Part shown: positions 1 to 64,000 of the stretch, piece by piece
How the letters are laid out: the number at the start of each line of letters is the position of its first letter
How positions within the stretch are numbered: the stretch's first letter is position 1
Source of the DNA: a virus
Taxonomy: Duplodnaviria > Caudoviricetes
Virus record (IMG/VR): IMGVR_UViG_3300027819_000006
Reading direction: 5' to 3' (one strand)
DNA: 64,000 bases
Program-made: the position numbers and the translations under genes
Notes under the pieces: generated by a model
Told to the model about the DNA's origin: nothing
What the model saw: only the letters and a program-made list of their open reading frames with translations
The model's database searches: none

Positions 1-6
1 TTTATT

Positions 7-93
7 TGGCGGAAGAGTGAATAGTCGAAATCCCGGCTTTCACCGCCATATCAGTATTCAAAGCTGATGGCTCTCCACAGAGCGTACTCTTCC
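7..93 (-). tRNA. tRNA-Ser(TGA)
   Basis: GGAAGAG/CTCTTCC acceptor stem, G discriminator plus CCA, loop TT-TGA-AT, long variable arm. Confidence 0.85.
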
Positions 94-95
94 TT

Positions 96-350
96 TTAAG
101 GATTTAGTTTATTAAAATTTCCAATATATATAATTTTATCATTATAGCAAGATACTCTAAAAACATTTCCATTAACATTGTCTACTATAGCAATATTTGC
201 GCCATAATTAATATTAACCAATGAATATCGTTGTGCATACATTATTTGAGGACTCACTTCTGTATGAGTTTTTATAGAGAACACTAATAATAGAAATACT
301 ATAATAGATGCTATTACTAAAATTGTTTTTTTGCTAATGTTGATTATCAT
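96..350 (-). CDS. hypothetical membrane-anchored protein
   Basis: 84-aa ORF with N-terminal hydrophobic helix. Confidence 0.5.
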   Translation of the reverse strand: MIINISKKTILVIASIIVFLLLVFSIKTHTEVSPQIMYAQRYSLVNINYGANIAIVDNVNGNVFRVSCYNDKIIYIGNFNKLNP

Positions 351-367
351 TTTAATCCTTTCATATT

Positions 368-395
368 TGGCTGCCCTAGATCGATTTAAACGATC
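368..395 (-). pseudogene. tRNA 3' fragment (T-arm, acceptor 3' strand, CCA)
   Basis: GATCG-TTTAAAT-CGATC T-arm followed by TAGGGCAGCCA; no 5' half upstream. Confidence 0.6.
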
Positions 396-402
396 AATAA
401 AG

Positions 403-478
403 TGATTACCAGTGAAAGAGTTGAACTCTCATGACAAGGTTCAAAGCCTTGTATCTTAAACCATTAGATGAACTGGCA
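403..478 (-). tRNA. tRNA-Gln(TTG)
   Basis: ACAAGG-CT-TTG-AA-CCTTGT anticodon arm, GTTCAAC T-loop; 3' end reads ATCA instead of ACCA. Confidence 0.85.
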
Positions 479-627
479 TTTTAGATTTTAAAAACATATT
501 TTCTGACTTCATCGACAAAAGACAAAGAGACTGTATTATTTTGCTCAAGAACTTGGAGTTACACCAATATTTTCTCATTAGATAAATGAGCGCTTTGATC
601 AATTTGAATTACAAGAGCTTTTAATAT

Positions 628-855
628 TTACCAACTTTCTAAATTGATTTCATGATATATTCCACATTCACAGTATAGTATTTCTACATATATACTGCCA
701 TGAGAACCACATAACTCACATTCTCCAGAATTAGATCTTATGAATATTCTATCTGTTGTCATTTCTTTATTTAATTTAGGACAGATGTATTTTAAACAAA
801 GAAGTTTAGCATCTTTATATTTCTTTATTCTTTTCATCTGTTTCATATGTTTCAT
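628..855 (-). CDS. small Cys-rich hypothetical protein
   Basis: 75 aa, CxxC and CxC pairs. Confidence 0.5.
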   Translation of the reverse strand: MKHMKQMKRIKKYKDAKLLCLKYICPKLNKEMTTDRIFIRSNSGECELCGSHGSIYVEILYCECGIYHEINLESW

Positions 856-873
856 ATAGCTTTACTTTCAATT

Positions 874-951
874 TGGAGGGATGAAGCGGATTTGAACCGC
901 AATCTGCTTGTTTCACATACAAGCGCTTTACTCGCTTAAGCTATCATCCCC
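874..951 (-). tRNA. tRNA-His(GTG)
   Basis: CTTGT-AT-GTG-AA-ACAAG arm, extra G-1, encoded CCA. Confidence 0.9.
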
Positions 952-958
952 AATTGTT

Positions 959-1035
959 TGGAGACTCCAGTTGGAATTTCACCAACACAAAGCAATTTTG
1001 CAGATTGTTCTCTTGAATATTAGAGCATGGAGTCT
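959..1035 (-). tRNA. tRNA-Cys(GCA)
   Basis: AGACTCC/GGAGTCT acceptor, CT-GCA-AA loop, CCA. Confidence 0.85.
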
Positions 1036-1045
1036 TATTTTATAT

Positions 1046-1136
1046 TGGTCGGTAAGGAGAGATTTGAACTCTAAAGATGTTTTTATCAACATCTGACAGT
1101 TTAGCAAACTGTTTGGTTCACTATACCAGATCTTCC
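1046..1136 (-). tRNA. tRNA-Ser(GCT), degenerate acceptor and D arms
   Basis: ACAGT-TT-GCT-AA-ACTGT arm, long variable arm, GTTCAAATC T-loop, ACCA end; acceptor pairs poorly. Confidence 0.65.
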
Positions 1137-1145
1137 ATATAGTTT

Positions 1146-1244
1146 AATCTACACCAGAAATGCAGATAAAATATCTTGTGCACAGATAGATTAACATCAT
1201 TTCTTATGCTCTCAACCTGGATATCAGGAGTTGCAGTGTAGATT
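1146..1244 (-). ncRNA. putative structured small RNA (unit 1 in tRNA array)
   Basis: 9-bp closing stem AATCTACAC/GTGTAGATT, inner AGAAATG/CATTTCT stem and CCTG/CAGG hairpin. Confidence 0.45.
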
Positions 1245-1251
1245 TTTATGT

Positions 1252-1326
1252 TGGTCGAGCAAGAAAGAGTTGAACTTTCATCGACTGGTTCCCAAAACCA
1301 GGGCTATTACATTAAGCTATTGCTCG
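1252..1326 (-). tRNA. tRNA-Pro(TGG)
   Basis: CTGGT-TT-TGG-GA-ACCAG arm, CGAGCAA/TTGCTCG acceptor, CCA. Confidence 0.9.
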
Positions 1327-1337
1327 ATATTTTAATT

Positions 1338-1413
1338 TGGTGACCCGTGAGATAGTTGAAATCTCCTCTAGAGTTTGAAAGACTCTGATACTTTCCGCTG
1401 TACGAACGGGTCA
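1338..1413 (-). tRNA. tRNA-Glu(TTC)
   Basis: AGAGT-CT-TTC-AA-ACTCT arm, TGACCCG/CGGGTCA acceptor, CCA. Confidence 0.85.
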
Positions 1414-1423
1414 TTTTATATTT

Positions 1424-1501
1424 TGGTGGCTCTAACAGGATTCCAACCTGTGGCTTCCTCTTTAGAAGAGAGGCACTCTATGCGGGCTGAGTTATAGAGC
1501 C
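1424..1501 (-). tRNA. tRNA-Arg(TCT)
   Basis: CCTCT-CT-TCT-AA-AGAGG arm, CCA. Confidence 0.9.
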
Positions 1502-1578
1502 ATTTAAATTTTATATCGTCATATTAGTATTTTTCTAATATTGTATTCTTCTTCAGATTGCAACCTCTTTAAAAAATC

Positions 1579-1686
1579 ATTTTATCTGGACAAGAGTGAC
1601 GTACCAGACAAGCATCATTGAGCCACCATCAGAGGAACTTTCGTTACTCCTCCACCGCTACTTTTTTCACAAGAAAGTAGTAAAAC
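1579..1686 (-). ncRNA. putative structured small RNA (unit 2 in tRNA array)
   Basis: three hairpins, one with a GAAA tetraloop (GAGGAGTAAC-GAAA-GTTCCTC), short closing stem. Confidence 0.4.
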
Positions 1687-1701
1687 TCTTTCATATTTAA
1701 G

Positions 1702-1785
1702 TGGCCCTAGAAGGATTTGAACCTTCACCCAGATTAACTGGACTAGTTCTTAAAACTAGCGTGGCTGCCGTTACACCATAGAGCC
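1702..1785 (-). tRNA. tRNA-Leu(TAA)
   Basis: CTAGT-TT-TAA-GA-ACTAG arm, long variable arm; CCA not encoded. Confidence 0.9.
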
Positions 1786-1811
1786 ATTACTTATCCATCT
1801 TCTTACAAATA

Positions 1812-2033
1812 TCAATTCAGCTTATCAAACAGAAGTGCATAAAAAACTATAATTGCCATGACTACACAAAATACTGCATCAAATTTACCTTTATCTAATG
1901 TTCTCAGATGTTCCATTGGAGCATAACAGATAAACATTAATAGTAAGAGTCCATAGATTGCTCGAAACATTTTAGTAACCTTTCTTATAGACTGTTTATT
2001 TTGTATAGTATAATATAAACAATCTATAAACAA
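1812..2033 (-). CDS. small membrane protein
   Basis: two hydrophobic segments; downstream of conserved promoter motif; true start probably the second Met. Confidence 0.5.
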   Translation of the reverse strand: MFIDCLYYTIQNKQSIRKVTKMFRAIYGLLLLMFICYAPMEHLRTLDKGKFDAVFCVVMAIIVFYALLFDKLN

Positions 2034-2041
2034 AAGTAAAG
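2012..2041 (-). promoter_or_regulatory. conserved phage promoter motif
   Basis: TTTACT-N17-TATATT with ATAGATTGTT in spacer. Confidence 0.7.
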
Positions 2042-2056
2042 GAGTATTTTAAAATT

Positions 2057-2150
2057 ATTAGACTTGCCACAATCAACCAAAGCTGATTGTTCGCCACGTA
2101 ATTTGTCTAACTCTGAATCTGCAAGAGTGCAGATTCAGCAGTAGTCTAAT
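2057..2150 (-). ncRNA. putative structured small RNA (unit 3 in tRNA array)
   Basis: 8-bp closing stem, perfect 10-bp hairpin CTGAATCTGC/GCAGATTCAG, 9-bp hairpin with a G-U pair on the minus strand. Confidence 0.5.
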
Positions 2151-2160
2151 TTTTATTAGT

Positions 2161-2188
2161 TGGTAGCCTGGGAGCGATTTGCAGGCTA
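2161..2188 (-). pseudogene. tRNA microhelix remnant with CCA
   Basis: TAGCCTG-(11 nt)-CAGGCTA-CCA. Confidence 0.55.
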
Positions 2189-2203
2189 TGTAATAAATTT
2201 ATT

Positions 2204-2302
2204 ATATGGACTTTGTACGGGATGAGGGAGTCAAACCCTCCATCTTGGCTTTATAAGAACCAGGCATTCATCAGGTATGCTAATCCCGTACAAAGTCCAT
2301 AT
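2204..2302 (-). tRNA. tRNA-Ile(TAT) embedded in a 20-bp perfect inverted repeat
   Basis: TGGTT-CT-TAT-AA-AGCCA arm, GAGGG-TTTGACT-CCCTC T-arm; IR at 2204-2223 and 2283-2302. Confidence 0.75.
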
Positions 2303-2339
2303 TTCTATTTAAAATTATTAGCTTAAAAGTAAAAATACA

Positions 2340-3227
2340 TTATGCAAGAGCTAATTGTTTCATGAATATGTCGAATTCAACTTCTACAAATAACTCGTTA
2401 TGTTTGCCCATGTCTTTTATAATATAAACTTTATAGCCAGCTCTTTCTATTTCTTTTATTTTTATCTTTTCTCTACTCTGTACTTGTTCGACTGAATGTT
2501 TATCTGCTACTTTCTTATAATGCCAAATACCATTCCATAAAATTGCAGTTTTAATATCTTCTATTATTACATCTGCATCCCAACCATTAAAAATAGCTTC
2601 ATTATGCAGTACGTTTTTAAATTTTCTGCAACACAGTTCATAAAAATATATTTCATTCTTGCTTCTTCTTCTTAATCTCTGAGAATTAGCAGATTTTTTA
2701 CCAGCTTCTCTTGCTTTAGCTAAATATTCAGCAGAAGATCTTGTACATGTTTCACAGCAATATTTTTTATTTGAATCTATTCTTTTCAAAAACATTTTTT
2801 GACAATTGATGCTATTACATGTTACTTCTATTCTTTCTATTTTATGAATATTTACTATTCTGCCGCTTACATAACCTGATTTAATAGTATTTGATACTTT
2901 TTTTCGAGTTTCTTCACTGTGTGTTCGCGCATGCGAACATTTATCAGAACAGCATTTATGAGATAGAGCATTATCTCTAATTCTTATTTGAGTTTCGAAC
3001 CATTTGTTACATCTATCACATTTGTGAAAAACTTCAACCCATAAAATCTTTTTAGCTTTCGACTTTATACTTTTAGATAATTTCTGTAATGATTCTTCTG
3101 AAAACTTTCTTCCATAAAAGGGATTATTAGACCCTTTTAAATTTATTCCAGTGTTGCAGAATCTTTTGTGAGATGTTACTGCTCTTTTAGATTTAAAATA
3201 TCTATCGCATGTATCACATTTTATCAT
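2340..3227 (-). CDS. free-standing homing-type endonuclease (Zn finger, NUMOD3-like, Vsr/DUF559-like)
   Basis: CxxC..HxxxC N-terminus, GSNNPFYGRKFSEE repeat, SKNE..DADV..ILWNGIWHY C-terminus. Confidence 0.7.
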   Translation of the reverse strand: MIKCDTCDRYFKSKRAVTSHKRFCNTGINLKGSNNPFYGRKFSEESLQKLSKSIKSKAKKILWVEVFHKCDRCNKWFETQIRIRDNALSHKCCSDKCSHARTHSEETRKKVSNTIKSGYVSGRIVNIHKIERIEVTCNSINCQKMFLKRIDSNKKYCCETCTRSSAEYLAKAREAGKKSANSQRLRRRSKNEIYFYELCCRKFKNVLHNEAIFNGWDADVIIEDIKTAILWNGIWHYKKVADKHSVEQVQSREKIKIKEIERAGYKVYIIKDMGKHNELFVEVEFDIFMKQLALA

Positions 3228-3366
3228 TGAACTATCTCCTCAGTGTTTATACTATAATAAATATAAACATCAAAGAGAAAAGTTCAACTACATATTACCC
3301 CAATCAATACTGTTTATTGAAGCAATATTTCTACCGTCCTGGATCGGTCTGCAGGCTATTTAAAAT

Positions 3367-3834
3367 TTACTTCTTCACAAGATTTGGATCAACAATTTCC
3401 GGATTGATAATTGTAACCTTGATGTCATCCATTTCGTACTTGTACTTTCCATAAGTATTTTCAAGATATGGTCTGATTGCATCTGGTGTGAAGCAGAAAA
3501 CTGATCCATCAATATCGACCAGAACTGGCATCTTCCTTCTACTAACTTTCAATCCGATAATCTTTGCATTCTTGCTATCATAAGTGAATGGCTTATTAAT
3601 CCATTCAGGATTGAGTTGATACCACTGAGCTTCTTCAATATAGTCTCTATAGAACTGCGTAATCACAACTCCATCTTCTGCAACTGCTGAACATTCAAGC
3701 TTCATACTGAAAGATGAATCATTAAACTTGATACAGCCCTGACTGAACTTGACATTATACTTTGTTTCAACAACTTTAAGAGCATTTTCAATTTCTCTAC
3801 GGATATTCTTGAGGTTGCTCTTATCAAAAACCAT
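3367..3834 (-). CDS. hypothetical protein
   Basis: 155-aa ORF with RBS, behind conserved promoter. Confidence 0.7.
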   Translation of the reverse strand: MVFDKSNLKNIRREIENALKVVETKYNVKFSQGCIKFNDSSFSMKLECSAVAEDGVVITQFYRDYIEEAQWYQLNPEWINKPFTYDSKNAKIIGLKVSRRKMPVLVDIDGSVFCFTPDAIRPYLENTYGKYKYEMDDIKVTIINPEIVDPNLVKK

Positions 3835-3886
3835 TTTGATTTAATCTCCGTTTGAGAAGTTGTTGTATAACCATTTTGTACGGTTA

Positions 3887-3915
3887 AATATAAACTGAAT
3901 GCAAATGTAAACAAT
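3887..3915 (-). promoter_or_regulatory. conserved phage promoter motif
   Basis: TTGTTTACA...GTTTATATT. Confidence 0.6.
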
Positions 3916-3917
3916 TT

Positions 3918-4376
3918 TTATTCAATTGTCAAATTATTATCTAACCATTCTTCACACTGCTCTTGAGACTTTATATTACCAAGATTGTTCCTAAAATAGA
4001 ATAGTTTCACGTTCAAAATATTTTTAAATGCTTTAATTTTCAATTTAGATATAGTGACGTGTCTTCCTCTTCTAGAGCCCTTTATTTCTATCCATAGATT
4101 ACAATCTGGTATGAAAAAATCAGGAACATATTGCATCCCATCATCTGAAGTTCCATTGCTGATAGTGAATTTTTCAGCATTTTTAATCCAATAGATGTTT
4201 CTACTATTCAGTATATCTGCAAAAGCTAATTCATACAACCCATTCATTTCAAACTGTTCACCTTTTATATTTGCAAATTGTCTATTCTTTGTAAGCTCTT
4301 TTTGAGATTCATGGTTCAAATCAATCATGATATCTCCATTAATTGGTAACCATTTTATATGATTAAATATAAACAA
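3918..4376 (-). CDS. PD-(D/E)XK nuclease
   Basis: LYELAFA..YVPDFFI..WIEIKG. Confidence 0.7.
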   Translation of the reverse strand: MFIFNHIKWLPINGDIMIDLNHESQKELTKNRQFANIKGEQFEMNGLYELAFADILNSRNIYWIKNAEKFTISNGTSDDGMQYVPDFFIPDCNLWIEIKGSRRGRHVTISKLKIKAFKNILNVKLFYFRNNLGNIKSQEQCEEWLDNNLTIE

Positions 4377-4398
4377 TTTAACCTAAAAGTAAACAACT
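4366..4398 (-). promoter_or_regulatory. conserved phage promoter motif
   Basis: AGTTGTTTACT...ATTGTTTATATT. Confidence 0.7.
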
Positions 4399-4407
4399 GT
4401 TTTATTT

Positions 4408-4485
4408 TGTAGCATCTACTCAGATTTAAACTGAGACCCTTTGCTTGGAAGGCAAACATGCTAAATCGTTAAACACTATAGATAC
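4408..4485 (-). tRNA. tRNA-Gly(TCC)
   Basis: TTTGC-CT-TCC-AA-GCAAA arm; 3' end TACA. Confidence 0.8.
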
Positions 4486-4503
4486 TTATTTTTATATATA
4501 GAG

Positions 4504-4586
4504 TGCCAGAGGAGAGATTTGAACTCTCAGTAGGATTTCTCCAGATTGCTTCTAAAGCAATTTCGTATGCATTCCGACACTCTGGC
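4504..4586 (-). tRNA. tRNA-Leu(TAG)
   Basis: ATTGC-TT-TAG-AA-GCAAT arm, long variable arm, GCCAGAG/CTCTGGC acceptor. Confidence 0.85.
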
Positions 4587-4818
4587 TCTTTTGTAATCTT
4601 TCTATTCTATCAAGTTCTTTTTGCATTTTTAAAATTTCTAATTCTGTATATATTAACAAAATTCTTAAAGAATCTAATTTTGTATTTGCAAATAAAAATG
4701 GGTTATTAAGATTTTTCATTATTGTTTTTACTAAAGCAGTATCTACAGGAACTGTTGCAGATTTTGTAGATACTGCAAACAATAAAATACAAGCTAAAAT
4801 TAATGCCATAACTTTCAT
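4552..4818 (-). CDS. small secreted protein, 3' end overlapping tRNA-Leu
   Basis: signal-peptide-like N-terminus MKVMALILACILLFAVS. Confidence 0.5.
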   Translation of the reverse strand: MKVMALILACILLFAVSTKSATVPVDTALVKTIMKNLNNPFLFANTKLDSLRILLIYTELEILKMQKELDRIERLQKSQSVGMHTKLL

Positions 4819-4835
4819 TTTATCTCATTTTAAAA

Positions 4836-4919
4836 TTGGTAGCCCTACTCAGATTTGAACTGAGACGGCATAAATGCCACTGCTTTTGAAGCAGTTGAGT
4901 AGACATTCCTCTATAGGGC
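4836..4919 (-). tRNA. tRNA-Leu(CAA)
   Basis: ACTGC-TT-CAA-AA-GCAGT arm, variable arm, CCA. Confidence 0.9.
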
Positions 4920-4942
4920 TATTGTTATTCTTCATCATTTAT

Positions 4943-5028
4943 TAGTAGCTCTGGAGGGATTTCAACCCTCACTCCATTTAAGGAACATATTCTTGAAATA
5001 TGCGAGTCTAGCAATTTCTCCACAGAGC
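4943..5028 (-). tRNA. tRNA-Leu(CAA), second divergent copy
   Basis: CATAT-TT-CAA-GA-ATATG arm, variable arm; 3' ACTA. Confidence 0.8.
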
Positions 5029-5036
5029 TATATTTT

Positions 5037-5110
5037 TGGTGGACTGAGATGGAATCGCACATCTACCACTAGTTTTTCAAGCTAGCACTCTTCTCCTGAG
5101 TTATCAGTCC
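5037..5110 (-). tRNA. tRNA-Phe(GAA)
   Basis: TT-GAA-AA loop, GGACTGA/TCAGTCC acceptor, CCA. Confidence 0.85.
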
Positions 5111-5118
5111 CTATTTAT

Positions 5119-5142
5119 TGGTGCACTTGATAGGATTCGAAC
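5119..5142 (-). pseudogene. tRNA 3' fragment
   Basis: GTTCGAATCCTATCAAGTGCACCA only. Confidence 0.6.
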
Positions 5143-5159
5143 ATATATGAGATTTTTAT

Positions 5160-5237
5160 TGGTGGGTCTGGCAGGAATTGCACCCGCATTTTTCTCCTTA
5201 AAAGGGAGCTACAAAAGCTAATTTTTGTTACAGACCC
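5160..5237 (-). tRNA. tRNA-Lys(TTT), atypical D-arm
   Basis: CTCC-CT-TTT-AA-GGAG arm, GGGTCTG/CAGACCC acceptor, CCA. Confidence 0.75.
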
Positions 5238-5821
5238 ATTAAAATCTTTAATTCATTTATGCATTTTAAAACATTTTCTTTAACATCTTGAGCTTCAAAT
5301 CTTATAACTTTCCAACCATTTTCTATACTAAATTTATCTCTTCTTTCATCTATTAATTTAACTTTTGGTAAATTATGTGTAGACCCATCAATTTCAACAT
5401 CAATTTTTAAATCTATAAAAGCAAAATCATAACAATATATACTATGCTGATAATTGTATATCCATCCTTCAATGTTTGAATATTCTAAAGCATTTTTGAA
5501 TATTTTTTCTGGATAACTCATTTTAGAGCAATGATTTAGTTTGTATGGAACTTTTTCTGGATGTTCCATTAAATATTTTATTCGATGTAAAGATAATTTG
5601 TTTCTAGTTTCTTCAGTGTGATGTCTGCCTGTCCAATATATTCTTGCTGATTCTGATCTTTTCTTCCTCAATATTTCACTTTTATCATTATCAAGACAAA
5701 ACATTACATGAGAAGTCATTTTTTGTGGTATATCAAAACAAAATTCTTTTTTACAATGTTTGCATACATATATTTTCATTATGATCCTCCAATTATATAA
5801 TAAATATAACTGTCGAATCAT
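5228..5821 (-). CDS. DUF559/Vsr-like free-standing endonuclease
   Basis: SYPE..YDFAF..VEIDGSTH..RRD..GWKVIRF; N-terminal Zn finger; likely start at Met 5776. Confidence 0.75.
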   Translation of the reverse strand: MIRQLYLLYNWRIIMKIYVCKHCKKEFCFDIPQKMTSHVMFCLDNDKSEILRKKRSESARIYWTGRHHTEETRNKLSLHRIKYLMEHPEKVPYKLNHCSKMSYPEKIFKNALEYSNIEGWIYNYQHSIYCYDFAFIDLKIDVEIDGSTHNLPKVKLIDERRDKFSIENGWKVIRFEAQDVKENVLKCINELKILMGL

Positions 5822-5896
5822 AAAAGACTTATGTAAAAAATATTTAATAAGCTAGTTCCAGTCATGGTGTACAAGTGCTTTTAATATTCAATATTT

Positions 5897-6007
5897 TGGC
5901 TGGCATGGTGGGTACCGCCCCCACATAATCTCCGTTAATTTTACATCTCTTAGGTTTAGCCTAATTGATGGGACAGCGGAGCGCAATTGCTTGTCTGCCA
6001 CATGCCA
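5897..6007 (-). tRNA. tRNA-Asn(GTT) interrupted by 35-nt insert (5938-5972)
   Basis: TGGCATG/CATGCCA acceptor, G73, CCA; removing the insert gives CTCCG-CT-GTT-AA-CGGAG. Confidence 0.75.
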
Positions 6008-6048
6008 GTATTTAAATTAGATTGTCTGCAACAATTTTTGTATAGTTT

Positions 6049-6082
6049 AATATAAACAATCTATGATCAAATGTAAACAACT
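6049..6082 (-). promoter_or_regulatory. conserved phage promoter driving the tRNA array
   Basis: AGTTGTTTACATTTGATCATAGATTGTTTATATT = TTTACA-N17-TATATT. Confidence 0.8.
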
Positions 6083-6099
6083 ATTTTAACAAAAACAAA

Positions 6100-6293
6100 A
6101 AAGAGATAAAACTTGAATGTCTTATCTCTGTGAAAGCTGTACTGCATATAAGACATTCATTCTAAGTCACTGTAGGTCTATTTTCATGATTATAGCTTTT
6201 AAAACTATTAATAGACAAACTATCTGAACATTGCAGATAGTTATCTGATAATAAGTTATGTCTTTGCTGTATGGTCATATGATTAATCTCTTT
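6100..6293 (-). ncRNA. putative multibranched structured RNA
   Basis: 11-bp and 9-bp perfect hairpins, 8-bp closing stem, no ORF. Confidence 0.4.
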
Positions 6294-6336
6294 AGTTGTT
6301 GCTAATATAAATATATCTTAATCATAGCAAAATGCA

Positions 6337-6993
6337 TTAAAAATCAGCAGTCTGTTCTTTGTTTGCCCAAGTATTTGTTGCTATATACTGTATCCTCTTT
6401 TCATTGACAATCTTAACTGCTTCTTCTTTACTTTTAGCCCAGATTGTACAGTATAGCACATGCTCATCTTGCAACAGACTATTTTTGAAATTAGAACTGT
6501 CATCAGAATTAAATAGATAAGGATAGAATCTTTCTTTCTTTTCAAACCATTCACATCTAGGGTCGTAGTTTTTGTCTCCATGGTTCAAATCTTCTACTGG
6601 ATCCTGGCTATAGTCTGACTCAACAATAGAATCACCATTTTCTCTCATATATACTACATAAGTTTTGTAGCCATTATTTATGAATGTCAGAGCTTTGTTT
6701 ATGTTGTCTATTCTGTTGTTCAGTTTAAATGATTCTGTAGAATATTCGCAATCTTGTTGTTCTACTAATCTATTTAATTTTTCTTTGTGATCATCTGTGA
6801 AAACTCCAATTGTCTGCATTCCTGAATATTCACCTTCATATAGAACATGAACAGTTTCTTCATTTTTCATAGATAAAATGAATCTTTCTAATAGTTCTAT
6901 ATTAACTATACCTACTAAATTCATTAATCTTCTTAGCAGATCTTGTTGTTCATAATTCAGATCATATTTTAGAACCAACTCTAATGTTTTCAT
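6337..6993 (-). CDS. hypothetical protein
   Basis: 218-aa ORF, translationally coupled. Confidence 0.7.
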   Translation of the reverse strand: MKTLELVLKYDLNYEQQDLLRRLMNLVGIVNIELLERFILSMKNEETVHVLYEGEYSGMQTIGVFTDDHKEKLNRLVEQQDCEYSTESFKLNNRIDNINKALTFINNGYKTYVVYMRENGDSIVESDYSQDPVEDLNHGDKNYDPRCEWFEKKERFYPYLFNSDDSSNFKNSLLQDEHVLYCTIWAKSKEEAVKIVNEKRIQYIATNTWANKEQTADF

Positions 6994-7262
6994 AGTATGC
7001 TTGGATGATCCTTTAAAAAAGACAATACATCATTTATGCCACAGTTGCAAGTTTTTCTAACTTCTATTGGAACTTGATAGTTGCAAAATAGAGAATGTGG
7101 AGCTAATTCATGTCCAACAGCATTTTCAATCTTTTTAAGAATAGCATACATTTCTTTGCACATTTTTCTGTACATATCTCTGTCAGCTATAGCAGCATCA
7201 AAAAAATCTCTAGATACTTTATCTTCATCTGTATCATGAGTGTCTAAATTTAAAAGGCTCAT
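6990..7262 (-). CDS. hypothetical protein
   Basis: 90-aa ORF in operon. Confidence 0.6.
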   Translation of the reverse strand: MSLLNLDTHDTDEDKVSRDFFDAAIADRDMYRKMCKEMYAILKKIENAVGHELAPHSLFCNYQVPIEVRKTCNCGINDVLSFLKDHPSIL

Positions 7263-7271
7263 ATTGAGCTC

Positions 7272-7559
7272 CTAAAAATCATTTGGATGTCTCAATCTGT
7301 CATCCCAGAATTCATCTACATTAGGTTTATTTGCTATATAGTTTTTGATGTTCAGCCCTACTTTTTGTAATGCTTCAAATGCATCTTGCAAAGCTTGTCC
7401 ACTTCTTAGTGTCCATAGATAGACTTCTGCTCCAGCTTCTATTTCTTTCTTAATAGCATTTATTACATCCCATTTTGGCTCACCAATAGCTAGATAGTTA
7501 CTCTGAGGATCTGTGAAAGTAGTTCCATCAAAATCCAAAGCTATATGTTTTGTCATCAA
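7272..7559 (-). CDS. small HAD-family phosphatase-like protein
   Basis: IALDFDGT motif I, LWTLRSG motif II, WDDR motif IV. Confidence 0.7.
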   Translation of the reverse strand: MMTKHIALDFDGTTFTDPQSNYLAIGEPKWDVINAIKKEIEAGAEVYLWTLRSGQALQDAFEALQKVGLNIKNYIANKPNVDEFWDDRLRHPNDF

Positions 7560-8593
7560 ACTGCCATTTCTGCTGTTAATTTAGGATGGAATTGATAATT
7601 CTCTAATTCAAAATCTGTCATCACAAAATCTTCTAATTTAGTCTGTCCTCTATCTTTTATTTTTAATTTTGATTTTGGTATTTGATATGGAATTCTCTGC
7701 AGCTGTTCTTTAACTATATCTATATGATTCAAATATATATGAGTATCTCCCCCGACAAATATTAATTCGTGCGGAACAGTATTTGTAAGTTTAGCCAATA
7801 TAGATAGTAGAAATGCATATGATGAAATATTCGAGCAGAGTCCTAAAAAACTATCCACACTCCTCTGATACCATTGCAGTGACAATTTCAATTCTGGAAT
7901 TTCTATTTTTGATAATATCTGATCTAATTTTGTTGATTCTTCAAACATTCCAGTAGAAGACTCTACATCTATTTTAAGCACTTTCATTATATCATCATAT
8001 AATACAGGACTGTTATTATTTAAATAGATTAGTTTGTCAAAATTATTCATTTTTGAACAATATAGCTGTATAAGAACATGGCATGGGGGCAATGCGCATT
8101 TATCTGAACTTACTTCTGCGGGATTCCAAGCTGTAACAAGTATTCTTCTGTCATTGGGATTTTTCTTGATTGTGTCTATAACGTTTTGAAGCTGATCTAT
8201 TTCATGTTTGTATATTTCTGTTTCTACAAAATTAGCTTCTTCTTTTTCTATAAATTCCCATTTCCGCCATTGTTTGCCATAGAGTTTGCCACAATCACCA
8301 TCATCTTCATAGTTATTTCTTTTTATATAATCTGCATAGTTTCCATCCCAGAATTTATTTTTAGCATATATTTTCTTTAGATCATTGATATTGGATGAAC
8401 CAGATATGAACCATAGTAATTCTGATAATATTGAAAGAACTGGCATTTGTCGTGTAGTAATTATTGGAAATCCTTCATATATAGAAAATCTAAGCGTAGT
8501 TCCAAAGATAGATTTAGTGTCTACACCAGTTCTGTCAGATTTAGTTTCTCCATTATCTAAAATATTTTGCAATAAGTCTAAATAGTTTCTCAA
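7556..8593 (-). CDS. thyA: thymidylate synthase
   Basis: DRTGVDT, ELLWFI, RRILVTAWNP, LPPCH, YQRSVD, NISSY, GDTHIYLNH. Confidence 0.95.
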   Translation of the reverse strand: MRNYLDLLQNILDNGETKSDRTGVDTKSIFGTTLRFSIYEGFPIITTRQMPVLSILSELLWFISGSSNINDLKKIYAKNKFWDGNYADYIKRNNYEDDGDCGKLYGKQWRKWEFIEKEEANFVETEIYKHEIDQLQNVIDTIKKNPNDRRILVTAWNPAEVSSDKCALPPCHVLIQLYCSKMNNFDKLIYLNNNSPVLYDDIMKVLKIDVESSTGMFEESTKLDQILSKIEIPELKLSLQWYQRSVDSFLGLCSNISSYAFLLSILAKLTNTVPHELIFVGGDTHIYLNHIDIVKEQLQRIPYQIPKSKLKIKDRGQTKLEDFVMTDFELENYQFHPKLTAEMAV

Positions 8594-9053
8594 AGTTTAG
8601 CATACTCCTTGTCAGAAATTTCTTGAGTAATTTCTACAATGTATGTAATTTTGTGTTTATCATTTTTAAGAGTGAATCTAAACTTTCCATCTACATAGTT
8701 CACATCAGAAGATTTAATTTTAGCATTAAATTTCTTTTCTTTATCTGATTTGACTAATGGATATATCAAAGAATCTGAAAATCTTGTTAGCAAATTGTAC
8801 AGGAAATTCTTATATGCTTTTCTGTTTTTATAAGTCATTAACATTAGATATCCTCCTTTATGATAAATTTTTCGCCATTCTTGCCTGCTTCATAAGCTTT
8901 CTTTAGTAGATCTGGTATCTCTGTCATGAAAGCTAAATCTCTTCCAAGTATCATGTCTTCTGGTGAATCACATTCATCTGAAGCAGAGCAGAAATGATGT
9001 CCATTTATTTTTAAACTATAGTAACTATCTGATGATTCAATTTCTATTTTCAT
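8590..9053 (-). CDS. two small hypothetical proteins (8590-8844, 8844-9053)
   Basis: coupled ORFs in operon. Confidence 0.55.
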
Positions 9054-9655
9054 AGAACCTCTCTAACAAATAGTGCAACTTCTATTTTTTCTCCGCATTT
9101 CATTGATAGGTCCGATAGTAATTGTTTAATAATAACTTTATCGTTTTTGATAAACTTTTGCTCTGATAGACAAACTTCTTTGAACCATTTATTCAGCTTT
9201 CCATCTACAATTTTCTGTAATAGCTCTTGTTTATCTGTTTTAAATCCTCCTTTTTCTGTCATTTCTTTCATAGTCACAATAGATAATAGATTCTGCTGAC
9301 TATTCAGCTCTCTTTCAGAAATATCTTCTTTAGAGACATACAGTGGATTTTCAGAAGCTATCTGCAGACATAGATCGTTTCCAAGAACATTAAACTCATC
9401 AGTTTTGGCCACAAAATCAGTTTGACATTTTAGTTTTAACAGAACTCCAATTTTCTTGTTAGCATGTACATATGTGAAAATTCTACCTTCAGAAGTAGTT
9501 GCATTGTTGTTTGTCAGAATCTGAATACTCTGTTCTTGCAGCCATCTGATAGCTAGTTCTATATCATTCTCTGTTTTTTCTAATGCTTCTTTACATTTTG
9601 CAACAGACACATTAGTTCTCTGTCTGAATTCTTTTATGATGTCAAGATTGTTCAT
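9050..9655 (-). CDS. tsf: translation elongation factor Ts (short form)
   Basis: IKEFRQRT..CKEAL, EGRI..YVH, LKCQTDFVAK, EVCLSEQKFIKND. Confidence 0.92.
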   Translation of the reverse strand: MNNLDIIKEFRQRTNVSVAKCKEALEKTENDIELAIRWLQEQSIQILTNNNATTSEGRIFTYVHANKKIGVLLKLKCQTDFVAKTDEFNVLGNDLCLQIASENPLYVSKEDISERELNSQQNLLSIVTMKEMTEKGGFKTDKQELLQKIVDGKLNKWFKEVCLSEQKFIKNDKVIIKQLLSDLSMKCGEKIEVALFVREVL

Positions 9656-10716
9656 TTTAGTCCTGCTTGTTTATTCAAATATTTCATGAACCAAATTCTA
9701 GCTGCTGTGCTAGCATCTCTTGTCATATCTTTTGGCTCTAAATTATTTGACTGTAATGTGTCCATTTCCTCTTTAATAATATCATTTACAACCCATTTTA
9801 GAAATGCACCAGTTCCTTTTACGTCTGGCTCAAGTGAATTTTGAGTAAAAACATATTCTATACCCTGTAAAAGTCTAGAATCTGTCACAGTATATGCAAT
9901 AAATTCATTAATAGAATTCATCTTTTCTGTATCTACTTCAGCAAGCTTTTTAACTTTAGAAGAAGAATGTTTCATCCCTTTACTTTTAAATGTAATTCTT
10001 CCAGTTTTGTTACTGTAGTTGCAAAAAACGATTCCTTCTCCTATTCCCTCTTTGCCAAAATATTTACCTACAGGACAGCAAGCTTCTACTTCTTCTGTCA
10101 TTTTCACAATTTCATTCTGCGATCTTTCAGGATAGTTAAAATCAATATCTATTGAATATGTTTTAAATTGATGAACATTATAAATTCTATTTTCATTGCT
10201 ATGAATATTTTTATATTGATCATCTGTTAGCCAATAAGCAAATACAGACTCTTCTTCTATAGCACTCATTGGAGTAATTTTAACTCCAAAAATTAAAAAC
10301 ATTTTTTCAAGTCCAGATATTGCTACTCCACCCTGAATGTTAGACCCTGCCCACTCTCCATAGATTGTAATAATGTCATCTTGTAAACTTTTAGTATCTT
10401 CATCTATTTGTTTGAACAATTTTAAAAAAACATCTTCATTAGATTTTACAAAAAATGCAAATCCAGCATTGTCATGTTCTACAGATACATTATGATTTCT
10501 TGCCTGTGCCCATATTTCTGTACCGTCGAAGGATACAGCTGCATGTGTCCCGTGAATTTTGCAAGTTCCAGTAAATGTAAGAGTTGGCAGCATTACAGAT
10601 GGATCATAGATCGCATCTCCATTTTCATCCTTACCTTTATATCTATAAGATAGCTGCACTCCTTTAATTACATTTCTGAACTGCTCAATTTCAGGAAATT
10701 TAATGAATTTTTTCAT
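9652..10716 (-). CDS. RNA ligase, Rnl2-like nucleotidyltransferase
   Basis: TCKIHGTHA (motif I), IYGEWAG, FLIFGV, GEGIVF, TFKSKG. Confidence 0.85.
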   Translation of the reverse strand: MKKFIKFPEIEQFRNVIKGVQLSYRYKGKDENGDAIYDPSVMLPTLTFTGTCKIHGTHAAVSFDGTEIWAQARNHNVSVEHDNAGFAFFVKSNEDVFLKLFKQIDEDTKSLQDDIITIYGEWAGSNIQGGVAISGLEKMFLIFGVKITPMSAIEEESVFAYWLTDDQYKNIHSNENRIYNVHQFKTYSIDIDFNYPERSQNEIVKMTEEVEACCPVGKYFGKEGIGEGIVFCNYSNKTGRITFKSKGMKHSSSKVKKLAEVDTEKMNSINEFIAYTVTDSRLLQGIEYVFTQNSLEPDVKGTGAFLKWVVNDIIKEEMDTLQSNNLEPKDMTRDASTAARIWFMKYLNKQAGLK

Positions 10717-11752
10717 TTAGTTTCTTCTCTCTTGCATAATCTTTCATTGCTGCTTCTTTAGTTTTAAACGGACCACAAGATTGAGAATAACCATTGAACC
10801 CATCCTTAGGAGGGTAATAGACTATCCAACTCCAAGTGTTCCAATATGTGCATTTATAATAAGCTACAGTTCTTTGAGTTCTGATTTTTGTTTTCATTTA
10901 TTATAAAAAATTGTTTATCATAGTTTAGAATATTTTATAATTCTATATTTTATTACAAGATTTCTATATTTTATATGATCATTGCATATCAACATTTTAA
11001 TATATGATCTTGCTTTTTTTCTAGTATGGAATGACGCTATTATAAGTGAATTGTCAATATCATAGTCTTCTATTATATAAGATCTAAAAATAGATTCTGA
11101 GATGTTGCAATATTTATATTCTACAACCCATACATTTTTCATATATTGTATCTTCTATTTAATAGTGATTATTTCAATTATCTGAATCATTGTCATCCAA
11201 AACCTGAATACCCTTCATGTATGTCCGATATGTTCCATTGAACGTATAAGTCCAATTGCACTCATCCACAAGATCATTCATCCAAGCTGATACTTCAGCT
11301 TGAGTTACAAAATATCCGTCATTTCTCAAACTTTTCTTGACATCAAATGTTGTAGTGCTACCATTATTTTCGATAAAAGTTTCTGCAACTGTTTTGACAT
11401 CATCTCTTGTAACATTTGGCTTGCTCATGACTGGAACTCCTTGTGGAATTGGTTGAGTATTTACTACAGAAACTACTCTACTTCCATTAAACATGTCAAG
11501 CAAATCATTTTCATAATACTTTAATACTTCATTTGCAACTTTTAAACTGTTAAAATATACAGTCATAAAACTTCTATACATTGGAGCTCTGACAGCATAT
11601 ACTCGATTCATTTCAGTATTATATTTGATGATATATCTTTTTTCTTGTGAATTGTTCCAATCAGGCTGCCAATCATTCTCCACAACCTGCTGTTCATCTG
11701 AAATTGCTTCCAATAATCTGAGTTTAGCATCATTAAATTTTGACACTTTCAT
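10700..11752 (-). CDS. three hypothetical proteins (10700-10897, 10918-11142, 11174-11752)
   Basis: minus-strand ORFs, no recognisable motif. Confidence 0.55.
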
Positions 11753-11846
11753 TTCCTTTCTATATTATAAAGTTTGAAACCCTAAACATAAAATATGCAA
11801 TAAACAAATGACGAAAATTGCATACAATAAAAATCTAATCAATTTC

Positions 11847-12425
11847 TTAAACACTTTTTTCTCCATGGTGATCTATTGGTTTAAACATTTTCTTATTCAT
11901 TGTCTCTTTTACTTGGTCAAAATGTAGTGGTGTAAAATTGTGGCAATCTACTCCAACATCAAAACTTAAAGAATTAGGATCATCTAGTAAAGAACCATGA
12001 CTATGTCCATATAAATGCCAAGTTCCATAGTGAGATTTATGCCATTTTTTCATAGCATAATGGCAAAGTGTGATTTCCCGTCCATTTACTTTGATCTTCT
12101 TATAGTTTTCTGTAATTGAACCAAAATATTTGTAACAATCTTTCTTGTGCTTATCTATATATCTGTCATGATCTCCAGTAATCAGATGAATAATTCCATT
12201 CAGCTTTTCTGTAAGCAGTTCTAATTCTGTAGCGCTATTTATAAAAGCAAAGTCTCCTAAATGATAAACAGTATCAGCTGGGTTGACTACAGCATTCCAA
12301 TTTTCAATCATTGTGATATTCATCTCTTGCACAGAATTGAATGGACGGTTGCAATATTCGATTATTCTAGCATGCTGGAAATGGCTATCGCTCGTGAAGT
12401 ATGCCTCAGACATTTTCTTTCTCAT
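11847..12425 (-). CDS. calcineurin-like metallophosphoesterase
   Basis: SDSHFQH, LGDF, GDHD, CHY, HLYGHSH. Confidence 0.9.
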   Translation of the reverse strand: MRKKMSEAYFTSDSHFQHARIIEYCNRPFNSVQEMNITMIENWNAVVNPADTVYHLGDFAFINSATELELLTEKLNGIIHLITGDHDRYIDKHKKDCYKYFGSITENYKKIKVNGREITLCHYAMKKWHKSHYGTWHLYGHSHGSLLDDPNSLSFDVGVDCHNFTPLHFDQVKETMNKKMFKPIDHHGEKSV

Positions 12426-12795
12426 ATTTAGCTTTTAATAGAGCTAATGTTCTCTTTTCTCTCAACTCTTCTTGTCTCTTCTGTTCTGCTAATTTTTCAG
12501 CATTTAATCTATCTCTTACAAATTGAGCTTTGTTTATTCTTTCTGTCTCCAATTCTACTATCTCAGCATCTGGTTTATTAAAATATAATAATGGTATATC
12601 TTCATATGCATTATCATCAGAATATCTGTGATGACTTAGATAGTACCTGATCTTGTTTCCATCTAATTCTATATCGTTTACATAGTAGTCAATATTTTTA
12701 GTTTCTAGAGCTAAAATTAATAGTGCTATCCTACCTGATTCTTTTGTTAGCTCTTGATATTCGTTATATGTTTTAGCTACATCAGTAGATTTCAT
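12406..12795 (-). CDS. hypothetical protein
   Basis: 129-aa ORF with C-terminal coiled coil. Confidence 0.6.
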   Translation of the reverse strand: MKSTDVAKTYNEYQELTKESGRIALLILALETKNIDYYVNDIELDGNKIRYYLSHHRYSDDNAYEDIPLLYFNKPDAEIVELETERINKAQFVRDRLNAEKLAEQKRQEELREKRTLALLKAKYEKENV

Positions 12796-14025
12796 CTAAA
12801 CCTCGACTATATATTTAATTGTTGTCTGTGCAACGTTATAAACCATAAATTCATCATTTCTCAAATCTGCTCCCCTAAGAGCAAAAACAGAATCGTAGTT
12901 TCCCTTTGCTTTCAAATTTTTCTCATTAAGATTATAGCAATCAGAAGAATGCTTTTGAATCTTATACTGATTTCCAACATGCACATCATAAAGAGAAAGA
13001 AGTCCAGTATCTGCAGTTCCACCAGTCCAACAACTTCCTCTTTTAGAAGTATAACCTAAACTCTTCTGAAATTTATTTGCAAAGTAGATTGAATTCCCAA
13101 ACATCGCACCAGTAGATACTGCATTTGATGGCCGAATCAAAAGTCCTGTGTCCAAAATATTCCACCAATTTTCATTTCTACTTCCATGCCAGAATGTCTG
13201 AACATCTTTATTTGCAGCTTTTTCAATCCATTCATTAAATCTCTTCTGAGTCTTCACATTCTCAACTCTGAAAGCAGATATAAACGTGTTGGCATTATCT
13301 TGCATCTTCATTCTGATAGAGTTAACTTCATTCTGTTCAACTGTGTACATTTTGACTCCAATTGAATCAAGAATTGTCATTCCCTTTGACTCAATAGAAG
13401 TAGAATCATCTTTGATAGAAACCTGTCCTTTCATAACATCAAGAGTATCTTGTTCTGAACTAACAAGTCTTCTAACTGTTTCAATATTCTGATCTGTAAT
13501 GACAGGAAAATTGAATATGAAATTCTGAACCTTGTTCATCTTCCTTGGGATTACAGTATAGAGATTGAGCAGTTTTGTATTTACGGGCTGTGTAACATTT
13601 CCAATTGCGAGCATGTTTGAAATTTCATCAACAATTCTCTGTGCTTCATCTACTTGTTGCATTGTAACATTAGATACTGCAACTGTATAGTTGTCTGAAA
13701 TGCTTCTCTTTGCAAATGCTTGAAGCTTGTTGATGAATGTTTTAATCAGCGGATTTGTAATATCTATGAATCCATTAGGAGACTGAACAGTTTCTGCAAA
13801 AAGAGTGGTCACATCTTTGTAACCCTTCTTGATCTTTGACTTGTAGAGAGGTTCCCATTTTTCAATCGGATAGTTTTCTTCAGTAAATCTGCCTCCCACG
13901 CGGCCATAATTAACTTTAAAACTACCAGTGCCAGAGTCAAACATCTGATATTCTTTGTTATTGTTTTGATCCGTCACCATTATGAGCTTTACAACTTTCT
14001 TGAACTCTTTTGATTCTTCACTCAT
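12796..14025 (-). CDS. poly(ADP-ribose) polymerase-like protein (WGR, regulatory and catalytic domains)
   Basis: YGRVG; LYTVIPR; WHGSR..GAMFGNSIYFA..SLGY..NDEFMVY (H-Y-E triad). Confidence 0.92.
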   Translation of the reverse strand: MSEESKEFKKVVKLIMVTDQNNNKEYQMFDSGTGSFKVNYGRVGGRFTEENYPIEKWEPLYKSKIKKGYKDVTTLFAETVQSPNGFIDITNPLIKTFINKLQAFAKRSISDNYTVAVSNVTMQQVDEAQRIVDEISNMLAIGNVTQPVNTKLLNLYTVIPRKMNKVQNFIFNFPVITDQNIETVRRLVSSEQDTLDVMKGQVSIKDDSTSIESKGMTILDSIGVKMYTVEQNEVNSIRMKMQDNANTFISAFRVENVKTQKRFNEWIEKAANKDVQTFWHGSRNENWWNILDTGLLIRPSNAVSTGAMFGNSIYFANKFQKSLGYTSKRGSCWTGGTADTGLLSLYDVHVGNQYKIQKHSSDCYNLNEKNLKAKGNYDSVFALRGADLRNDEFMVYNVAQTTIKYIVEV

Positions 14026-14070
14026 TTTGTATCCTCATGAATGATGAATTGAAACTATTTTGTATGATTT

Positions 14071-14104
14071 AATATAAACAATCTATGAGCAAAAGTAAAC
14101 AGTT
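14071..14104 (-). promoter_or_regulatory. conserved phage promoter upstream of PARP
   Basis: ACTGTTTACTTTTGCTCATAGATTGTTTATATT. Confidence 0.8.
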
Positions 14105-14625
14105 TATTTAGATTTTTTCATCAATTCCACATAAATTTTTTTACATGCTTCTGTACCATTCATCGCTGAATGAGGCTTATTCTCTCGTTTATGCCCAAAA
14201 TGTTCTAAAATGCAATCCAAAGAGTAATATTTTAATCTCAATGGCCAAGCCAAAGATATTGTATCTATCCAAGTGTATGAAGTAATCTCTACTCCATATT
14301 GTCTAGATGAATATGTTATAAAACTTCTGTCAAATGATGAATTATGAGCTACAAATGCAGATCCTTTTGTTATTGATTCAAATTCTTCCCAGAATGCTTT
14401 TGTTTGCAGCTGAGCAGACTTTTTCCATTCTGTCAAAACAAATCCATTCACAGCAGAAGCAGAAGGATGCATTCTATGCAGATATACAGGAAGCAATTTT
14501 CTATACCACCTGCAAAGCTCTTTAGAGCAGTCAGCATTAGTTTTTATTAAAGCTATTTCTATAATTTCATTAAATTCTGGTAAGAGACCAGTAGTTTCTA
14601 TATCTATGAAGCAGAGATTTTTCAT
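14104..14625 (-). CDS. DEDDh 3'-5' exonuclease (DnaQ-like)
   Basis: FIDIETTG, VAHNSSFD, IDT, HSAMNG. Confidence 0.88.
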   Translation of the reverse strand: MKNLCFIDIETTGLLPEFNEIIEIALIKTNADCSKELCRWYRKLLPVYLHRMHPSASAVNGFVLTEWKKSAQLQTKAFWEEFESITKGSAFVAHNSSFDRSFITYSSRQYGVEITSYTWIDTISLAWPLRLKYYSLDCILEHFGHKRENKPHSAMNGTEACKKIYVELMKKSK

Positions 14626-15004
14626 CAGTTAGCATTCTTATCTTTATGAGCATGTGCAATCTTGTTCATCGCTCTGTCAATTTCATGCATGACTTGTTCT
14701 GTTGGAGCAGATACATATAGAAAATTTTTAATATAACTGAATAGTTCAACAGCTTCATTGTGCACCAGAGTATAGTCTATTGATTGTTTCATTTCTATTT
14801 ATCCAATTTTTGACAAGTTGTGGAGTTATATGAAATAGTTTGTCTTTTTGTTTATCTTCAATGTCATTCCAACTGAATCCACTAATTTCTGATATGCTAG
14901 TTATTATTTTTTGATTTTCTGGAGATTCTATAATGACTGATTTTTAACTATAGAATAACTCCAGATTTTATTTTCTATAGTTACTTTTTTAAGTTTGTTG
15001 CGTC

Positions 15005-15829
15005 TCATTTTGTGTTTTCGGGTATTTCGCAAATTGGTGGCATGTTCATTTTATGAGAATTGCTTGTATGGAATTTAGAATAAATATCTAATACTTCTTT
15101 TGATCTATCATCTAAATCTGCTACAAGATGATTATAATCTTGAATTGTCATAAAATTTTTATGTTCGTTAAAATTCATTGCCCATTCAAGTTCTTCATAT
15201 GAAGCTCCAATATGATCTTCATCAGACCTTCCATCTTCCCAAAGACCATCTGTTGGAGTAACTTCAATAATTCTCTTATCAATATTCATCCATTTTGCAA
15301 GTTCTCTAACTTCTGTTTTTGTAAGTTTTCCAATAGGACTAATATCTACTCCTCCATCTCCATATTTTGTGAAAAATCCCACTCCATAGTCTTCTACATA
15401 GTTTCCAGTTCCTACAACTAAAAGTTTTTCATCTGCTGCAAAATTATAGAGTGCACACATTCTGAGCCGAGACTGTAAATTTGCCATAGCAAGTTTATTC
15501 TGAACTTGATTGATTGGTAATACTCCTTTGAAAGCGTTGAAAACAGTCTCTAAATAAATGATTTTGGGCTCTGCACAATCATAAGTATTTCTAAGCCAAT
15601 ATGCATGAATAGCTGAAAGCTCGTCCGGTTCAATGGGCTTAGTGGGTAATCTAACAACAACAGTTTTCTTACCAGTCATTGCACACAGAGTAGAAACTAC
15701 AGCAGAGTCAATTCCTCCTGAAATTCCTATAATAAAACCATTCATATTAGCTTCGTTACGGTAATCTGATAACCACTGAACAATATGATTTGTAACTTTT
15801 TGACAGTTCATATTTATCCTTTCTATCAT
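15005..15829 (-). CDS. nadE: NH3-dependent NAD+ synthetase
   Basis: GISGGIDSAV, NLQSRLRM, GTGN..E..GFFTKYGDGGVD, PTDGLW. Confidence 0.95.
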   Translation of the reverse strand: MIERINMNCQKVTNHIVQWLSDYRNEANMNGFIIGISGGIDSAVVSTLCAMTGKKTVVVRLPTKPIEPDELSAIHAYWLRNTYDCAEPKIIYLETVFNAFKGVLPINQVQNKLAMANLQSRLRMCALYNFAADEKLLVVGTGNYVEDYGVGFFTKYGDGGVDISPIGKLTKTEVRELAKWMNIDKRIIEVTPTDGLWEDGRSDEDHIGASYEELEWAMNFNEHKNFMTIQDYNHLVADLDDRSKEVLDIYSKFHTSNSHKMNMPPICEIPENTK

Positions 15830-15834
15830 TTGCT

Positions 15835-16173
15835 TTATACTCTATTTATGATATAGACTATGGGTTTACCTATAAAACTAAATGCATAATATGTAAACCA
15901 AAACATTATCGCTAAAATTTTATATAATAAGAGTGCTGTATATGGTGCTATGAGCAAAGATATAAACATCATTTCTAACAATTGATCTAGATTTAAGTAC
16001 TCTTCCATCATGTCATACCAAGAAGGCTTATGATAATTATTATCTCTGATAGGAATAGAATCTCCATCATAAAATGCAAATCTACCATCATATTTATATT
16101 TTTGATAAACGATAAGTAAAAGTCTAAACATGAAAAGAGATATAGCTGTTAAAATATAACTGTAGATTGTCAT
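15835..16173 (-). CDS. membrane protein
   Basis: two hydrophobic segments. Confidence 0.6.
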   Translation of the reverse strand: MTIYSYILTAISLFMFRLLLIVYQKYKYDGRFAFYDGDSIPIRDNNYHKPSWYDMMEEYLNLDQLLEMMFISLLIAPYTALLLYKILAIMFWFTYYAFSFIGKPIVYIINRV

Positions 16174-16348
16174 AGATTATCCTTTTCTATTAAAAATGTC
16201 CAAAAATTTATGTTCTCTTATTATTTAAGCAAGTATTTTTTGAGTTTTTAAATTTTTGTTTTGAAGATTTTGTCTCCTTGAATAAATTTTATTAAATTTT
16301 GTTAAAAAATGTTATGTTTTAAAAATATAAATTGGAGAAAAGTAAATG

Positions 16349-17626
16349 TCATCTCCCATCTTCTTTAAATTTCACAAAAACTGGAAAGCGCAATGAATAA
16401 ACTGTTGTATTTTCACTTGTTGTTACATTCTGATATTTAATTTCGACTATTTTACCTATATATTTATCTCTATTGTTCCAAATCATATCTCTATCTTGAT
16501 CACTGAATCCAGATCCACAACTTGATCTGACAAATTTACCCTCGATTTCTCCTTCTACAAAAATATTGCCCAAAGTATTTGAATTTTTGCCATTTCCAAG
16601 AGCAAAGCCCGTAATTTGTAAGTCTTCCTCTTTAAACATTTTAACTTTCAGCAAATTATTATCACGATCCCATGAATAATAATTATCGGGAGATCTTAAC
16701 ATTGCTCCCTCGAACCCAGCTTCAACAAACTTTACACAAATCTTTTCAATCTCTTCTTTTGTATTAGGAATTACAGAATAGTTAATTGGAATTACATATT
16801 CATATTTTTTCCAATTAACTCTTTTCAGAACCATCACCATGTCATTTGTATTCTTGAAATTACTACTTCCTACAGCAAATACATTGAACTTGATCTTCTT
16901 CTTATGATCATCATTTACGTTTCTATAAGACAAAACATATCCCTGAATTGTCTCAAATGGAATGTCTGGTGAATAAAGTTCTCCGTCAATGAATTCAAAA
17001 TCATTGTCTTTGCATATTTCATTAAGCTCTGCAATTACATGATCAAAACCTGTAATTTCTGTAGCACCTCTTGTATAAGCTACTCCAGTTTTGAGATCAT
17101 AATTTATGTCTAGATTGTGTGGATGTTTTGTATTGAATAATGTACATCTCAGCCCATCGTACTTTTTTGAAGCAAACCAATACTTCACTCCATAATCTCT
17201 ACCTTCTTCCCATTTATTTGCAAGCTGAACTTTATATTCTTTGATGAAATCCTTGCCATAGACCTTCTTCAATGAAGTAGAAGAGATTCCAATCTTGAAT
17301 CCTTTTTGCAGAATGCATGTAAAAATTTCTTGAGTTTCTTTTGTACACTCCATCATCAGGTCATCGATTGCATCTTTTGCTGCATTACCAGTCAGCTTTC
17401 TGCTCTTCAACTTTTCTTGTAAGTCATAGAATTCATGCCACTTCTCATGAAATGTATCACATCCGGTAACAGATGTTTTGATTTTATTGACATTAAAAAT
17501 TTCAAATGGATCATAACAGAGTCTAAAAGCTTCTCTGATTTCTGTATCAGATGAATACTTGCAGAGAATGGCCAACTTTTCATTTGTTCCAGTAGAAGCT
17601 TTGATCTCTGAGATTAGTTTTTCCAT
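16349..17626 (-). CDS. ATP-dependent DNA ligase
   Basis: KKYDGLR, DGELY, FNVF, EGAMLR, LKVK, GSGF, SLRFP. Confidence 0.95.
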   Translation of the reverse strand: MEKLISEIKASTGTNEKLAILCKYSSDTEIREAFRLCYDPFEIFNVNKIKTSVTGCDTFHEKWHEFYDLQEKLKSRKLTGNAAKDAIDDLMMECTKETQEIFTCILQKGFKIGISSTSLKKVYGKDFIKEYKVQLANKWEEGRDYGVKYWFASKKYDGLRCTLFNTKHPHNLDINYDLKTGVAYTRGATEITGFDHVIAELNEICKDNDFEFIDGELYSPDIPFETIQGYVLSYRNVNDDHKKKIKFNVFAVGSSNFKNTNDMVMVLKRVNWKKYEYVIPINYSVIPNTKEEIEKICVKFVEAGFEGAMLRSPDNYYSWDRDNNLLKVKMFKEEDLQITGFALGNGKNSNTLGNIFVEGEIEGKFVRSSCGSGFSDQDRDMIWNNRDKYIGKIVEIKYQNVTTSENTTVYSLRFPVFVKFKEDGR

Positions 17627-17667
17627 TTTTGCTTCCTATAGTTTATATGATTATTTTTGTATAGTTA

Positions 17668-17701
17668 AATATAAACAATCTACACTTAAAAGTAAACAGT
17701 T
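17668..17701 (-). promoter_or_regulatory. conserved phage promoter upstream of ligase
   Basis: ACTGTTTACTTTTAAGTGTAGATTGTTTATATT. Confidence 0.8.
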
Positions 17702-17809
17702 ATATTGACATATCCTTCAATAAATTGATCCAAGCTACAGCTACAATAGAAACACAAATAACTACTACAATCCACACTAGTGCTTCTGGCCACCTCATGA
17801 TAAAACTCC

Positions 17810-18282
17810 TTATGTAAAGAAAGTCAATGAATCTTCTTCTATGATGATTCCACACCGTTTCAGCTCTATAATCTGATCTTCTGTTATGACTTCTGCTAAT
17901 TCTTCTAAATTGATGTTCAGATAAAATATATCATGCTCAGCAGCTGCAATCATGTCAGAATCTTCTGATTGCAGCTCACTCAAAAGTAACATAGCATGAA
18001 GGTCTGGTCTATTACTTCTTTTATTTTCTATTTTATGAAACTCTAGATATTCTTCATCATGCTTATCAAACAATTCCAGCATTTCTGATAGATCCATATC
18101 TACTCATCTCCTTCTTCAATTTTAGAATCGAATTCTTCAGCATCTTTTAAATCTTTGATCTGCCTAAGATTTCTTCTGAGCTCTTGTCTAAATCTTCTAT
18201 TGTGATTCTTTTTATTTTTTTCAACTACATAGTCTGCACTATTAGAATCACTATTATTAAAACCCTGTTTTTGCTTCCTCAA
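17810..18282 (-). CDS. two small hypothetical proteins (17810-18097, 18100-18282)
   Basis: ORFs with RBS in operon. Confidence 0.6.
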
Positions 18283-18283
18283 C

Positions 18284-18721
18284 TCATTTCTCCTTCTTGA
18301 AATTTAATTTTAGTATTTTCTGTAGCCTTAAACTTGTTATATTGACAATAAATTTTTGCCATTTTCTACCAATTTCAGTAAATTCTTTTTCAGTCAACCA
18401 TTTTGTATCTTTTGTTTCATAGTGAGGCTCATCAAAATCATCTATATTGTGAACACTGCAAGCATATACAGTCATTGGATTGAATTTGCCTATTTTATGT
18501 ATATTTTCTATATTTGTTTCTTTTAATCCTAATTCTTCTTTTCCTTCTCTAATAGCAGCATCTAATTCTGTTTCTCCGTCATCTATCATTCCTTTTGCTA
18601 TCTGATATTCTAACGATCCAAAATTTTGATCACTCGGTCTCATGAACAGAAAATGAAACTCATCATCTTTTATATAAAATGGAATCATTGCAGCTCTATT
18701 TTTCTTTTCATCTACAGACAT
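18284..18721 (-). CDS. Nudix hydrolase
   Basis: Nudix box GMIDDGETELDAAIREGKEELGL. Confidence 0.9.
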   Translation of the reverse strand: MSVDEKKNRAAMIPFYIKDDEFHFLFMRPSDQNFGSLEYQIAKGMIDDGETELDAAIREGKEELGLKETNIENIHKIGKFNPMTVYACSVHNIDDFDEPHYETKDTKWLTEKEFTEIGRKWQKFIVNITSLRLQKILKLNFKKEK

Positions 18722-19427
18722 TCGATTAAATCCTCTTTTGGAATTTTAACTCCATACACTTTGCCAATACCGAATAAATTGCAACAATATAGACCATTTG
18801 GCTGAGAAGTGATTTCATCTAAAGAATTAACAGCAAGAGTCTTCTTAATATCTGGTCCATAATGAACAGGATATGTTCTATTAGAATGTTTTAGTTTAAA
18901 CTTTTTCATCTTCAGATTCCTCCTCGCCTACAAATAGATTATCATTTTTAAAAATGTGCAACTGATAAGAATCTGTATTTTTTGAAAATAGCTTTGACCA
19001 CATGCTTTTCTTAGCTATGACTGCAACATATTCTTTGTCTAATTTTAATCTCAATTCCTCAGTAATATGTTCATCGCAAGCAAGACGTAATAAAACAGCA
19101 GATTTCACTTTGTTAAATTCTTCTTGCATTTGCTCTAAATCTAATGACCATATACTAGGCATACTAAATCTCCTTAGATGACTCATGTTTAGATGTTAGA
19201 TCTTCATCTGGAATTTCAATGTTGAAAACCATTCTGTCTGATCTGTGCAGAGTGAATAGATTTGTATTTTCTTTGAGTAATACATCTTTTCTGTTAAGTT
19301 CAATTTGTCCCACAATAGACTTATTTTTATAGTTTCTATTCTTAACATCATAACCAGAAACATGATAGAAATTATATGTCTTAGATTCTTTAACTCTGTG
19401 AATGGTTCCAGTGATGTAGTAGCTCAT
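18712..19427 (-). CDS. three small hypothetical proteins (18712-18909, 18896-19186, 19164-19427)
   Basis: overlapping coupled ORFs behind promoter. Confidence 0.55.
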
Positions 19428-19464
19428 ATTGTCCTTTCAGTATTTTGTTATTTATAATATTTTA

Positions 19465-19498
19465 AATATAAACAATCTATACTCAAATGTAAACAACT
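19465..19498 (-). promoter_or_regulatory. conserved phage promoter motif
   Basis: AGTTGTTTACATTTGAGTATAGATTGTTTATATT. Confidence 0.8.
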
Positions 19499-19814
19499 AT
19501 TTTTAGAAAATATTAAAAGCTACACATAGATATTATCTATACATAACTTTTTTAACTCATTTTATTGTTGCATCAAAACACCCTTTTAAGCAGTTTCAAC
19601 GGCTTCATTCATTGAACTCATTACTGCTGCTCCACATCCAGAACAGAATTTATTTGAGCTTTCATTTAAAGCATCAGTTAGTTTAATATTGAGCAAATTT
19701 ATATCTTGAAAATCAGATTGCCATATTTTTACAAATTTACATTTTAAAATATTTATTATATTTTGTTCTCTAATGTTGTCTCTTTCTATCTATTCATTAT
19801 TGAATAGATGTTAA

Positions 19815-19890
19815 TTGCGGGAACATTCAGATTTTAACTGAAATTACCAGGGTTTGGAATCCTGCATTTTGTCTTTTAAACTATGTTCCC
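19815..19890 (-). tRNA. tRNA-Trp(CCA)
   Basis: CAGGA-TT-CCA-AA-CCCTG arm, GGGAACA/TGTTCCC acceptor; 3' GCAA. Confidence 0.75.
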
Positions 19891-19910
19891 ATGTTTCATT
19901 TTAATACAAA

Positions 19911-20528
19911 CTATACAAATTTTAAAAAATAGTTCCAATCTTCTCTATTTTTCAGATCAACAACCTTTTGAAATTTATTGATCCATTGTGGTTTAGATGG
20001 CTTTTTTAACAGCTTAAAACCAACTTCTTCTAAACTTTTGTTGCCTTTGTATTCATTGCAGTTTTTACAACATGCAACACAATTAGAAAAACTGCTACTT
20101 CCACCAGAAGCTTTCGGAATTATATGATCAATTGTTAGCATATCTATATTATATTTTTTATAACAGAATTGACAAGTATAAGAATCTCTCTGCAGTATAG
20201 ATGCTCGACTATACTTGACAAAATAACTTGGTAATTCATCTGTTCTATGAACTATAACAGAAGGAGCTAAATGTTTATATTTTGGAGAATGAACTATATG
20301 ATATTTATCTTCTGGCAATCTATCTGATATTCTCACTAATTCGTCATAATCAATAGCTGAAAGTTTTGATCCTACTAAATTGTTAAACTTGTCATATACA
20401 TCTTCTGTAAGAACCATTTTAGCATAATTCTTATATATTAGTCCGAAAGCTGTTCTTACATCTGTAATGTTCAGAGCAATCCAGCTCCTGTTAATACAGA
20501 GAGTTTCCCTATTCAATAAAGAACTCAT
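19911..20528 (-). CDS. HNH endonuclease (McrA-like)
   Basis: RDSYTCQFC, TIDHIIPKASGG, NCVACCKNCN. Confidence 0.9.
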   Translation of the reverse strand: MSSLLNRETLCINRSWIALNITDVRTAFGLIYKNYAKMVLTEDVYDKFNNLVGSKLSAIDYDELVRISDRLPEDKYHIVHSPKYKHLAPSVIVHRTDELPSYFVKYSRASILQRDSYTCQFCYKKYNIDMLTIDHIIPKASGGSSSFSNCVACCKNCNEYKGNKSLEEVGFKLLKKPSKPQWINKFQKVVDLKNREDWNYFLKFV

Positions 20529-20532
20529 TTTA

Positions 20533-20796
20533 TCAATCCCAATTTAAAAAATCTGAATGCTCTAAACAGACGCATCTATCATATTTAGCACTGCCAAGCA
20601 TAGATTGATTAATGATGCCTAAGTCTAAACATGCTTGACAAGGAATAACTTTATAGCAAAATGCACAAATTATTCCTTTTTTTTCAGCAGTTCTAATAAC
20701 TGGACATTTACAATTGCACTTTTCGCTGTATACATAACTGAAAATATGACTAAATGCTAATTTTATTCTTTCATTTTTAGCAGTACTATAACTCAT
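20533..20796 (-). CDS. Cys-rich hypothetical protein
   Basis: several CxC and CxxC pairs. Confidence 0.55.
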   Translation of the reverse strand: MSYSTAKNERIKLAFSHIFSYVYSEKCNCKCPVIRTAEKKGIICAFCYKVIPCQACLDLGIINQSMLGSAKYDRCVCLEHSDFLNWD

Positions 20797-21470
20797 TTTG
20801 CTGTTTTCTTTCTATTAGCAGAACTAGTTTTTTTATCCCAACTTTTTCTATTTCTATATGTAAATTTTGGTTCGATAATCTCATCCACCCAGCCATATTC
20901 TAGAGCTTGCTCGCTAGAAATGTACCATTCACGCTCTTCGTTAATTTTAGCTTCTATTTCTTTTTCAGACAAATTTGACTGTTCGCTTAAAAGTTTTAGA
21001 ATTCTTCTCCATAGATCTTCTAAATTTTTAGCATGGCTTAATGTAGATTTAGCATCTGCATCAACTATTCCAGCACTGATATTATGCATCATCAAAGTTG
21101 TATTTTTATAGCAATATCTTTTTAGACCAGAAACTAGAATTATAAATGCTCCAGAGCAACATTCTCCAATACCAATGGTTCTTACAGCACAAGTACCAGA
21201 TCTTATATAGTCAGATATGAACATTGATACTTGAGCATCACCACCTGGGGAATTTATGTATAGATCAATAGGTTCTTTCTCTTCTTTAATTTTTAACAAT
21301 TCACATTGTAACCATACTGTCTCTATAGCATTTTCTGTGATCAGACCATTCATTATTACATATCGGTTATCTAAAGCTGCTTTTTTGCATTCATATATGA
21401 GACTATTATCTGGATCATCAAATTTTTCATCAGCTTCAAGATCATATTGCATGCTCTTCACCACAGTCAA
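20793..21470 (-). CDS. clpP: ClpP-family serine protease
   Basis: LYINSPGG, GECCSG (Ser), MMHN (His), EWYISSEQALEYGWVD. Confidence 0.9.
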   Translation of the reverse strand: MTVVKSMQYDLEADEKFDDPDNSLIYECKKAALDNRYVIMNGLITENAIETVWLQCELLKIKEEKEPIDLYINSPGGDAQVSMFISDYIRSGTCAVRTIGIGECCSGAFIILVSGLKRYCYKNTTLMMHNISAGIVDADAKSTLSHAKNLEDLWRRILKLLSEQSNLSEKEIEAKINEEREWYISSEQALEYGWVDEIIEPKFTYRNRKSWDKKTSSANRKKTAK

Positions 21471-21484
21471 CGTCTCCTAAAATT

Positions 21485-21515
21485 AATGGGCAGAAAATTT
21501 AATCTCTGCCCATTT
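21485..21515 (-). terminator. intrinsic terminator-like hairpin
   Basis: ATGGGCAGA/TCTGCCCAT stem with flanking A/T runs. Confidence 0.55.
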
Positions 21516-21541
21516 TTACATCTTTTAGCATTACATATATT

Positions 21542-22177
21542 CTACAGATTAAATCCTACAGCTATTCTTTGAAGTTTTGAATCTCTGATATCTTCAAAAT
21601 TATACGCTACATAAACATGTTTTGTCATGTTTAGAGAAACTACTCCAACATTGTCAAACTTATGAACATCTAAAGTTCTGTCAACATTCCAAGAAGTCTT
21701 CCAGAATAGTTTTAGATCTCTGTTAGCATAATTAAATGTTGCCCACGATACTAATATTTTATGATCTACTTTGGCAAAATTCTGATCTAAATCTTGTTTA
21801 TATCCTAAATTTGCAGAAAAATATTTTGTTACATTTGCACCAACACCAAGTACATACTCGTGATACTTTACTGTATCATATGTATATTTGTATGAACCAG
21901 ATAGATTTACTAGAGATACTCTTCTTGATAAGTCTACTGTTCCATTTGCTCTGTATTTTTTACCATTGATATGCACATATTTGCCATAAATTGCTACTGC
22001 AACTTTATTGACATTCAGATTATGATTTACAAACAAGCTTTTTTGATCAACTGAATTATCTTTCATCCAAGAAAAATCAGCATTCAAAGCATGAGCAAAC
22101 TTAGGTAAAGCTATTAATGACAGTGTAATTGCTAAAATTGTTGCGAATATTTTCATATATTGTACTCCTCTATTCAA
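21542..22177 (-). CDS. secreted, probable outer-membrane beta-barrel-like protein
   Basis: signal peptide AHA, alternating aromatic/polar strands, C-terminal IAVGFNL. Confidence 0.55.
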   Translation of the reverse strand: MNRGVQYMKIFATILAITLSLIALPKFAHALNADFSWMKDNSVDQKSLFVNHNLNVNKVAVAIYGKYVHINGKKYRANGTVDLSRRVSLVNLSGSYKYTYDTVKYHEYVLGVGANVTKYFSANLGYKQDLDQNFAKVDHKILVSWATFNYANRDLKLFWKTSWNVDRTLDVHKFDNVGVVSLNMTKHVYVAYNFEDIRDSKLQRIAVGFNL

Positions 22178-22646
22178 TGATTTCTAAAATTGTGAATTTT
22201 TTGCTTATGGGAACTGTGTATACCAAACTACTTGTCAGCATGATATCTTTAAAATAGTCATTATTTTCATCTAGAAATTCTAAATCAAATATCACCTCCT
22301 TAGGATTTATTTCTTCTCTTATCACTATTCCAAATTGATTTGCTGAGTCTTCTTTCTTTAAAGCATTCTTTCTTGCTGTATTGACATCTTTGTACCATTC
22401 AAAGATAGTTGTTTCTATATTTTTTTTCTGCTTCATGTCATTAAAATTAGCATATGAATTGCTGTTTCTGTTATCAGAAAGTATTAATCCTTTGTAGAGA
22501 ATATAGCTGTCTGAATCGACAAATTCTTGTATCCTACCTGACATATTTATAACTTCATTAATATTTTTTTGCTTTCTAGTTAACCATTTCAAAATTCTAT
22601 AATATTCTAGAGTTTTGTTTTCTACTATTATATCAGATAAGTTCAT
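22170..22646 (-). CDS. hypothetical protein
   Basis: 158-aa ORF. Confidence 0.55.
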   Translation of the reverse strand: MNLSDIIVENKTLEYYRILKWLTRKQKNINEVINMSGRIQEFVDSDSYILYKGLILSDNRNSNSYANFNDMKQKKNIETTIFEWYKDVNTARKNALKKEDSANQFGIVIREEINPKEVIFDLEFLDENNDYFKDIMLTSSLVYTVPISKKFTILEIIE

Positions 22647-22797
22647 ATGTTTAAATTTTATACAACTAAGTGTTTATATTTTATACAGTTATAGTCTTTT
22701 AAATTTAATTTGTTCAATCGTAGAAATTTAAATCATAAAATTTGTACATCCACTATTCAGCTAATATTAAATATTAGTGAGCTTTTAAACTTGTACC

Positions 22798-24111
22798 TTA
22801 ATATGTTTTACCAAAACTTGTAACAAACGTAAAAAAGTCATTAATGTTTACTGCTTTGTCATCATTAAAATCTCCACGAAGATCTGAATCAGACCAGTAT
22901 TCTTGAAAAATCCAAAAGTCTTGCAGTGTTACAACTCCATCTGCATCAAGATCTGGAATTGGTGCTGCAACTTTCAAACTTTCTTTAACATCTGTAAACT
23001 TGCCTACAAGAATATTTGGAAGTTTAGTATTTGCATTCTTTCCATTTACATATAGAATATTTCTCATTTCTAAACTATTTAGGGGTTCTCTTCCCAATGA
23101 TTTTCTTGCAGAACTTATATTTGTTGCTATAGCTCCTGCAAATGCTCCTGCAACAGAGGTTCCTCCAAAACTACTTGTATACCATCTATTTTTATTTGTA
23201 CTATTTACAAGATCTCCTCTACCACAAGTTGTGATATCTACTCCTGGACAGCATATATCAACCCTTGAACCATATGAAGTAATACCAGAAGGGCCTATAT
23301 AATCATCTTTTATATAAGCTGCCGCAACAAAAATAGCACCAGAATCTCTAAAATTTCTATCAAATTTTCTTCCAAATTTTAGATCATCTAAATCTGTATT
23401 TGTATTCCCGACTGGTTCTATTACAATTATTCCTTTATCAATACAATATTTTATTCCATCATATACATAATCTGCATATTCAACTGGAACATGTTCATTA
23501 TTAAATTGTAAAGCACATTCAAAAAATATTACATCACCTTTACTTAATTTATCTCCTGCAGTTAATAAAGAATCCAATAAATTATATGTGCTAGCAAAGC
23601 TTATTTCTGCATCTTGACACAACCCATTTATGCCAAATTTATTATTTTGTGCAGCTAATATCCCAAGAACTTCCGTACCATGATCTGTATAGCTGTCTCC
23701 ATCTATCATAGGTCCATTTATAAAACCAACATGTTTCCATATTAAATCTTCATGTAAAAAATTACAATTACCATCTATTATACAGACTTTAATTCCAGAA
23801 CCAGATAAATCTTTTCTCCATAGAGGATAATTCAAAGATTTGATTATTTGTGCCCAATAAGAAGTTAAATCTGGAGTTACATCATTCTCTTTCAAGTCCA
23901 TGATTACTGCTGTACTAACTTTTGTTGGTTCTTCATGATAGCTATCTATATATTGTGAATTTTTTGTAATTTGATCTAAAGAATCTACTGAAAAATAACA
24001 TTTTAGACTATCAGAAACATTTCTATGCTCATATGGAAAATAGAAATCCTCTGATTTTAATTTTAGTATCAATTCTTTTGTATATTGTTTTAACTTTCCT
24101 ATATAGCGCAT
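22798..24111 (-). CDS. subtilisin-like S8 peptidase with C-terminal dockerin/EF-hand-like repeat
   Basis: IIDG, DHGTEVLG, GN oxyanion, GGTSVAG; DLDADGVVTLQDF and DFNDDKAVNINDF. Confidence 0.88.
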   Translation of the reverse strand: MRYIGKLKQYTKELILKLKSEDFYFPYEHRNVSDSLKCYFSVDSLDQITKNSQYIDSYHEEPTKVSTAVIMDLKENDVTPDLTSYWAQIIKSLNYPLWRKDLSGSGIKVCIIDGNCNFLHEDLIWKHVGFINGPMIDGDSYTDHGTEVLGILAAQNNKFGINGLCQDAEISFASTYNLLDSLLTAGDKLSKGDVIFFECALQFNNEHVPVEYADYVYDGIKYCIDKGIIVIEPVGNTNTDLDDLKFGRKFDRNFRDSGAIFVAAAYIKDDYIGPSGITSYGSRVDICCPGVDITTCGRGDLVNSTNKNRWYTSSFGGTSVAGAFAGAIATNISSARKSLGREPLNSLEMRNILYVNGKNANTKLPNILVGKFTDVKESLKVAAPIPDLDADGVVTLQDFWIFQEYWSDSDLRGDFNDDKAVNINDFFTFVTSFGKTY

Positions 24112-24297
24112 TTAATTTCTCTATAATGTTTTGTTTTCTAGTGCTAATTGTAATTCTGTTAAAAACAAGTCAGACACACATGCAATCTGACATAGCAAGA
24201 TTCATTTTCGAGATGTGAAATTTCTACTGCATCTCTTTTAAGTATATTTCTGCCAAGAGTTCCTTGAATGAATTTCTTGCAAACATCACAAATGTAT

Positions 24298-24657
24298 TTA
24301 GTTTCTTTCATCTGCTGTTTTTCTATTTAGCAATTTTACTTTACTTGGATGAGATAGTTTAAAATCTTCTTCTATATCTTTTTCTACATCTTCTCTATAG
24401 CCAAAATAACCTTTCAGATATCTTTTGCATCTAGCATTGAATTCTATTTCATCATTTTCTTGTAAATTTAGTTTAGCAAACCCTTTTGTATATGAGAACC
24501 ATAGATGATCAGTTAAAATGTTACCTTCAGCATCTTTTACATCTTTCAGAAGTACAGTCTTTTCTGGTCCTCTATAGCCATTTTTAAGTCCAAATCTAGA
24601 AAATGTAGCTGTGAATTTTAATCTTTCTTCTTCTATTTTTTCTAATTGTTCTCTCAT
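24298..24657 (-). CDS. hypothetical protein
   Basis: 119-aa ORF, OB-fold-like pattern. Confidence 0.65.
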   Translation of the reverse strand: MREQLEKIEEERLKFTATFSRFGLKNGYRGPEKTVLLKDVKDAEGNILTDHLWFSYTKGFAKLNLQENDEIEFNARCKRYLKGYFGYREDVEKDIEEDFKLSHPSKVKLLNRKTADERN

Positions 24658-24664
24658 TTAAAAA

Positions 24665-25870
24665 CTAAATAAACTCCCAATGTTTTGTTTCTTGTCGAGC
24701 TTTAGGCATTTCTATATTTAATAGATTGTTTTCCCAATTCTGTTTTTGTTCTGAATCTAATTGGTCATATTCTAACTTTAGATTCCAAATACTCTTACAA
24801 CTTTCGTGATTCTTGCATAGCGCAGAGCATCCTGAAAATTTTTCTTTTTCTTCTATTAAATGCATAACTTTCATTCTATTTTCGACATCATTCCAAATAT
24901 CTATAAAACTCCTCTTATAAACATTGCCATATGAATACTTCAGATGCCCACGAGTATTAGGACACACAAAAATTTCTCCTTGAGCACCTATACATGGAGT
25001 TAACTGACTACCATAGCATTTCTTATAGTGTCGACCAAAGTGAATAGGATCATCTATTAAGTCATTCAACTTATATTCGTTGATCTGAAATTTGTCTCCT
25101 AATATTTCTTTTGCTTGCTTTAATAGTGGTTTTATATCAGTTTCCCAGAATTCTACTTTTCTTTGAGTTTCTCCTTCTTTTTCTACACTGATTATTTCTG
25201 GCTTATATTGACAATAATCTACATCATAATTTTTAAACATGTTAGCAAAATCAATTATTTCAGTATAATTGTCAGGAGTTATAACAAATCCAGTACCTAT
25301 TACTGTTTTGCTATTTATTCGCTTTTTAGTTTCTATTAATTTAGACAGATTAGATAGCATTTTATTCCAATCTGTATTCTTGTTAGTAACTCTAATTCTA
25401 TTATATGTTTCTTCTGTTCCTGAATCTATTGAAAATCTGATCCATTCCATATATTTGCACATAGATTCAAATAGATCAAATTTATCTAGCATTACACCTG
25501 CTGTAAATATACCCATTTTAATGTCAGAATTTTGTCCAATATATTCTAGAACGGGTTTAAATGCGGGTGAAATTGTCGATTCTCCACCCCCTGTGAAGTT
25601 TGTGCTGCGTACTCCAATGCTTATAAGATCTTTTGCTATTTCTAATGCTTTTTCTTTTTGCATTATAGATCTGTCAAATGTTTCAGAATTCTTATATTTA
25701 TCGAAATGAATATGCGCTGACAGGCAGAAGAAACACGAGTGCATACAGCTATTTGACAAGTCCCACTCTATAAGCACTGGAGGTGGATGATTTCCTTTTA
25801 TTAGCTCGATTGTTCTATCTATATTAGCTATTATTTTTTGCTGAGGAGAGAAGATTTTTAAATTTTTCAT
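24665..25870 (-). CDS. radical SAM/SPASM protein
   Basis: CMHSCFFC, FTGGGE, C-terminal Cys cluster with YGNV..SFIDIWN. Confidence 0.92.
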   Translation of the reverse strand: MKNLKIFSPQQKIIANIDRTIELIKGNHPPPVLIEWDLSNSCMHSCFFCLSAHIHFDKYKNSETFDRSIMQKEKALEIAKDLISIGVRSTNFTGGGESTISPAFKPVLEYIGQNSDIKMGIFTAGVMLDKFDLFESMCKYMEWIRFSIDSGTEETYNRIRVTNKNTDWNKMLSNLSKLIETKKRINSKTVIGTGFVITPDNYTEIIDFANMFKNYDVDYCQYKPEIISVEKEGETQRKVEFWETDIKPLLKQAKEILGDKFQINEYKLNDLIDDPIHFGRHYKKCYGSQLTPCIGAQGEIFVCPNTRGHLKYSYGNVYKRSFIDIWNDVENRMKVMHLIEEKEKFSGCSALCKNHESCKSIWNLKLEYDQLDSEQKQNWENNLLNIEMPKARQETKHWEFI

Positions 25871-26855
25871 ATTAAATTCAATTCTTTCATTTTGCTATTA
25901 TCCCATATCTCTATTGGAACATCTATATTGTTTTTAGCAAAAATGAGTTTATTTTTTGATTTTTCATCCATGTATCCTTTTACTTCTATTATTTTTGTAA
26001 GTAAATTATTTTCGAATATAAAGAAATCTCCTCTATAATGATTGTTTTTATCTTGCACTACATTCATATATTCGTATTTCCATACTATATTATTATCATC
26101 TAAATAGCAACTTTTAGCTCCCAAGACGATCTCATCCAAATATCATTATAATATCCACCTTTGCCAATGCCTGCATTTTTATATGCTGGCTCGCCATAAT
26201 GATGATGATTTTCACCTCTCAAATGATCATTACAATGCTGTTCCCACATTTCTAAAGCTTTTTCTCTACCATATTTATCTGTCCAAATATCCAATATAGA
26301 TATACCATACATAGGATTTCCTTCTCCTACATACAGTATCTTATTCCTTTCACTAGTTTTTATAGATATTGCTTTTAATCTATCATCTGTATCTTTAGTC
26401 AATCCTTTATTCCAATTTGGACTTATTATATTTGAGCAAGACATGCAATATAATTCATTCCTACCTATCTCTTTATAGCAAAAAATACATCTACCTTTGC
26501 AGTCTTTGCATATATAAGTATTATTGTTCCATGACAATTTATTTCCACAATACATGCAAAGTTTATCTATAGTGGGAACATGTCTGCATTCTGGGCACGC
26601 ATCATAATCATATTTTATTGTTAAATAATGTAATACTTTATTACAAAATCTGCATCTTTTTCTATCATTGTCTACACACTCACAGCATCTAGTTCGCTCT
26701 TTTGAAGAATTATTACCTAATTTATTATTACAACTTTCACATCTTCTAATTATAATTAATTTTGATTTCTCCAATAAACAATGTTTGCAAACTCCATGGC
26801 TATTTTTATTACCTAATCTATTACTGCACCCTTCTTCTTTACAAAATCTTATCAC
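25867..26855 (-). pseudogene. frameshifted Cys-rich homing-type PD-(D/E)XK endonuclease
   Basis: 26100-26855 ends WMRSSWELKVA; 25867-26139 continues YLDDNNIVWKYE..GDFFI..IIEVKG in another frame. Confidence 0.75.
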
Positions 26856-26874
26856 TTTCTCTTCTCCATAAATA

Positions 26875-26963
26875 GAAATAGCTTATAGGTGTCTGAAAAA
26901 TACAAATTACTGTACTTTTTCCTATAAGCTATTTCATTATTTATAGCTTGTATTTTTCAGACA
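26875..26963 (-). repeat. interleaved double inverted repeat (A-B-A'-B'), copy 1
   Basis: 15-bp IR 26875-26889/26921-26935 and 16-bp IR 26890-26905/26948-26963, both perfect. Confidence 0.9.
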
Positions 26964-27050
26964 ATATAAATATATCTATTATAGAAGAAAAGACATTAAA
27001 AACTAATAATTTCTCCTTTTATTAAATCATGAATACAGATTTCATATCTT

Positions 27051-27845
27051 TTAAAGTTGTTGATTACTGTGATATCCGCTTAAATGATCTACATAAAAAT
27101 CAAAATTATTTACACTTTTCAAACATGTTATATTTTCCATATCAAATAAATTATGCCCAGCTATATGTTCTCCTGGCTGCATACTAGAAAATATATATGG
27201 TACTTTTACAAATAGCTCTCTGTGACATAAATGTGCACTTCCATAAGCATTGTCTTTTGTAGTGCATTTATAGAATTTGTTATTGTGTTCATATAGTTGC
27301 ATCTCTTCATCTATATCTAAATGATTACTAAATATATACTTGTTATCATTTTCTTTGAATTTTCCTTTATAATCTACTACTTGTTTAGCTGGTGAATTAT
27401 ATTTTATTAATCTTGCTTCTATTTTATCTATTGGTAATTGTTCTAATCTCTGTGGAGAAAAATAGATATTTGAATCAGTTCTCATTATAAGCTCTATATC
27501 ATCTTTAATGTTTATATAAACAATCTGATCTGCATCATTATAGAAGAAAAATTCATATTTACTAAAATCTGAATCTACCTTATTCTGTACATATTTTACT
27601 ATTTCGTGCCACAGATGATTTGGTGGAACTGTATGTTCATCAAATTTAGCTATATAAAAATCTAATTCAAGACTTGTAAGATCTTTGTAATCTATGTCAT
27701 TTTGTACACCTACAACTATATCTGAAAACTGTTTCATAGATTTATAAGTTTCTATAAAGTAATCTATAGATTTTTCTTTAGGCAGAACTCTTGTATGTGG
27801 ATAGTTATCTTGAGCATAGTATGGTAAAATAGATAGATATTTCAA
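27051..27845 (-). CDS. glycosyltransferase-like protein
   Basis: FFYNDADQ (DxD-like), YVDHLSG; glycan island context. Confidence 0.5.
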   Translation of the reverse strand: MKYLSILPYYAQDNYPHTRVLPKEKSIDYFIETYKSMKQFSDIVVGVQNDIDYKDLTSLELDFYIAKFDEHTVPPNHLWHEIVKYVQNKVDSDFSKYEFFFYNDADQIVYINIKDDIELIMRTDSNIYFSPQRLEQLPIDKIEARLIKYNSPAKQVVDYKGKFKENDNKYIFSNHLDIDEEMQLYEHNNKFYKCTTKDNAYGSAHLCHRELFVKVPYIFSSMQPGEHIAGHNLFDMENITCLKSVNNFDFYVDHLSGYHSNQQL

Positions 27846-28220
27846 TTACAGTCTTCCATCTTTAGAGAATCTTTTAGCTTCATCTTCTATTACTTGTTTG
27901 CTCCTATTATAATCTGAAATCATCATTTCATAATCCATAGAATAGTCATTCTTCAACTGATACAAATGATACAATTCATGTCTCAAACTTTCTATTACGC
28001 TTGACAAATATCTTCCATTAACTTTAACATAGATTTGAAATATTCCGTTTACATCTTTTTCTAACAACCCTGAAGCTTTTGTGTTTATATGATCAACTAA
28101 ATTTATGTCTAATTTGATACTTTGTATTTTCAATCTAGCTACTATATTCTTTACTGCTCTTTTAATGTCTTCAGTATAGCTTTTTACTTCTTCATTTTTT
28201 GACTTAATTCTCAGAATCAT
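27846..28220 (-). CDS. HExxH metallopeptidase-like small protein
   Basis: LRHELYH..E motif. Confidence 0.55.
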   Translation of the reverse strand: MILRIKSKNEEVKSYTEDIKRAVKNIVARLKIQSIKLDINLVDHINTKASGLLEKDVNGIFQIYVKVNGRYLSSVIESLRHELYHLYQLKNDYSMDYEMMISDYNRSKQVIEDEAKRFSKDGRL

Positions 28221-28957
28221 GTGTTCATCAGCTTTCTATAAATTTCTTTCATGTCATTGTTGCTATTAACTACATCTAAAATATCTTGATTATCTATTGA
28301 CTTTATGTTTTGACAGACATAGTAGTGATGCAGAGCTTTACCATTAGTTTTGACTCTTGTATATGGATTTTCTGTAAATGAATCTGCATGAGCATGAACA
28401 AATGGTCTGTAGAAAACTATCTTAAAATACATCTGGTTCAAAAATGCTTCGAAATATTTTGGAATGAACAGACCAGGGTAGACAAAAGCATGTTGATGTC
28501 CTTCATAACCAAATTGATGATCAAAATCAGGGATAGAAATATGAACATATCCACCATCTATGCATATATTCTTTATATTAATTAAAGCATGATAAGGCGA
28601 AGATACATGCTCTAGTACTTCATAGATCATTACAAATTCAAATTTATCATACAGTTCAGATTTCTTATCTATTGTATCTTCTACGATATCTAATTTAAAG
28701 AAGTCATCTATTTCTTCTAAACCTTGCAGCTCTGCAAATATTTTTATGCTTTCATCTGAAACATCTGAAGCTGTAACATGATTGTCATATTTTTGTTTTA
28801 TTTCTTTTGCTGTATGTCCGAAACCAGAACCTATTTCTAAAACTTTTTTGTGATGAGGAATGAGCTCTGATGGTAGCTCAAACTGTGTCCAATATTGTGT
28901 TATAAATTTTTCTACTCCTCCCAATAAAGAACTACCATACACATCATGAGCATTCAA
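28217..28957 (-). CDS. class I SAM-dependent methyltransferase
   Basis: VLEIGSGFG, SDVS, YEVLEHV, GGYVHISIP. Confidence 0.9.
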   Translation of the reverse strand: MNAHDVYGSSLLGGVEKFITQYWTQFELPSELIPHHKKVLEIGSGFGHTAKEIKQKYDNHVTASDVSDESIKIFAELQGLEEIDDFFKLDIVEDTIDKKSELYDKFEFVMIYEVLEHVSSPYHALINIKNICIDGGYVHISIPDFDHQFGYEGHQHAFVYPGLFIPKYFEAFLNQMYFKIVFYRPFVHAHADSFTENPYTRVKTNGKALHHYYVCQNIKSIDNQDILDVVNSNNDMKEIYRKLMNT

Positions 28958-28960
28958 ATG

Positions 28961-29305
28961 TTATCTCTTTGAAAGTTCATTGTATGAATCTACTGCATTA
29001 TCTATAGTTATGTCTGCTACCATGCCATGTTTTTTGATCTGTTCATTAGCAATTTGTCTAATCTCTACATCTTTTTTACTAACTTCATAAAGCTGAGCAT
29101 AAAATGATCTTCCACCATGAGACTTGTTTCCAGAAAGTTTAGCATATTCTTTCAATCCCAAAGCTTGTCTAATAGCTCTTAAATCTCTTCCATTCATGTT
29201 ACATTTTTCAGATCCTGAACATCCAAGCAGTCTGCCTAATTGATTTACTGAATTAGCTCTTTTTGCCCAAAATCTGATTTCTGATTTATCTATATTGTAT
29301 AACAT
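28961..29305 (-). CDS. hypothetical protein
   Basis: 114-aa ORF. Confidence 0.6.
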   Translation of the reverse strand: MLYNIDKSEIRFWAKRANSVNQLGRLLGCSGSEKCNMNGRDLRAIRQALGLKEYAKLSGNKSHGGRSFYAQLYEVSKKDVEIRQIANEQIKKHGMVADITIDNAVDSYNELSKR

Positions 29306-29324
29306 TCTGTGAATCCTTTTTATT

Positions 29325-30186
29325 TTATATTAATGATAGTTCTTTCATTTTTTCACCATCCCATACTTCTACAATACAGTGCTCTAGTATTTCTTTTAAT
29401 AATAAAACTTTGAGCATATTTTCCATAGTAACATATCCTTTTACTTCAATTATTTTTATAAGTTCTTTCTTGTTATTATAAATGAAAAAATCTGGTAAGT
29501 ATGAAACATTGTTCCATAAAATATATCTTTTTTCTTCATACTTCCATATTATATTATTGTCGTCTAAATATTTTGCTACTTTTGCTTCCCATGTAGATCT
29601 AAAACATATTTTTTTATATCTAGTTTTTATACCTCTCCCTATTTTGGAACTTAATTTTATAAAACCATTTCTGAAACCATTTTTTCTTGTCTCAGATATC
29701 TTATCTCTTGTTTCTTTACTTACTTCTTTTCCAAACATTGGATTATTTTCGCCTTTGAACTCTTCTCCTTTTCCATATCTTGGATTATTTATTCCTCTGT
29801 AGTGATCATTTAAGTATTGTTCATACATTTCTTCTGCTCTTTCTTGTCCATAATTATCTATCCAAACATCTTTTAAACTTCTATTATATCGAGGATTATT
29901 TTCGCCCTTTAATGATCCATTATCTCTTATTGTTTTAGAAGCTTTTAAAGATATATTTTTGTATATTTCTTTAACTTCGTCTTTATTTCTATTTTTCGTC
30001 CAATGTTCTATTTCTCCACTATCTATTTTTGCTTTTCTAAAACCATTCGATAATTTAGCATTTGGAAATTTTATTTTATATCTTTAATGTCATGTTGTGC
30101 TTTTTAAGATGTGATGCAGTTATAAAAGAAAAAAGCTTATACTCTGTTTTATCTTCTATACATTGTAAGCAATGTATTTTATCCAA
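29325..30186 (-). pseudogene. homing-type NUMOD3 + PD-(D/E)XK endonuclease, frameshift near 30080
   Basis: ORF 29325-29828 extends in frame upstream; Zn-finger N-terminus from TTG 30186 in another frame; RSTWE..YLPDFFI..IIEVKG. Confidence 0.7.
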
Positions 30187-30273
30187 TTTATTCTCCAATA
30201 AAAATATTGTCAAACTATATGTTTAATAGATTTTTGATATCTATTAGCGCTCTGTAATAAATTTATGTTAGTA

Positions 30274-30549
30274 TTAAATATAAATATGCTGACTTATAGC
30301 TTTTACAATTCCTGTCTTTACGAATCTGTTAGATGTCTGTATTATTAAGTCTGCTTCTTTGCCATAGTCTATAGCTTCTTTATTAGATATTGAATAGTCA
30401 TAGTATAAGTTTTCATGGTTAACATAAACATAATTTGATTTTTCTGTAACTTTAAATTCTATATTTTTATCATCTAAATCATGTAATCCAAGAATTATTT
30501 GAGAAGTACTAAAACAATACTCAGGAGTACAAACAATTAAGATTTTCAT
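30274..30549 (-). CDS. short paralogue of the N-terminus of 31432-32400
   Basis: shared KIL..GLH.L..K..F..TE.SNY pattern. Confidence 0.55.
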   Translation of the reverse strand: MKILIVCTPEYCFSTSQIILGLHDLDDKNIEFKVTEKSNYVYVNHENLYYDYSISNKEAIDYGKEADLIIQTSNRFVKTGIVKAISQHIYI

Positions 30550-30749
30550 TTATTTCTATAAACTTTTGACCATTTTTCTAATATTTCAAAATGTTCATAA
30601 AGCAATATTCCATCTTTTTTGATTTCTTCTGGACAAGCATATTCATTTTGAATATCTGACATAGCCCTTCCAAGGCAATCTTCTAGCTTGTCATCTTCAT
30701 AGAGTTCTTTATTTATGAAACCAAATTTCTTATAAATATATTCTATCAT
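30546..30749 (-). CDS. hypothetical protein
   Basis: 67-aa coupled ORF. Confidence 0.5.
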   Translation of the reverse strand: MIEYIYKKFGFINKELYEDDKLEDCLGRAMSDIQNEYACPEEIKKDGILLYEHFEILEKWSKVYRNK

Positions 30750-30755
30750 GATTTT

Positions 30756-31439
30756 TCAAATTCTTCGTGCAACAAAAATCCACCCCATAGCAAGCTCATG
30801 TCTGCTAATATCTGGTGAAGTTATAAATTCTGCACTAATATCGTTAAATTCTTTATTATCTTTCATGAATCTCTTTATTGCATTATCAACACCAGCTAAA
30901 TTTTTATCATGTAGTATTACATATCCATCTTTAATAACTTTTGGTGTAAATTTATATAATTCCTGTACTACAGATTCTTCTTCATGACTAGAATCTATGA
31001 ACAATAATCCTAAATCTGGTATTTGATCTATATCAACATCTTGAGATTTCATTCTGTGTTTTACAATTAAACGATCAACTTGCCATTTAGTCATATTATC
31101 GTCATACATTTTTCTTAGATCAAGACTATTTTCATTTACTTGTTTTACAAGATTGCCATCATATGCTAAATCTTCGACAGTTAATGGATCTATAGAATGT
31201 AATCTAAGTTTTGTATTTTCTCCAAATCTGTCTTGCATTGATGTAGCTAAAACTACAGACATTGCTCCTACCCATGAACCACACTCTGCAATATTGCTTT
31301 CTGGCATCAATTTTACAGCTTTATTTAATATCTGAGGTTCAAATTCGCATGTCATCGAGACAATTCCTAATGCATCATCTCCTCTTTGATTTGCATCACA
31401 TTTGTTATGGTGAAGCATATATTCATCAAATCTATTCAT
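30756..31439 (-). CDS. class I SAM methyltransferase (Methyltransf_24-like)
   Basis: AECGSWVG, LHSID, LLFIDSSHEE, GYVILHD. Confidence 0.85.
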   Translation of the reverse strand: MNRFDEYMLHHNKCDANQRGDDALGIVSMTCEFEPQILNKAVKLMPESNIAECGSWVGAMSVVLATSMQDRFGENTKLRLHSIDPLTVEDLAYDGNLVKQVNENSLDLRKMYDDNMTKWQVDRLIVKHRMKSQDVDIDQIPDLGLLFIDSSHEEESVVQELYKFTPKVIKDGYVILHDKNLAGVDNAIKRFMKDNKEFNDISAEFITSPDISRHELAMGWIFVARRI

Positions 31440-32400
31440 TTATTACTCCAGCAAGTTCACATTCTTTTAATAAATAGGACACACGAGCAATTGTTGTATG
31501 ATTCTCAAGAACATATTTAAAACAGTTTGTAGCTACTTTTTCTCTATAATCATCATTATCTAAATTATAAACTGCTTCTAAAAGTGAATCTTCGTCATCA
31601 AAATCTAAGTAATGTTCACCTCTAATAAATGAGTATGGCATATAAATCTTTATTGGTTGAGTGAGAATAAAACATCCATTTGCAAACCCTTCCCACATTC
31701 TTGCAGCGTTACAATTCAGCGACCCATAGCCATCAACACAAATTTTAGAATTGTACAAAGTTTCATAATAGTTAGAATGATCTCTATTACCAGTGTCTAC
31801 TGCAACTTTATTTTTATGATCATACATATTTCCTATAACAGAATTTTCTAACTTTGCATTTTTTAGCGTATTTTCGATCCAGATGCGATCTGGTTTTGTC
31901 TCGTCATGTGGTCCGAACATACATGCTAAATATATATTCTTATTTTTAATGTTATTTAGTATTTCATCATGAGACTTAAAAAAATATCTATTTTCTATAG
32001 CAAATGGGAATGGTTTAACATTTGAAGGATGCTCTAATGACAAAAGCATTTCTCTCTTGAAATAAAGAGCAAAATGCTCAGTGTTCTTTCTATATTTAGA
32101 AAAATCTTCACCATCGACAAAAATTGTCTTGTCTGGTCTAAATATGCTCTCTGCTATGCCATCTTTTGCTTCTTGATTTGAACATAAGATTATTAGATCA
32201 GCTATATCTTTACCAAATTTTACAGCTACATTGTCATCATATAAAGTATGATCATATTGACCTTCTACTTTTGAATAATTGCTTTGTTCAGTACAGTAAA
32301 ATTTTACTTTATTTTGAAGTGAAAGTTCATGCAAGCCCTCTATTAAAGAACTCTGACAAAAATCATAAAATTTTGATTGAATGACTAAAATTTTCAACAT
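31432..32400 (-). CDS. GT-B glycosyltransferase (CgeB/Glyco_trans_1_2-like)
   Basis: FVDGED, SKICVD..RMWEGFANG, ENHTTIARV. Confidence 0.75.
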   Translation of the reverse strand: MLKILVIQSKFYDFCQSSLIEGLHELSLQNKVKFYCTEQSNYSKVEGQYDHTLYDDNVAVKFGKDIADLIILCSNQEAKDGIAESIFRPDKTIFVDGEDFSKYRKNTEHFALYFKREMLLSLEHPSNVKPFPFAIENRYFFKSHDEILNNIKNKNIYLACMFGPHDETKPDRIWIENTLKNAKLENSVIGNMYDHKNKVAVDTGNRDHSNYYETLYNSKICVDGYGSLNCNAARMWEGFANGCFILTQPIKIYMPYSFIRGEHYLDFDDEDSLLEAVYNLDNDDYREKVATNCFKYVLENHTTIARVSYLLKECELAGVINE

Positions 32401-32509
32401 TCTTCTAAAATCTCTTCTATTTCAAACACTTCATTAAATTCTACATTTCCAATAGCTGGATAACCAGCATATATCATTATAATTATCAATTACTATATAA
32501 ACCAGTAAA

Positions 32510-33694
32510 TTAATTTTCTTTGACAGAGAGATTATAGACTCCTCTGTGCAGAATGTTTAGAGCAGCATTGAAATCTGCATCTAAACTTAGACAGCAATTC
32601 AGACATAAAAATTGTTCATTCTTCCTATTTTTTTTATCTCTGAATCCACATGTAGAACAAGTTTGAGATGTATAGAAAGAAGAAACTTTCTTCAATTCTA
32701 TACCCTGTTCTTGACACAGCATTTCAAATTTTGAAATAACACTTGGATAAGACCAATATTGCAACTTACTATTCATTTTTTTGCTATATTTTGATTTATG
32801 CTTTACTTGTTGTAAATCTTCCAAGATGACAGTAGAAACATTTTTTAAATCAATGGAGTTGCAAATTTCGTTGATTTTATTGTTTTTGAAAGTAAGATAT
32901 TGTTTATAGTTTTTAGAGCCTCTCTTCATATTTGATAGTATAGTATACATTTGTTTCATTTCTTGACCATAGACATCATTATTTGAAGAAACTATAAGTT
33001 TATTGTAACCTATATCAAAAGCAATGGAATCATGTTTTTCTTTCATCTCTACTTCTTTTTCATATGAAAATATAATATAAAAATTGTCATTTATTTTCTT
33101 TAACTGCACAGTTTTCTTTCTATTCCAGTCTTTATATTTTAAAGATTGCTTATGCCACTTTATTGGAAGATTAATTTGAATTGCTTTCTTTTTATCAGAA
33201 TAAAAATGAGGCAATTTCAGTCCTATAAACTCATTAAAATGAATAGAAGAATTTTCATAGCTGAGTAATCTGTCATCAATATTAATAGAAATATTCTTAA
33301 TGTCTATTTTGCAAATTTTTATAGCATCTTTCAATTTCAAATCTTTAAATCTTTTGTTCAGAAATTTCAGCTGTCTATTTCTTTTGATAAAGTATTTGTA
33401 GCACTTCTTATATTTTTTATATCTTTTATCTAGACAGTATTCTATATTAGATCTGACAATCTCAGAAGCTTGTTTATAGACAATTTGTCTCCACTGAGAA
33501 TGATGAATTTTGTTAATAGGAAGAATCTTAGAAGACAAATTCTTATTTAATTCTAATTTTTGAGATAAAATAAGCTCTATATAAAATTTGACGTCTATTT
33601 CATAATCTTCAAATAGTTGTTCTAAATATTTAATTTTATTTAAATTAGAAAATTTTAAAATATGTCTACTACTTCTTATCAAGATCAATCTCAC
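32510..33694 (-). mobile_element. tnpB: IS200/IS605-family TnpB RNA-guided endonuclease, no TnpA seen
   Basis: RuvC FDIG, LEDL and DAD.NAA.NI; Zn ribbon SQTCSTCG..CLNC. Confidence 0.88.
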
Positions 33695-33702
33695 AATAAA
33701 AA

Positions 33703-33777
33703 TGCCAAGTATTGAACCTCAAATAGACTATGTCTATAAAGATACTTGGCAAATAGATAACATCTATTTGAGGTTCA
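33703..33777 (-). repeat. interleaved double inverted repeat, copy 2
   Basis: 10-bp IR 33703-33712/33742-33751 and 15-bp IR 33713-33727/33763-33777. Confidence 0.85.
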
Positions 33778-33988
33778 TATATAAATATATTGTGAGATTA
33801 GAAAAAGACAAAAAGGTTAAATTTTTACATTTATTTTACATAATTTTACAGAATATAGTTACTAGTTATAATATTTATGAAAGTTGACGCTTGTTGAATT
33901 GTATCAAACTGAGATGAATTCTTTGTAACAATATTTTCTCCCCAATCTGAATCATAGCTCACTGATACTTTCACGCTGAAACTCCTTG

Positions 33989-34546
33989 TTAAATCAAAAC
34001 TTTTTGTTTAATCTGTTTTCTAGCTATTAACTCTGTTCGCATAATATCTTTATCTGTCCAGAGGTATTTTCTGAAAGTGTTAGATTTCAGAACAAAATCT
34101 GTATTTATCAAACCTTGATCATGATACAATTTAGTCCCATCTTTGCAAAAATATTCAAACCAATCATCCCCCAACTGCGTTTGGTGAGTTGGATCGCGGC
34201 GAAACGCAATATCTCCAAATGGTACTTCTATAGTTAGTAAAGCATCATGTTTCATAACTCTATATATTTCATTCATCAAAAATATGAAAGGAGTTAATTT
34301 TTCTATGTTGCCTTCTGAGTCTTGAACATATACAATTTTAGCTGTGTGTTCTAAACCATCAAATATATTTACTTTATCTATAGAACTGTCTAAATTTGGT
34401 AACGGCTGAAATCCAAGATTTAGCTTGAAAAATAGACAGTTTTCAGGTTTAGATTTAGGCTGAACTATATCTATACCAATAGTTTGATAACCTTCTTCTT
34501 CTCTAAAGTTGCTCCCTACAAAAAGCTCGAGCTTGATTTTATCCAT
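33989..34546 (-). CDS. SAM methyltransferase (type 11-like)
   Basis: LELFVG..GIDI..DGLEH..EIYRVMK..IEVP..DPTH. Confidence 0.8.
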   Translation of the reverse strand: MDKIKLELFVGSNFREEEGYQTIGIDIVQPKSKPENCLFFKLNLGFQPLPNLDSSIDKVNIFDGLEHTAKIVYVQDSEGNIEKLTPFIFLMNEIYRVMKHDALLTIEVPFGDIAFRRDPTHQTQLGDDWFEYFCKDGTKLYHDQGLINTDFVLKSNTFRKYLWTDKDIMRTELIARKQIKQKVLI

Positions 34547-35046
34547 TAATTTATTCCCAATTTCTGTTCTATTAATTTTCTTGTAATATAGTGTAAATTA
34601 AATTTGTAACAATATTCTATATACCATTGTTGTATAGTATTTTTATTCTTTTTAGCTTTTGCAGCACCTTTCCAATCACATATCATTTCTTCTACATATT
34701 TTTCTGGTATTTCTAATGCTATACACTTATCATACTCTTCATCTTCTTCAATATCAATTTCTAATGGCATAATCCAATATTGCCAATGATGTTTATTTCT
34801 TGCAAAATGTAAAAATACTGCTCTATCAAATTTATCACCAGAATTATGTGTCGAATTATATACTTTCTTGCTTCTATTTCCTGCACTTTTACCATAAAAA
34901 TATTCTGAATATGCTAAAAATTCTGATGGACAAAAAGACGAAATATCATGAATTAATCCCAGCAATGGTCTACCAATTTTGCACATTTCTAAAAAAACAT
35001 ACCATTTATGAATTAATCGATATCTTAAGTGTTTTAAATATTTCAT
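34546..35046 (-). CDS. HD-like protein (DUF5662-like)
   Basis: HKWYV, IHDISSF, HFARNKHHWQYW, EMICDW. Confidence 0.75.
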   Translation of the reverse strand: MKYLKHLRYRLIHKWYVFLEMCKIGRPLLGLIHDISSFCPSEFLAYSEYFYGKSAGNRSKKVYNSTHNSGDKFDRAVFLHFARNKHHWQYWIMPLEIDIEEDEEYDKCIALEIPEKYVEEMICDWKGAAKAKKNKNTIQQWYIEYCYKFNLHYITRKLIEQKLGIN

Positions 35047-35109
35047 TTTTAACTAGTCTCAAATTGATTGGATTGCTTAGCATCCCTTGAATCGCTTAGC
35101 GTCTTTAAT

Positions 35110-36045
35110 TTACACCTTTTTATTTTTCAACATTTTTCTCAATGTTCTTACCAACTGCTTCCTTGCTTGATTCATTCTTTTGGTCTTTAAATCTCTTCTC
35201 TTCCTACGTATTGGCTTTAATCCTTGAGCAATCCTATCTTCATTGATCTTCTTTCTATTTTCTTCTTTGTCAATTTTCTTCTGTTCTCTGTTCTGTATAT
35301 CAATTAAAACAAGCTTATTTCTCTGTTCTGTAATATAGTCTAATAAATGATTTGATAAATAAGCAGATTTGCAAATTCCAGGAGTATTGCCAAGAAATTC
35401 AGAAGTTTTTGTAACGATCAGTTTTATTTCCTTGCTCAAATCTACTTTTTTAAGAGGAAGCTCTTTATCTTTGATAAAATCTTCATATATGCAGAAAGCT
35501 GTGTAGTTTGCTGCTAATGTTCGAAAATCTTTTGTAGTGAATATTTTGCCTATATTCTTCTTTAAATACTTCTTTATGCTTTTATCTGTGATATTTAGCC
35601 ATAAATCTGTTGATGATTCTTCATAAAATTTATGACCATATTCAATTAAAATTTTATCATCAGAAGTTATAAATTGGCTTACAACTTTTTTTCCTACAAA
35701 ATCTAGTATGATATGATTGTCATAAAATAGAATATGTTCCTTTTTCAGAGTAGAAGCTCCAAAAGTTTGAACAAATTCGCCTTCATGTCCTTTAACTACC
35801 GCTGTATAACCTTCAGCTGAGCCCTCATTTCCCACACGAATTCCGGTTTTGCAGAGTAGATATATAGCATATGCTTCTTTTGATCCAGTTTTAATATCTT
35901 CTACAATCTCGGGTTCAATTTTTGTCCAAACTTCAGCAAGCTTGTTTACTCTATTAAATTTAGAAGCTTTCTTATCCTTCTGCTTAATTCTATTGCTTTT
36001 AGAGAAAAATTCTACCTCTCTACCATTGAATATCAGTTTTGACAT
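35110..36045 (-). CDS. DNA topoisomerase IB
   Basis: TGIRVGNE, FGASTL, FVGKK, KDFRT, LGNTPGICKSAY (catalytic Tyr). Confidence 0.92.
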   Translation of the reverse strand: MSKLIFNGREVEFFSKSNRIKQKDKKASKFNRVNKLAEVWTKIEPEIVEDIKTGSKEAYAIYLLCKTGIRVGNEGSAEGYTAVVKGHEGEFVQTFGASTLKKEHILFYDNHIILDFVGKKVVSQFITSDDKILIEYGHKFYEESSTDLWLNITDKSIKKYLKKNIGKIFTTKDFRTLAANYTAFCIYEDFIKDKELPLKKVDLSKEIKLIVTKTSEFLGNTPGICKSAYLSNHLLDYITEQRNKLVLIDIQNREQKKIDKEENRKKINEDRIAQGLKPIRRKRRDLKTKRMNQARKQLVRTLRKMLKNKKV

Positions 36046-36084
36046 TTTTCTCTCTATTTAATAATAACACATTGTTTATGATTA

Positions 36085-36118
36085 AATATAAACAAATATC
36101 ATACAAATGTAAACAACT
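36085..36118 (-). promoter_or_regulatory. conserved phage promoter upstream of topoisomerase IB
   Basis: AGTTGTTTACATTTG...TTTGTTTATATT. Confidence 0.75.
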
Positions 36119-37247
36119 TTTTTTCATCTTTTAATAAATCTTCTTTAAACAAAATATAGAATATTTTTGATTCTTTATCGTATTTTTCAATAAAAATTTG
36201 CATTTTCTCTTTAGATTCTGGTCTCATCCAGCCTTTAACTTCTTCTATTCTTATCAAATTATTATTTTCATCATAGATAAAGAAATCAGGAGTATAAGTT
36301 GTATTTTCTAATTTATAAGTTATTTCTTCATATTTCCAATTTGCAGATATAGAATCTAGAAATTGAGCTCTTTCCAGCTCATAGGTAGATTTCATCTTTA
36401 TTTCAGCATTGTTTCTATCTGCATAAACAACTCGATGCCACTTAGGAGATACTCCATACATAGGATTTCCAGAACCAGATCTATCTATAGACCATTTTTG
36501 TTTTTGTTCGTCTGAAAAAATATATCCATACATGCTATTTTTGCTACCAGTCATAGGATTAACACGATGATTTTCTTTATGTTTATTAATTAATTTTAAT
36601 AATTTATTTTCTGCAATTTCCTCTCCATATTTAATTACCCAAGCATCAAAAAAAGACATTCCAAACATTGGGTTTTTGTCTCCTTTTAATGATTCAGAAA
36701 TGTTTCTCTTATGAGAATCTGAAAGTTTTTTATCTTGCCAAACACCAGGCCTACCCATTAAAGATTTAGATATTTTTTCTTTTACTCCAGGCTTATGTAC
36801 AGGATTTCTATCTCCAAGTTTACAACAAACTCTGCACATATTTAAATCTGCAGAAACTACATTAGTGCATCCTTCTTCAACACAATAGAAAGTTTTAGAA
36901 GCTTTACATTCATCACAAATAAAAATTTTTCTATGACCTTTAAGCATTTTATCTCCACATACTGTACATCTACAAGTATTTTTCTCAGACATATAAAATT
37001 GATGTTTTGAACATCTACTACCTTCATTTTTTACTTTATTGTTGCAATTTTCTATTAAGCATTTATATTCTATTTTATTTCTGCAATCTCCACAAATACC
37101 AATTTTATTAGTTCCGCCTATAGGATTTATTTTACAAGTTTTGCATATTAATGGAGGTTTTCCACTCTTACATCTTTTACAGATATTACTTTTATAATTA
37201 ACATTAAGTTTTTTAGGGCACGATATACAGTATCTATCTTCTTGCAT
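36099..37247 (-). CDS. Cys-rich NUMOD3 + PD-(D/E)XK homing-type endonuclease
   Basis: many CxxC pairs, GDKNPMFG repeats, KSTYE..YTPDFFIY..EEVKGW. Confidence 0.8.
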   Translation of the reverse strand: MQEDRYCISCPKKLNVNYKSNICKRCKSGKPPLICKTCKINPIGGTNKIGICGDCRNKIEYKCLIENCNNKVKNEGSRCSKHQFYMSEKNTCRCTVCGDKMLKGHRKIFICDECKASKTFYCVEEGCTNVVSADLNMCRVCCKLGDRNPVHKPGVKEKISKSLMGRPGVWQDKKLSDSHKRNISESLKGDKNPMFGMSFFDAWVIKYGEEIAENKLLKLINKHKENHRVNPMTGSKNSMYGYIFSDEQKQKWSIDRSGSGNPMYGVSPKWHRVVYADRNNAEIKMKSTYELERAQFLDSISANWKYEEITYKLENTTYTPDFFIYDENNNLIRIEEVKGWMRPESKEKMQIFIEKYDKESKIFYILFKEDLLKDEKKLFTFV

Positions 37248-37260
37248 TACCTCTCCAAAA

Positions 37261-37352
37261 AAAAATTGTCTATAGTAGCACCCTAATAGACTGAAGTCAG
37301 AAGGCTATAGACAATTTTTCAAATATATTTATGTTTTGTCTATTAGTGTGCT
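37261..37352 (-). repeat. interleaved double inverted repeat, copy 3
   Basis: 15-bp IR 37261-37275/37305-37319; 15-bp IR with one mismatch 37277-37291/37338-37352. Confidence 0.8.
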
Positions 37353-37603
37353 TATAATAAATATATTTGATCAAGAAATAAATGCATTTGACCTATCCCT
37401 GTCTCTGCCATTAGCAGATATCCATATCCCTCTTTTGAACCAGCTTCTATATCTTTAATTATCTTTGGTTCAATAGTTCCCCAGTCTCTAGCAATTTTTC
37501 CTACACGTACAAACTTTGCAATTTTCTTGTCTTTTTGCTTTATTCTACCATTTGGATCAGAGAAGAATACTGCTGGCCTATTTTCGTAAGTGAAGTTGAT
37601 CAT
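37352..37603 (-). pseudogene. truncated second topoisomerase IB N-terminus
   Basis: RIKQKDKK.KF.RV..IEP.I..DI..GSKE..TGI matches 35110-36045 and stops just before the catalytic Arg. Confidence 0.85.
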
Positions 37604-37669
37604 TTAGTAATTCTCCTCTATTTTGGTATGTTTAAATATAAATTTCATACCAAAAGTAAAGGATTATTT

Positions 37670-38359
37670 TCAAAAATTACACTGACATCCTTTTAACATT
37701 AAAATGTCCATATCGCAAATACAGCCCCAAACTCTATTTGTTTTCTCTAATTGAGCTTTTATGGATTCTTTAACATTTGTAACTTCATATCGAGAAAAAA
37801 TTTTATCTGATAATTCTGCATGAGGTATAAATGGAATATAGATACTTAATATATGTCTATTATCTAATCTCTTACAAATAGAATCTATAAACTTAGTTTC
37901 ATCATCTATTTCAAAATCTAACATTCTTGTTTCAGCTGTTATTGCTGTAGCTATTACTCTATCTTTACAAGTTTCTTTGTCATACATAAATAAAACTCTA
38001 GATGGCAAATTCATACTTTCATAACCATATATTATATTTTTATTTGTCATAATTTGAAGATGATAAACTAATTTTATTATATGACTATACAGTTTATTTG
38101 TGTAATCTGAAGTAAAACATCGATTTAATTGATCATAATCAGCCAAGAATCTTTCTTGATTTCTTAATAGAGTTATAGCTGTGCATTTAGAATATTCTGT
38201 CAGTTTTTCATATTCTTCACAATTTAAAACATTTTTCAATTTAATTTTAAGTTCTTCTATAGCATTCTCATTCAAACTATAACATTCTATATCAACTATC
38301 ATATGCTGTATTTTTGAATATATGCATTTCAACCAAGGATGTATTATATCTATATTCAT
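37670..38359 (-). CDS. hypothetical protein with C-terminal CxC-x8-G-CxC tag
   Basis: ends CICDMDILMLKGCQCNF. Confidence 0.75.
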   Translation of the reverse strand: MNIDIIHPWLKCIYSKIQHMIVDIECYSLNENAIEELKIKLKNVLNCEEYEKLTEYSKCTAITLLRNQERFLADYDQLNRCFTSDYTNKLYSHIIKLVYHLQIMTNKNIIYGYESMNLPSRVLFMYDKETCKDRVIATAITAETRMLDFEIDDETKFIDSICKRLDNRHILSIYIPFIPHAELSDKIFSRYEVTNVKESIKAQLEKTNRVWGCICDMDILMLKGCQCNF

Positions 38360-38362
38360 TTT

Positions 38363-39148
38363 CTATTTAACAAATTGTTCTAAAATTTGTCCTTTCGTTA
38401 TGTTATATTGTTTTAGCAATTGCTTTTTATATTCCATATTATGCGTGTGCAGTAAAGAAATTTCAGGTGTCCACTCTAGCCGGGGTAATTCTTTGCGCTG
38501 CATGTCGTGCCAATAATATTCTAATAGATGTCGATTTATTTCTATATTAAACTCTTCATCATTTAGCATTGTGAAATTTATGATTCTGTCTCTAAGTGTA
38601 TATAGAATATATTCTTCTGTATTTTCAAATCCTAAAGATGTTGGTGCGTATTTATCAATTAGCTTTTGCTGTCTTAATCGAAAATCACAAACTTTAAATT
38701 GAAAAGGTAATATTCTGTGCAAAAATTTTCTTCTAAACATCATACAATCTGGTGCTACCAATTCATTGCAATCTATTCCTGCTGAGAATTGCTTACCAGA
38801 ATCTATAAAATTTTGAACAGCTTTTACAAATCCTTGTTCTGTTAAAAAATGCACATCAAAATTATGTATAACTACTGTATCTCTGTAGCCAGCATTAGCA
38901 TAAGACAGCCCTTCGTTTATTTCTGAAAGTGCTCCTGTAGCAGGATTTTTGTCAATCGGCATAGAAATAAATGCATTCTCAAATACTCCTGAGCAAATCT
39001 TTGTAAGATCTCCGTTGTAAACTGTTACATGTTGCAGATCTTTGTTGAAAGAATAGTTGCTAATTATATCAATTCCAGTATAATATTCAAATACTTTGTT
39101 GACAGATCCAATTCTGATCAAAATTATATTTTTAGGATCAAACATCAT
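38363..39148 (-). CDS. glycosyltransferase-like (GT-A) protein
   Basis: VIHNFDVHF, PDCMMFRR, LLHTHN; island context. Confidence 0.5.
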   Translation of the reverse strand: MMFDPKNIILIRIGSVNKVFEYYTGIDIISNYSFNKDLQHVTVYNGDLTKICSGVFENAFISMPIDKNPATGALSEINEGLSYANAGYRDTVVIHNFDVHFLTEQGFVKAVQNFIDSGKQFSAGIDCNELVAPDCMMFRRKFLHRILPFQFKVCDFRLRQQKLIDKYAPTSLGFENTEEYILYTLRDRIINFTMLNDEEFNIEINRHLLEYYWHDMQRKELPRLEWTPEISLLHTHNMEYKKQLLKQYNITKGQILEQFVK

Positions 39149-39620
39149 AATCTATAGCAATCATTTCACTTTGTTTAGTATTATATACATATTGCAACTT
39201 TCCAGATTTATATGAAGCAAAAATAACATCCAATCTTCCATACTCTATCAAATGACTTTCAGTAGCTGTATATGGATAGCTTTTTAGATCTGATAATCCA
39301 AGCTTATACTTGAATGTATTGAAATCATTCACTTCTTCATATTTCATTTTTACTGTTGTCATTTTAGCAACCCTTTATTTAAATTATGGAACTATAATAC
39401 TACTTGTCATCTGTCTGTGCATTGCTTCATATATGAGTTCTGGTATCTGCAAAGTTCTACAATGCGAACATACAATTGTAGGAATGGGTCCTAAATTGAA
39501 ACCCATTAGTTTCTCATCATCTTTCTGTTCATAACCACAAGCTACACATATAAAATGATCAGATGCTTCATTTTCTTGTTTTTCTTCCGAGCCAGGGAAT
39601 TGTAATATATTGTCAGCCAT
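39138..39620 (-). CDS. two small hypothetical proteins (39138-39362; 39384-39620 Zn-ribbon)
   Basis: CVAC..CSHC in the second ORF. Confidence 0.55.
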
Positions 39621-40191
39621 TTTCCTCCACTATTTTTTCAATGATGCCGTGTATCAAACAAATGCTTGATATCTCATGAACTCCATATCCACTTTCTTTA
39701 AACCATATAATATCGTCAAAACACTTTTTAGATTCTTCATATGTATTTTGAAATCCAAATATTCCAATTGTTTTGCACTTAACAGATTTTGCATATGCAG
39801 AAGCATGTAAAATATTCTTAGACTTACCACTAGAAGATATAGATATTAGTAAATCATTTTCATTTAGATTAAATCTTTTTAGCCATTCAATATAAATATT
39901 TTCAAAAGTGTAATCATTGCCAAAACAAGTTAACATAGACCCAGAAGACATTACATGAGCTTCTATATTACATCTTTTAAATAGATCATTTGCTATATGA
40001 TCGCAGTTGCTCCAAGATCCCCCATTTCCTGCAAGGAATATTCTTTTACTTGATTTTATAGCATTATATAAATTATATACAGAGTTAATATTTGTAGAAC
40101 ATACAAATTTATTTACTTCACACGAGAACTTTGCTACAAAATCATTTACTTCATAAACATCTTTCAGCTGTTCTTCCATACTACTTTGCAA
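39613..40191 (-). CDS. gmhA: phosphoheptose isomerase (SIS domain)
   Basis: AGNGGSWSNCDH, NDYTF, ISSSGKSKN, HE. Confidence 0.85.
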   Translation of the reverse strand: MQSSMEEQLKDVYEVNDFVAKFSCEVNKFVCSTNINSVYNLYNAIKSSKRIFLAGNGGSWSNCDHIANDLFKRCNIEAHVMSSGSMLTCFGNDYTFENIYIEWLKRFNLNENDLLISISSSGKSKNILHASAYAKSVKCKTIGIFGFQNTYEESKKCFDDIIWFKESGYGVHEISSICLIHGIIEKIVEENG

Positions 40192-40858
40192 CTCTTGTAG
40201 TTACCTTCACTTCTTTTCTGTTCAACACTCTGTCTTTAACTTCTGATACTACTTGAGCAAGATGTGCTTCAACATGTTTTACATATTCAGCAACTACTAG
40301 TTCTTCTGCTTTAGCCTTGCTTTCTACATCTTCAAAAACATGTGTAAATGCAGGAACTACATGCAGTGCATCTTCTACTAGCTCTACTACTTTAACTTTT
40401 ACTTTCATTTTGTTTCTCCATAAATTTAGTTGTGATTTCTTGTGTCATAGTTCTATATTCGTAAAAATCTGACTCTGGTCTTTTGATAATTTGCAATAAT
40501 GGTTGCTCTATACTATTAGATATTAAACAGTAGTGCACAAAAGTATATGGATCTATAAAGTGTTTACCAGTTTTAAGATCACTTCTTCCATCGAACTGTT
40601 TAAAATCTTTTACTATAGCTGTAATTACTTTTTTAGGAAATGCTTTTATCATTTAGTTAGTATGTTGTCCTGTTTGATTTCTGCTAATTTTGTTTCTTTA
40701 AACTGTTCTACATTGATATTTTTTTTAAATAGCTCATATTTAAATCGAACCATATCTTCTATGCCTATCATAGCTTCTTTTACAGCATCTACTTTATGCA
40801 ATGCTTCTAAAGTTAATAGAGCTTCAGCATCTAAATTTGCATCTTTTAATAGATTCAC
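40181..40858 (-). CDS. three small hypothetical proteins (40181-40408, 40392-40652, 40649-40858)
   Basis: coupled ORFs. Confidence 0.5.
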
Positions 40859-41021
40859 ACATTTGCTCCTATTTAGTTAGAATATCTTGTTTAATTTCTG
40901 ATATTAGTTTACTTATTTCTTGTAGCTTTAATAAAGTTCTTTCATTTTTTAAACGTAATTTTTCATTTTCTTCATTTAAATTGAAATTATCTTGTTGTAG
41001 CTGCTTTAAATCTTTTTTCAT

Positions 41022-42020
41022 CTATTCCTCAATATTGAAAATAATACGACTCCCATAAGAATCTATCTCAAAATGTTCTTCTGTCAAGCCTAAGCTATTC
41101 ATTGAAGCTCTTACATTCTCTTGTTTGTCTGGTTTGGCGTATAGTATTAAATATCCTCCCCCACCGGCTCCTGTAATCTTACCACCTGTTGCTCCAGCTT
41201 GTATTGCTGAATTATAAAGATTGTCAATATGCTCATTGCTTATATTACTACTAAATGTTTTCTTTAACTCCCAGTTCTTAGACATTGTTCGGCCAATAGC
41301 ATCAAAATCTCTATTTTTCAAACTAACATTTAGATGTTTAGCTAATTCTACATTTAGATGCATTGCTTCTATTACTTTTTGATTGTCAATTAAATTGCTA
41401 TTCTGTTCATTGAGCACAGAAGATGATTCTCTAGTTATTCCAGTATTAAACATTAAAATGTTTCTAGATATGCTTTTTAGCTCATCATCTGAGAAGTCAT
41501 ATCTCGATATTCCTACATAGTCATTCTTCTCAAATAGAAATCTGTTGAAACCACCAACTGATGCCCAGTATTGATCCTGAACACCGATATTACGGTTGCA
41601 CATGTTTATCTCTATATGACAAGCCTCTTTAGCTAATCTTTCTTTAGAAACTTGCTGACCATTCATAGTATATAAAGCATTCAATAGAGACACTAAAAAT
41701 GAGCTAGAAGACCCAAGTCCTGTGCCCTTTAAAGAAATATCAGAAAAACAAACTATTTCTAGTCCACAATCTATATTTAGATATTTTAAAGTATTTTTAA
41801 CAAAATCATGCTTTATCGAATTTATATTATTTACATCAACTATTTCATTTTCTGAATATTTAAGAAATATCTTATTATCTTTTCTTTTCTTAACCAGAAC
41901 ATATGTAAATTTATTTATAGAAAAACCTATACATATTCCGCCATATTTTTTAAAATATATTGGAGAATCACTTCCTCCACCGCAGAGTCCCAAACGAGTC
42001 GGAGATTTACTTAAAATCAA
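41022..42020 (-). CDS. hddA: D-glycero-alpha-D-manno-heptose-7-phosphate kinase (GHMP)
   Basis: PTRLGLCGGGSD, GTGLGSSSS, GVQDQY, GGKITGAGGGG. Confidence 0.9.
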   Translation of the reverse strand: MILSKSPTRLGLCGGGSDSPIYFKKYGGICIGFSINKFTYVLVKKRKDNKIFLKYSENEIVDVNNINSIKHDFVKNTLKYLNIDCGLEIVCFSDISLKGTGLGSSSSFLVSLLNALYTMNGQQVSKERLAKEACHIEINMCNRNIGVQDQYWASVGGFNRFLFEKNDYVGISRYDFSDDELKSISRNILMFNTGITRESSSVLNEQNSNLIDNQKVIEAMHLNVELAKHLNVSLKNRDFDAIGRTMSKNWELKKTFSSNISNEHIDNLYNSAIQAGATGGKITGAGGGGYLILYAKPDKQENVRASMNSLGLTEEHFEIDSYGSRIIFNIEE

Positions 42021-42412
42021 GTTTTAAAATCCTTATCTTTCTAAATCATTTAGATATTCAACTAATTCGCTATATTTCTTAAACCATAGAGCTACGTTGT
42101 CTTCTATCATTTTACCTACAGCTTTTAAAGATTTTATCTGAGCTTTATCAAATTCTGAATCTCCATCTTTTGTGAAGAAAAAGAATAGAGTTTTATATGG
42201 TATCTTATTACTATCGTCTACAACTTCAGCTATAGAATAAACTCCAACTATCTTGGGAGTTATGTACTTTATCACAAATTTTTCTTTGTTTAATTTCTTC
42301 TGCTTGACATTCTGGAATCCAATCTTCTACTACAGGATTAAAATAATCAATTTTTAACTGATTAATTTATTTCTCCATTTGCTATCTGTACAAGTACCCA
42401 TTAATGCTACTT

Positions 42413-43468
42413 TCATTGTTTACTCCTTATAGATTCTACTGTATCTTTTATCATATCGTTGATATTCTTTTTATGGTGCCAATCAAAATATTTACTTGTT
42501 TTTGTAATATCTGCTAAAGTTATTTGCGCTTGTTTCACAACGTCCGGTAAATAATCTATATTAGGCCACAGTAATTCATCATCTTTACCAGTGACATATT
42601 TTGCTACTAATCTGTATATTTCATACACACTGTAATTTTTGTTAGTGCCCACATTAAATGTTTCTGAATCTTTCATACATATTCTTTTTTCCAAAGCTAG
42701 CATGTGTAAATCTACAACATCATCTATATGAATGTAATCTCTTCTTCTACAGCGATCCCCATAGATTATTGGGTTTTCATCATTCAGCATTTTTGATGCA
42801 AATGCGCCCATTACAGGAGGGACATCACGCAAGATGTTCTGAGACTTGCCGCAGACATTGAATAATCTGAATAAAGTAGATCCAAATCCAAAATCTTTGC
42901 TCATAGACCTGACAAATTGTGATGCTGCCATTTTAGTTATAGCATAATAACCCATTGGAGTAGATGTATTAGGTGCTTGATTTTCATTAGAGGGATATGT
43001 AGAACCATAATTATATACTGTCCTTGACTCTATATCTACAACTTCTTTTGCTTCTACATATGGTATACTATCATATTCAGCACTTGTATCTGCAAAGAAA
43101 AAGTGTTTACATTCAAACTCTTTAGCTATTTTTAGCATCTGAATTGTACCATTAACATTTATATCTATAGCTTTTTCTGGATGATCATTACAGAAATTTA
43201 ATTCACCTCGTGCATGGCCACATACTACTGCATCTAATTTATCTATGCGTAATATACAGTCAAGATATTCAAATATAGTGTCATAATTTCTTGCATCTAT
43301 GACAGCAAAATGAAAATTAAGGTTGTCTTGCAAATCTTCTATATTCTTTTTAAAACCACAGCTAAGATCATCTATTCCTATCACATTATAGTTGCCATTA
43401 TTCACTAATCTTCTAGCTAAATGAGAATAGACGAAACCTGCACAGCCAGTTATTAGAATATTTTTCAT
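42413..43468 (-). CDS. NDP-sugar epimerase/dehydratase (extended SDR)
   Basis: TGCAGFVY, YAITK, RLFNVCG, RDYIHIDD. Confidence 0.9.
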   Translation of the reverse strand: MKNILITGCAGFVYSHLARRLVNNGNYNVIGIDDLSCGFKKNIEDLQDNLNFHFAVIDARNYDTIFEYLDCILRIDKLDAVVCGHARGELNFCNDHPEKAIDINVNGTIQMLKIAKEFECKHFFFADTSAEYDSIPYVEAKEVVDIESRTVYNYGSTYPSNENQAPNTSTPMGYYAITKMAASQFVRSMSKDFGFGSTLFRLFNVCGKSQNILRDVPPVMGAFASKMLNDENPIIYGDRCRRRDYIHIDDVVDLHMLALEKRICMKDSETFNVGTNKNYSVYEIYRLVAKYVTGKDDELLWPNIDYLPDVVKQAQITLADITKTSKYFDWHHKKNINDMIKDTVESIRSKQ

Positions 43469-43728
43469 TGTTTATTCCTAAATTCTATATATCTATTTAG
43501 ACACCATATAGCTTTATTTATATCTTCTGTTTCTGATCCTTTATATGCTGCTCTACATATATATTTTATAGCATTACCCAGATGGAATCCAAAATTTTGA
43601 TCTTCCAAAAAATCTATAGTTTCAATTTTCCCTACATTATAATGTGATGGATGATTTACTTTTTCTTTTAATTGTGGAACTATAAAGCCTGTTCTATTTT
43701 CTTTATTCTTCTTTGTTGTTTTCTGCAT
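43465..43728 (-). CDS. DUF3310 family protein
   Basis: VNHPSHY..ETID..GNAIKYICRA..K..EDINKA.W. Confidence 0.9.
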   Translation of the reverse strand: MQKTTKKNKENRTGFIVPQLKEKVNHPSHYNVGKIETIDFLEDQNFGFHLGNAIKYICRAAYKGSETEDINKAIWCLNRYIEFRNKQ

Positions 43729-43930
43729 CTATTTCATCTCTTTCAGTCCAAGACATTTCAAAATATAGATCTTCCATTTTTGATAGCAATTCTTTTTCTT
43801 TTTCAGTATATTCAATTGTGTGTTCTTCTAATGCATTTTGCAAATTTTCTAGTTGTAGTCTTAATTCTCTGTATGTGTCTAATTGTAGCATTTCTCAGTT
43901 CTCCAATTGTTGCTATTAATTTATAATAAA

Positions 43931-44971
43931 TTATGACAAGCTTTTATAAATATCTAATTGTTTTTTGCCCATATCTAGTGCATAGCACATATTTTTCCAA
44001 AGTGATTTTGCATTATTACTAAAATATTCATAATCTACTTTTTTATCTGCAAATGCTTTCATTATTCTTGAATATTCATCTACATCTCCATATTTTGTCA
44101 CGAATCCTGAGTTCTGTATGCATTCTATATGTCCTTGATAATGTAATCCGTAATGACTTATTATTGGTTTACCTCTTGATTGAGCATTCCATATTGCTGA
44201 AGAATTACATTCGCCATCTTTTCTTGAGTGAGTCATCACATTTAGAGTGTTATAAAATCTATTTATTCTGTCTGTATCAATAGATTTATTTATCAATCTA
44301 TAATTTTTAATATTTAGCTTTTCAAATGATTCTTTAGCATATTCTTCTACTCCCATTATAACAAAACAAGTTTTGTCAGTTTCTATTTTAGAGTAAGCTA
44401 ATAAATTTAGATTATCAAAAGTCTGAGGATCTGGTCGACCAATATGACCGAAGACAAAAGTATCTTCGTCTATATTCAGTTCTTTTCTTAAATTTTCATT
44501 ATTCAAAGGATCTTCTACTGGATTTCTTACAACTAAATGATTTGAATCATTTTGCTTATTTACAGCATTTCTAATCCAGCTTGATACATATATTACTTTT
44601 GATATATCTATTGTCTCATCTTGATTTCCAAAAACTGAAGTAGATATAAAATGTTTGCAATGCTGTTTAATTTCTTTTATAAATGGAAACTCTGGAATGC
44701 CCGCAGAATATCTATGAGTAATAAAAGGCTTAATCTCTCTCGTTATATAAACTAGCTCTGGTCTTGATCCATAAGCAAATACTCTATCTTTACCCAATAT
44801 TTTTGAAAATTGTTCAAATCTTAAACTGTCTTTATCTGCAGGATAAAATACTGTATGAATAAAATTGCTCTCTTTATCAATAATATTCATGTGTTTACAT
44901 AGCAGTAATAACATCTCTTGTGTCCCGCCAATTCCTAAGTCTCCTATATGATGAAGTACTGTTTTTTTCAT
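43931..44971 (-). CDS. GT4-like glycosyltransferase
   Basis: GIGGTQ, FGHIGR, DGECNSSAIWNAQSRGKPIIS. Confidence 0.85.
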   Translation of the reverse strand: MKKTVLHHIGDLGIGGTQEMLLLLCKHMNIIDKESNFIHTVFYPADKDSLRFEQFSKILGKDRVFAYGSRPELVYITREIKPFITHRYSAGIPEFPFIKEIKQHCKHFISTSVFGNQDETIDISKVIYVSSWIRNAVNKQNDSNHLVVRNPVEDPLNNENLRKELNIDEDTFVFGHIGRPDPQTFDNLNLLAYSKIETDKTCFVIMGVEEYAKESFEKLNIKNYRLINKSIDTDRINRFYNTLNVMTHSRKDGECNSSAIWNAQSRGKPIISHYGLHYQGHIECIQNSGFVTKYGDVDEYSRIMKAFADKKVDYEYFSNNAKSLWKNMCYALDMGKKQLDIYKSLS

Positions 44972-46020
44972 ACTTCATCCTTATAGATATTTTCTTTTAT
45001 TTTTATAGCTCTTTCTTTATAATATTCATCTAAATCTCTATCTAGATATTCGCCAAAAACTATATGATATATTTGAGATTGCTCAGGATATAGTTCGACA
45101 AATTTAGATATTTTTTCTCTCGATTTATTTAAAGTATATTCGCATTTCACTTCCTCTATTCTGATCAAATTATTATTTTCATCATAAATATGAAAATCAG
45201 GGATATATTTGCATGTCAATAAATCATATTTTATTTCTTCATAAGTCCATATTATATTTTTAGAATCTAAGAATATTGCTCGTTTAACTTCATATGAAGA
45301 TCTCATATTATATCCATTGTATGGATATCTGCTTTTTACTTTTATAGTGTTTTTTCTACATTTTTCACATATTCCATTTTTATTACCTTTATGAATAGGT
45401 GCAGGGCACAATGAACAAAAAACACCATGATTCTTAACTTTATCTTTAACATTAGAGCATTCTAATATTATATTTGGATAATCTTTTCTTATATGAATAG
45501 CATTCATATATTTATGTTTTGTCATCATATGTCTAGTCAGTTGCTGTTTCACTTTACTGCATATTGGACATATTAAATAATCAACGAATTCCTGTCCTGT
45601 CAGCAACTGTTTTATAATATCTAATCTTATATTTTTATTATGTTCAACTATATGCTGTTTGCTTTTTGATGCAGAGCAACTTCTGCATAAATCGCTTCTG
45701 CCAGTAGTTTCTCCACCACAATTAGAGCAGTAATATTTTTTAAGTTTTCTGCAATTATTACATTCTTCGAAACCATTAGATATAGTCCTTTTTGGAAGTA
45801 CTTTTCCACATGATATGCAGCTAATATCTTTTTTAAAATCTTCATCTCTGCATTCGACACACATATCAATATTTTTTAATACAGTATGATAATGAAGTAT
45901 TTTATTGCATGATATGCAACGAGCTCTGCTATTCAATCTACAATTTTTGCATATTTTTAAACCAGCTGCTATTGTATGATGATGAAGATTTTTATTGCAT
46001 TTTTCACATTTCTTATTCAT
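44968..46020 (-). CDS. Cys-rich PD-(D/E)XK homing-type endonuclease
   Basis: repeated CxxC; MRSSYE..YIPDFHIY..EEVKC. Confidence 0.75.
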   Translation of the reverse strand: MNKKCEKCNKNLHHHTIAAGLKICKNCRLNSRARCISCNKILHYHTVLKNIDMCVECRDEDFKKDISCISCGKVLPKRTISNGFEECNNCRKLKKYYCSNCGGETTGRSDLCRSCSASKSKQHIVEHNKNIRLDIIKQLLTGQEFVDYLICPICSKVKQQLTRHMMTKHKYMNAIHIRKDYPNIILECSNVKDKVKNHGVFCSLCPAPIHKGNKNGICEKCRKNTIKVKSRYPYNGYNMRSSYEVKRAIFLDSKNIIWTYEEIKYDLLTCKYIPDFHIYDENNNLIRIEEVKCEYTLNKSREKISKFVELYPEQSQIYHIVFGEYLDRDLDEYYKERAIKIKENIYKDEV

Positions 46021-46361
46021 TTCACTATATTTTCTTCTTGCTCTATAAACTCTGTCAATTTCTTATGCAAAACTTTTGCTTGCTCAATATTCATCTGTTC
46101 AAAATTTAAATCTTCTGGCACTAATATGAAACTACAGCTTTCATCTAATTTCTGTGAAGCAAAGAAATCTTGCAAGCTTTTAGATATACTCGATAACCAA
46201 TCGCTGCTATGTTTTGTTCTAGAACTATATTTAACTATGAAAAGCTTTCTATTTAGAGATAGAACAGAACATTCAGATATGAAACTATGCAAATCATTCA
46301 TAGAATTTAGTTTTTTAAATATGTTCATGATTTCTCCATATCTAATAAAGCTTTCTTCCAT
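46017..46361 (-). CDS. hypothetical protein
   Basis: 114-aa coupled ORF. Confidence 0.55.
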   Translation of the reverse strand: MEESFIRYGEIMNIFKKLNSMNDLHSFISECSVLSLNRKLFIVKYSSRTKHSSDWLSSISKSLQDFFASQKLDESCSFILVPEDLNFEQMNIEQAKVLHKKLTEFIEQEENIVK

Positions 46362-46811
46362 TCTGCACCAAATGCATAATTTCCTAAACCTCTATCTGAT
46401 TTAACTACTCTGTGACAAGGTATCAATATTGGCAGAATGTTCTTACTCATTATAGTTCCTACAGCTCTATATGCTTTGCTATTACATAGTTCTGCTAATT
46501 CTTTGTACGATAAAGTTTTACCTCTGTAAGTGTTTTGTATCAGTTGCTTATATTTTATAGCTAAAAGTTGAATGAGCAGTAATTCCAATGCAATAAGCTA
46601 AATTTTTATAGAATGATATTTCTTTTCCATTGTCAAAATATTCTCTGAAGTCTGATGCTATAGATTGTATAGTTTTGTTATCTAATTCTAATTCTTCTAT
46701 ACTAAATTTAACATCAGATTGTTTGAAGTCTAATAACTCTATTTTTAGAATCAAACCATCTATATAATAAACTTTTATTTTGCCAAATCTTGTGTTAAAT
46801 ATTGCTGTCAT
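46325..46811 (-). pseudogene. ogt: O6-methylguanine-DNA methyltransferase, split by a frameshift near 46550
   Basis: LSYKELA..YRAVG..IPCHRVV..GNY in 46325-46588; N-terminal half in 46548-46811. Confidence 0.85.
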
Positions 46812-48095
46812 TGAGCATATCTAACTTCATCAGATCCTTCTTTTATCATTCTGATATTTGGAGCCTCTGGTTTTTCTATTGTCTCTTGCAAAGGTTTAAT
46901 TTCTAATTTATATCTATACCAATTTCTCTCATCTTTACTTGTTTCTTTAAAATAAACATCTTCATATCTTTTAACAGAAGCAACCCAGCCAAATTTCTGC
47001 AATTCTTCATTTATATGTGGCAATGCATGATCTATCCTATTAAAACACGGTAAATCTATTTATCCACCATTAGATGATATTCTTCTGTTAAGACTATTAA
47101 ATTCATACTCGATAGAAAACAAAACATTCTTTATTAGCTGTTCAGCATAATTTTTAGATATTTTGTGTTCTGTTTCTTTTAATTGCTGTGGAGTTGGAAT
47201 GTTCATAGATTGTCTGTAAATTTTAGAAATTGATGAATATCAGTGAAAACTTGATTATTTGCTACTATTCTGTAACCTTTTCTGTAAATATCTGATACAT
47301 TTGAAAGTAAAGATTTAACAACCTCTCCATTGATACATTCATAATAATGTATTCTTATGTTTTTATCATCTTTTTCTATAGAATACCAGCCATCTTTATG
47401 TAATAGATCATAATTCATAATTACTTGTCAAGTCCTAATTCTAATTCATGGCTCTTGACTGTCAGAATACTTTCTATCAAATTCAATCTTTCTCTTATAG
47501 CATATACTTCATTATAAAATTGCTCTATTTGTTCTGCTGAACAATTCATATCTCTTATACAATGTTCATAGCTAATTATATGATCTCTAATATTCATAAA
47601 ATCTTCAGTGACTTGCTTTTTCTGTTTATTTTTGTTCATTTTATATTTCTCCAATTAATTCAGCATTTTTGTCTATCCAATCAATATCTATAGCTTACTT
47701 GTGAAATCTGACATAGTCATTTTCACCAAAATCTATTTCATACATTTTGCTATATACAAAAGATATATTTCCTATCATCTCTATTTCTTGTCCATATCCA
47801 ATTTTAACTTTTATTCTATCATTTAACTTGAATTTATTACTGTTTTTTGGAGATATATAGCTTTCAAAAAATAGTATATTATCTTTTAATCTGATATTGT
47901 CATATTTCATGTTATCTCTCGAGTTTTGTTTTCTCTACCATACCATTTTTCTCTTTTATTAACAGCATTGTTGTATGCTTCTAAACAATTTATTAAATAT
48001 TCGGCTAATATAAAATCAGGAGTATTACTATAGTTTTCTATGGAATATTTATTTATAAGTTGCGTTAATTCTCTTTGAAAATCAATTTCATTCAT
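46808..48095 (-). CDS. run of small hypothetical proteins (46808-47023, 47203-47418, 47421-47654, 47695-47910, 47907-48095)
   Basis: minus-strand ORFs; last has the common phage motif NTPDFILAEYL. Confidence 0.55.
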
Positions 48096-49695
48096 CTTTA
48101 TAAATCCTTTCTTTAACTTTTTTAGCTGTTAATTCATATTGAAGCTCTTCTCTTTGCAAATCTCTTTTCTGTTTATCTATTGATTTTCTATGGATTATAT
48201 GATTGCCGATCAATATAAATTCTTTTTTAGCTCCAATAACTTGCTCATGCGTTTCACCACGAAACTGACATACGTTTTTATTAAATAATCTTTTTTGAGC
48301 GTCATGTTCATAATTTATCCATTTAAATCCAGACATATTCCACCCTCTAGATTGACAAAATTCTAATAATTCCTGATCAGATAGTCCATCTAAAATATTC
48401 TTTCTTGGAATAGAAATACAATCTATATTTTTATTTTGCATCTCCCATATGCACCAGTTTATCTGATTTAGAAAATGATGTTCATATGTTTCATCTGAAT
48501 CTATAAATAGAATATAATTATTTTTAGCATTCTCTAAAGATGCATTTTTTTGTATTTCAAAGTTATCTTTCCACTCTCTTTCTATAACTTTTACTTTATC
48601 TACTCCAACTTTATTTTGAAAGCTATATAGAATATTTTTAGTTCCGTCAGAAGATTTGCTATCTATTACAGATACAAATTCATTATTTATATATAGCTCT
48701 ATATTATCTAAAGTTCTTTTAATAGTTTCTTTGTCACTTCTTGCAATGTTGCAAATACTATATTTTACATCTGGCTTTTTATGATGTTCATACAAATACA
48801 TAAACTTGTCAAACACATCTTGAACTTCTGCATTTACATTAGTTTCTACATATAAATTATTGTAAATTTCTGAACTTCTCTGTGGCAAGTGCACTGGCAA
48901 GAAAAACGTGTTTTTTGTATAGATGCATACAGTTGGTATTCTATTTCTTGCTGCAACTTCCCACAGCCAACTATTGGTTGCTATACATCCTTGAGCGTAT
49001 TCTTGAATTAGTGCTATAGTTTCTTCTACAGACAATCCCATAGCATCAAAATATTCTACTTCTTTATTCAATGCTTCTTTTAATCCATAATCTTCATCGT
49101 TTATTCCTACTAGCATTGGAGTAAATTCATTTTCATATAACTTTCTACAAATAGAAACCCATTTTTCTTTTGATAAAAATCTACCCTGCTGTAAATCAAC
49201 ATCAAATCCCTCAGGAGAACCACTAGATGTGATAGGATTAATAATGACATATTTATATTTTAATCGTAATTTTAAATTTTTACATCTATTTGGTTCATCC
49301 AAATATTTTCTTAGTCTTATATGAGGGTAATATTCAGTTTTATATTTATAGAAATCTTCCATATCATAATTTGAAATGAAAGAGGGAGTTTCATTGTTAA
49401 AAATTTCAGCACAGAAACATGCATCAATGAGCATGTCGCCATCTTTCAATATAGATTTTTTCAACCATTCTTTGAAATATTCTACTTGTGAATGATTTGT
49501 GAAATTTTTTATTACAGAAGATTTATATCCTTCTCTTGTAGCTTGTTCTTTACATAAAATAGGACTTTTACCCCAGCCGCCAAAATAGAAAACTATCTCA
49601 TGATCTGAATGTTTTTCTTTTATAGATTTACATCTAGTCAAGAAAGATAGAAAATCTCCATAGCCTGCCATATGTAAAATCACTATTTTATTCAT
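48088..49695 (-). CDS. GT9 (heptosyltransferase-like) + GT2 fusion protein
   Basis: GYGDFL N-terminus, SWLWEVA; second domain IDSKSSDGT..FIDSDE..HEQV. Confidence 0.8.
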   Translation of the reverse strand: MNKIVILHMAGYGDFLSFLTRCKSIKEKHSDHEIVFYFGGWGKSPILCKEQATREGYKSSVIKNFTNHSQVEYFKEWLKKSILKDGDMLIDACFCAEIFNNETPSFISNYDMEDFYKYKTEYYPHIRLRKYLDEPNRCKNLKLRLKYKYVIINPITSSGSPEGFDVDLQQGRFLSKEKWVSICRKLYENEFTPMLVGINDEDYGLKEALNKEVEYFDAMGLSVEETIALIQEYAQGCIATNSWLWEVAARNRIPTVCIYTKNTFFLPVHLPQRSSEIYNNLYVETNVNAEVQDVFDKFMYLYEHHKKPDVKYSICNIARSDKETIKRTLDNIELYINNEFVSVIDSKSSDGTKNILYSFQNKVGVDKVKVIEREWKDNFEIQKNASLENAKNNYILFIDSDETYEHHFLNQINWCIWEMQNKNIDCISIPRKNILDGLSDQELLEFCQSRGWNMSGFKWINYEHDAQKRLFNKNVCQFRGETHEQVIGAKKEFILIGNHIIHRKSIDKQKRDLQREELQYELTAKKVKERIYKDE

Positions 49696-50705
49696 TTATT
49701 TAACTCTATTGTCAAGAAATTATCTGCATTTCTAATATTATAATTTAAATGAGACATTATCCATCTATCTAAACAAATATTAGTATCTTCTATTTCTTTT
49801 TCTGCATATACTATCGTAGGATTTTGCATGCAAAGAGTAAAATCTTTATCTAAGTAGTGCTTTCCAGTATGAATAAATAAAAGTTTATTTTTAAGTATGT
49901 CTGTAACACCAGTATAAGAATATATGTTGCATTTTCTATGATTTAATGATATAGCTCCATATCTTTGAATACTATTATAATTAGAGTATTTATCTGGTCT
50001 AAAACTTTTTCTTTGCTCTATAGAAGCCAATACTTTATGTGAACATAATAGATTTATAGTATCTAAACTTTTATTTTCTGACCACTTACTATACAAATGA
50101 TCTATGTTGTCGATTGAATTGACATGTAATTTATATGAGCAAGCTATAATTCTATCTATGCAAGAAGATTCTATATCATAAAATGAATTTTCAGCGATTA
50201 TAGTAGAAAATTCAACTTCTGCATCTAATCTATTATATGATTTGAAATTTTTACTAACATCATCTTTAGATATCCATCTCTGTCTTAACTTTCTAGTCTG
50301 AATAGAAATCTCTCTATCTATTATTGAGACCTTGTTACATTTACAACCATTCAAACTTAAATCTCTTATACTGCAGCTACAGCTATTTTTATAATATATT
50401 GGAATCGTTCTATTCGTATTAGTACATATCCGTATGTTAAACAAGTTATGACAAAAACTTCTATACATTCTAACCCATATTGACAATGCTAAAGATTTGA
50501 AATATTCATCAGCATAATCAGATTTATTCAGAACACTAAAATTATCTAATATTCTCTTTATTGCAATTTTATGATATAATGATTTATTGAAACCCCTTAA
50601 AAATGACTGCTCTATTAGACTTATCCATTTTTCTGGTTTGTTATTATATTCATCTAATAGCTTATTTTCATAATCTTCTATATTAATTTTGCTCTGCATT
50701 GACAT
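49692..50705 (-). CDS. hypothetical protein with internal CxC-x8-G-CxC motif
   Basis: CSCSIRDLSLNGCKC at 50337-50381. Confidence 0.7.
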   Translation of the reverse strand: MSMQSKINIEDYENKLLDEYNNKPEKWISLIEQSFLRGFNKSLYHKIAIKRILDNFSVLNKSDYADEYFKSLALSIWVRMYRSFCHNLFNIRICTNTNRTIPIYYKNSCSCSIRDLSLNGCKCNKVSIIDREISIQTRKLRQRWISKDDVSKNFKSYNRLDAEVEFSTIIAENSFYDIESSCIDRIIACSYKLHVNSIDNIDHLYSKWSENKSLDTINLLCSHKVLASIEQRKSFRPDKYSNYNSIQRYGAISLNHRKCNIYSYTGVTDILKNKLLFIHTGKHYLDKDFTLCMQNPTIVYAEKEIEDTNICLDRWIMSHLNYNIRNADNFLTIELNK

Positions 50706-51067
50706 CCAATAGACATTAGAATATTCAAATCACAGCTACATTTCATATCATCAAACATTTTAACTACTTCTACATAATCTTCATCTTTTTCAAAATCTAG
50801 AGCATCATCTTCATCAAATATAGCATACTCATAATAGTCTTCTAACATTATATTATATGTAGTCTTATTCATAGCATATATTATTATTTTTGATATTTGA
50901 TCATTATCAAACTCAGCATTCAAACAATAAGTAATGTCCCAACTATTCAAACTAGCTGCATCAAAAATAGATTCTATACTAGAATAGATGTCATTTTTAT
51001 CAGAAGTACTAGTTAATTCTGTGTCTTTATAGTAGAGCTGTAGAATATCTGTAATATCTAATTTCAT
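50678..51067 (-). CDS. hypothetical protein with C-terminal Cys tag
   Basis: CSCDLNILMSIGCQC. Confidence 0.7.
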   Translation of the reverse strand: MKLDITDILQLYYKDTELTSTSDKNDIYSSIESIFDAASLNSWDITYCLNAEFDNDQISKIIIYAMNKTTYNIMLEDYYEYAIFDEDDALDFEKDEDYVEVVKMFDDMKCSCDLNILMSIGCQCRAKLI

Positions 51068-51253
51068 TGATGCAAGCTCTCTTCTAATAACTTAAAATTT
51101 TTGTTCAGCGATTCAATTATAGAAGTTATTTGTAGTTCTGTGTATGACTTGTTTAATCTCTTTTTGCTATTTTTTAAACTTTCAAATACCAAAGATGCTG
51201 TACACAAATTATCTATTGTTTTTTCTACAATAGATCTATCTAAAGCAATTTTG

Positions 51254-51736
51254 TCATCCATTGATCTTTTCTATTATGTTAGTTGTTGAAACTCCTTCAA
51301 TCATTGTAAATTGTAATACTTTTCCACCATATGATTTAACATAGTCTGAGCCTATTATTTTCTTTACAGAATATTCTGAACCCTTTACAAGAACATCTGG
51401 TTTGACAGATTTAACTAAATTTAACACAGATTTATCATTGAATGCTACTATATAATCAACAAATGATATAGCAGATAGTACTTTACTTCTGTTTTCTAAA
51501 TTGTTTATTGGTCTGTCTGGTTCTTTATTCTGTTTAGTAGATTTATCTGAATTTATTCCTACTATAACTATATTGTTAGCATTTATATTTTTGCAGAAAT
51601 TTAATAGGTCAGTATGCCCTGCGTGGATCAGATCCCAGATTCCATTAGTAAATATGACAGTTTTATTGCTGAATTTTGCATTCTGTATGCTGAATAATAA
51701 ACTCTTTAGATCGACAATTTTTTCTCTATATCTCAT
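51254..51736 (-). CDS. rfaE2: heptose-1-phosphate nucleotidyltransferase (RfaE domain II)
   Basis: FTNGIWDLIHAGH, VGINSDKS, KPDVLVKGSEY, EGVSTT. Confidence 0.9.
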   Translation of the reverse strand: MRYREKIVDLKSLLFSIQNAKFSNKTVIFTNGIWDLIHAGHTDLLNFCKNINANNIVIVGINSDKSTKQNKEPDRPINNLENRSKVLSAISFVDYIVAFNDKSVLNLVKSVKPDVLVKGSEYSVKKIIGSDYVKSYGGKVLQFTMIEGVSTTNIIEKING

Positions 51737-51857
51737 TTTTGTTCTCTATATACAAAACTTTCTAATTCATTATCATACAAAAATATTAATCTGTATTTCA
51801 ATTTCGAAATTTCTTCTTCTGTTTTTATTGGTATGATAGATATTATCTTTTCTGATA

Positions 51858-52433
51858 CTAAATTTGATTTTTGCATTGGCAACCTTTTAATATTAAAGTG
51901 TCTATGTCACAAGTGCATCTATTAATTAAGGGTATTTTTATATGTAATTTATGCATTCTATCAGACCTTACTATAGCGTCACATTCTTCTATCAGTTTTG
52001 CAGATTTATTTTTACCATTTTTATACAAGTGCATTGCATCTTCAGATGGAGAAATTACAAACAATGGAGCAAAAATTTTTTGAATTTCATTGAGATTATT
52101 TTTATCATAATTACTTTTTTTGAATTTTGCTATATCTTGAGAAGTTTCTATGTTAGTTTTTAATCTTCTTTCTATCATAGGTACTCCGATAAAATCATCT
52201 ATACAAACATTTAACATTATATCATTCATCATATTATCTTCAGAAGTAATTTTCCATATGTTTATATTTGATTGACATTCAAAACAATCACAGCTATGAA
52301 TTTTATATTCTGGCATTACATGCTGACTATAATATATGGCAGCATACTGATTAATTACAGAATATATAAATCCTTTTACAAATGATTTAGATTCACTTTG
52401 AAAATGTTTATTAACATACTCTTCTAATGTCAT
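51858..52433 (-). CDS. hypothetical protein with C-terminal Cys tag
   Basis: CTCDIDTLILKGCQC. Confidence 0.7.
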   Translation of the reverse strand: MTLEEYVNKHFQSESKSFVKGFIYSVINQYAAIYYSQHVMPEYKIHSCDCFECQSNINIWKITSEDNMMNDIMLNVCIDDFIGVPMIERRLKTNIETSQDIAKFKKSNYDKNNLNEIQKIFAPLFVISPSEDAMHLYKNGKNKSAKLIEECDAIVRSDRMHKLHIKIPLINRCTCDIDTLILKGCQCKNQI

Positions 52434-53479
52434 TTCAATCCTCTTTTCAATAAGATACTATCAACACATTCATCAATTATTTCTATTACAGTTTTCTCTT
52501 GTTTTCCAAAAAAACTATGCAATAATGATGTATCACCAAGTCTTCTTTTTACCAAATTTGGATCATGTTCTTCATATATAATTTTGCTTCTAGTGCAGTC
52601 AATTCCTTTGCTTGTAAGCAACTGCTCTATTATTTCTGTTAATTGTAATACAGATGTTTCTTTACCAGAACAAGCATTTATAAAGCCCTCAAAATAGTCT
52701 GGATTCTTCTTACAAATACCTGATTGTGCAGCTAAAATGTTATATCTAGCTACATCTTCAGCATGTATAATATCTAGTGTCTGCTGTCCATTTCCATAGA
52801 TAGTTATATCTTTTCCATCAATGAATGCATTTATAAATTTAGGTACAATCTGCACATAGATATTTTTATCTGACTGTCTTGGACTAGTTATATTAAAAGG
52901 TCTAAAAGATATAAACTTTAGTCCATCATTATCTGAATATGATTTTGCTATATGCTCTACAGATATTTTATTAGCTCCATATAGCAATGAATTATTTCTG
53001 AAATGATGTCTTTCATCTGTAGGAAAATAATCTGAATTTCCATACACAGAAGCAGATGAAGCAAATATTACTTTCTCTACTCCATATCTCAAAGACAACT
53101 CAAACATGTTGACAGAACCCATTACGCCACATTCTATTGCTTCGTATCTTGCTGATCTACTATCAAGAGTTAAAAGCGACGCTTGATGAAATACATAATT
53201 TGGTCTGAAAACATCAAATATGAAATCCATCTTTCTATAATTCGTTATATCATCTCTATAAAAATGTATTCTATTATCATTTTCAGAAGCATATTCATAG
53301 GCCCTGTCTAGATTAGACAGATTGCCATTATACATATTATCAATTACGACAATATTAGAACCTTTGTAGTATTTAGCTAATAACTCTACTATATAACTTC
53401 CAACATTTCCCGCGCCGCCAGAGATTACAGATGTAGTGCAATCTTTCTGCTCTATCTGTTTGATGTTACTATTCATCAA
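52430..53479 (-). CDS. NDP-sugar epimerase/dehydratase (extended SDR)
   Basis: SGGAGNVG, FASSASVYG, YGANK, FRPFN. Confidence 0.92.
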   Translation of the reverse strand: MMNSNIKQIEQKDCTTSVISGGAGNVGSYIVELLAKYYKGSNIVVIDNMYNGNLSNLDRAYEYASENDNRIHFYRDDITNYRKMDFIFDVFRPNYVFHQASLLTLDSRSARYEAIECGVMGSVNMFELSLRYGVEKVIFASSASVYGNSDYFPTDERHHFRNNSLLYGANKISVEHIAKSYSDNDGLKFISFRPFNITSPRQSDKNIYVQIVPKFINAFIDGKDITIYGNGQQTLDIIHAEDVARYNILAAQSGICKKNPDYFEGFINACSGKETSVLQLTEIIEQLLTSKGIDCTRSKIIYEEHDPNLVKRRLGDTSLLHSFFGKQEKTVIEIIDECVDSILLKRGLK

Positions 53480-53763
53480 CCTCCACTATCGTCGTCTTCA
53501 TCATCTGATTCTTCATCTTCAGAATCAAGATCTGAATCTTTGTCTTTATAGCCATGATAAACATGTTCAGCATCTTCAAATCCCCATTCTAACATTGTCA
53601 ACATGTTCTCTAATTCTTCTTTTACTATTTTAAGTTTACTTCTGTAATACTTGACCGAGCCTTCAGATCTTCTCAAATCTATCATGTCTAAAATGTCTGA
53701 TGATTCTTCTGACAATACATTTAGAGCATCTTCTAATCTATTGCTGATTCTCACTGAGGCCAT
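53476..53763 (-). CDS. acidic-tailed hypothetical protein
   Basis: 95 aa, D/E-rich C-terminus. Confidence 0.6.
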   Translation of the reverse strand: MASVRISNRLEDALNVLSEESSDILDMIDLRRSEGSVKYYRSKLKIVKEELENMLTMLEWGFEDAEHVYHGYKDKDSDLDSEDEESDDEDDDSGG

Positions 53764-53764
53764 T

Positions 53765-54111
53765 TTAATTTCTCCTGTTTTGTTTGCATTGACAGCCTTG
53801 TAGCATTAATGTATTCATGTCGCATAAACATTTTCTGCTATAATCAGATTCAAAATGAAAAAATGTATCAGTTGGTTTTTTCATGGGTTGAGTAACTGCA
53901 AATTCTTCTATTATATAGCTAGACTATGTTTTTATCAGCTCTTTCTAAGTATTCATTAAATATTTCTATTGGAGCATCTTCTATGGATGGAAAAGTAACA
54001 GACATCTCTATATCGTTGTTTACATAGAGCATTCTGTTCCAATCTCTTTTAAAATTTCTGTTGCTTAATTCTTTACAGCGCTAATATTTCAATTTCAGAT
54101 TGCTCAGTCAT
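53765..54111 (-). pseudogene. frameshifted ORF with C-terminal Cys tag (not in ORF track)
   Basis: CLCDMNTLMLQGCQC at 53786-53830; two frameshifts upstream. Confidence 0.65.
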
Positions 54112-54499
54112 TTTTCAGCTCTTTCATTCTATCTGAATAGCACCCACATCCATATCTAGTTAAATTATCTACACTACAAATACATTCTGTAAATTCAAAG
54201 AAATCATCTAATATAATTGATTCAAGTGTTACAGTTATTTCTGGTATTTCATTAGGTTCTGTTTTGCTTGTTTCATATTTAAGATAGAAATATAGAGGTT
54301 TGAAATTAACTTCTTGGCATTTATCTCTTAAAGTTGTTATCTGTCCAACAAAATTTTTCGGTGCTGGCATTTCATATGTACCATTATTTTGTTTGAACTG
54401 TAATTCTTCTTTTGATATTTCTTTTCTGAGAAATTGACTCAGTAATGTATCTGATTGATCTTTATAAGATTTAATTGCTCTTGCTTTTGATACTGTCAT
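54104..54499 (-). CDS. hypothetical protein with C-terminal Cys tag
   Basis: CICSVDNLTRYGCGC. Confidence 0.65.
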   Translation of the reverse strand: MTVSKARAIKSYKDQSDTLLSQFLRKEISKEELQFKQNNGTYEMPAPKNFVGQITTLRDKCQEVNFKPLYFYLKYETSKTEPNEIPEITVTLESIILDDFFEFTECICSVDNLTRYGCGCYSDRMKELKND

Positions 54500-55414
54500 A
54501 ATAGCTCCTTGCTTTTATATAGTTTTTCTAGTTCTTTTAAATGATTGAACTTCAGCTCATTATTTATCAATTTTTCTGACATTTCAGAATATATTTTATG
54601 CCAATCTTTCAGATATGCTGAACTAACTGTTAAGTTAATTTCAACATCTTTATCTTGTTTTGCCATTTTAGTAAGTTTTTTCAGATCAAGTTCAGAATTA
54701 GAATTCAAATAAAACAACATTGGTCTGATATTATTTCCTAAAAATCTAGATAAGAATGCTCCTTCTAATTGTTTTTCGGGAGTAGCTTTACCTATAGGGT
54801 ATTTATTCTCAGGATTATATGTCTTGCCTTTCTCTAAAGGTTTTATAGCATTAAATTCTTCTAATGTTATTTCACGCAAATCAAACTTGAATTTCTCTTT
54901 TCCTTGTTGTAACCTATTTAAGAAATTATAAGCATATTTATTGAAATCGTCTAAAACAGCTGAATAAGGTTTTTGTTTAGTATTAAATCCTAAAAGTTCT
55001 TTTTCATTATACTTTTCGTCATATTCAGAATATCTAAATTCTTTAATCTGATAACCATCCATTCTATCTCTGATCATTTCTTCTATTTGCTGTCTTGAAT
55101 CTGTAAAAACAATTGTATCTCCATTTTTATATTTGTTTTTATGTATTTCTTCATTTTGAGAGCTTCTTTTACTGTCATAACTATAGTCTATCTCCTATGA
55201 ATTCTTTCTTCTGTTTTTTAGCATATTTTTCCATTACTTGTTCATCACTCATTTCATCAAATCCAAGTTCACACCATCCAAGGTACCAAAATTTCTTGCT
55301 ATGCCATTTATTTTTAGTATGATAAGGATTGATGCTTACTGATAAGCCAATATTTTTTATTGATTTACCTTTTAGATAAGCTGAAATCTTCTTGTTTTCT
55401 CTCTTTTTGTTCAT
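54496..55414 (-). CDS. hypothetical proteins (54496-55077, 55181-55414)
   Basis: coupled ORFs. Confidence 0.55.
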
Positions 55415-55908
55415 AGTTCATTCCTTCTGTATGATCCACAAGTACATCCCTGCAATATCAATGTATCAATGTTGCATGTGCACTTTTTAATTATTGATTG
55501 CATGTTTTCTGCAGTTATTGGTCCTAATTTGTATTCTGCTACTATGCTTTTTGCTACATTGCAACAAATAGATTCATGAAGATTTTCTAAATCATATAGT
55601 CTATTTTTTAGAATGTAATCATAATGTTCATTAATTTTCATAGTTGTAATATCATTATTGAACAATTTATCTGATTTTGTTAAAGAAGCTTCATCTACTG
55701 TTTCTTTAAATAGAATTATATTATCAATATTTTCATGAATATCTACTTTTACTCTATCAAGAGCAACTTTTTGGGTCCTGTAAGTGAAACATAATTCTAA
55801 ATAAAATTTAATATCTTCTATACAAGCATAGCATAAATCATATTCTTTATAATTTTCATCAATTTCAAAATATTTAGAATGATCTACTGTTTTATTAGCA
55901 CATCTCAT
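55411..55908 (-). CDS. hypothetical protein with C-terminal Cys tag
   Basis: CTCNIDTLILQGCTC. Confidence 0.7.
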   Translation of the reverse strand: MRCANKTVDHSKYFEIDENYKEYDLCYACIEDIKFYLELCFTYRTQKVALDRVKVDIHENIDNIILFKETVDEASLTKSDKLFNNDITTMKINEHYDYILKNRLYDLENLHESICCNVAKSIVAEYKLGPITAENMQSIIKKCTCNIDTLILQGCTCGSYRRNEL

Positions 55909-56819
55909 TTAATTTTCTCAATTTCTTGTAAGAATCTCTTAACTGCATCTTTCCAATCTGGCATCTGTTTTAGCTCTTTGCATTTTCTCAATCTATAGCA
56001 ATCTAAAGCTGAAAAATTTGGTCTCTTGACATTGGAGTAAAACTCTGAAGCTTTTACTGCTTCTAATAAATTAACATCCCAACCCATCAATTCGTAAATA
56101 TATTTGGCAAACTTATACCAGCTCAGAACTCCTCTGTTAACTATATTCCATGTCCCATATTCTTGTACATCATGAATTAGCATATCTACTAAAACTTCAC
56201 TAATGTCTTTAGTATATGCTATGGAGATAATCTGGTATGACACTACTTTTGTTACATCTTTTCCATTATATTTGTTCATGATCATATATGGAAAATTGCT
56301 CCAATTTTTAGCTGAACTACCTTTCTTGCCAAATAGAGATGATACTCTTATATTAAAATATTTATTGCATATAGCTTTCAGAGTCATTTCTCCAGCAGCT
56401 TTTGTTACTCCATAGAAATTCAGAGGATCTACTTTTGCAAATTCTGTGAATCCTTCAGATGTTAGAGCTTGAGATGAATCCGAGCCAAGCACATAGTCAG
56501 TACTAAAATTAATGAGCAGACTATCGTATTTATTTGCCAACTGAGCCATATTTTTTACAGCAACTATATTGACCTCGCAAGCTAAAGATGGATTATTTTC
56601 AATTTGTTCAACATTATGACATGATGCTCCGTTAATTACGATGTCAGGACGTAAATCTTCAAAATAGTGCTCTATAAGTTTAGGATCAGTAACATCTAAT
56701 TCTTCTCTATTTCTAGCTATAGTTAAAAATTTATCTCCATGCAGTTTTAGATTACTATAGAGATCAGAGCATAATTGCCCATCGCTGCCAGAAATTAAGA
56801 CTCTCTTTACTAAACTCAT
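55905..56819 (-). CDS. rmlD: dTDP-4-dehydrorhamnose reductase-like
   Basis: SGSDGQL, FSTDYV, YGVTKAAGE, RPNFSALD. Confidence 0.92.
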   Translation of the reverse strand: MSLVKRVLISGSDGQLCSDLYSNLKLHGDKFLTIARNREELDVTDPKLIEHYFEDLRPDIVINGASCHNVEQIENNPSLACEVNIVAVKNMAQLANKYDSLLINFSTDYVLGSDSSQALTSEGFTEFAKVDPLNFYGVTKAAGEMTLKAICNKYFNIRVSSLFGKKGSSAKNWSNFPYMIMNKYNGKDVTKVVSYQIISIAYTKDISEVLVDMLIHDVQEYGTWNIVNRGVLSWYKFAKYIYELMGWDVNLLEAVKASEFYSNVKRPNFSALDCYRLRKCKELKQMPDWKDAVKRFLQEIEKIK

Positions 56820-57400
56820 TACTTAGTTTCCCTCTTCCAATCCCAACCCATTATATCGACAGAAGCTCTATATTCATCAGATCCGTTATATTTGTTATTT
56901 ATAAAGTAGAGTAAAATAGCTTCTTCATTTGTAAAATTAAAAGAGCCATGTTGTAATCCTCTTCTCACTATTACAGGGCCGTTATTAGTGTTCCTATCAG
57001 ACAAATAAAACCATTTACATACTGGTCCATTTATAAAATCAGAATATAAATCTTTATTCTGTTTAAAATAATCTGAATTCATAAAATCAAACCACTGATT
57101 AACTAATTTTAGTCGTTGAATTTTTGAATAATCAGATGTTTTTTTAATGAAATCATCAAGAGTTTTATTATCATATCTCTCTCTATATAAATCATAAACT
57201 GCTTGACTATAATTTGGAACATTACAAATTCCAATTTTTAGAGAACCTTTGAGCACAATTTGATAATCATCTTGAGCATAATGCATGTGGAAAGCTGCTA
57301 GTGTACCTGGATAAACTATACTGCAATTTATGTCTCCCTCTTTCATAGAAGAAAATATGTCACAGTATCTCTGAGCTCTATCATCTCCACCTGCTCGCAT
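56819..57400 (-). CDS. rmlC: dTDP-sugar 3,5-epimerase-like cupin with internal insertion
   Basis: DDR, AFHMH..QDDY, GLQHG; adjacent to rmlD. Confidence 0.7.
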   Translation of the reverse strand: MRAGGDDRAQRYCDIFSSMKEGDINCSIVYPGTLAAFHMHYAQDDYQIVLKGSLKIGICNVPNYSQAVYDLYRERYDNKTLDDFIKKTSDYSKIQRLKLVNQWFDFMNSDYFKQNKDLYSDFINGPVCKWFYLSDRNTNNGPVIVRRGLQHGSFNFTNEEAILLYFINNKYNGSDEYRASVDIMGWDWKRETK

Positions 57401-57639
57401 TAGATCAATTCCTTTCTACAAATACACCCTTTTAATGTCAAAGTATCTATATCACAGACACATTCTATATTATTAGTAGCAATTTTATTAGCAAATCTTT
57501 CAAATTTAAAGTTATTCCTCATCACACTTCTCATGCCATTTTCTATATACCACTCAGAATAATTTTTTACTGATCTTATTTCATAGCCACTATTTTTAAG
57601 ATATCTCTGAATATCTTCTGGTAATTTACTTTCATTCAT
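57400..57639 (-). CDS. small protein with C-terminal Cys tag
   Basis: CVCDIDTLTLKGCIC. Confidence 0.65.
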   Translation of the reverse strand: MNESKLPEDIQRYLKNSGYEIRSVKNYSEWYIENGMRSVMRNNFKFERFANKIATNNIECVCDIDTLTLKGCICRKELI

Positions 57640-57654
57640 AACGCACCTCTTAAT

Positions 57655-58119
57655 TTAATATAGCATCGAAACTTTTAAAGCATTATCGAGCACTTCGTCA
57701 AGCTTGTCAATCGTCAAATTACGCTTCTTATTATAAACTGCTACTTCATCAGCTGCTTCTAATCTTTCTTTATCAGATAATTCTTTATTTCTTCTAGCAT
57801 CCTCAAGCGACCACAGCTTCTTCGTGTAAGTATTCAAATCTGCTATCAAATCTAGAAAATAATCATCTTGTTCTGCATGTACTGTTTTATCGTAATTCTT
57901 ATATTTTTTATACGTAGCTGGTCTATCCCAATTAATTATACTGACAAGTATAGATGATAATTCTTTTATTAACCAGCCTCTCTGTTCTAGAAGTCTGTCT
58001 ATTACTTCTAATTCTTCTTCAGATCTTGCTGTTTCTCTGTTTACTTTAATTCTTTGCTCTAATATGCAAAGCTGATCAATTATTCCACCTAAAGTTTGAA
58101 TTTTATAACACTCCATCAA
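57655..58119 (-). CDS. helical protein, DUF4254-like
   Basis: GGIIDQLCIL..K; LWSLED.R; NKKRN..IDKLD. Confidence 0.5.
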   Translation of the reverse strand: MMECYKIQTLGGIIDQLCILEQRIKVNRETARSEEELEVIDRLLEQRGWLIKELSSILVSIINWDRPATYKKYKNYDKTVHAEQDDYFLDLIADLNTYTKKLWSLEDARRNKELSDKERLEAADEVAVYNKKRNLTIDKLDEVLDNALKVSMLY

Positions 58120-58750
58120 CTAATTCATCTATTTCATGCAACATGCCGTGATTGACATGTTTAATTCTGAGTAATACAGTAGATAGTTCTAAAATTTTAT
58201 TATCTTGATCTTTCAATTCTGCTAACAGTTTTATCTCTCTTGAAGTCAGAGAATTCTGATACATGAATATCTTTACATCATGAAAGAAATCATTTAGAAT
58301 TTTTCTTTGTTTCCATCTTTTCAAAATTTTCTCTTTTTATTACAATTTTCTATTTCTTTTAGCATTTTGTTAAATTGAATCTTGTTTATATGAATGTAGC
58401 TGCTAGCAGATAGTGAATCTATGAATAGTTCATAGTAGTTATTATCTTTTTCTGAGTCTAAAATTGTATGAGAATGAAAAATCATATTAGTATAACAACC
58501 AATCTAGCATCAAAAAATGTAATATTCTATATGTAACAGATATTCTGTGACTAAATTTTATGTTGTATGTTTTGTCATCTATTTGCTGCATAGAAAATTT
58601 CAGCTTTTTATCAACTAGAAAATTATAATTGCCAAATGTTTCATGCTTGTCATGCATGATAGCATATTTTATTTTCTCTTTCAATCTATAATACACTATT
58701 TCTGATATATCTATATTATAGATTTTATTTTCATAGTTTATATGAATCAT
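58103..58750 (-). CDS. small hypothetical proteins (58103-58324, 58487-58750)
   Basis: minus-strand ORFs. Confidence 0.5.
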
Positions 58751-58757
58751 CTATCTA

Positions 58758-59084
58758 TTATACAAAAGTCATTTCAAATTCTTTTTTGCATATACAACCC
58801 TGCAATATCAGAGTTTGCATGTCGCATGTACATATGTCATTAATTGTACTTATTCCATTATTTTTATCTTTGCAATTGTGCAAACATTCAAAGATATATT
58901 TTATGTTATCTTCTGTATATTTGTGAGTGTCAGGAAAATGTATAGCATCTCTATAACAAAATTCACATGTCAATCTCAGCTTTTCTTTATAGTTGTCCCA
59001 AGTGTCTAATTTTGAATTATATGTGAAACCCAAATGTTTTAAAAATTTTTGTATAGTAGCTATATCTTTATTCATTTCCAGCAT
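58758..59084 (-). CDS. hypothetical protein with C-terminal Cys tag
   Basis: CTCDMQTLILQGCIC. Confidence 0.7.
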   Translation of the reverse strand: MLEMNKDIATIQKFLKHLGFTYNSKLDTWDNYKEKLRLTCEFCYRDAIHFPDTHKYTEDNIKYIFECLHNCKDKNNGISTINDICTCDMQTLILQGCICKKEFEMTFV

Positions 59085-59109
59085 CTCAATTAAATTTTAA
59101 TACAATAGA

Positions 59110-59973
59110 TTAGCAAATTATACGCCAAACTATATCTATTTCGTCTTCCCAGATGCGAATTAGTCTATAACCATTATCTTCAGCTATTCTATTTTTTCTA
59201 TTATCATTATCAATCTTTCCCTTTTGCCATTCATTTACAGGTCCATTAACATATATTCTAGGATTACAGTGATAATAGTTACCATCAACTTCTATTAACA
59301 TGTTATATTCTGGAATATAAAAATCAAAATAAGATTTATTTAAATAAAACTGACTCTTATACTCTATATTTAAACTATCTAAAATCTTAGCTATTTTTAT
59401 TTCAGGTTTACTTATTCTATATTTAAGACATTTTTCATTTCTATTTTTATTTCTTGCAATCCACATTTCTTCTGCTTTTTCAAGACCATGTTTTTCTATC
59501 CATATATCTTTAAGTGATTTACCATACATGGGATTTTTGCTTCCAGAAACATCTGCATGATTTTCTGACATACTAACAGTTGATTTTTTTATTCTTTCAT
59601 CAGTTTCTTTAGTTAAGCCTTTATTCCATGTTATTATAGATCCTTGTTCAAGCCTTTCTATTCGTGTTTCAGATATTTTATTACATGATTCGATAGAATG
59701 TTTTCTACCATACATGGGATTATTTTCACCCTTTGCTAAACCTTTTTCTATTCTAGTTTTAGATATTTTAGCTTTAGTTTCTTCAGATGCTTTTCTCCCT
59801 TTCAACTTTCCTGAATTTTTACATTTATGACATTTTCTATTCAGCCCAGTAACTTCGTTCAAGCAATTTGTCGCAGCACATTTATATTTGATATATTCTA
59901 TGCATTCTTGACATATTCCAGATTTATTTCTATTGCCTAATTCATTAATACCACAAATATAGCATAATAGCAT
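59110..59973 (-). CDS. NUMOD3 + DUF559/Vsr-like homing-type endonuclease
   Basis: GENNPMYGRKHS, SKPE..FDFYI..IEVDGNYYH..GYRLIRIWE. Confidence 0.85.
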   Translation of the reverse strand: MLLCYICGINELGNRNKSGICQECIEYIKYKCAATNCLNEVTGLNRKCHKCKNSGKLKGRKASEETKAKISKTRIEKGLAKGENNPMYGRKHSIESCNKISETRIERLEQGSIITWNKGLTKETDERIKKSTVSMSENHADVSGSKNPMYGKSLKDIWIEKHGLEKAEEMWIARNKNRNEKCLKYRISKPEIKIAKILDSLNIEYKSQFYLNKSYFDFYIPEYNMLIEVDGNYYHCNPRIYVNGPVNEWQKGKIDNDNRKNRIAEDNGYRLIRIWEDEIDIVWRIIC

Positions 59974-59990
59974 TATACATTCTCAAATAA

Positions 59991-60072
59991 AAAGACTTAC
60001 AGTGTGGATAAGAAATAATAGCAAAGCTATTTTCACTGTAAGTCTTTGTAAACTACTATTATTTCTTATCCA
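59991..60072 (-). repeat. interleaved double inverted repeat, copy 4
   Basis: 14-bp IR 59991-60004/60034-60047 and 17-bp IR 60005-60021/60056-60072, both perfect. Confidence 0.9.
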
Positions 60073-60105
60073 ATAATAAATATATTTGAGAAAATGCAAA
60101 ATGCA

Positions 60106-62484
60106 TTATTTTAGTTTACATTTTATAAAAAATCCCTTATCGATATCTTGTAAATATTCATATTCTAAATTTACTAAATTTAACAAATATTCTATAGCTT
60201 TAGGAGTTGGTAGCCATACGTGCTCTCCCTTACCTATGGTTTGCCATCTCTGCATATGTTCTTGTGCTTCTATGCATCTAAAATTTGGACATCCTATAAA
60301 TAATAGTGAATTTTCATGCATCAAATTTTTACAATTATTTAAGAATTCTAAAGGATTTGTATGCTCTATTACTTGATCAGAAAATAGAATATCAAATTTT
60401 TTATCAGTAAATAGTTCAAAACTACCATATAGAAGCTTGTTTTTTAATTCTGGGAATAATTCTAATCCTTTATCTATGCTGGGCTTATTTATATCTACTC
60501 CTACAGCATCATAGCCTTCTTCTATAGCAGCTTTTACAACCAGTCCGCAGTTAGCTCCAATATCTATAAAAGAACCTGAATTTTTGTACTGCTTAGCTTT
60601 CAAAACATTGGGTTTAGAATGATTATTAAAAACTTCTTGCCATCTAAAACTATATTCATCAGATATATTCTTCTCTTGATCTATATGTATATTGTAATCA
60701 TTTTTCTGTATGAAATCTAATTCCTCATTTACATAGTATTGACTTCCTGGAATATTAAAATAGAATTTAGATTTTTTGCTATTATCTATCATTAGCTTAG
60801 GTTTTTCTAAGAATTTATCAATAGCTGCTATAACATGCTCTGGTTCGATGCTAGACATGCATATAAATTGACTAGTGTTTACGCATTTTGGAATAAAAGT
60901 TAATCCACCATTGTCTAACAAGTTAAAAAATTGTGAATGTTTGCATGAAATGCATTCTAGAGCATTATTCTGTATATAGTATATATATTCTCTGTTAGCA
61001 TTGCTTAAATAAGTAGAAGCTGCTCCATTGATAGCGATAGAGGGAATATTAAATGATCTTGCTATATGAATTGGACCATTATCTCCACCTAAGAAAAATT
61101 CGCTATGTTTAATTAGAGATAATAGTGTTTTTAAATCGACTTTATGATACTTGCTGTCTGTCAATTCAGAAAAATCAGATAGACCAGGCTCTATTACTTT
61201 ATGACCTTTTTTTTGTAAATATTCTATTATAGATTTATATTTAGCTTGTCCTAAAGTTTTTCCTCCCCACCCGCTACCATCTGCTACTACCACAACATAG
61301 GGTTTTAAATGAGAAAAATCTTCATATAGATGATTACTATTATCTAGTTCAGCATATTTATCTTTTGGATTATTAAACGTTATATCTGCTGTTCTAGCAT
61401 AGGAATCAATGAATAATTTATTTTTTGAGCTCTCATATGATAGATCGAGAGAGATTTTTAACTGATGATTAGTATTGTTTAAATGATCTTCTAATATTAA
61501 TTTGTCATCTATTTTTACTATTTCATCGGGCTTATGAGCAAAATATTCTACTATTTCAGGTTTAGCTGTATAGAAAGTAATTTTGCATCCTTCATATTTT
61601 TGTCTTAATTTCTTTACTATCGGCTCACATAGCAATATATCTCCAATACCAACTACACGAGAAATTCCAATGTCAACTATTCCAGATGTCTGTTTTAGTA
61701 TATCTAATATTCTATTATTGTGTTCTGTAAATGCAGCATTTCCCATCAGAGTTGGAAATGTTCTCTTTATTTCTATATCATCATCTTTTTCTATAATTTC
61801 TTCTTTAATGTCTACAGATTTAGGTGCTCCAATTTGCTTAGCTATATCTTCCAAAGACATCTGCTGTTTTCCACCACCAAATTTGACCCATTGAACAACA
61901 GTAATTTCTGCTGGTATGCAACCTCTATATCCTTTTTCTGCCCATTGCTTCAGTACAAGCCCAGGCATGAATAGAGGCTGTCCATCTTTTACTTCTACAC
62001 ATTTATTCCAGTCTACTTCTACATCTTTGAAATGACAGATTTCATCTAAACATATTTCTTCTATTTTTGGAGGATTTGATATTCTGAAACCAATTGTATT
62101 CAGAGGATGATCTGGAATATCTACATTTCTATATTCGCAATGTCCAAGAGCATATTTACAGTGCTTATTATTTGCAAAATCTTCTAAATGTGCAGCTATA
62201 TGTCTTGGAAACCACATTATGTTATTGACAGTCTTGTAAAAAATAATATCAGCAGAAGCTAACTTAAGTGCCTCATTGAATAGAGAGACACTCTCGTCAG
62301 TTTTAATAAATCTTATATTTAGAGATATTTCTTTACACTTCTCTTTAACAGTATCTAAATCTCTTATAGAAGACACAATTAAATCTATATTTTTATGAGT
62401 CTGTTCAAACACATTCTTGATAGAGTTTTGAACATGTATGTCATCTGAATTTTCAGCTATTAATATGACGGTTACTAAATCCAA
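60106..62484 (-). CDS. multidomain GT2-like + GT9 + SAM methyltransferase protein
   Basis: N-terminal GT-A-like; GIGDILL..GGDNGPIHIA (GT9); FIDIGANCG..DQVIEH (MTase). Confidence 0.85.
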   Translation of the reverse strand: MDLVTVILIAENSDDIHVQNSIKNVFEQTHKNIDLIVSSIRDLDTVKEKCKEISLNIRFIKTDESVSLFNEALKLASADIIFYKTVNNIMWFPRHIAAHLEDFANNKHCKYALGHCEYRNVDIPDHPLNTIGFRISNPPKIEEICLDEICHFKDVEVDWNKCVEVKDGQPLFMPGLVLKQWAEKGYRGCIPAEITVVQWVKFGGGKQQMSLEDIAKQIGAPKSVDIKEEIIEKDDDIEIKRTFPTLMGNAAFTEHNNRILDILKQTSGIVDIGISRVVGIGDILLCEPIVKKLRQKYEGCKITFYTAKPEIVEYFAHKPDEIVKIDDKLILEDHLNNTNHQLKISLDLSYESSKNKLFIDSYARTADITFNNPKDKYAELDNSNHLYEDFSHLKPYVVVVADGSGWGGKTLGQAKYKSIIEYLQKKGHKVIEPGLSDFSELTDSKYHKVDLKTLLSLIKHSEFFLGGDNGPIHIARSFNIPSIAINGAASTYLSNANREYIYYIQNNALECISCKHSQFFNLLDNGGLTFIPKCVNTSQFICMSSIEPEHVIAAIDKFLEKPKLMIDNSKKSKFYFNIPGSQYYVNEELDFIQKNDYNIHIDQEKNISDEYSFRWQEVFNNHSKPNVLKAKQYKNSGSFIDIGANCGLVVKAAIEEGYDAVGVDINKPSIDKGLELFPELKNKLLYGSFELFTDKKFDILFSDQVIEHTNPLEFLNNCKNLMHENSLLFIGCPNFRCIEAQEHMQRWQTIGKGEHVWLPTPKAIEYLLNLVNLEYEYLQDIDKGFFIKCKLK

Positions 62485-62491
62485 GTTTTTA

Positions 62492-63737
62492 TTAACCTAC
62501 CTTTTCTTCATCATACTGATCTTCTAAATCAGATCTCTTATGAATAATTTTTACAAGTCTTGTGTCAATTTTCTTAATTTCAGATACATTCTCAGAATTA
62601 TGTTTAGTCAGAACAATACAATTTCTATAATTAGACCAGTCAACCATGAATTTGTTGTCTAAATTTCCATTGTTCTGTATTTTTACAAGCTCATTAAGAG
62701 CATTCAAAGTATATAGAGTGTTTGTATCTTTCTTTCTGTGTAGAGATACAGTATTTTCTACTATATCAGAAAATTTATTAATCTTGTCCTTGTCAACATT
62801 ATAAGTCAGAACATATTGATGTGGTTTTGTAGTGTCTCTAAGAAGAAATACTTTCTCATTGATGACACTAAAATTATTAAAAATGTCATAAACAGTGTTT
62901 CTAATACTTCCTTTTTTGACGAATGTTGCTAATAACATTAGATTTACATTCTGTCCATTGTAACCCTTATTTTCTGATTCTATAACAACCTCTTGATCTT
63001 CCATGACAAAACTAATCCTTTCTTGAAACTAATATGTTTAATTGTTTGTGAACCAATTCGTGTAGAAGATCTAATGATTCTTTTTCTTCTACTTTCATTT
63101 CACTTAATATTTTTATAAAACTAACAGCAAAATTTTTAAACTTGTAGTCTTCAAAAAATTCTACTAGATATTCTTCTGGAATTTTATTTAGGATAGTAGA
63201 GGCAATATCTTCTTTACTGATTATCTTCACTATTTCTTTAATCTCATCTACTATTACAGCCTTATTCATGTCATCTAAATCTCTACCATCCAATAAAGAG
63301 TTTAATTCATCTACTACATTTTTAAACACTCTATATAGTTTTCTTTTATCTTTTACTATCCAGTTCTCATATTGCTCAGCATTACCAGTAAAAGAAACTA
63401 TGTCATTCACATTAATATAGTGAGTACCATCAGATCTGCTTCTGATTTTGTTGACTAAATATGATTCTAGTAGATGTTTAACTTTCTTAAACATCTCTTC
63501 ATCATGCATGAATTTGTTTCTTAGAGCCATCATGGACTCACTTACTACAAATTCATAGATGTTTTTAATTTTTTCTAATAGCTCTGATTTGCTACTTTCA
63601 TCTGAAACTTTAGATGTTCTAATGTTGTTTTTGTCTTGAATATGCTTTTTAAATTTGTCAAAAACATCTTCTTTATTGATTCTAAATAATATTTCTATAG
63701 GAGCTGTAGCTTTGTCTGCTGTTTCTTCTGACATCAA
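62492..63737 (-). CDS. two hypothetical proteins (62492-63004, 63012-63737)
   Basis: long ORFs with RBS. Confidence 0.65.
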
Positions 63738-64000
63738 ATTTCTCCAATTTTGTTACATTTTAGAGTATAAAGAACAAATTCATTTTCTAAAATATTTAAT
63801 GATTCTTTTACTATATCAAATAGCAAATGATGCTCTTCTACAAAACAGTCTAATATAATAGAATCATGCTTTGTAGCTATTATTTTTGACTTCAAGTTGT
63901 TTCTAATAATGTTTGATTGAAAATTTGACACAAACTTTAAGAATATACATACTGCTTCATTCTGACAAAGATTATTAATGCTCTTGTCTTGAACATCTTC
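63734..64000 (-). CDS. C-terminus of family A DNA polymerase-like protein (partial)
   Basis: open frame to window end; N..CQNEAV and TKHDSIILD (motif C-like). Confidence 0.6.
   Translation of the reverse strand, partial: EDVQDKSINNLCQNEAVCIFLKFVSNFQSNIIRNNLKSKIIATKHDSIILDCFVEEHHLLFDIVKESLNILENEFVLYTLKCNKIGEI

Follow-up and report, generated by a model that had tools for sequence, protein, structure and literature searches.

Phage genomes are crowded with homing endonucleases, joined in the genome studied here by TnpB, and a phage has to be protected from the nucleases of this kind that it carries. What do two long inverted repeats do when they are interleaved with each other and stand directly in front of a nuclease gene? 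The question is raised by a phage of the Caudoviricetes (IMG/VR record IMGVR_UViG_3300027819_000006), of which a 64,000-nt stretch, hereafter the window, was analysed at its full length. The window corresponds to the reverse strand of a groundwater-metagenome contig of 271,885 nt, and contig positions are obtained as 228005 minus the window coordinate.

Interleaved repeats upstream of a nuclease gene

The region of interest (site 1) lies between a 792-aa glycosyl/methyltransferase gene (stop codon 60106-60108), for which neither IMG/VR nor the phage GenBank collection yielded a relative, and the gene of a 287-aa nuclease. On the minus strand of this intergenic region, two inverted repeats at 59988-60072 are interleaved as A-B-A′-B′, and A′ adjoins B′ directly. 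The repeats that the original prediction had placed at 59991-60072 are real: A:A′ is paired at 17/17 positions and B:B′ at 16/17, with a perfect core of 14 bp and a gap of 0 between the two 3′ arms. Read along the minus strand, the order is A, 5 nt, B, 12 nt, A′, B′, UUUUUAUUU, GAGA and ATG. The features of site 1 are the following.

60102-60107, minus strand: −35-like hexamer AATGCA, overlapping the stop codon of the 792-aa upstream gene; putative promoter element
60100-60073, minus strand: alternative sigma-70-like match (TTTGCA, 16 nt, TATTAT)
60083-60092, minus strand: 5′ arm of an outer clamp with a perfect 10-bp core, present only in read-through RNA; partner 59980-59989
60076-60085, minus strand: invariant motif ATATATTTAT, containing the −10-like TATATT (60084-60079)
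60056-60072, minus strand: arm A, 17 nt, beginning at the predicted +1 and 100% complementary to A′
60034-60050, minus strand: arm B, 17 nt, one mismatch, perfect core 60034-60047
60017-60031, minus strand: mini-hairpin formed by L2, the B-to-A′ linker (AAUAGC), and the 5′-terminal part of A′ (GCUAUU); z = −2.4
60005-60021, minus strand: arm A′
59988-60004, minus strand: arm B′, no gap to A′
59981-59993, minus strand: U-run (UUUUUAUUU) followed by Shine-Dalgarno (SD)-like GAGA; ATG at 59973
59980-59989, minus strand: 3′ arm of the clamp, lying over the U-run and SD
59110-59973, minus strand: 287-aa zinc-ribbon + NUMOD3 + Vsr/DUF559-like endonuclease gene (Pfam)

A family of leaders in front of mobile nuclease genes

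The window contains 8 perfect inverted repeats of at least 14 nt, against 0.09 expected from 100 dinucleotide shuffles, and 2 interleaved pairs of at least 12 nt, against 0 in the shuffles. Eight of the 12 inverted repeats of at least 12 nt fall at four sites, namely site 1 and the positions 26875, 33703 and 37261 (sites 2-4), where the same geometry had been predicted. A detector was built that searches for two interleaved helices whose 3′ arms abut with a gap of at most 1 nt, G.U pairs plus one mismatch being allowed. Its score is the number of Watson-Crick pairs and its cut-off 25, which replaced a looser first threshold that returned 200 matches against about 170 in shuffled sequences. The maximum reached in 20 shuffles of the 64-kb window was 20-24, whereas the four sites scored 34, 33, 29 and 25. 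Walking the contig by protein look-ups added the loci L081, L082, L090, L092, L093 and L094, and in the resulting 143 kb (53% of the 272-kb phage contig) at least 14 copies with scores of 25-34 paired bases were found. All 14 lie on the coding strand directly 5′ of a gene of mobile-nuclease type. Recurrence of the architecture had therefore been recognised correctly by the original prediction, and the family of four that it described has at least 14 members in this genome.

The genes behind the 14 copies comprise 12 NUMOD3/zinc-ribbon homing-endonuclease-like genes, which end in Vsr-like, DUF1064-like or PvuRts1I-like parts and several of which are split or decayed, and 2 TnpB genes. The variety of nuclease classes noticed at the outset was confirmed by Pfam matches to NUMOD3+Vsr/DUF559, TnpB and NUMOD3+DUF1064. 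The repeats are perfect at site 2 (26875-26963; 16 and 15 bp) and at site 3 (33703-33777; 15 and 10 bp), where the U-rich tail after B′ reads UUUUUAUU; at site 4, three interleaved helices form a chain. The layout of these sites is given below.

26875-26975, minus strand: site 2 leader; motif 26975-26966, A 26963-26948, B 26935-26921, A′ 26905-26890, B′ 26889-26875
26867-26864 and 26855, minus strand: site 2 start signals, GGAG and GTG
33687-33799, minus strand: site 3 leader (TnpB); motif 33790-33781, A 33777-33763, B 33751-33742, A′ 33727-33713, B′ 33712-33703, then a U-run
33799-33788 with 33698-33687, minus strand: site 3 outer clamp, a 12-bp repeat covering the GTG at 33694
37261-37370, minus strand: site 4 leader; Z 37370-37357, which holds the promoter motif, pairs with Z′ 37332-37319
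37352-37338, 37319-37305, 37291-37277 and 37275-37261, minus strand: site 4 arms A, B, A′ and B′
37256-37250, minus strand: site 4 GGAGAGG, preceded by U9 after B′ and followed by ATG at 37247
36099-37247, minus strand: site 4 NUMOD3+DUF1064 gene (Pfam)

The nuclease gene of site 2 had been taken to be 26100-26855. This ORF encodes only the zinc-ribbon/NUMOD part, and the nuclease-like domain is found in the next ORF, 25867-26139. Nuclease-like genes split into two ORFs or decayed also occur elsewhere (window 25867-26855 and 29325-30549; L090 5968-6780; L094 18108-18786), and the leader is still intact before such genes at site 2 and in copies L90a and L94a. Separately, the thymidylate synthase gene at 7556-8593 (minus strand) matches Pfam in two separate stretches and may carry an insertion.

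About 10 other nuclease-like genes in the scanned DNA have no leader, among them window 44968-46020, L081 3620, 8833 and 10001, and two TnpBs of another subfamily. The NUMOD/DUF1064-type gene at 44968-46020 (minus strand) has a start codon that overlaps the stop of the upstream ORF (ATGA), which suggests translational coupling in place of a leader. The scanned part of the genome holds four TnpB genes. Two of them, which lie in L092 at 153-1421 (plus strand) and, on the opposite strand, at 3723-4949 (minus), belong to an OrfB_IS605-containing subfamily and carry a TATATTTAT motif near the start, with no interleaved leader. A score-26 match in L092 (5240 to 5116, minus strand) was left uncounted; it is an A/T-rich repeat inside a plus-strand ORF, 150 nt from a TnpB start and without the promoter motif.

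Searches beyond this genome covered 476 kb around homologs of the site 1 nuclease (80 IMG/VR loci), where the architecture was not found and no match reached 25. At locus L003, what looked like interleaved repeats was AT-rich low-complexity sequence in a divergent promoter region, the nuclease gene there having a plain terminator hairpin, and a match at L045 falls in a tRNA-like region. Nor did related T4-like groundwater phages have the architecture at their TnpB loci (TnpB 58-62% identical). An exact 20-mer of the TnpB leader had one chance match in IMG/VR, inside a structural gene, and a gapped leader pattern had 0 matches in the JGI metagenomes. So far, the leader family is confined to this genome. 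Only tRNAs reached the gathering score in Rfam, and permissive scans of the leaders gave nothing or generic hairpins far below threshold. Elsewhere in the window (2204-2302, minus strand), a perfect 20-bp (23-nt) inverted repeat extends the acceptor stem of a tRNA-Ile(tat) called by ARAGORN at 2215-2289. This tRNA, which the Rfam tRNA model did not report, adjoins a cluster of 13 tRNA genes (406-5237).

A common layout and a promoter-like motif

An upstream motif, ATATATTTA(T), is common to all copies. Its site 1 form has 9 exact matches against 2.5 expected, six of them on the coding strand and all of these within nuclease cassettes. In 14/14 copies, 3-7 nt separate the end of its hexamer TATATT (in one copy CATATT) from arm A. 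The hexamers lying 17 nt upstream of TATATT in the first six copies are AATGCA, AATGTC, TTTGTC, AATGCA, ATGACA and ATGTTT, and five of the six carry TG in the same place, 20-21 nt ahead of TATATT (17-nt spacer). Judged from its sequence, the combination of TG, 17 nt and TATATT would be a sigma-70-like promoter whose transcript starts at arm A. Reading TATATT as a −10 element is suggested by a second conserved promoter-like motif of this genome with the same hexamer, GTTTACATT, N, ATTGTTTATATT(A/T)AAAC (TTTACA, 17 nt, TATATT). Given that TATATT stands 3-7 nt before A, arm A would therefore begin at the predicted transcript start. The second motif, which probably represents the general early promoter class of the phage, is located as follows.

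Window about 2030-2070 and 6050-6090, minus strand; L082 11390, 16908 and 20150; L081 2770: second promoter-like motif

A 206-aa protein encoded at L081 334-954 has a weak Sigma70_r2 match and may be a phage sigma factor relevant to promoter use.

Downstream of the motif, the layout is as constant as the arms are variable. Thirteen copies have no gap between A′ and B′, and one has a gap of 1. From the end of B′ it is 8-24 nt to the start codon and 2-12 nt to the Shine-Dalgarno sequence (GGAG or GAGA), and the whole forms a 5′ leader of 85-130 nt. Arm sequences are unique to each copy, and the arms do not recur elsewhere in the window as target-site copies or cassette ends would. The statement that the sites share no primary sequence consequently holds for the arms; for the leaders as a whole it fails, given the common upstream motif and the homology of four of them described below.

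Compensatory changes in both helices

The covariation that had been called for was found within this genome. Four leaders are homologous: those of site 3 (TnpB), L082 9907 (TnpB, the protein being 67% identical to the site 3 TnpB), L090 5869 and L092 6637 (both zinc-ribbon nuclease-like). When their pairs were indexed outward from the junction, 8 of the 9 variable pairs across the two helices were compensated, 5/5 in helix A and 3/4 in helix B, where the remaining one has a C.A cell resembling an intermediate; one inserted base pair is also compensated. Pair counting on three of the homologous leaders gave 21 pairs with 98.4% paired cells and 4 pairs changed on both sides, a result equalled by 2/500 shuffles, and pairing fell to 25-44% when the partners were slid. 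Because compensatory changes occur in both helices, both appear to be maintained by selection. The sequencing runs X3, X4 and X6 contained only identical low-coverage contigs of the same phage and no diverged relatives for covariation.

The presence of a homologous leader before both TnpB and zinc-ribbon genes indicates that the leader is a module exchanged between nuclease classes, common to protein-guided and RNA-guided nucleases. The leader might be mistaken for the IS200/IS605 transposon end (LE hairpin) of TnpB. This candidate was rejected since the leader also stands before zinc-ribbon genes and the nearest TnpB elsewhere, an 83%-identical protein in another sample, is without the leader and has an overlapping upstream ORF. 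The idea of a scar of mobilisation fares no better: the arms recur nowhere else, the closest TnpB elsewhere has no leader, and a scar would leave the covariation unexplained.

Two helices that are unlikely to coexist

The interleaved order is that of an H-type pseudoknot, in which both helices form together. In the leaders it is the two 3′ strands that are connected without a linker, which leaves the A-to-B linker to bridge both stacked helices, 25-40 bp. This linker measures −6 to 14 nt in most copies (−5 to 26 across the first six) and 17-35 nt in three or four (site 4, L81b, L82b and L94a). With a linker this short and more than one turn in each helix, A:A′ and B:B′ probably do not form at the same time, as the original prediction had supposed.

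The order in which they form was examined by prefix folding. For RNA that stops after A′, the lowest-energy fold is A:A′ in 6/6 copies; once B′ has been made, B:B′ is the fold in 4/6. The energies of the isolated states lie within about 4 kcal/mol in 7/11 copies, that is, the two folds are nearly isoenergetic. A further element was recognised in L2, whose pairing with the 5′ part of A′ is stronger than that of shuffled L2 in 11/11 tested copies (mean z = −2.0, 11/11 negative, Wilcoxon p = 0.001). The resulting mini-hairpin is compatible with B:B′ and competes with A:A′, and it therefore makes sense only if A:A′ is sometimes absent.

Pairing of the start region with the promoter segment

When 120 nt of upstream RNA was added to the leaders, the accessibility of the start region fell by 0.19 on average (11 copies, Wilcoxon p = 0.005). 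In 77 control genes the drop was 0.02 ± 0.09, from which the first six copies differ at Mann-Whitney p = 0.002. In 6/11 copies the start region has the promoter segment from −40 to −1 as its partner (P ≥ 0.49), and this outer clamp is weak or absent in 5/11. At site 1 the start region pairs with the promoter segment at P = 0.85, and the clamp spans about −11 to −35 from +1. In about half of the copies, a third, outer helix would thus pair the promoter segment with the SD and start codon. As the promoter segment is present only in RNA that comes from upstream genes, the clamp would silence read-through transcripts, like the hairpins of T4 I-TevI, segB and mobE. At site 4, folding of read-through RNA gave Z:Z′ plus B:B′, and folding of RNA from the cassette's own promoter gave A:A′.

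A proposed bistable leader as a probable safety catch

The account that we infer from the sequence, with its presumed promoter activity, +1 position, action as RNA, switching and output, would run as follows. The cassette would be a self-contained unit of promoter, 85-130-nt leader and nuclease gene, the core of the leader being the finding reported here. The sigma-70-like promoter (TG, 17 nt, TATATT) would start the transcript at the first base of arm A. State 1 would consist of the 5′-terminal helix A:A′, and state 2 of helix B:B′ plus the mini-hairpin of L2 with the 5′ part of A′. A′ would touch B′ because together they form one continuous 3′ segment for which the two folds compete. The long helices share no bases, so exclusion would be by geometry and not by overlap, and since there is then no path for strand displacement, the molecule would keep whichever fold came first. 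A:A′ would come first during transcription, B:B′ being equally or more stable.

The number of transcripts that survive or undergo translation most likely depends on the fold, as suggested by B′ ending 2-12 nt before the SD. In state 1 the 5′ end would be paired and protected, and ribosomes could land on B′, which would be free and single-stranded; state 2 would leave an exposed 5′ tail and press a helix against the SD. Because the paired 5′ end of state 1 and the SD-abutting helix of state 2 are universal features, control of ribosome loading and/or mRNA stability is favoured, attenuation being ranked second. We regard it with moderate confidence that the leader, as modelled, is a bistable RNA whose two folds set the expression of the cassette. 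Its role is most likely that of a safety catch on nuclease expression. The translational switch restraining a toxic nuclease that had been proposed for site 1 is accordingly upheld in its two-state part by the covariation, the near-equal energies and the mini-hairpin. Its translational output is not, in that forcing state 1 or state 2 produced no consistent change in the accessibility of the SD and start codon.

More tentatively, the leaders might represent a new class of RNA switch, with long helices exclusive by topology alone and irreversible commitment, and with promoter and leader acting as a portable safety catch for a homing endonuclease gene or TnpB. If the two-state reading is true, this would be a natural, kinetically committed RNA switch made of non-overlapping helices, and it would offer a handle on the control of TnpB expression in a phage. 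Cassettes of mobile nucleases could then be recognised in phage genomes lacking annotation by a simple signature: TATATT, a distance of about 6 nt, interleaved arms whose 3′ halves abut, and an SD.

Alternative explanations

A transcription attenuator, in which B:B′ and the U-run act as an intrinsic terminator and A:A′ as the anti-terminator, setting the read-out to the nuclease gene, is rather unlikely but has several features on its side. A U-rich tail directly follows B′ in about 9/14 copies (U9 at site 4; at site 3 the tail quoted above), A-tracts often precede B, state 2 with its mini-hairpin makes a long, nearly continuous hairpin, and at another place (6159-6102) the window has a terminator and anti-terminator that overlap in the classical manner. 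Copies L82b and L93a, however, are without a U-tract and have the SD 3-4 nt after B′, and the U content of the tails does not differ significantly from that of control 5′ UTRs (p = 0.085). As the U-tail is missing in two copies and not above controls, termination cannot be the shared output. Instead of the GC-rich stem, short loop and adjacent U-tract of an intrinsic terminator, the leaders have AT-rich stems with loops of 25-40 nt, and a terminator scan was empty at site 1. Nor do A:A′ and B:B′ share bases as the rival helices of an attenuator do, the mini-hairpin alone sharing A′. In 5/6 copies, moreover, A:A′ forms first in own-promoter and read-through RNA alike.

The pair at 6159-6102 belongs to a 515-nt non-coding stretch (5822-6341, minus strand) 5′ of a zinc-finger/Vsr-like nuclease gene (5228-5821). 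At its beginning stand the promoter motif (6316-6307) and, covering the start of a 38-aa ORF, a clamp-like helix (6341-6318 paired with 6286-6263). The stretch continues with the overlapping anti-terminator/terminator pair (6159-6148:6125-6114 versus 6129-6119:6112-6102) plus a U-run, and then contains a GC-rich structured segment (about 5880-6000).

It is improbable that the repeats work instead at the DNA level, as hairpins or cruciforms that mark cassette boundaries, stall branch migration or promote the recombination of modules. The compensatory changes fit DNA hairpins as well as RNA. The helices are nearly all Watson-Crick (322 WC, 9 G.T, 4 A.C; G.U versus A.C 9 to 4, p = 0.13), and sense and antisense strands fold equally well, their energies showing no difference from controls. 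The homologous leader before TnpB and zinc-ribbon genes speaks for module exchange. In T4-type phages, shuffling of this kind has been proposed to be brought about by the PeSL promoter/stem-loop motifs (PMC4122927). What speaks for RNA is position: the structure starts at the predicted +1, ends at the SD and has the same orientation to the gene in 14/14 copies. These, together with the tuning of L2 to A′, are constraints to be expected of a transcript but not of duplex DNA. Also against a DNA element, the arms recur nowhere else and the 3′ ends of the cassettes have no matching element.

A static fold, in which both helices form together at least partly as a pseudoknot-like barrier to RNases or ribosomes, has little probability. 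Selection acts on both helices, and the linkers of 17-35 nt could in principle span the stack; in most copies the linker is far below the 25-40 bp needed, the full formation of two helices of more than one turn would require threading, and the conserved mini-hairpin competes with A:A′. As for the suggestion that A′B′ is a splint aligning the 3′ end of B with the 5′ end of A for a ligase, giving a 36-60-nt circle, A′B′ is the exact reverse complement of the B|A junction, arm A starts at the predicted RNA 5′ end and an RNA-ligase family gene (PF09414) lies at 9652-10716, but the idea is hardly credible, given that so small a circle, its linker mostly too short, cannot pair over 25-40 bp with a linear splint, that the primary transcript is predicted to carry a 5′-triphosphate, that no cleavage signal follows B, and that a splint needs neither the selection along both helices nor that on the L2 mini-hairpin.

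Comparison with known systems

The bistable leader proposed here can be set beside several known systems, of which a literature search brought up only the T4 hairpin and the PeSL/PmSL motifs, both different from the leader. In T4-type control of homing endonuclease genes (I-TevI, I-TevII, I-TevIII, segB and Aeh1 mobE), a hairpin that sequesters the ribosome-binding site carries the gene's own promoter embedded in it (PMC2988022). The likeness lies in the selfish nuclease cargo and in the pairing of the SD and start with a promoter-bearing segment in 6/11 copies. The solution of T4 is nevertheless a single hairpin with a promoter inside, and the one described here is more elaborate, being found in at least 14 copies, supported by covariation, and placing 85-130 nt with interleaved helices and a mini-hairpin, all under selection and absent from the T4 examples described, between promoter and SD, so that the regulatory structure comprises more than one hairpin. 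The plain T4-like form occurs in a related groundwater phage, as one hairpin running into the ATG with a TATATTTAT motif in its loop, from which it follows that the interleaved pair is an addition to a known theme.

The PeSL and PmSL elements of T4-type phages join a conserved promoter to stem-loops beside variable, dispensable genes and show signs of modular exchange (PMC2839356, PMC4122927). The Mot-box-like TGC..TT plus TATATT of the leader resembles PmSL promoters. PeSL, in contrast, is one short terminator stem-loop of conserved sequence 5′ of the promoter; the leader has the reverse order, with two long helices 3′ of the promoter whose arms are variable and unique to each copy, which places it outside that class.

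With terminator/anti-terminator attenuators and riboswitch platforms, the leader shares two alternative folds, a segment (A′) with rival partners (A or L2) and a U-run that often follows the last helix. Unlike in those systems, the two long helices have no nucleotide in common, a conserved binding sequence for a ligand or protein is absent, the U-tract is not universal and the loops measure 25-40 nt. With the H-type pseudoknot it shares the order A-B-A′-B′. In such a knot the stems are short, and the linker that is short or missing is the one connecting the 5′ strand of stem 2 to the 3′ strand of stem 1, whereas the leader has stems of 10-24 bp and its zero linker joins the two 3′ strands.

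In the bistable or metastable leaders of the type I toxin mRNAs hok and tisB, the product is toxic, the structure formed first is not the most stable one, and the state of the 5′ end decides ribosome loading. The leader would share with them the toxic gene product, the sequential folding and the influence of the 5′ end. Architecture and sequence are unrelated, and the leader has no known antisense RNA or processing site.
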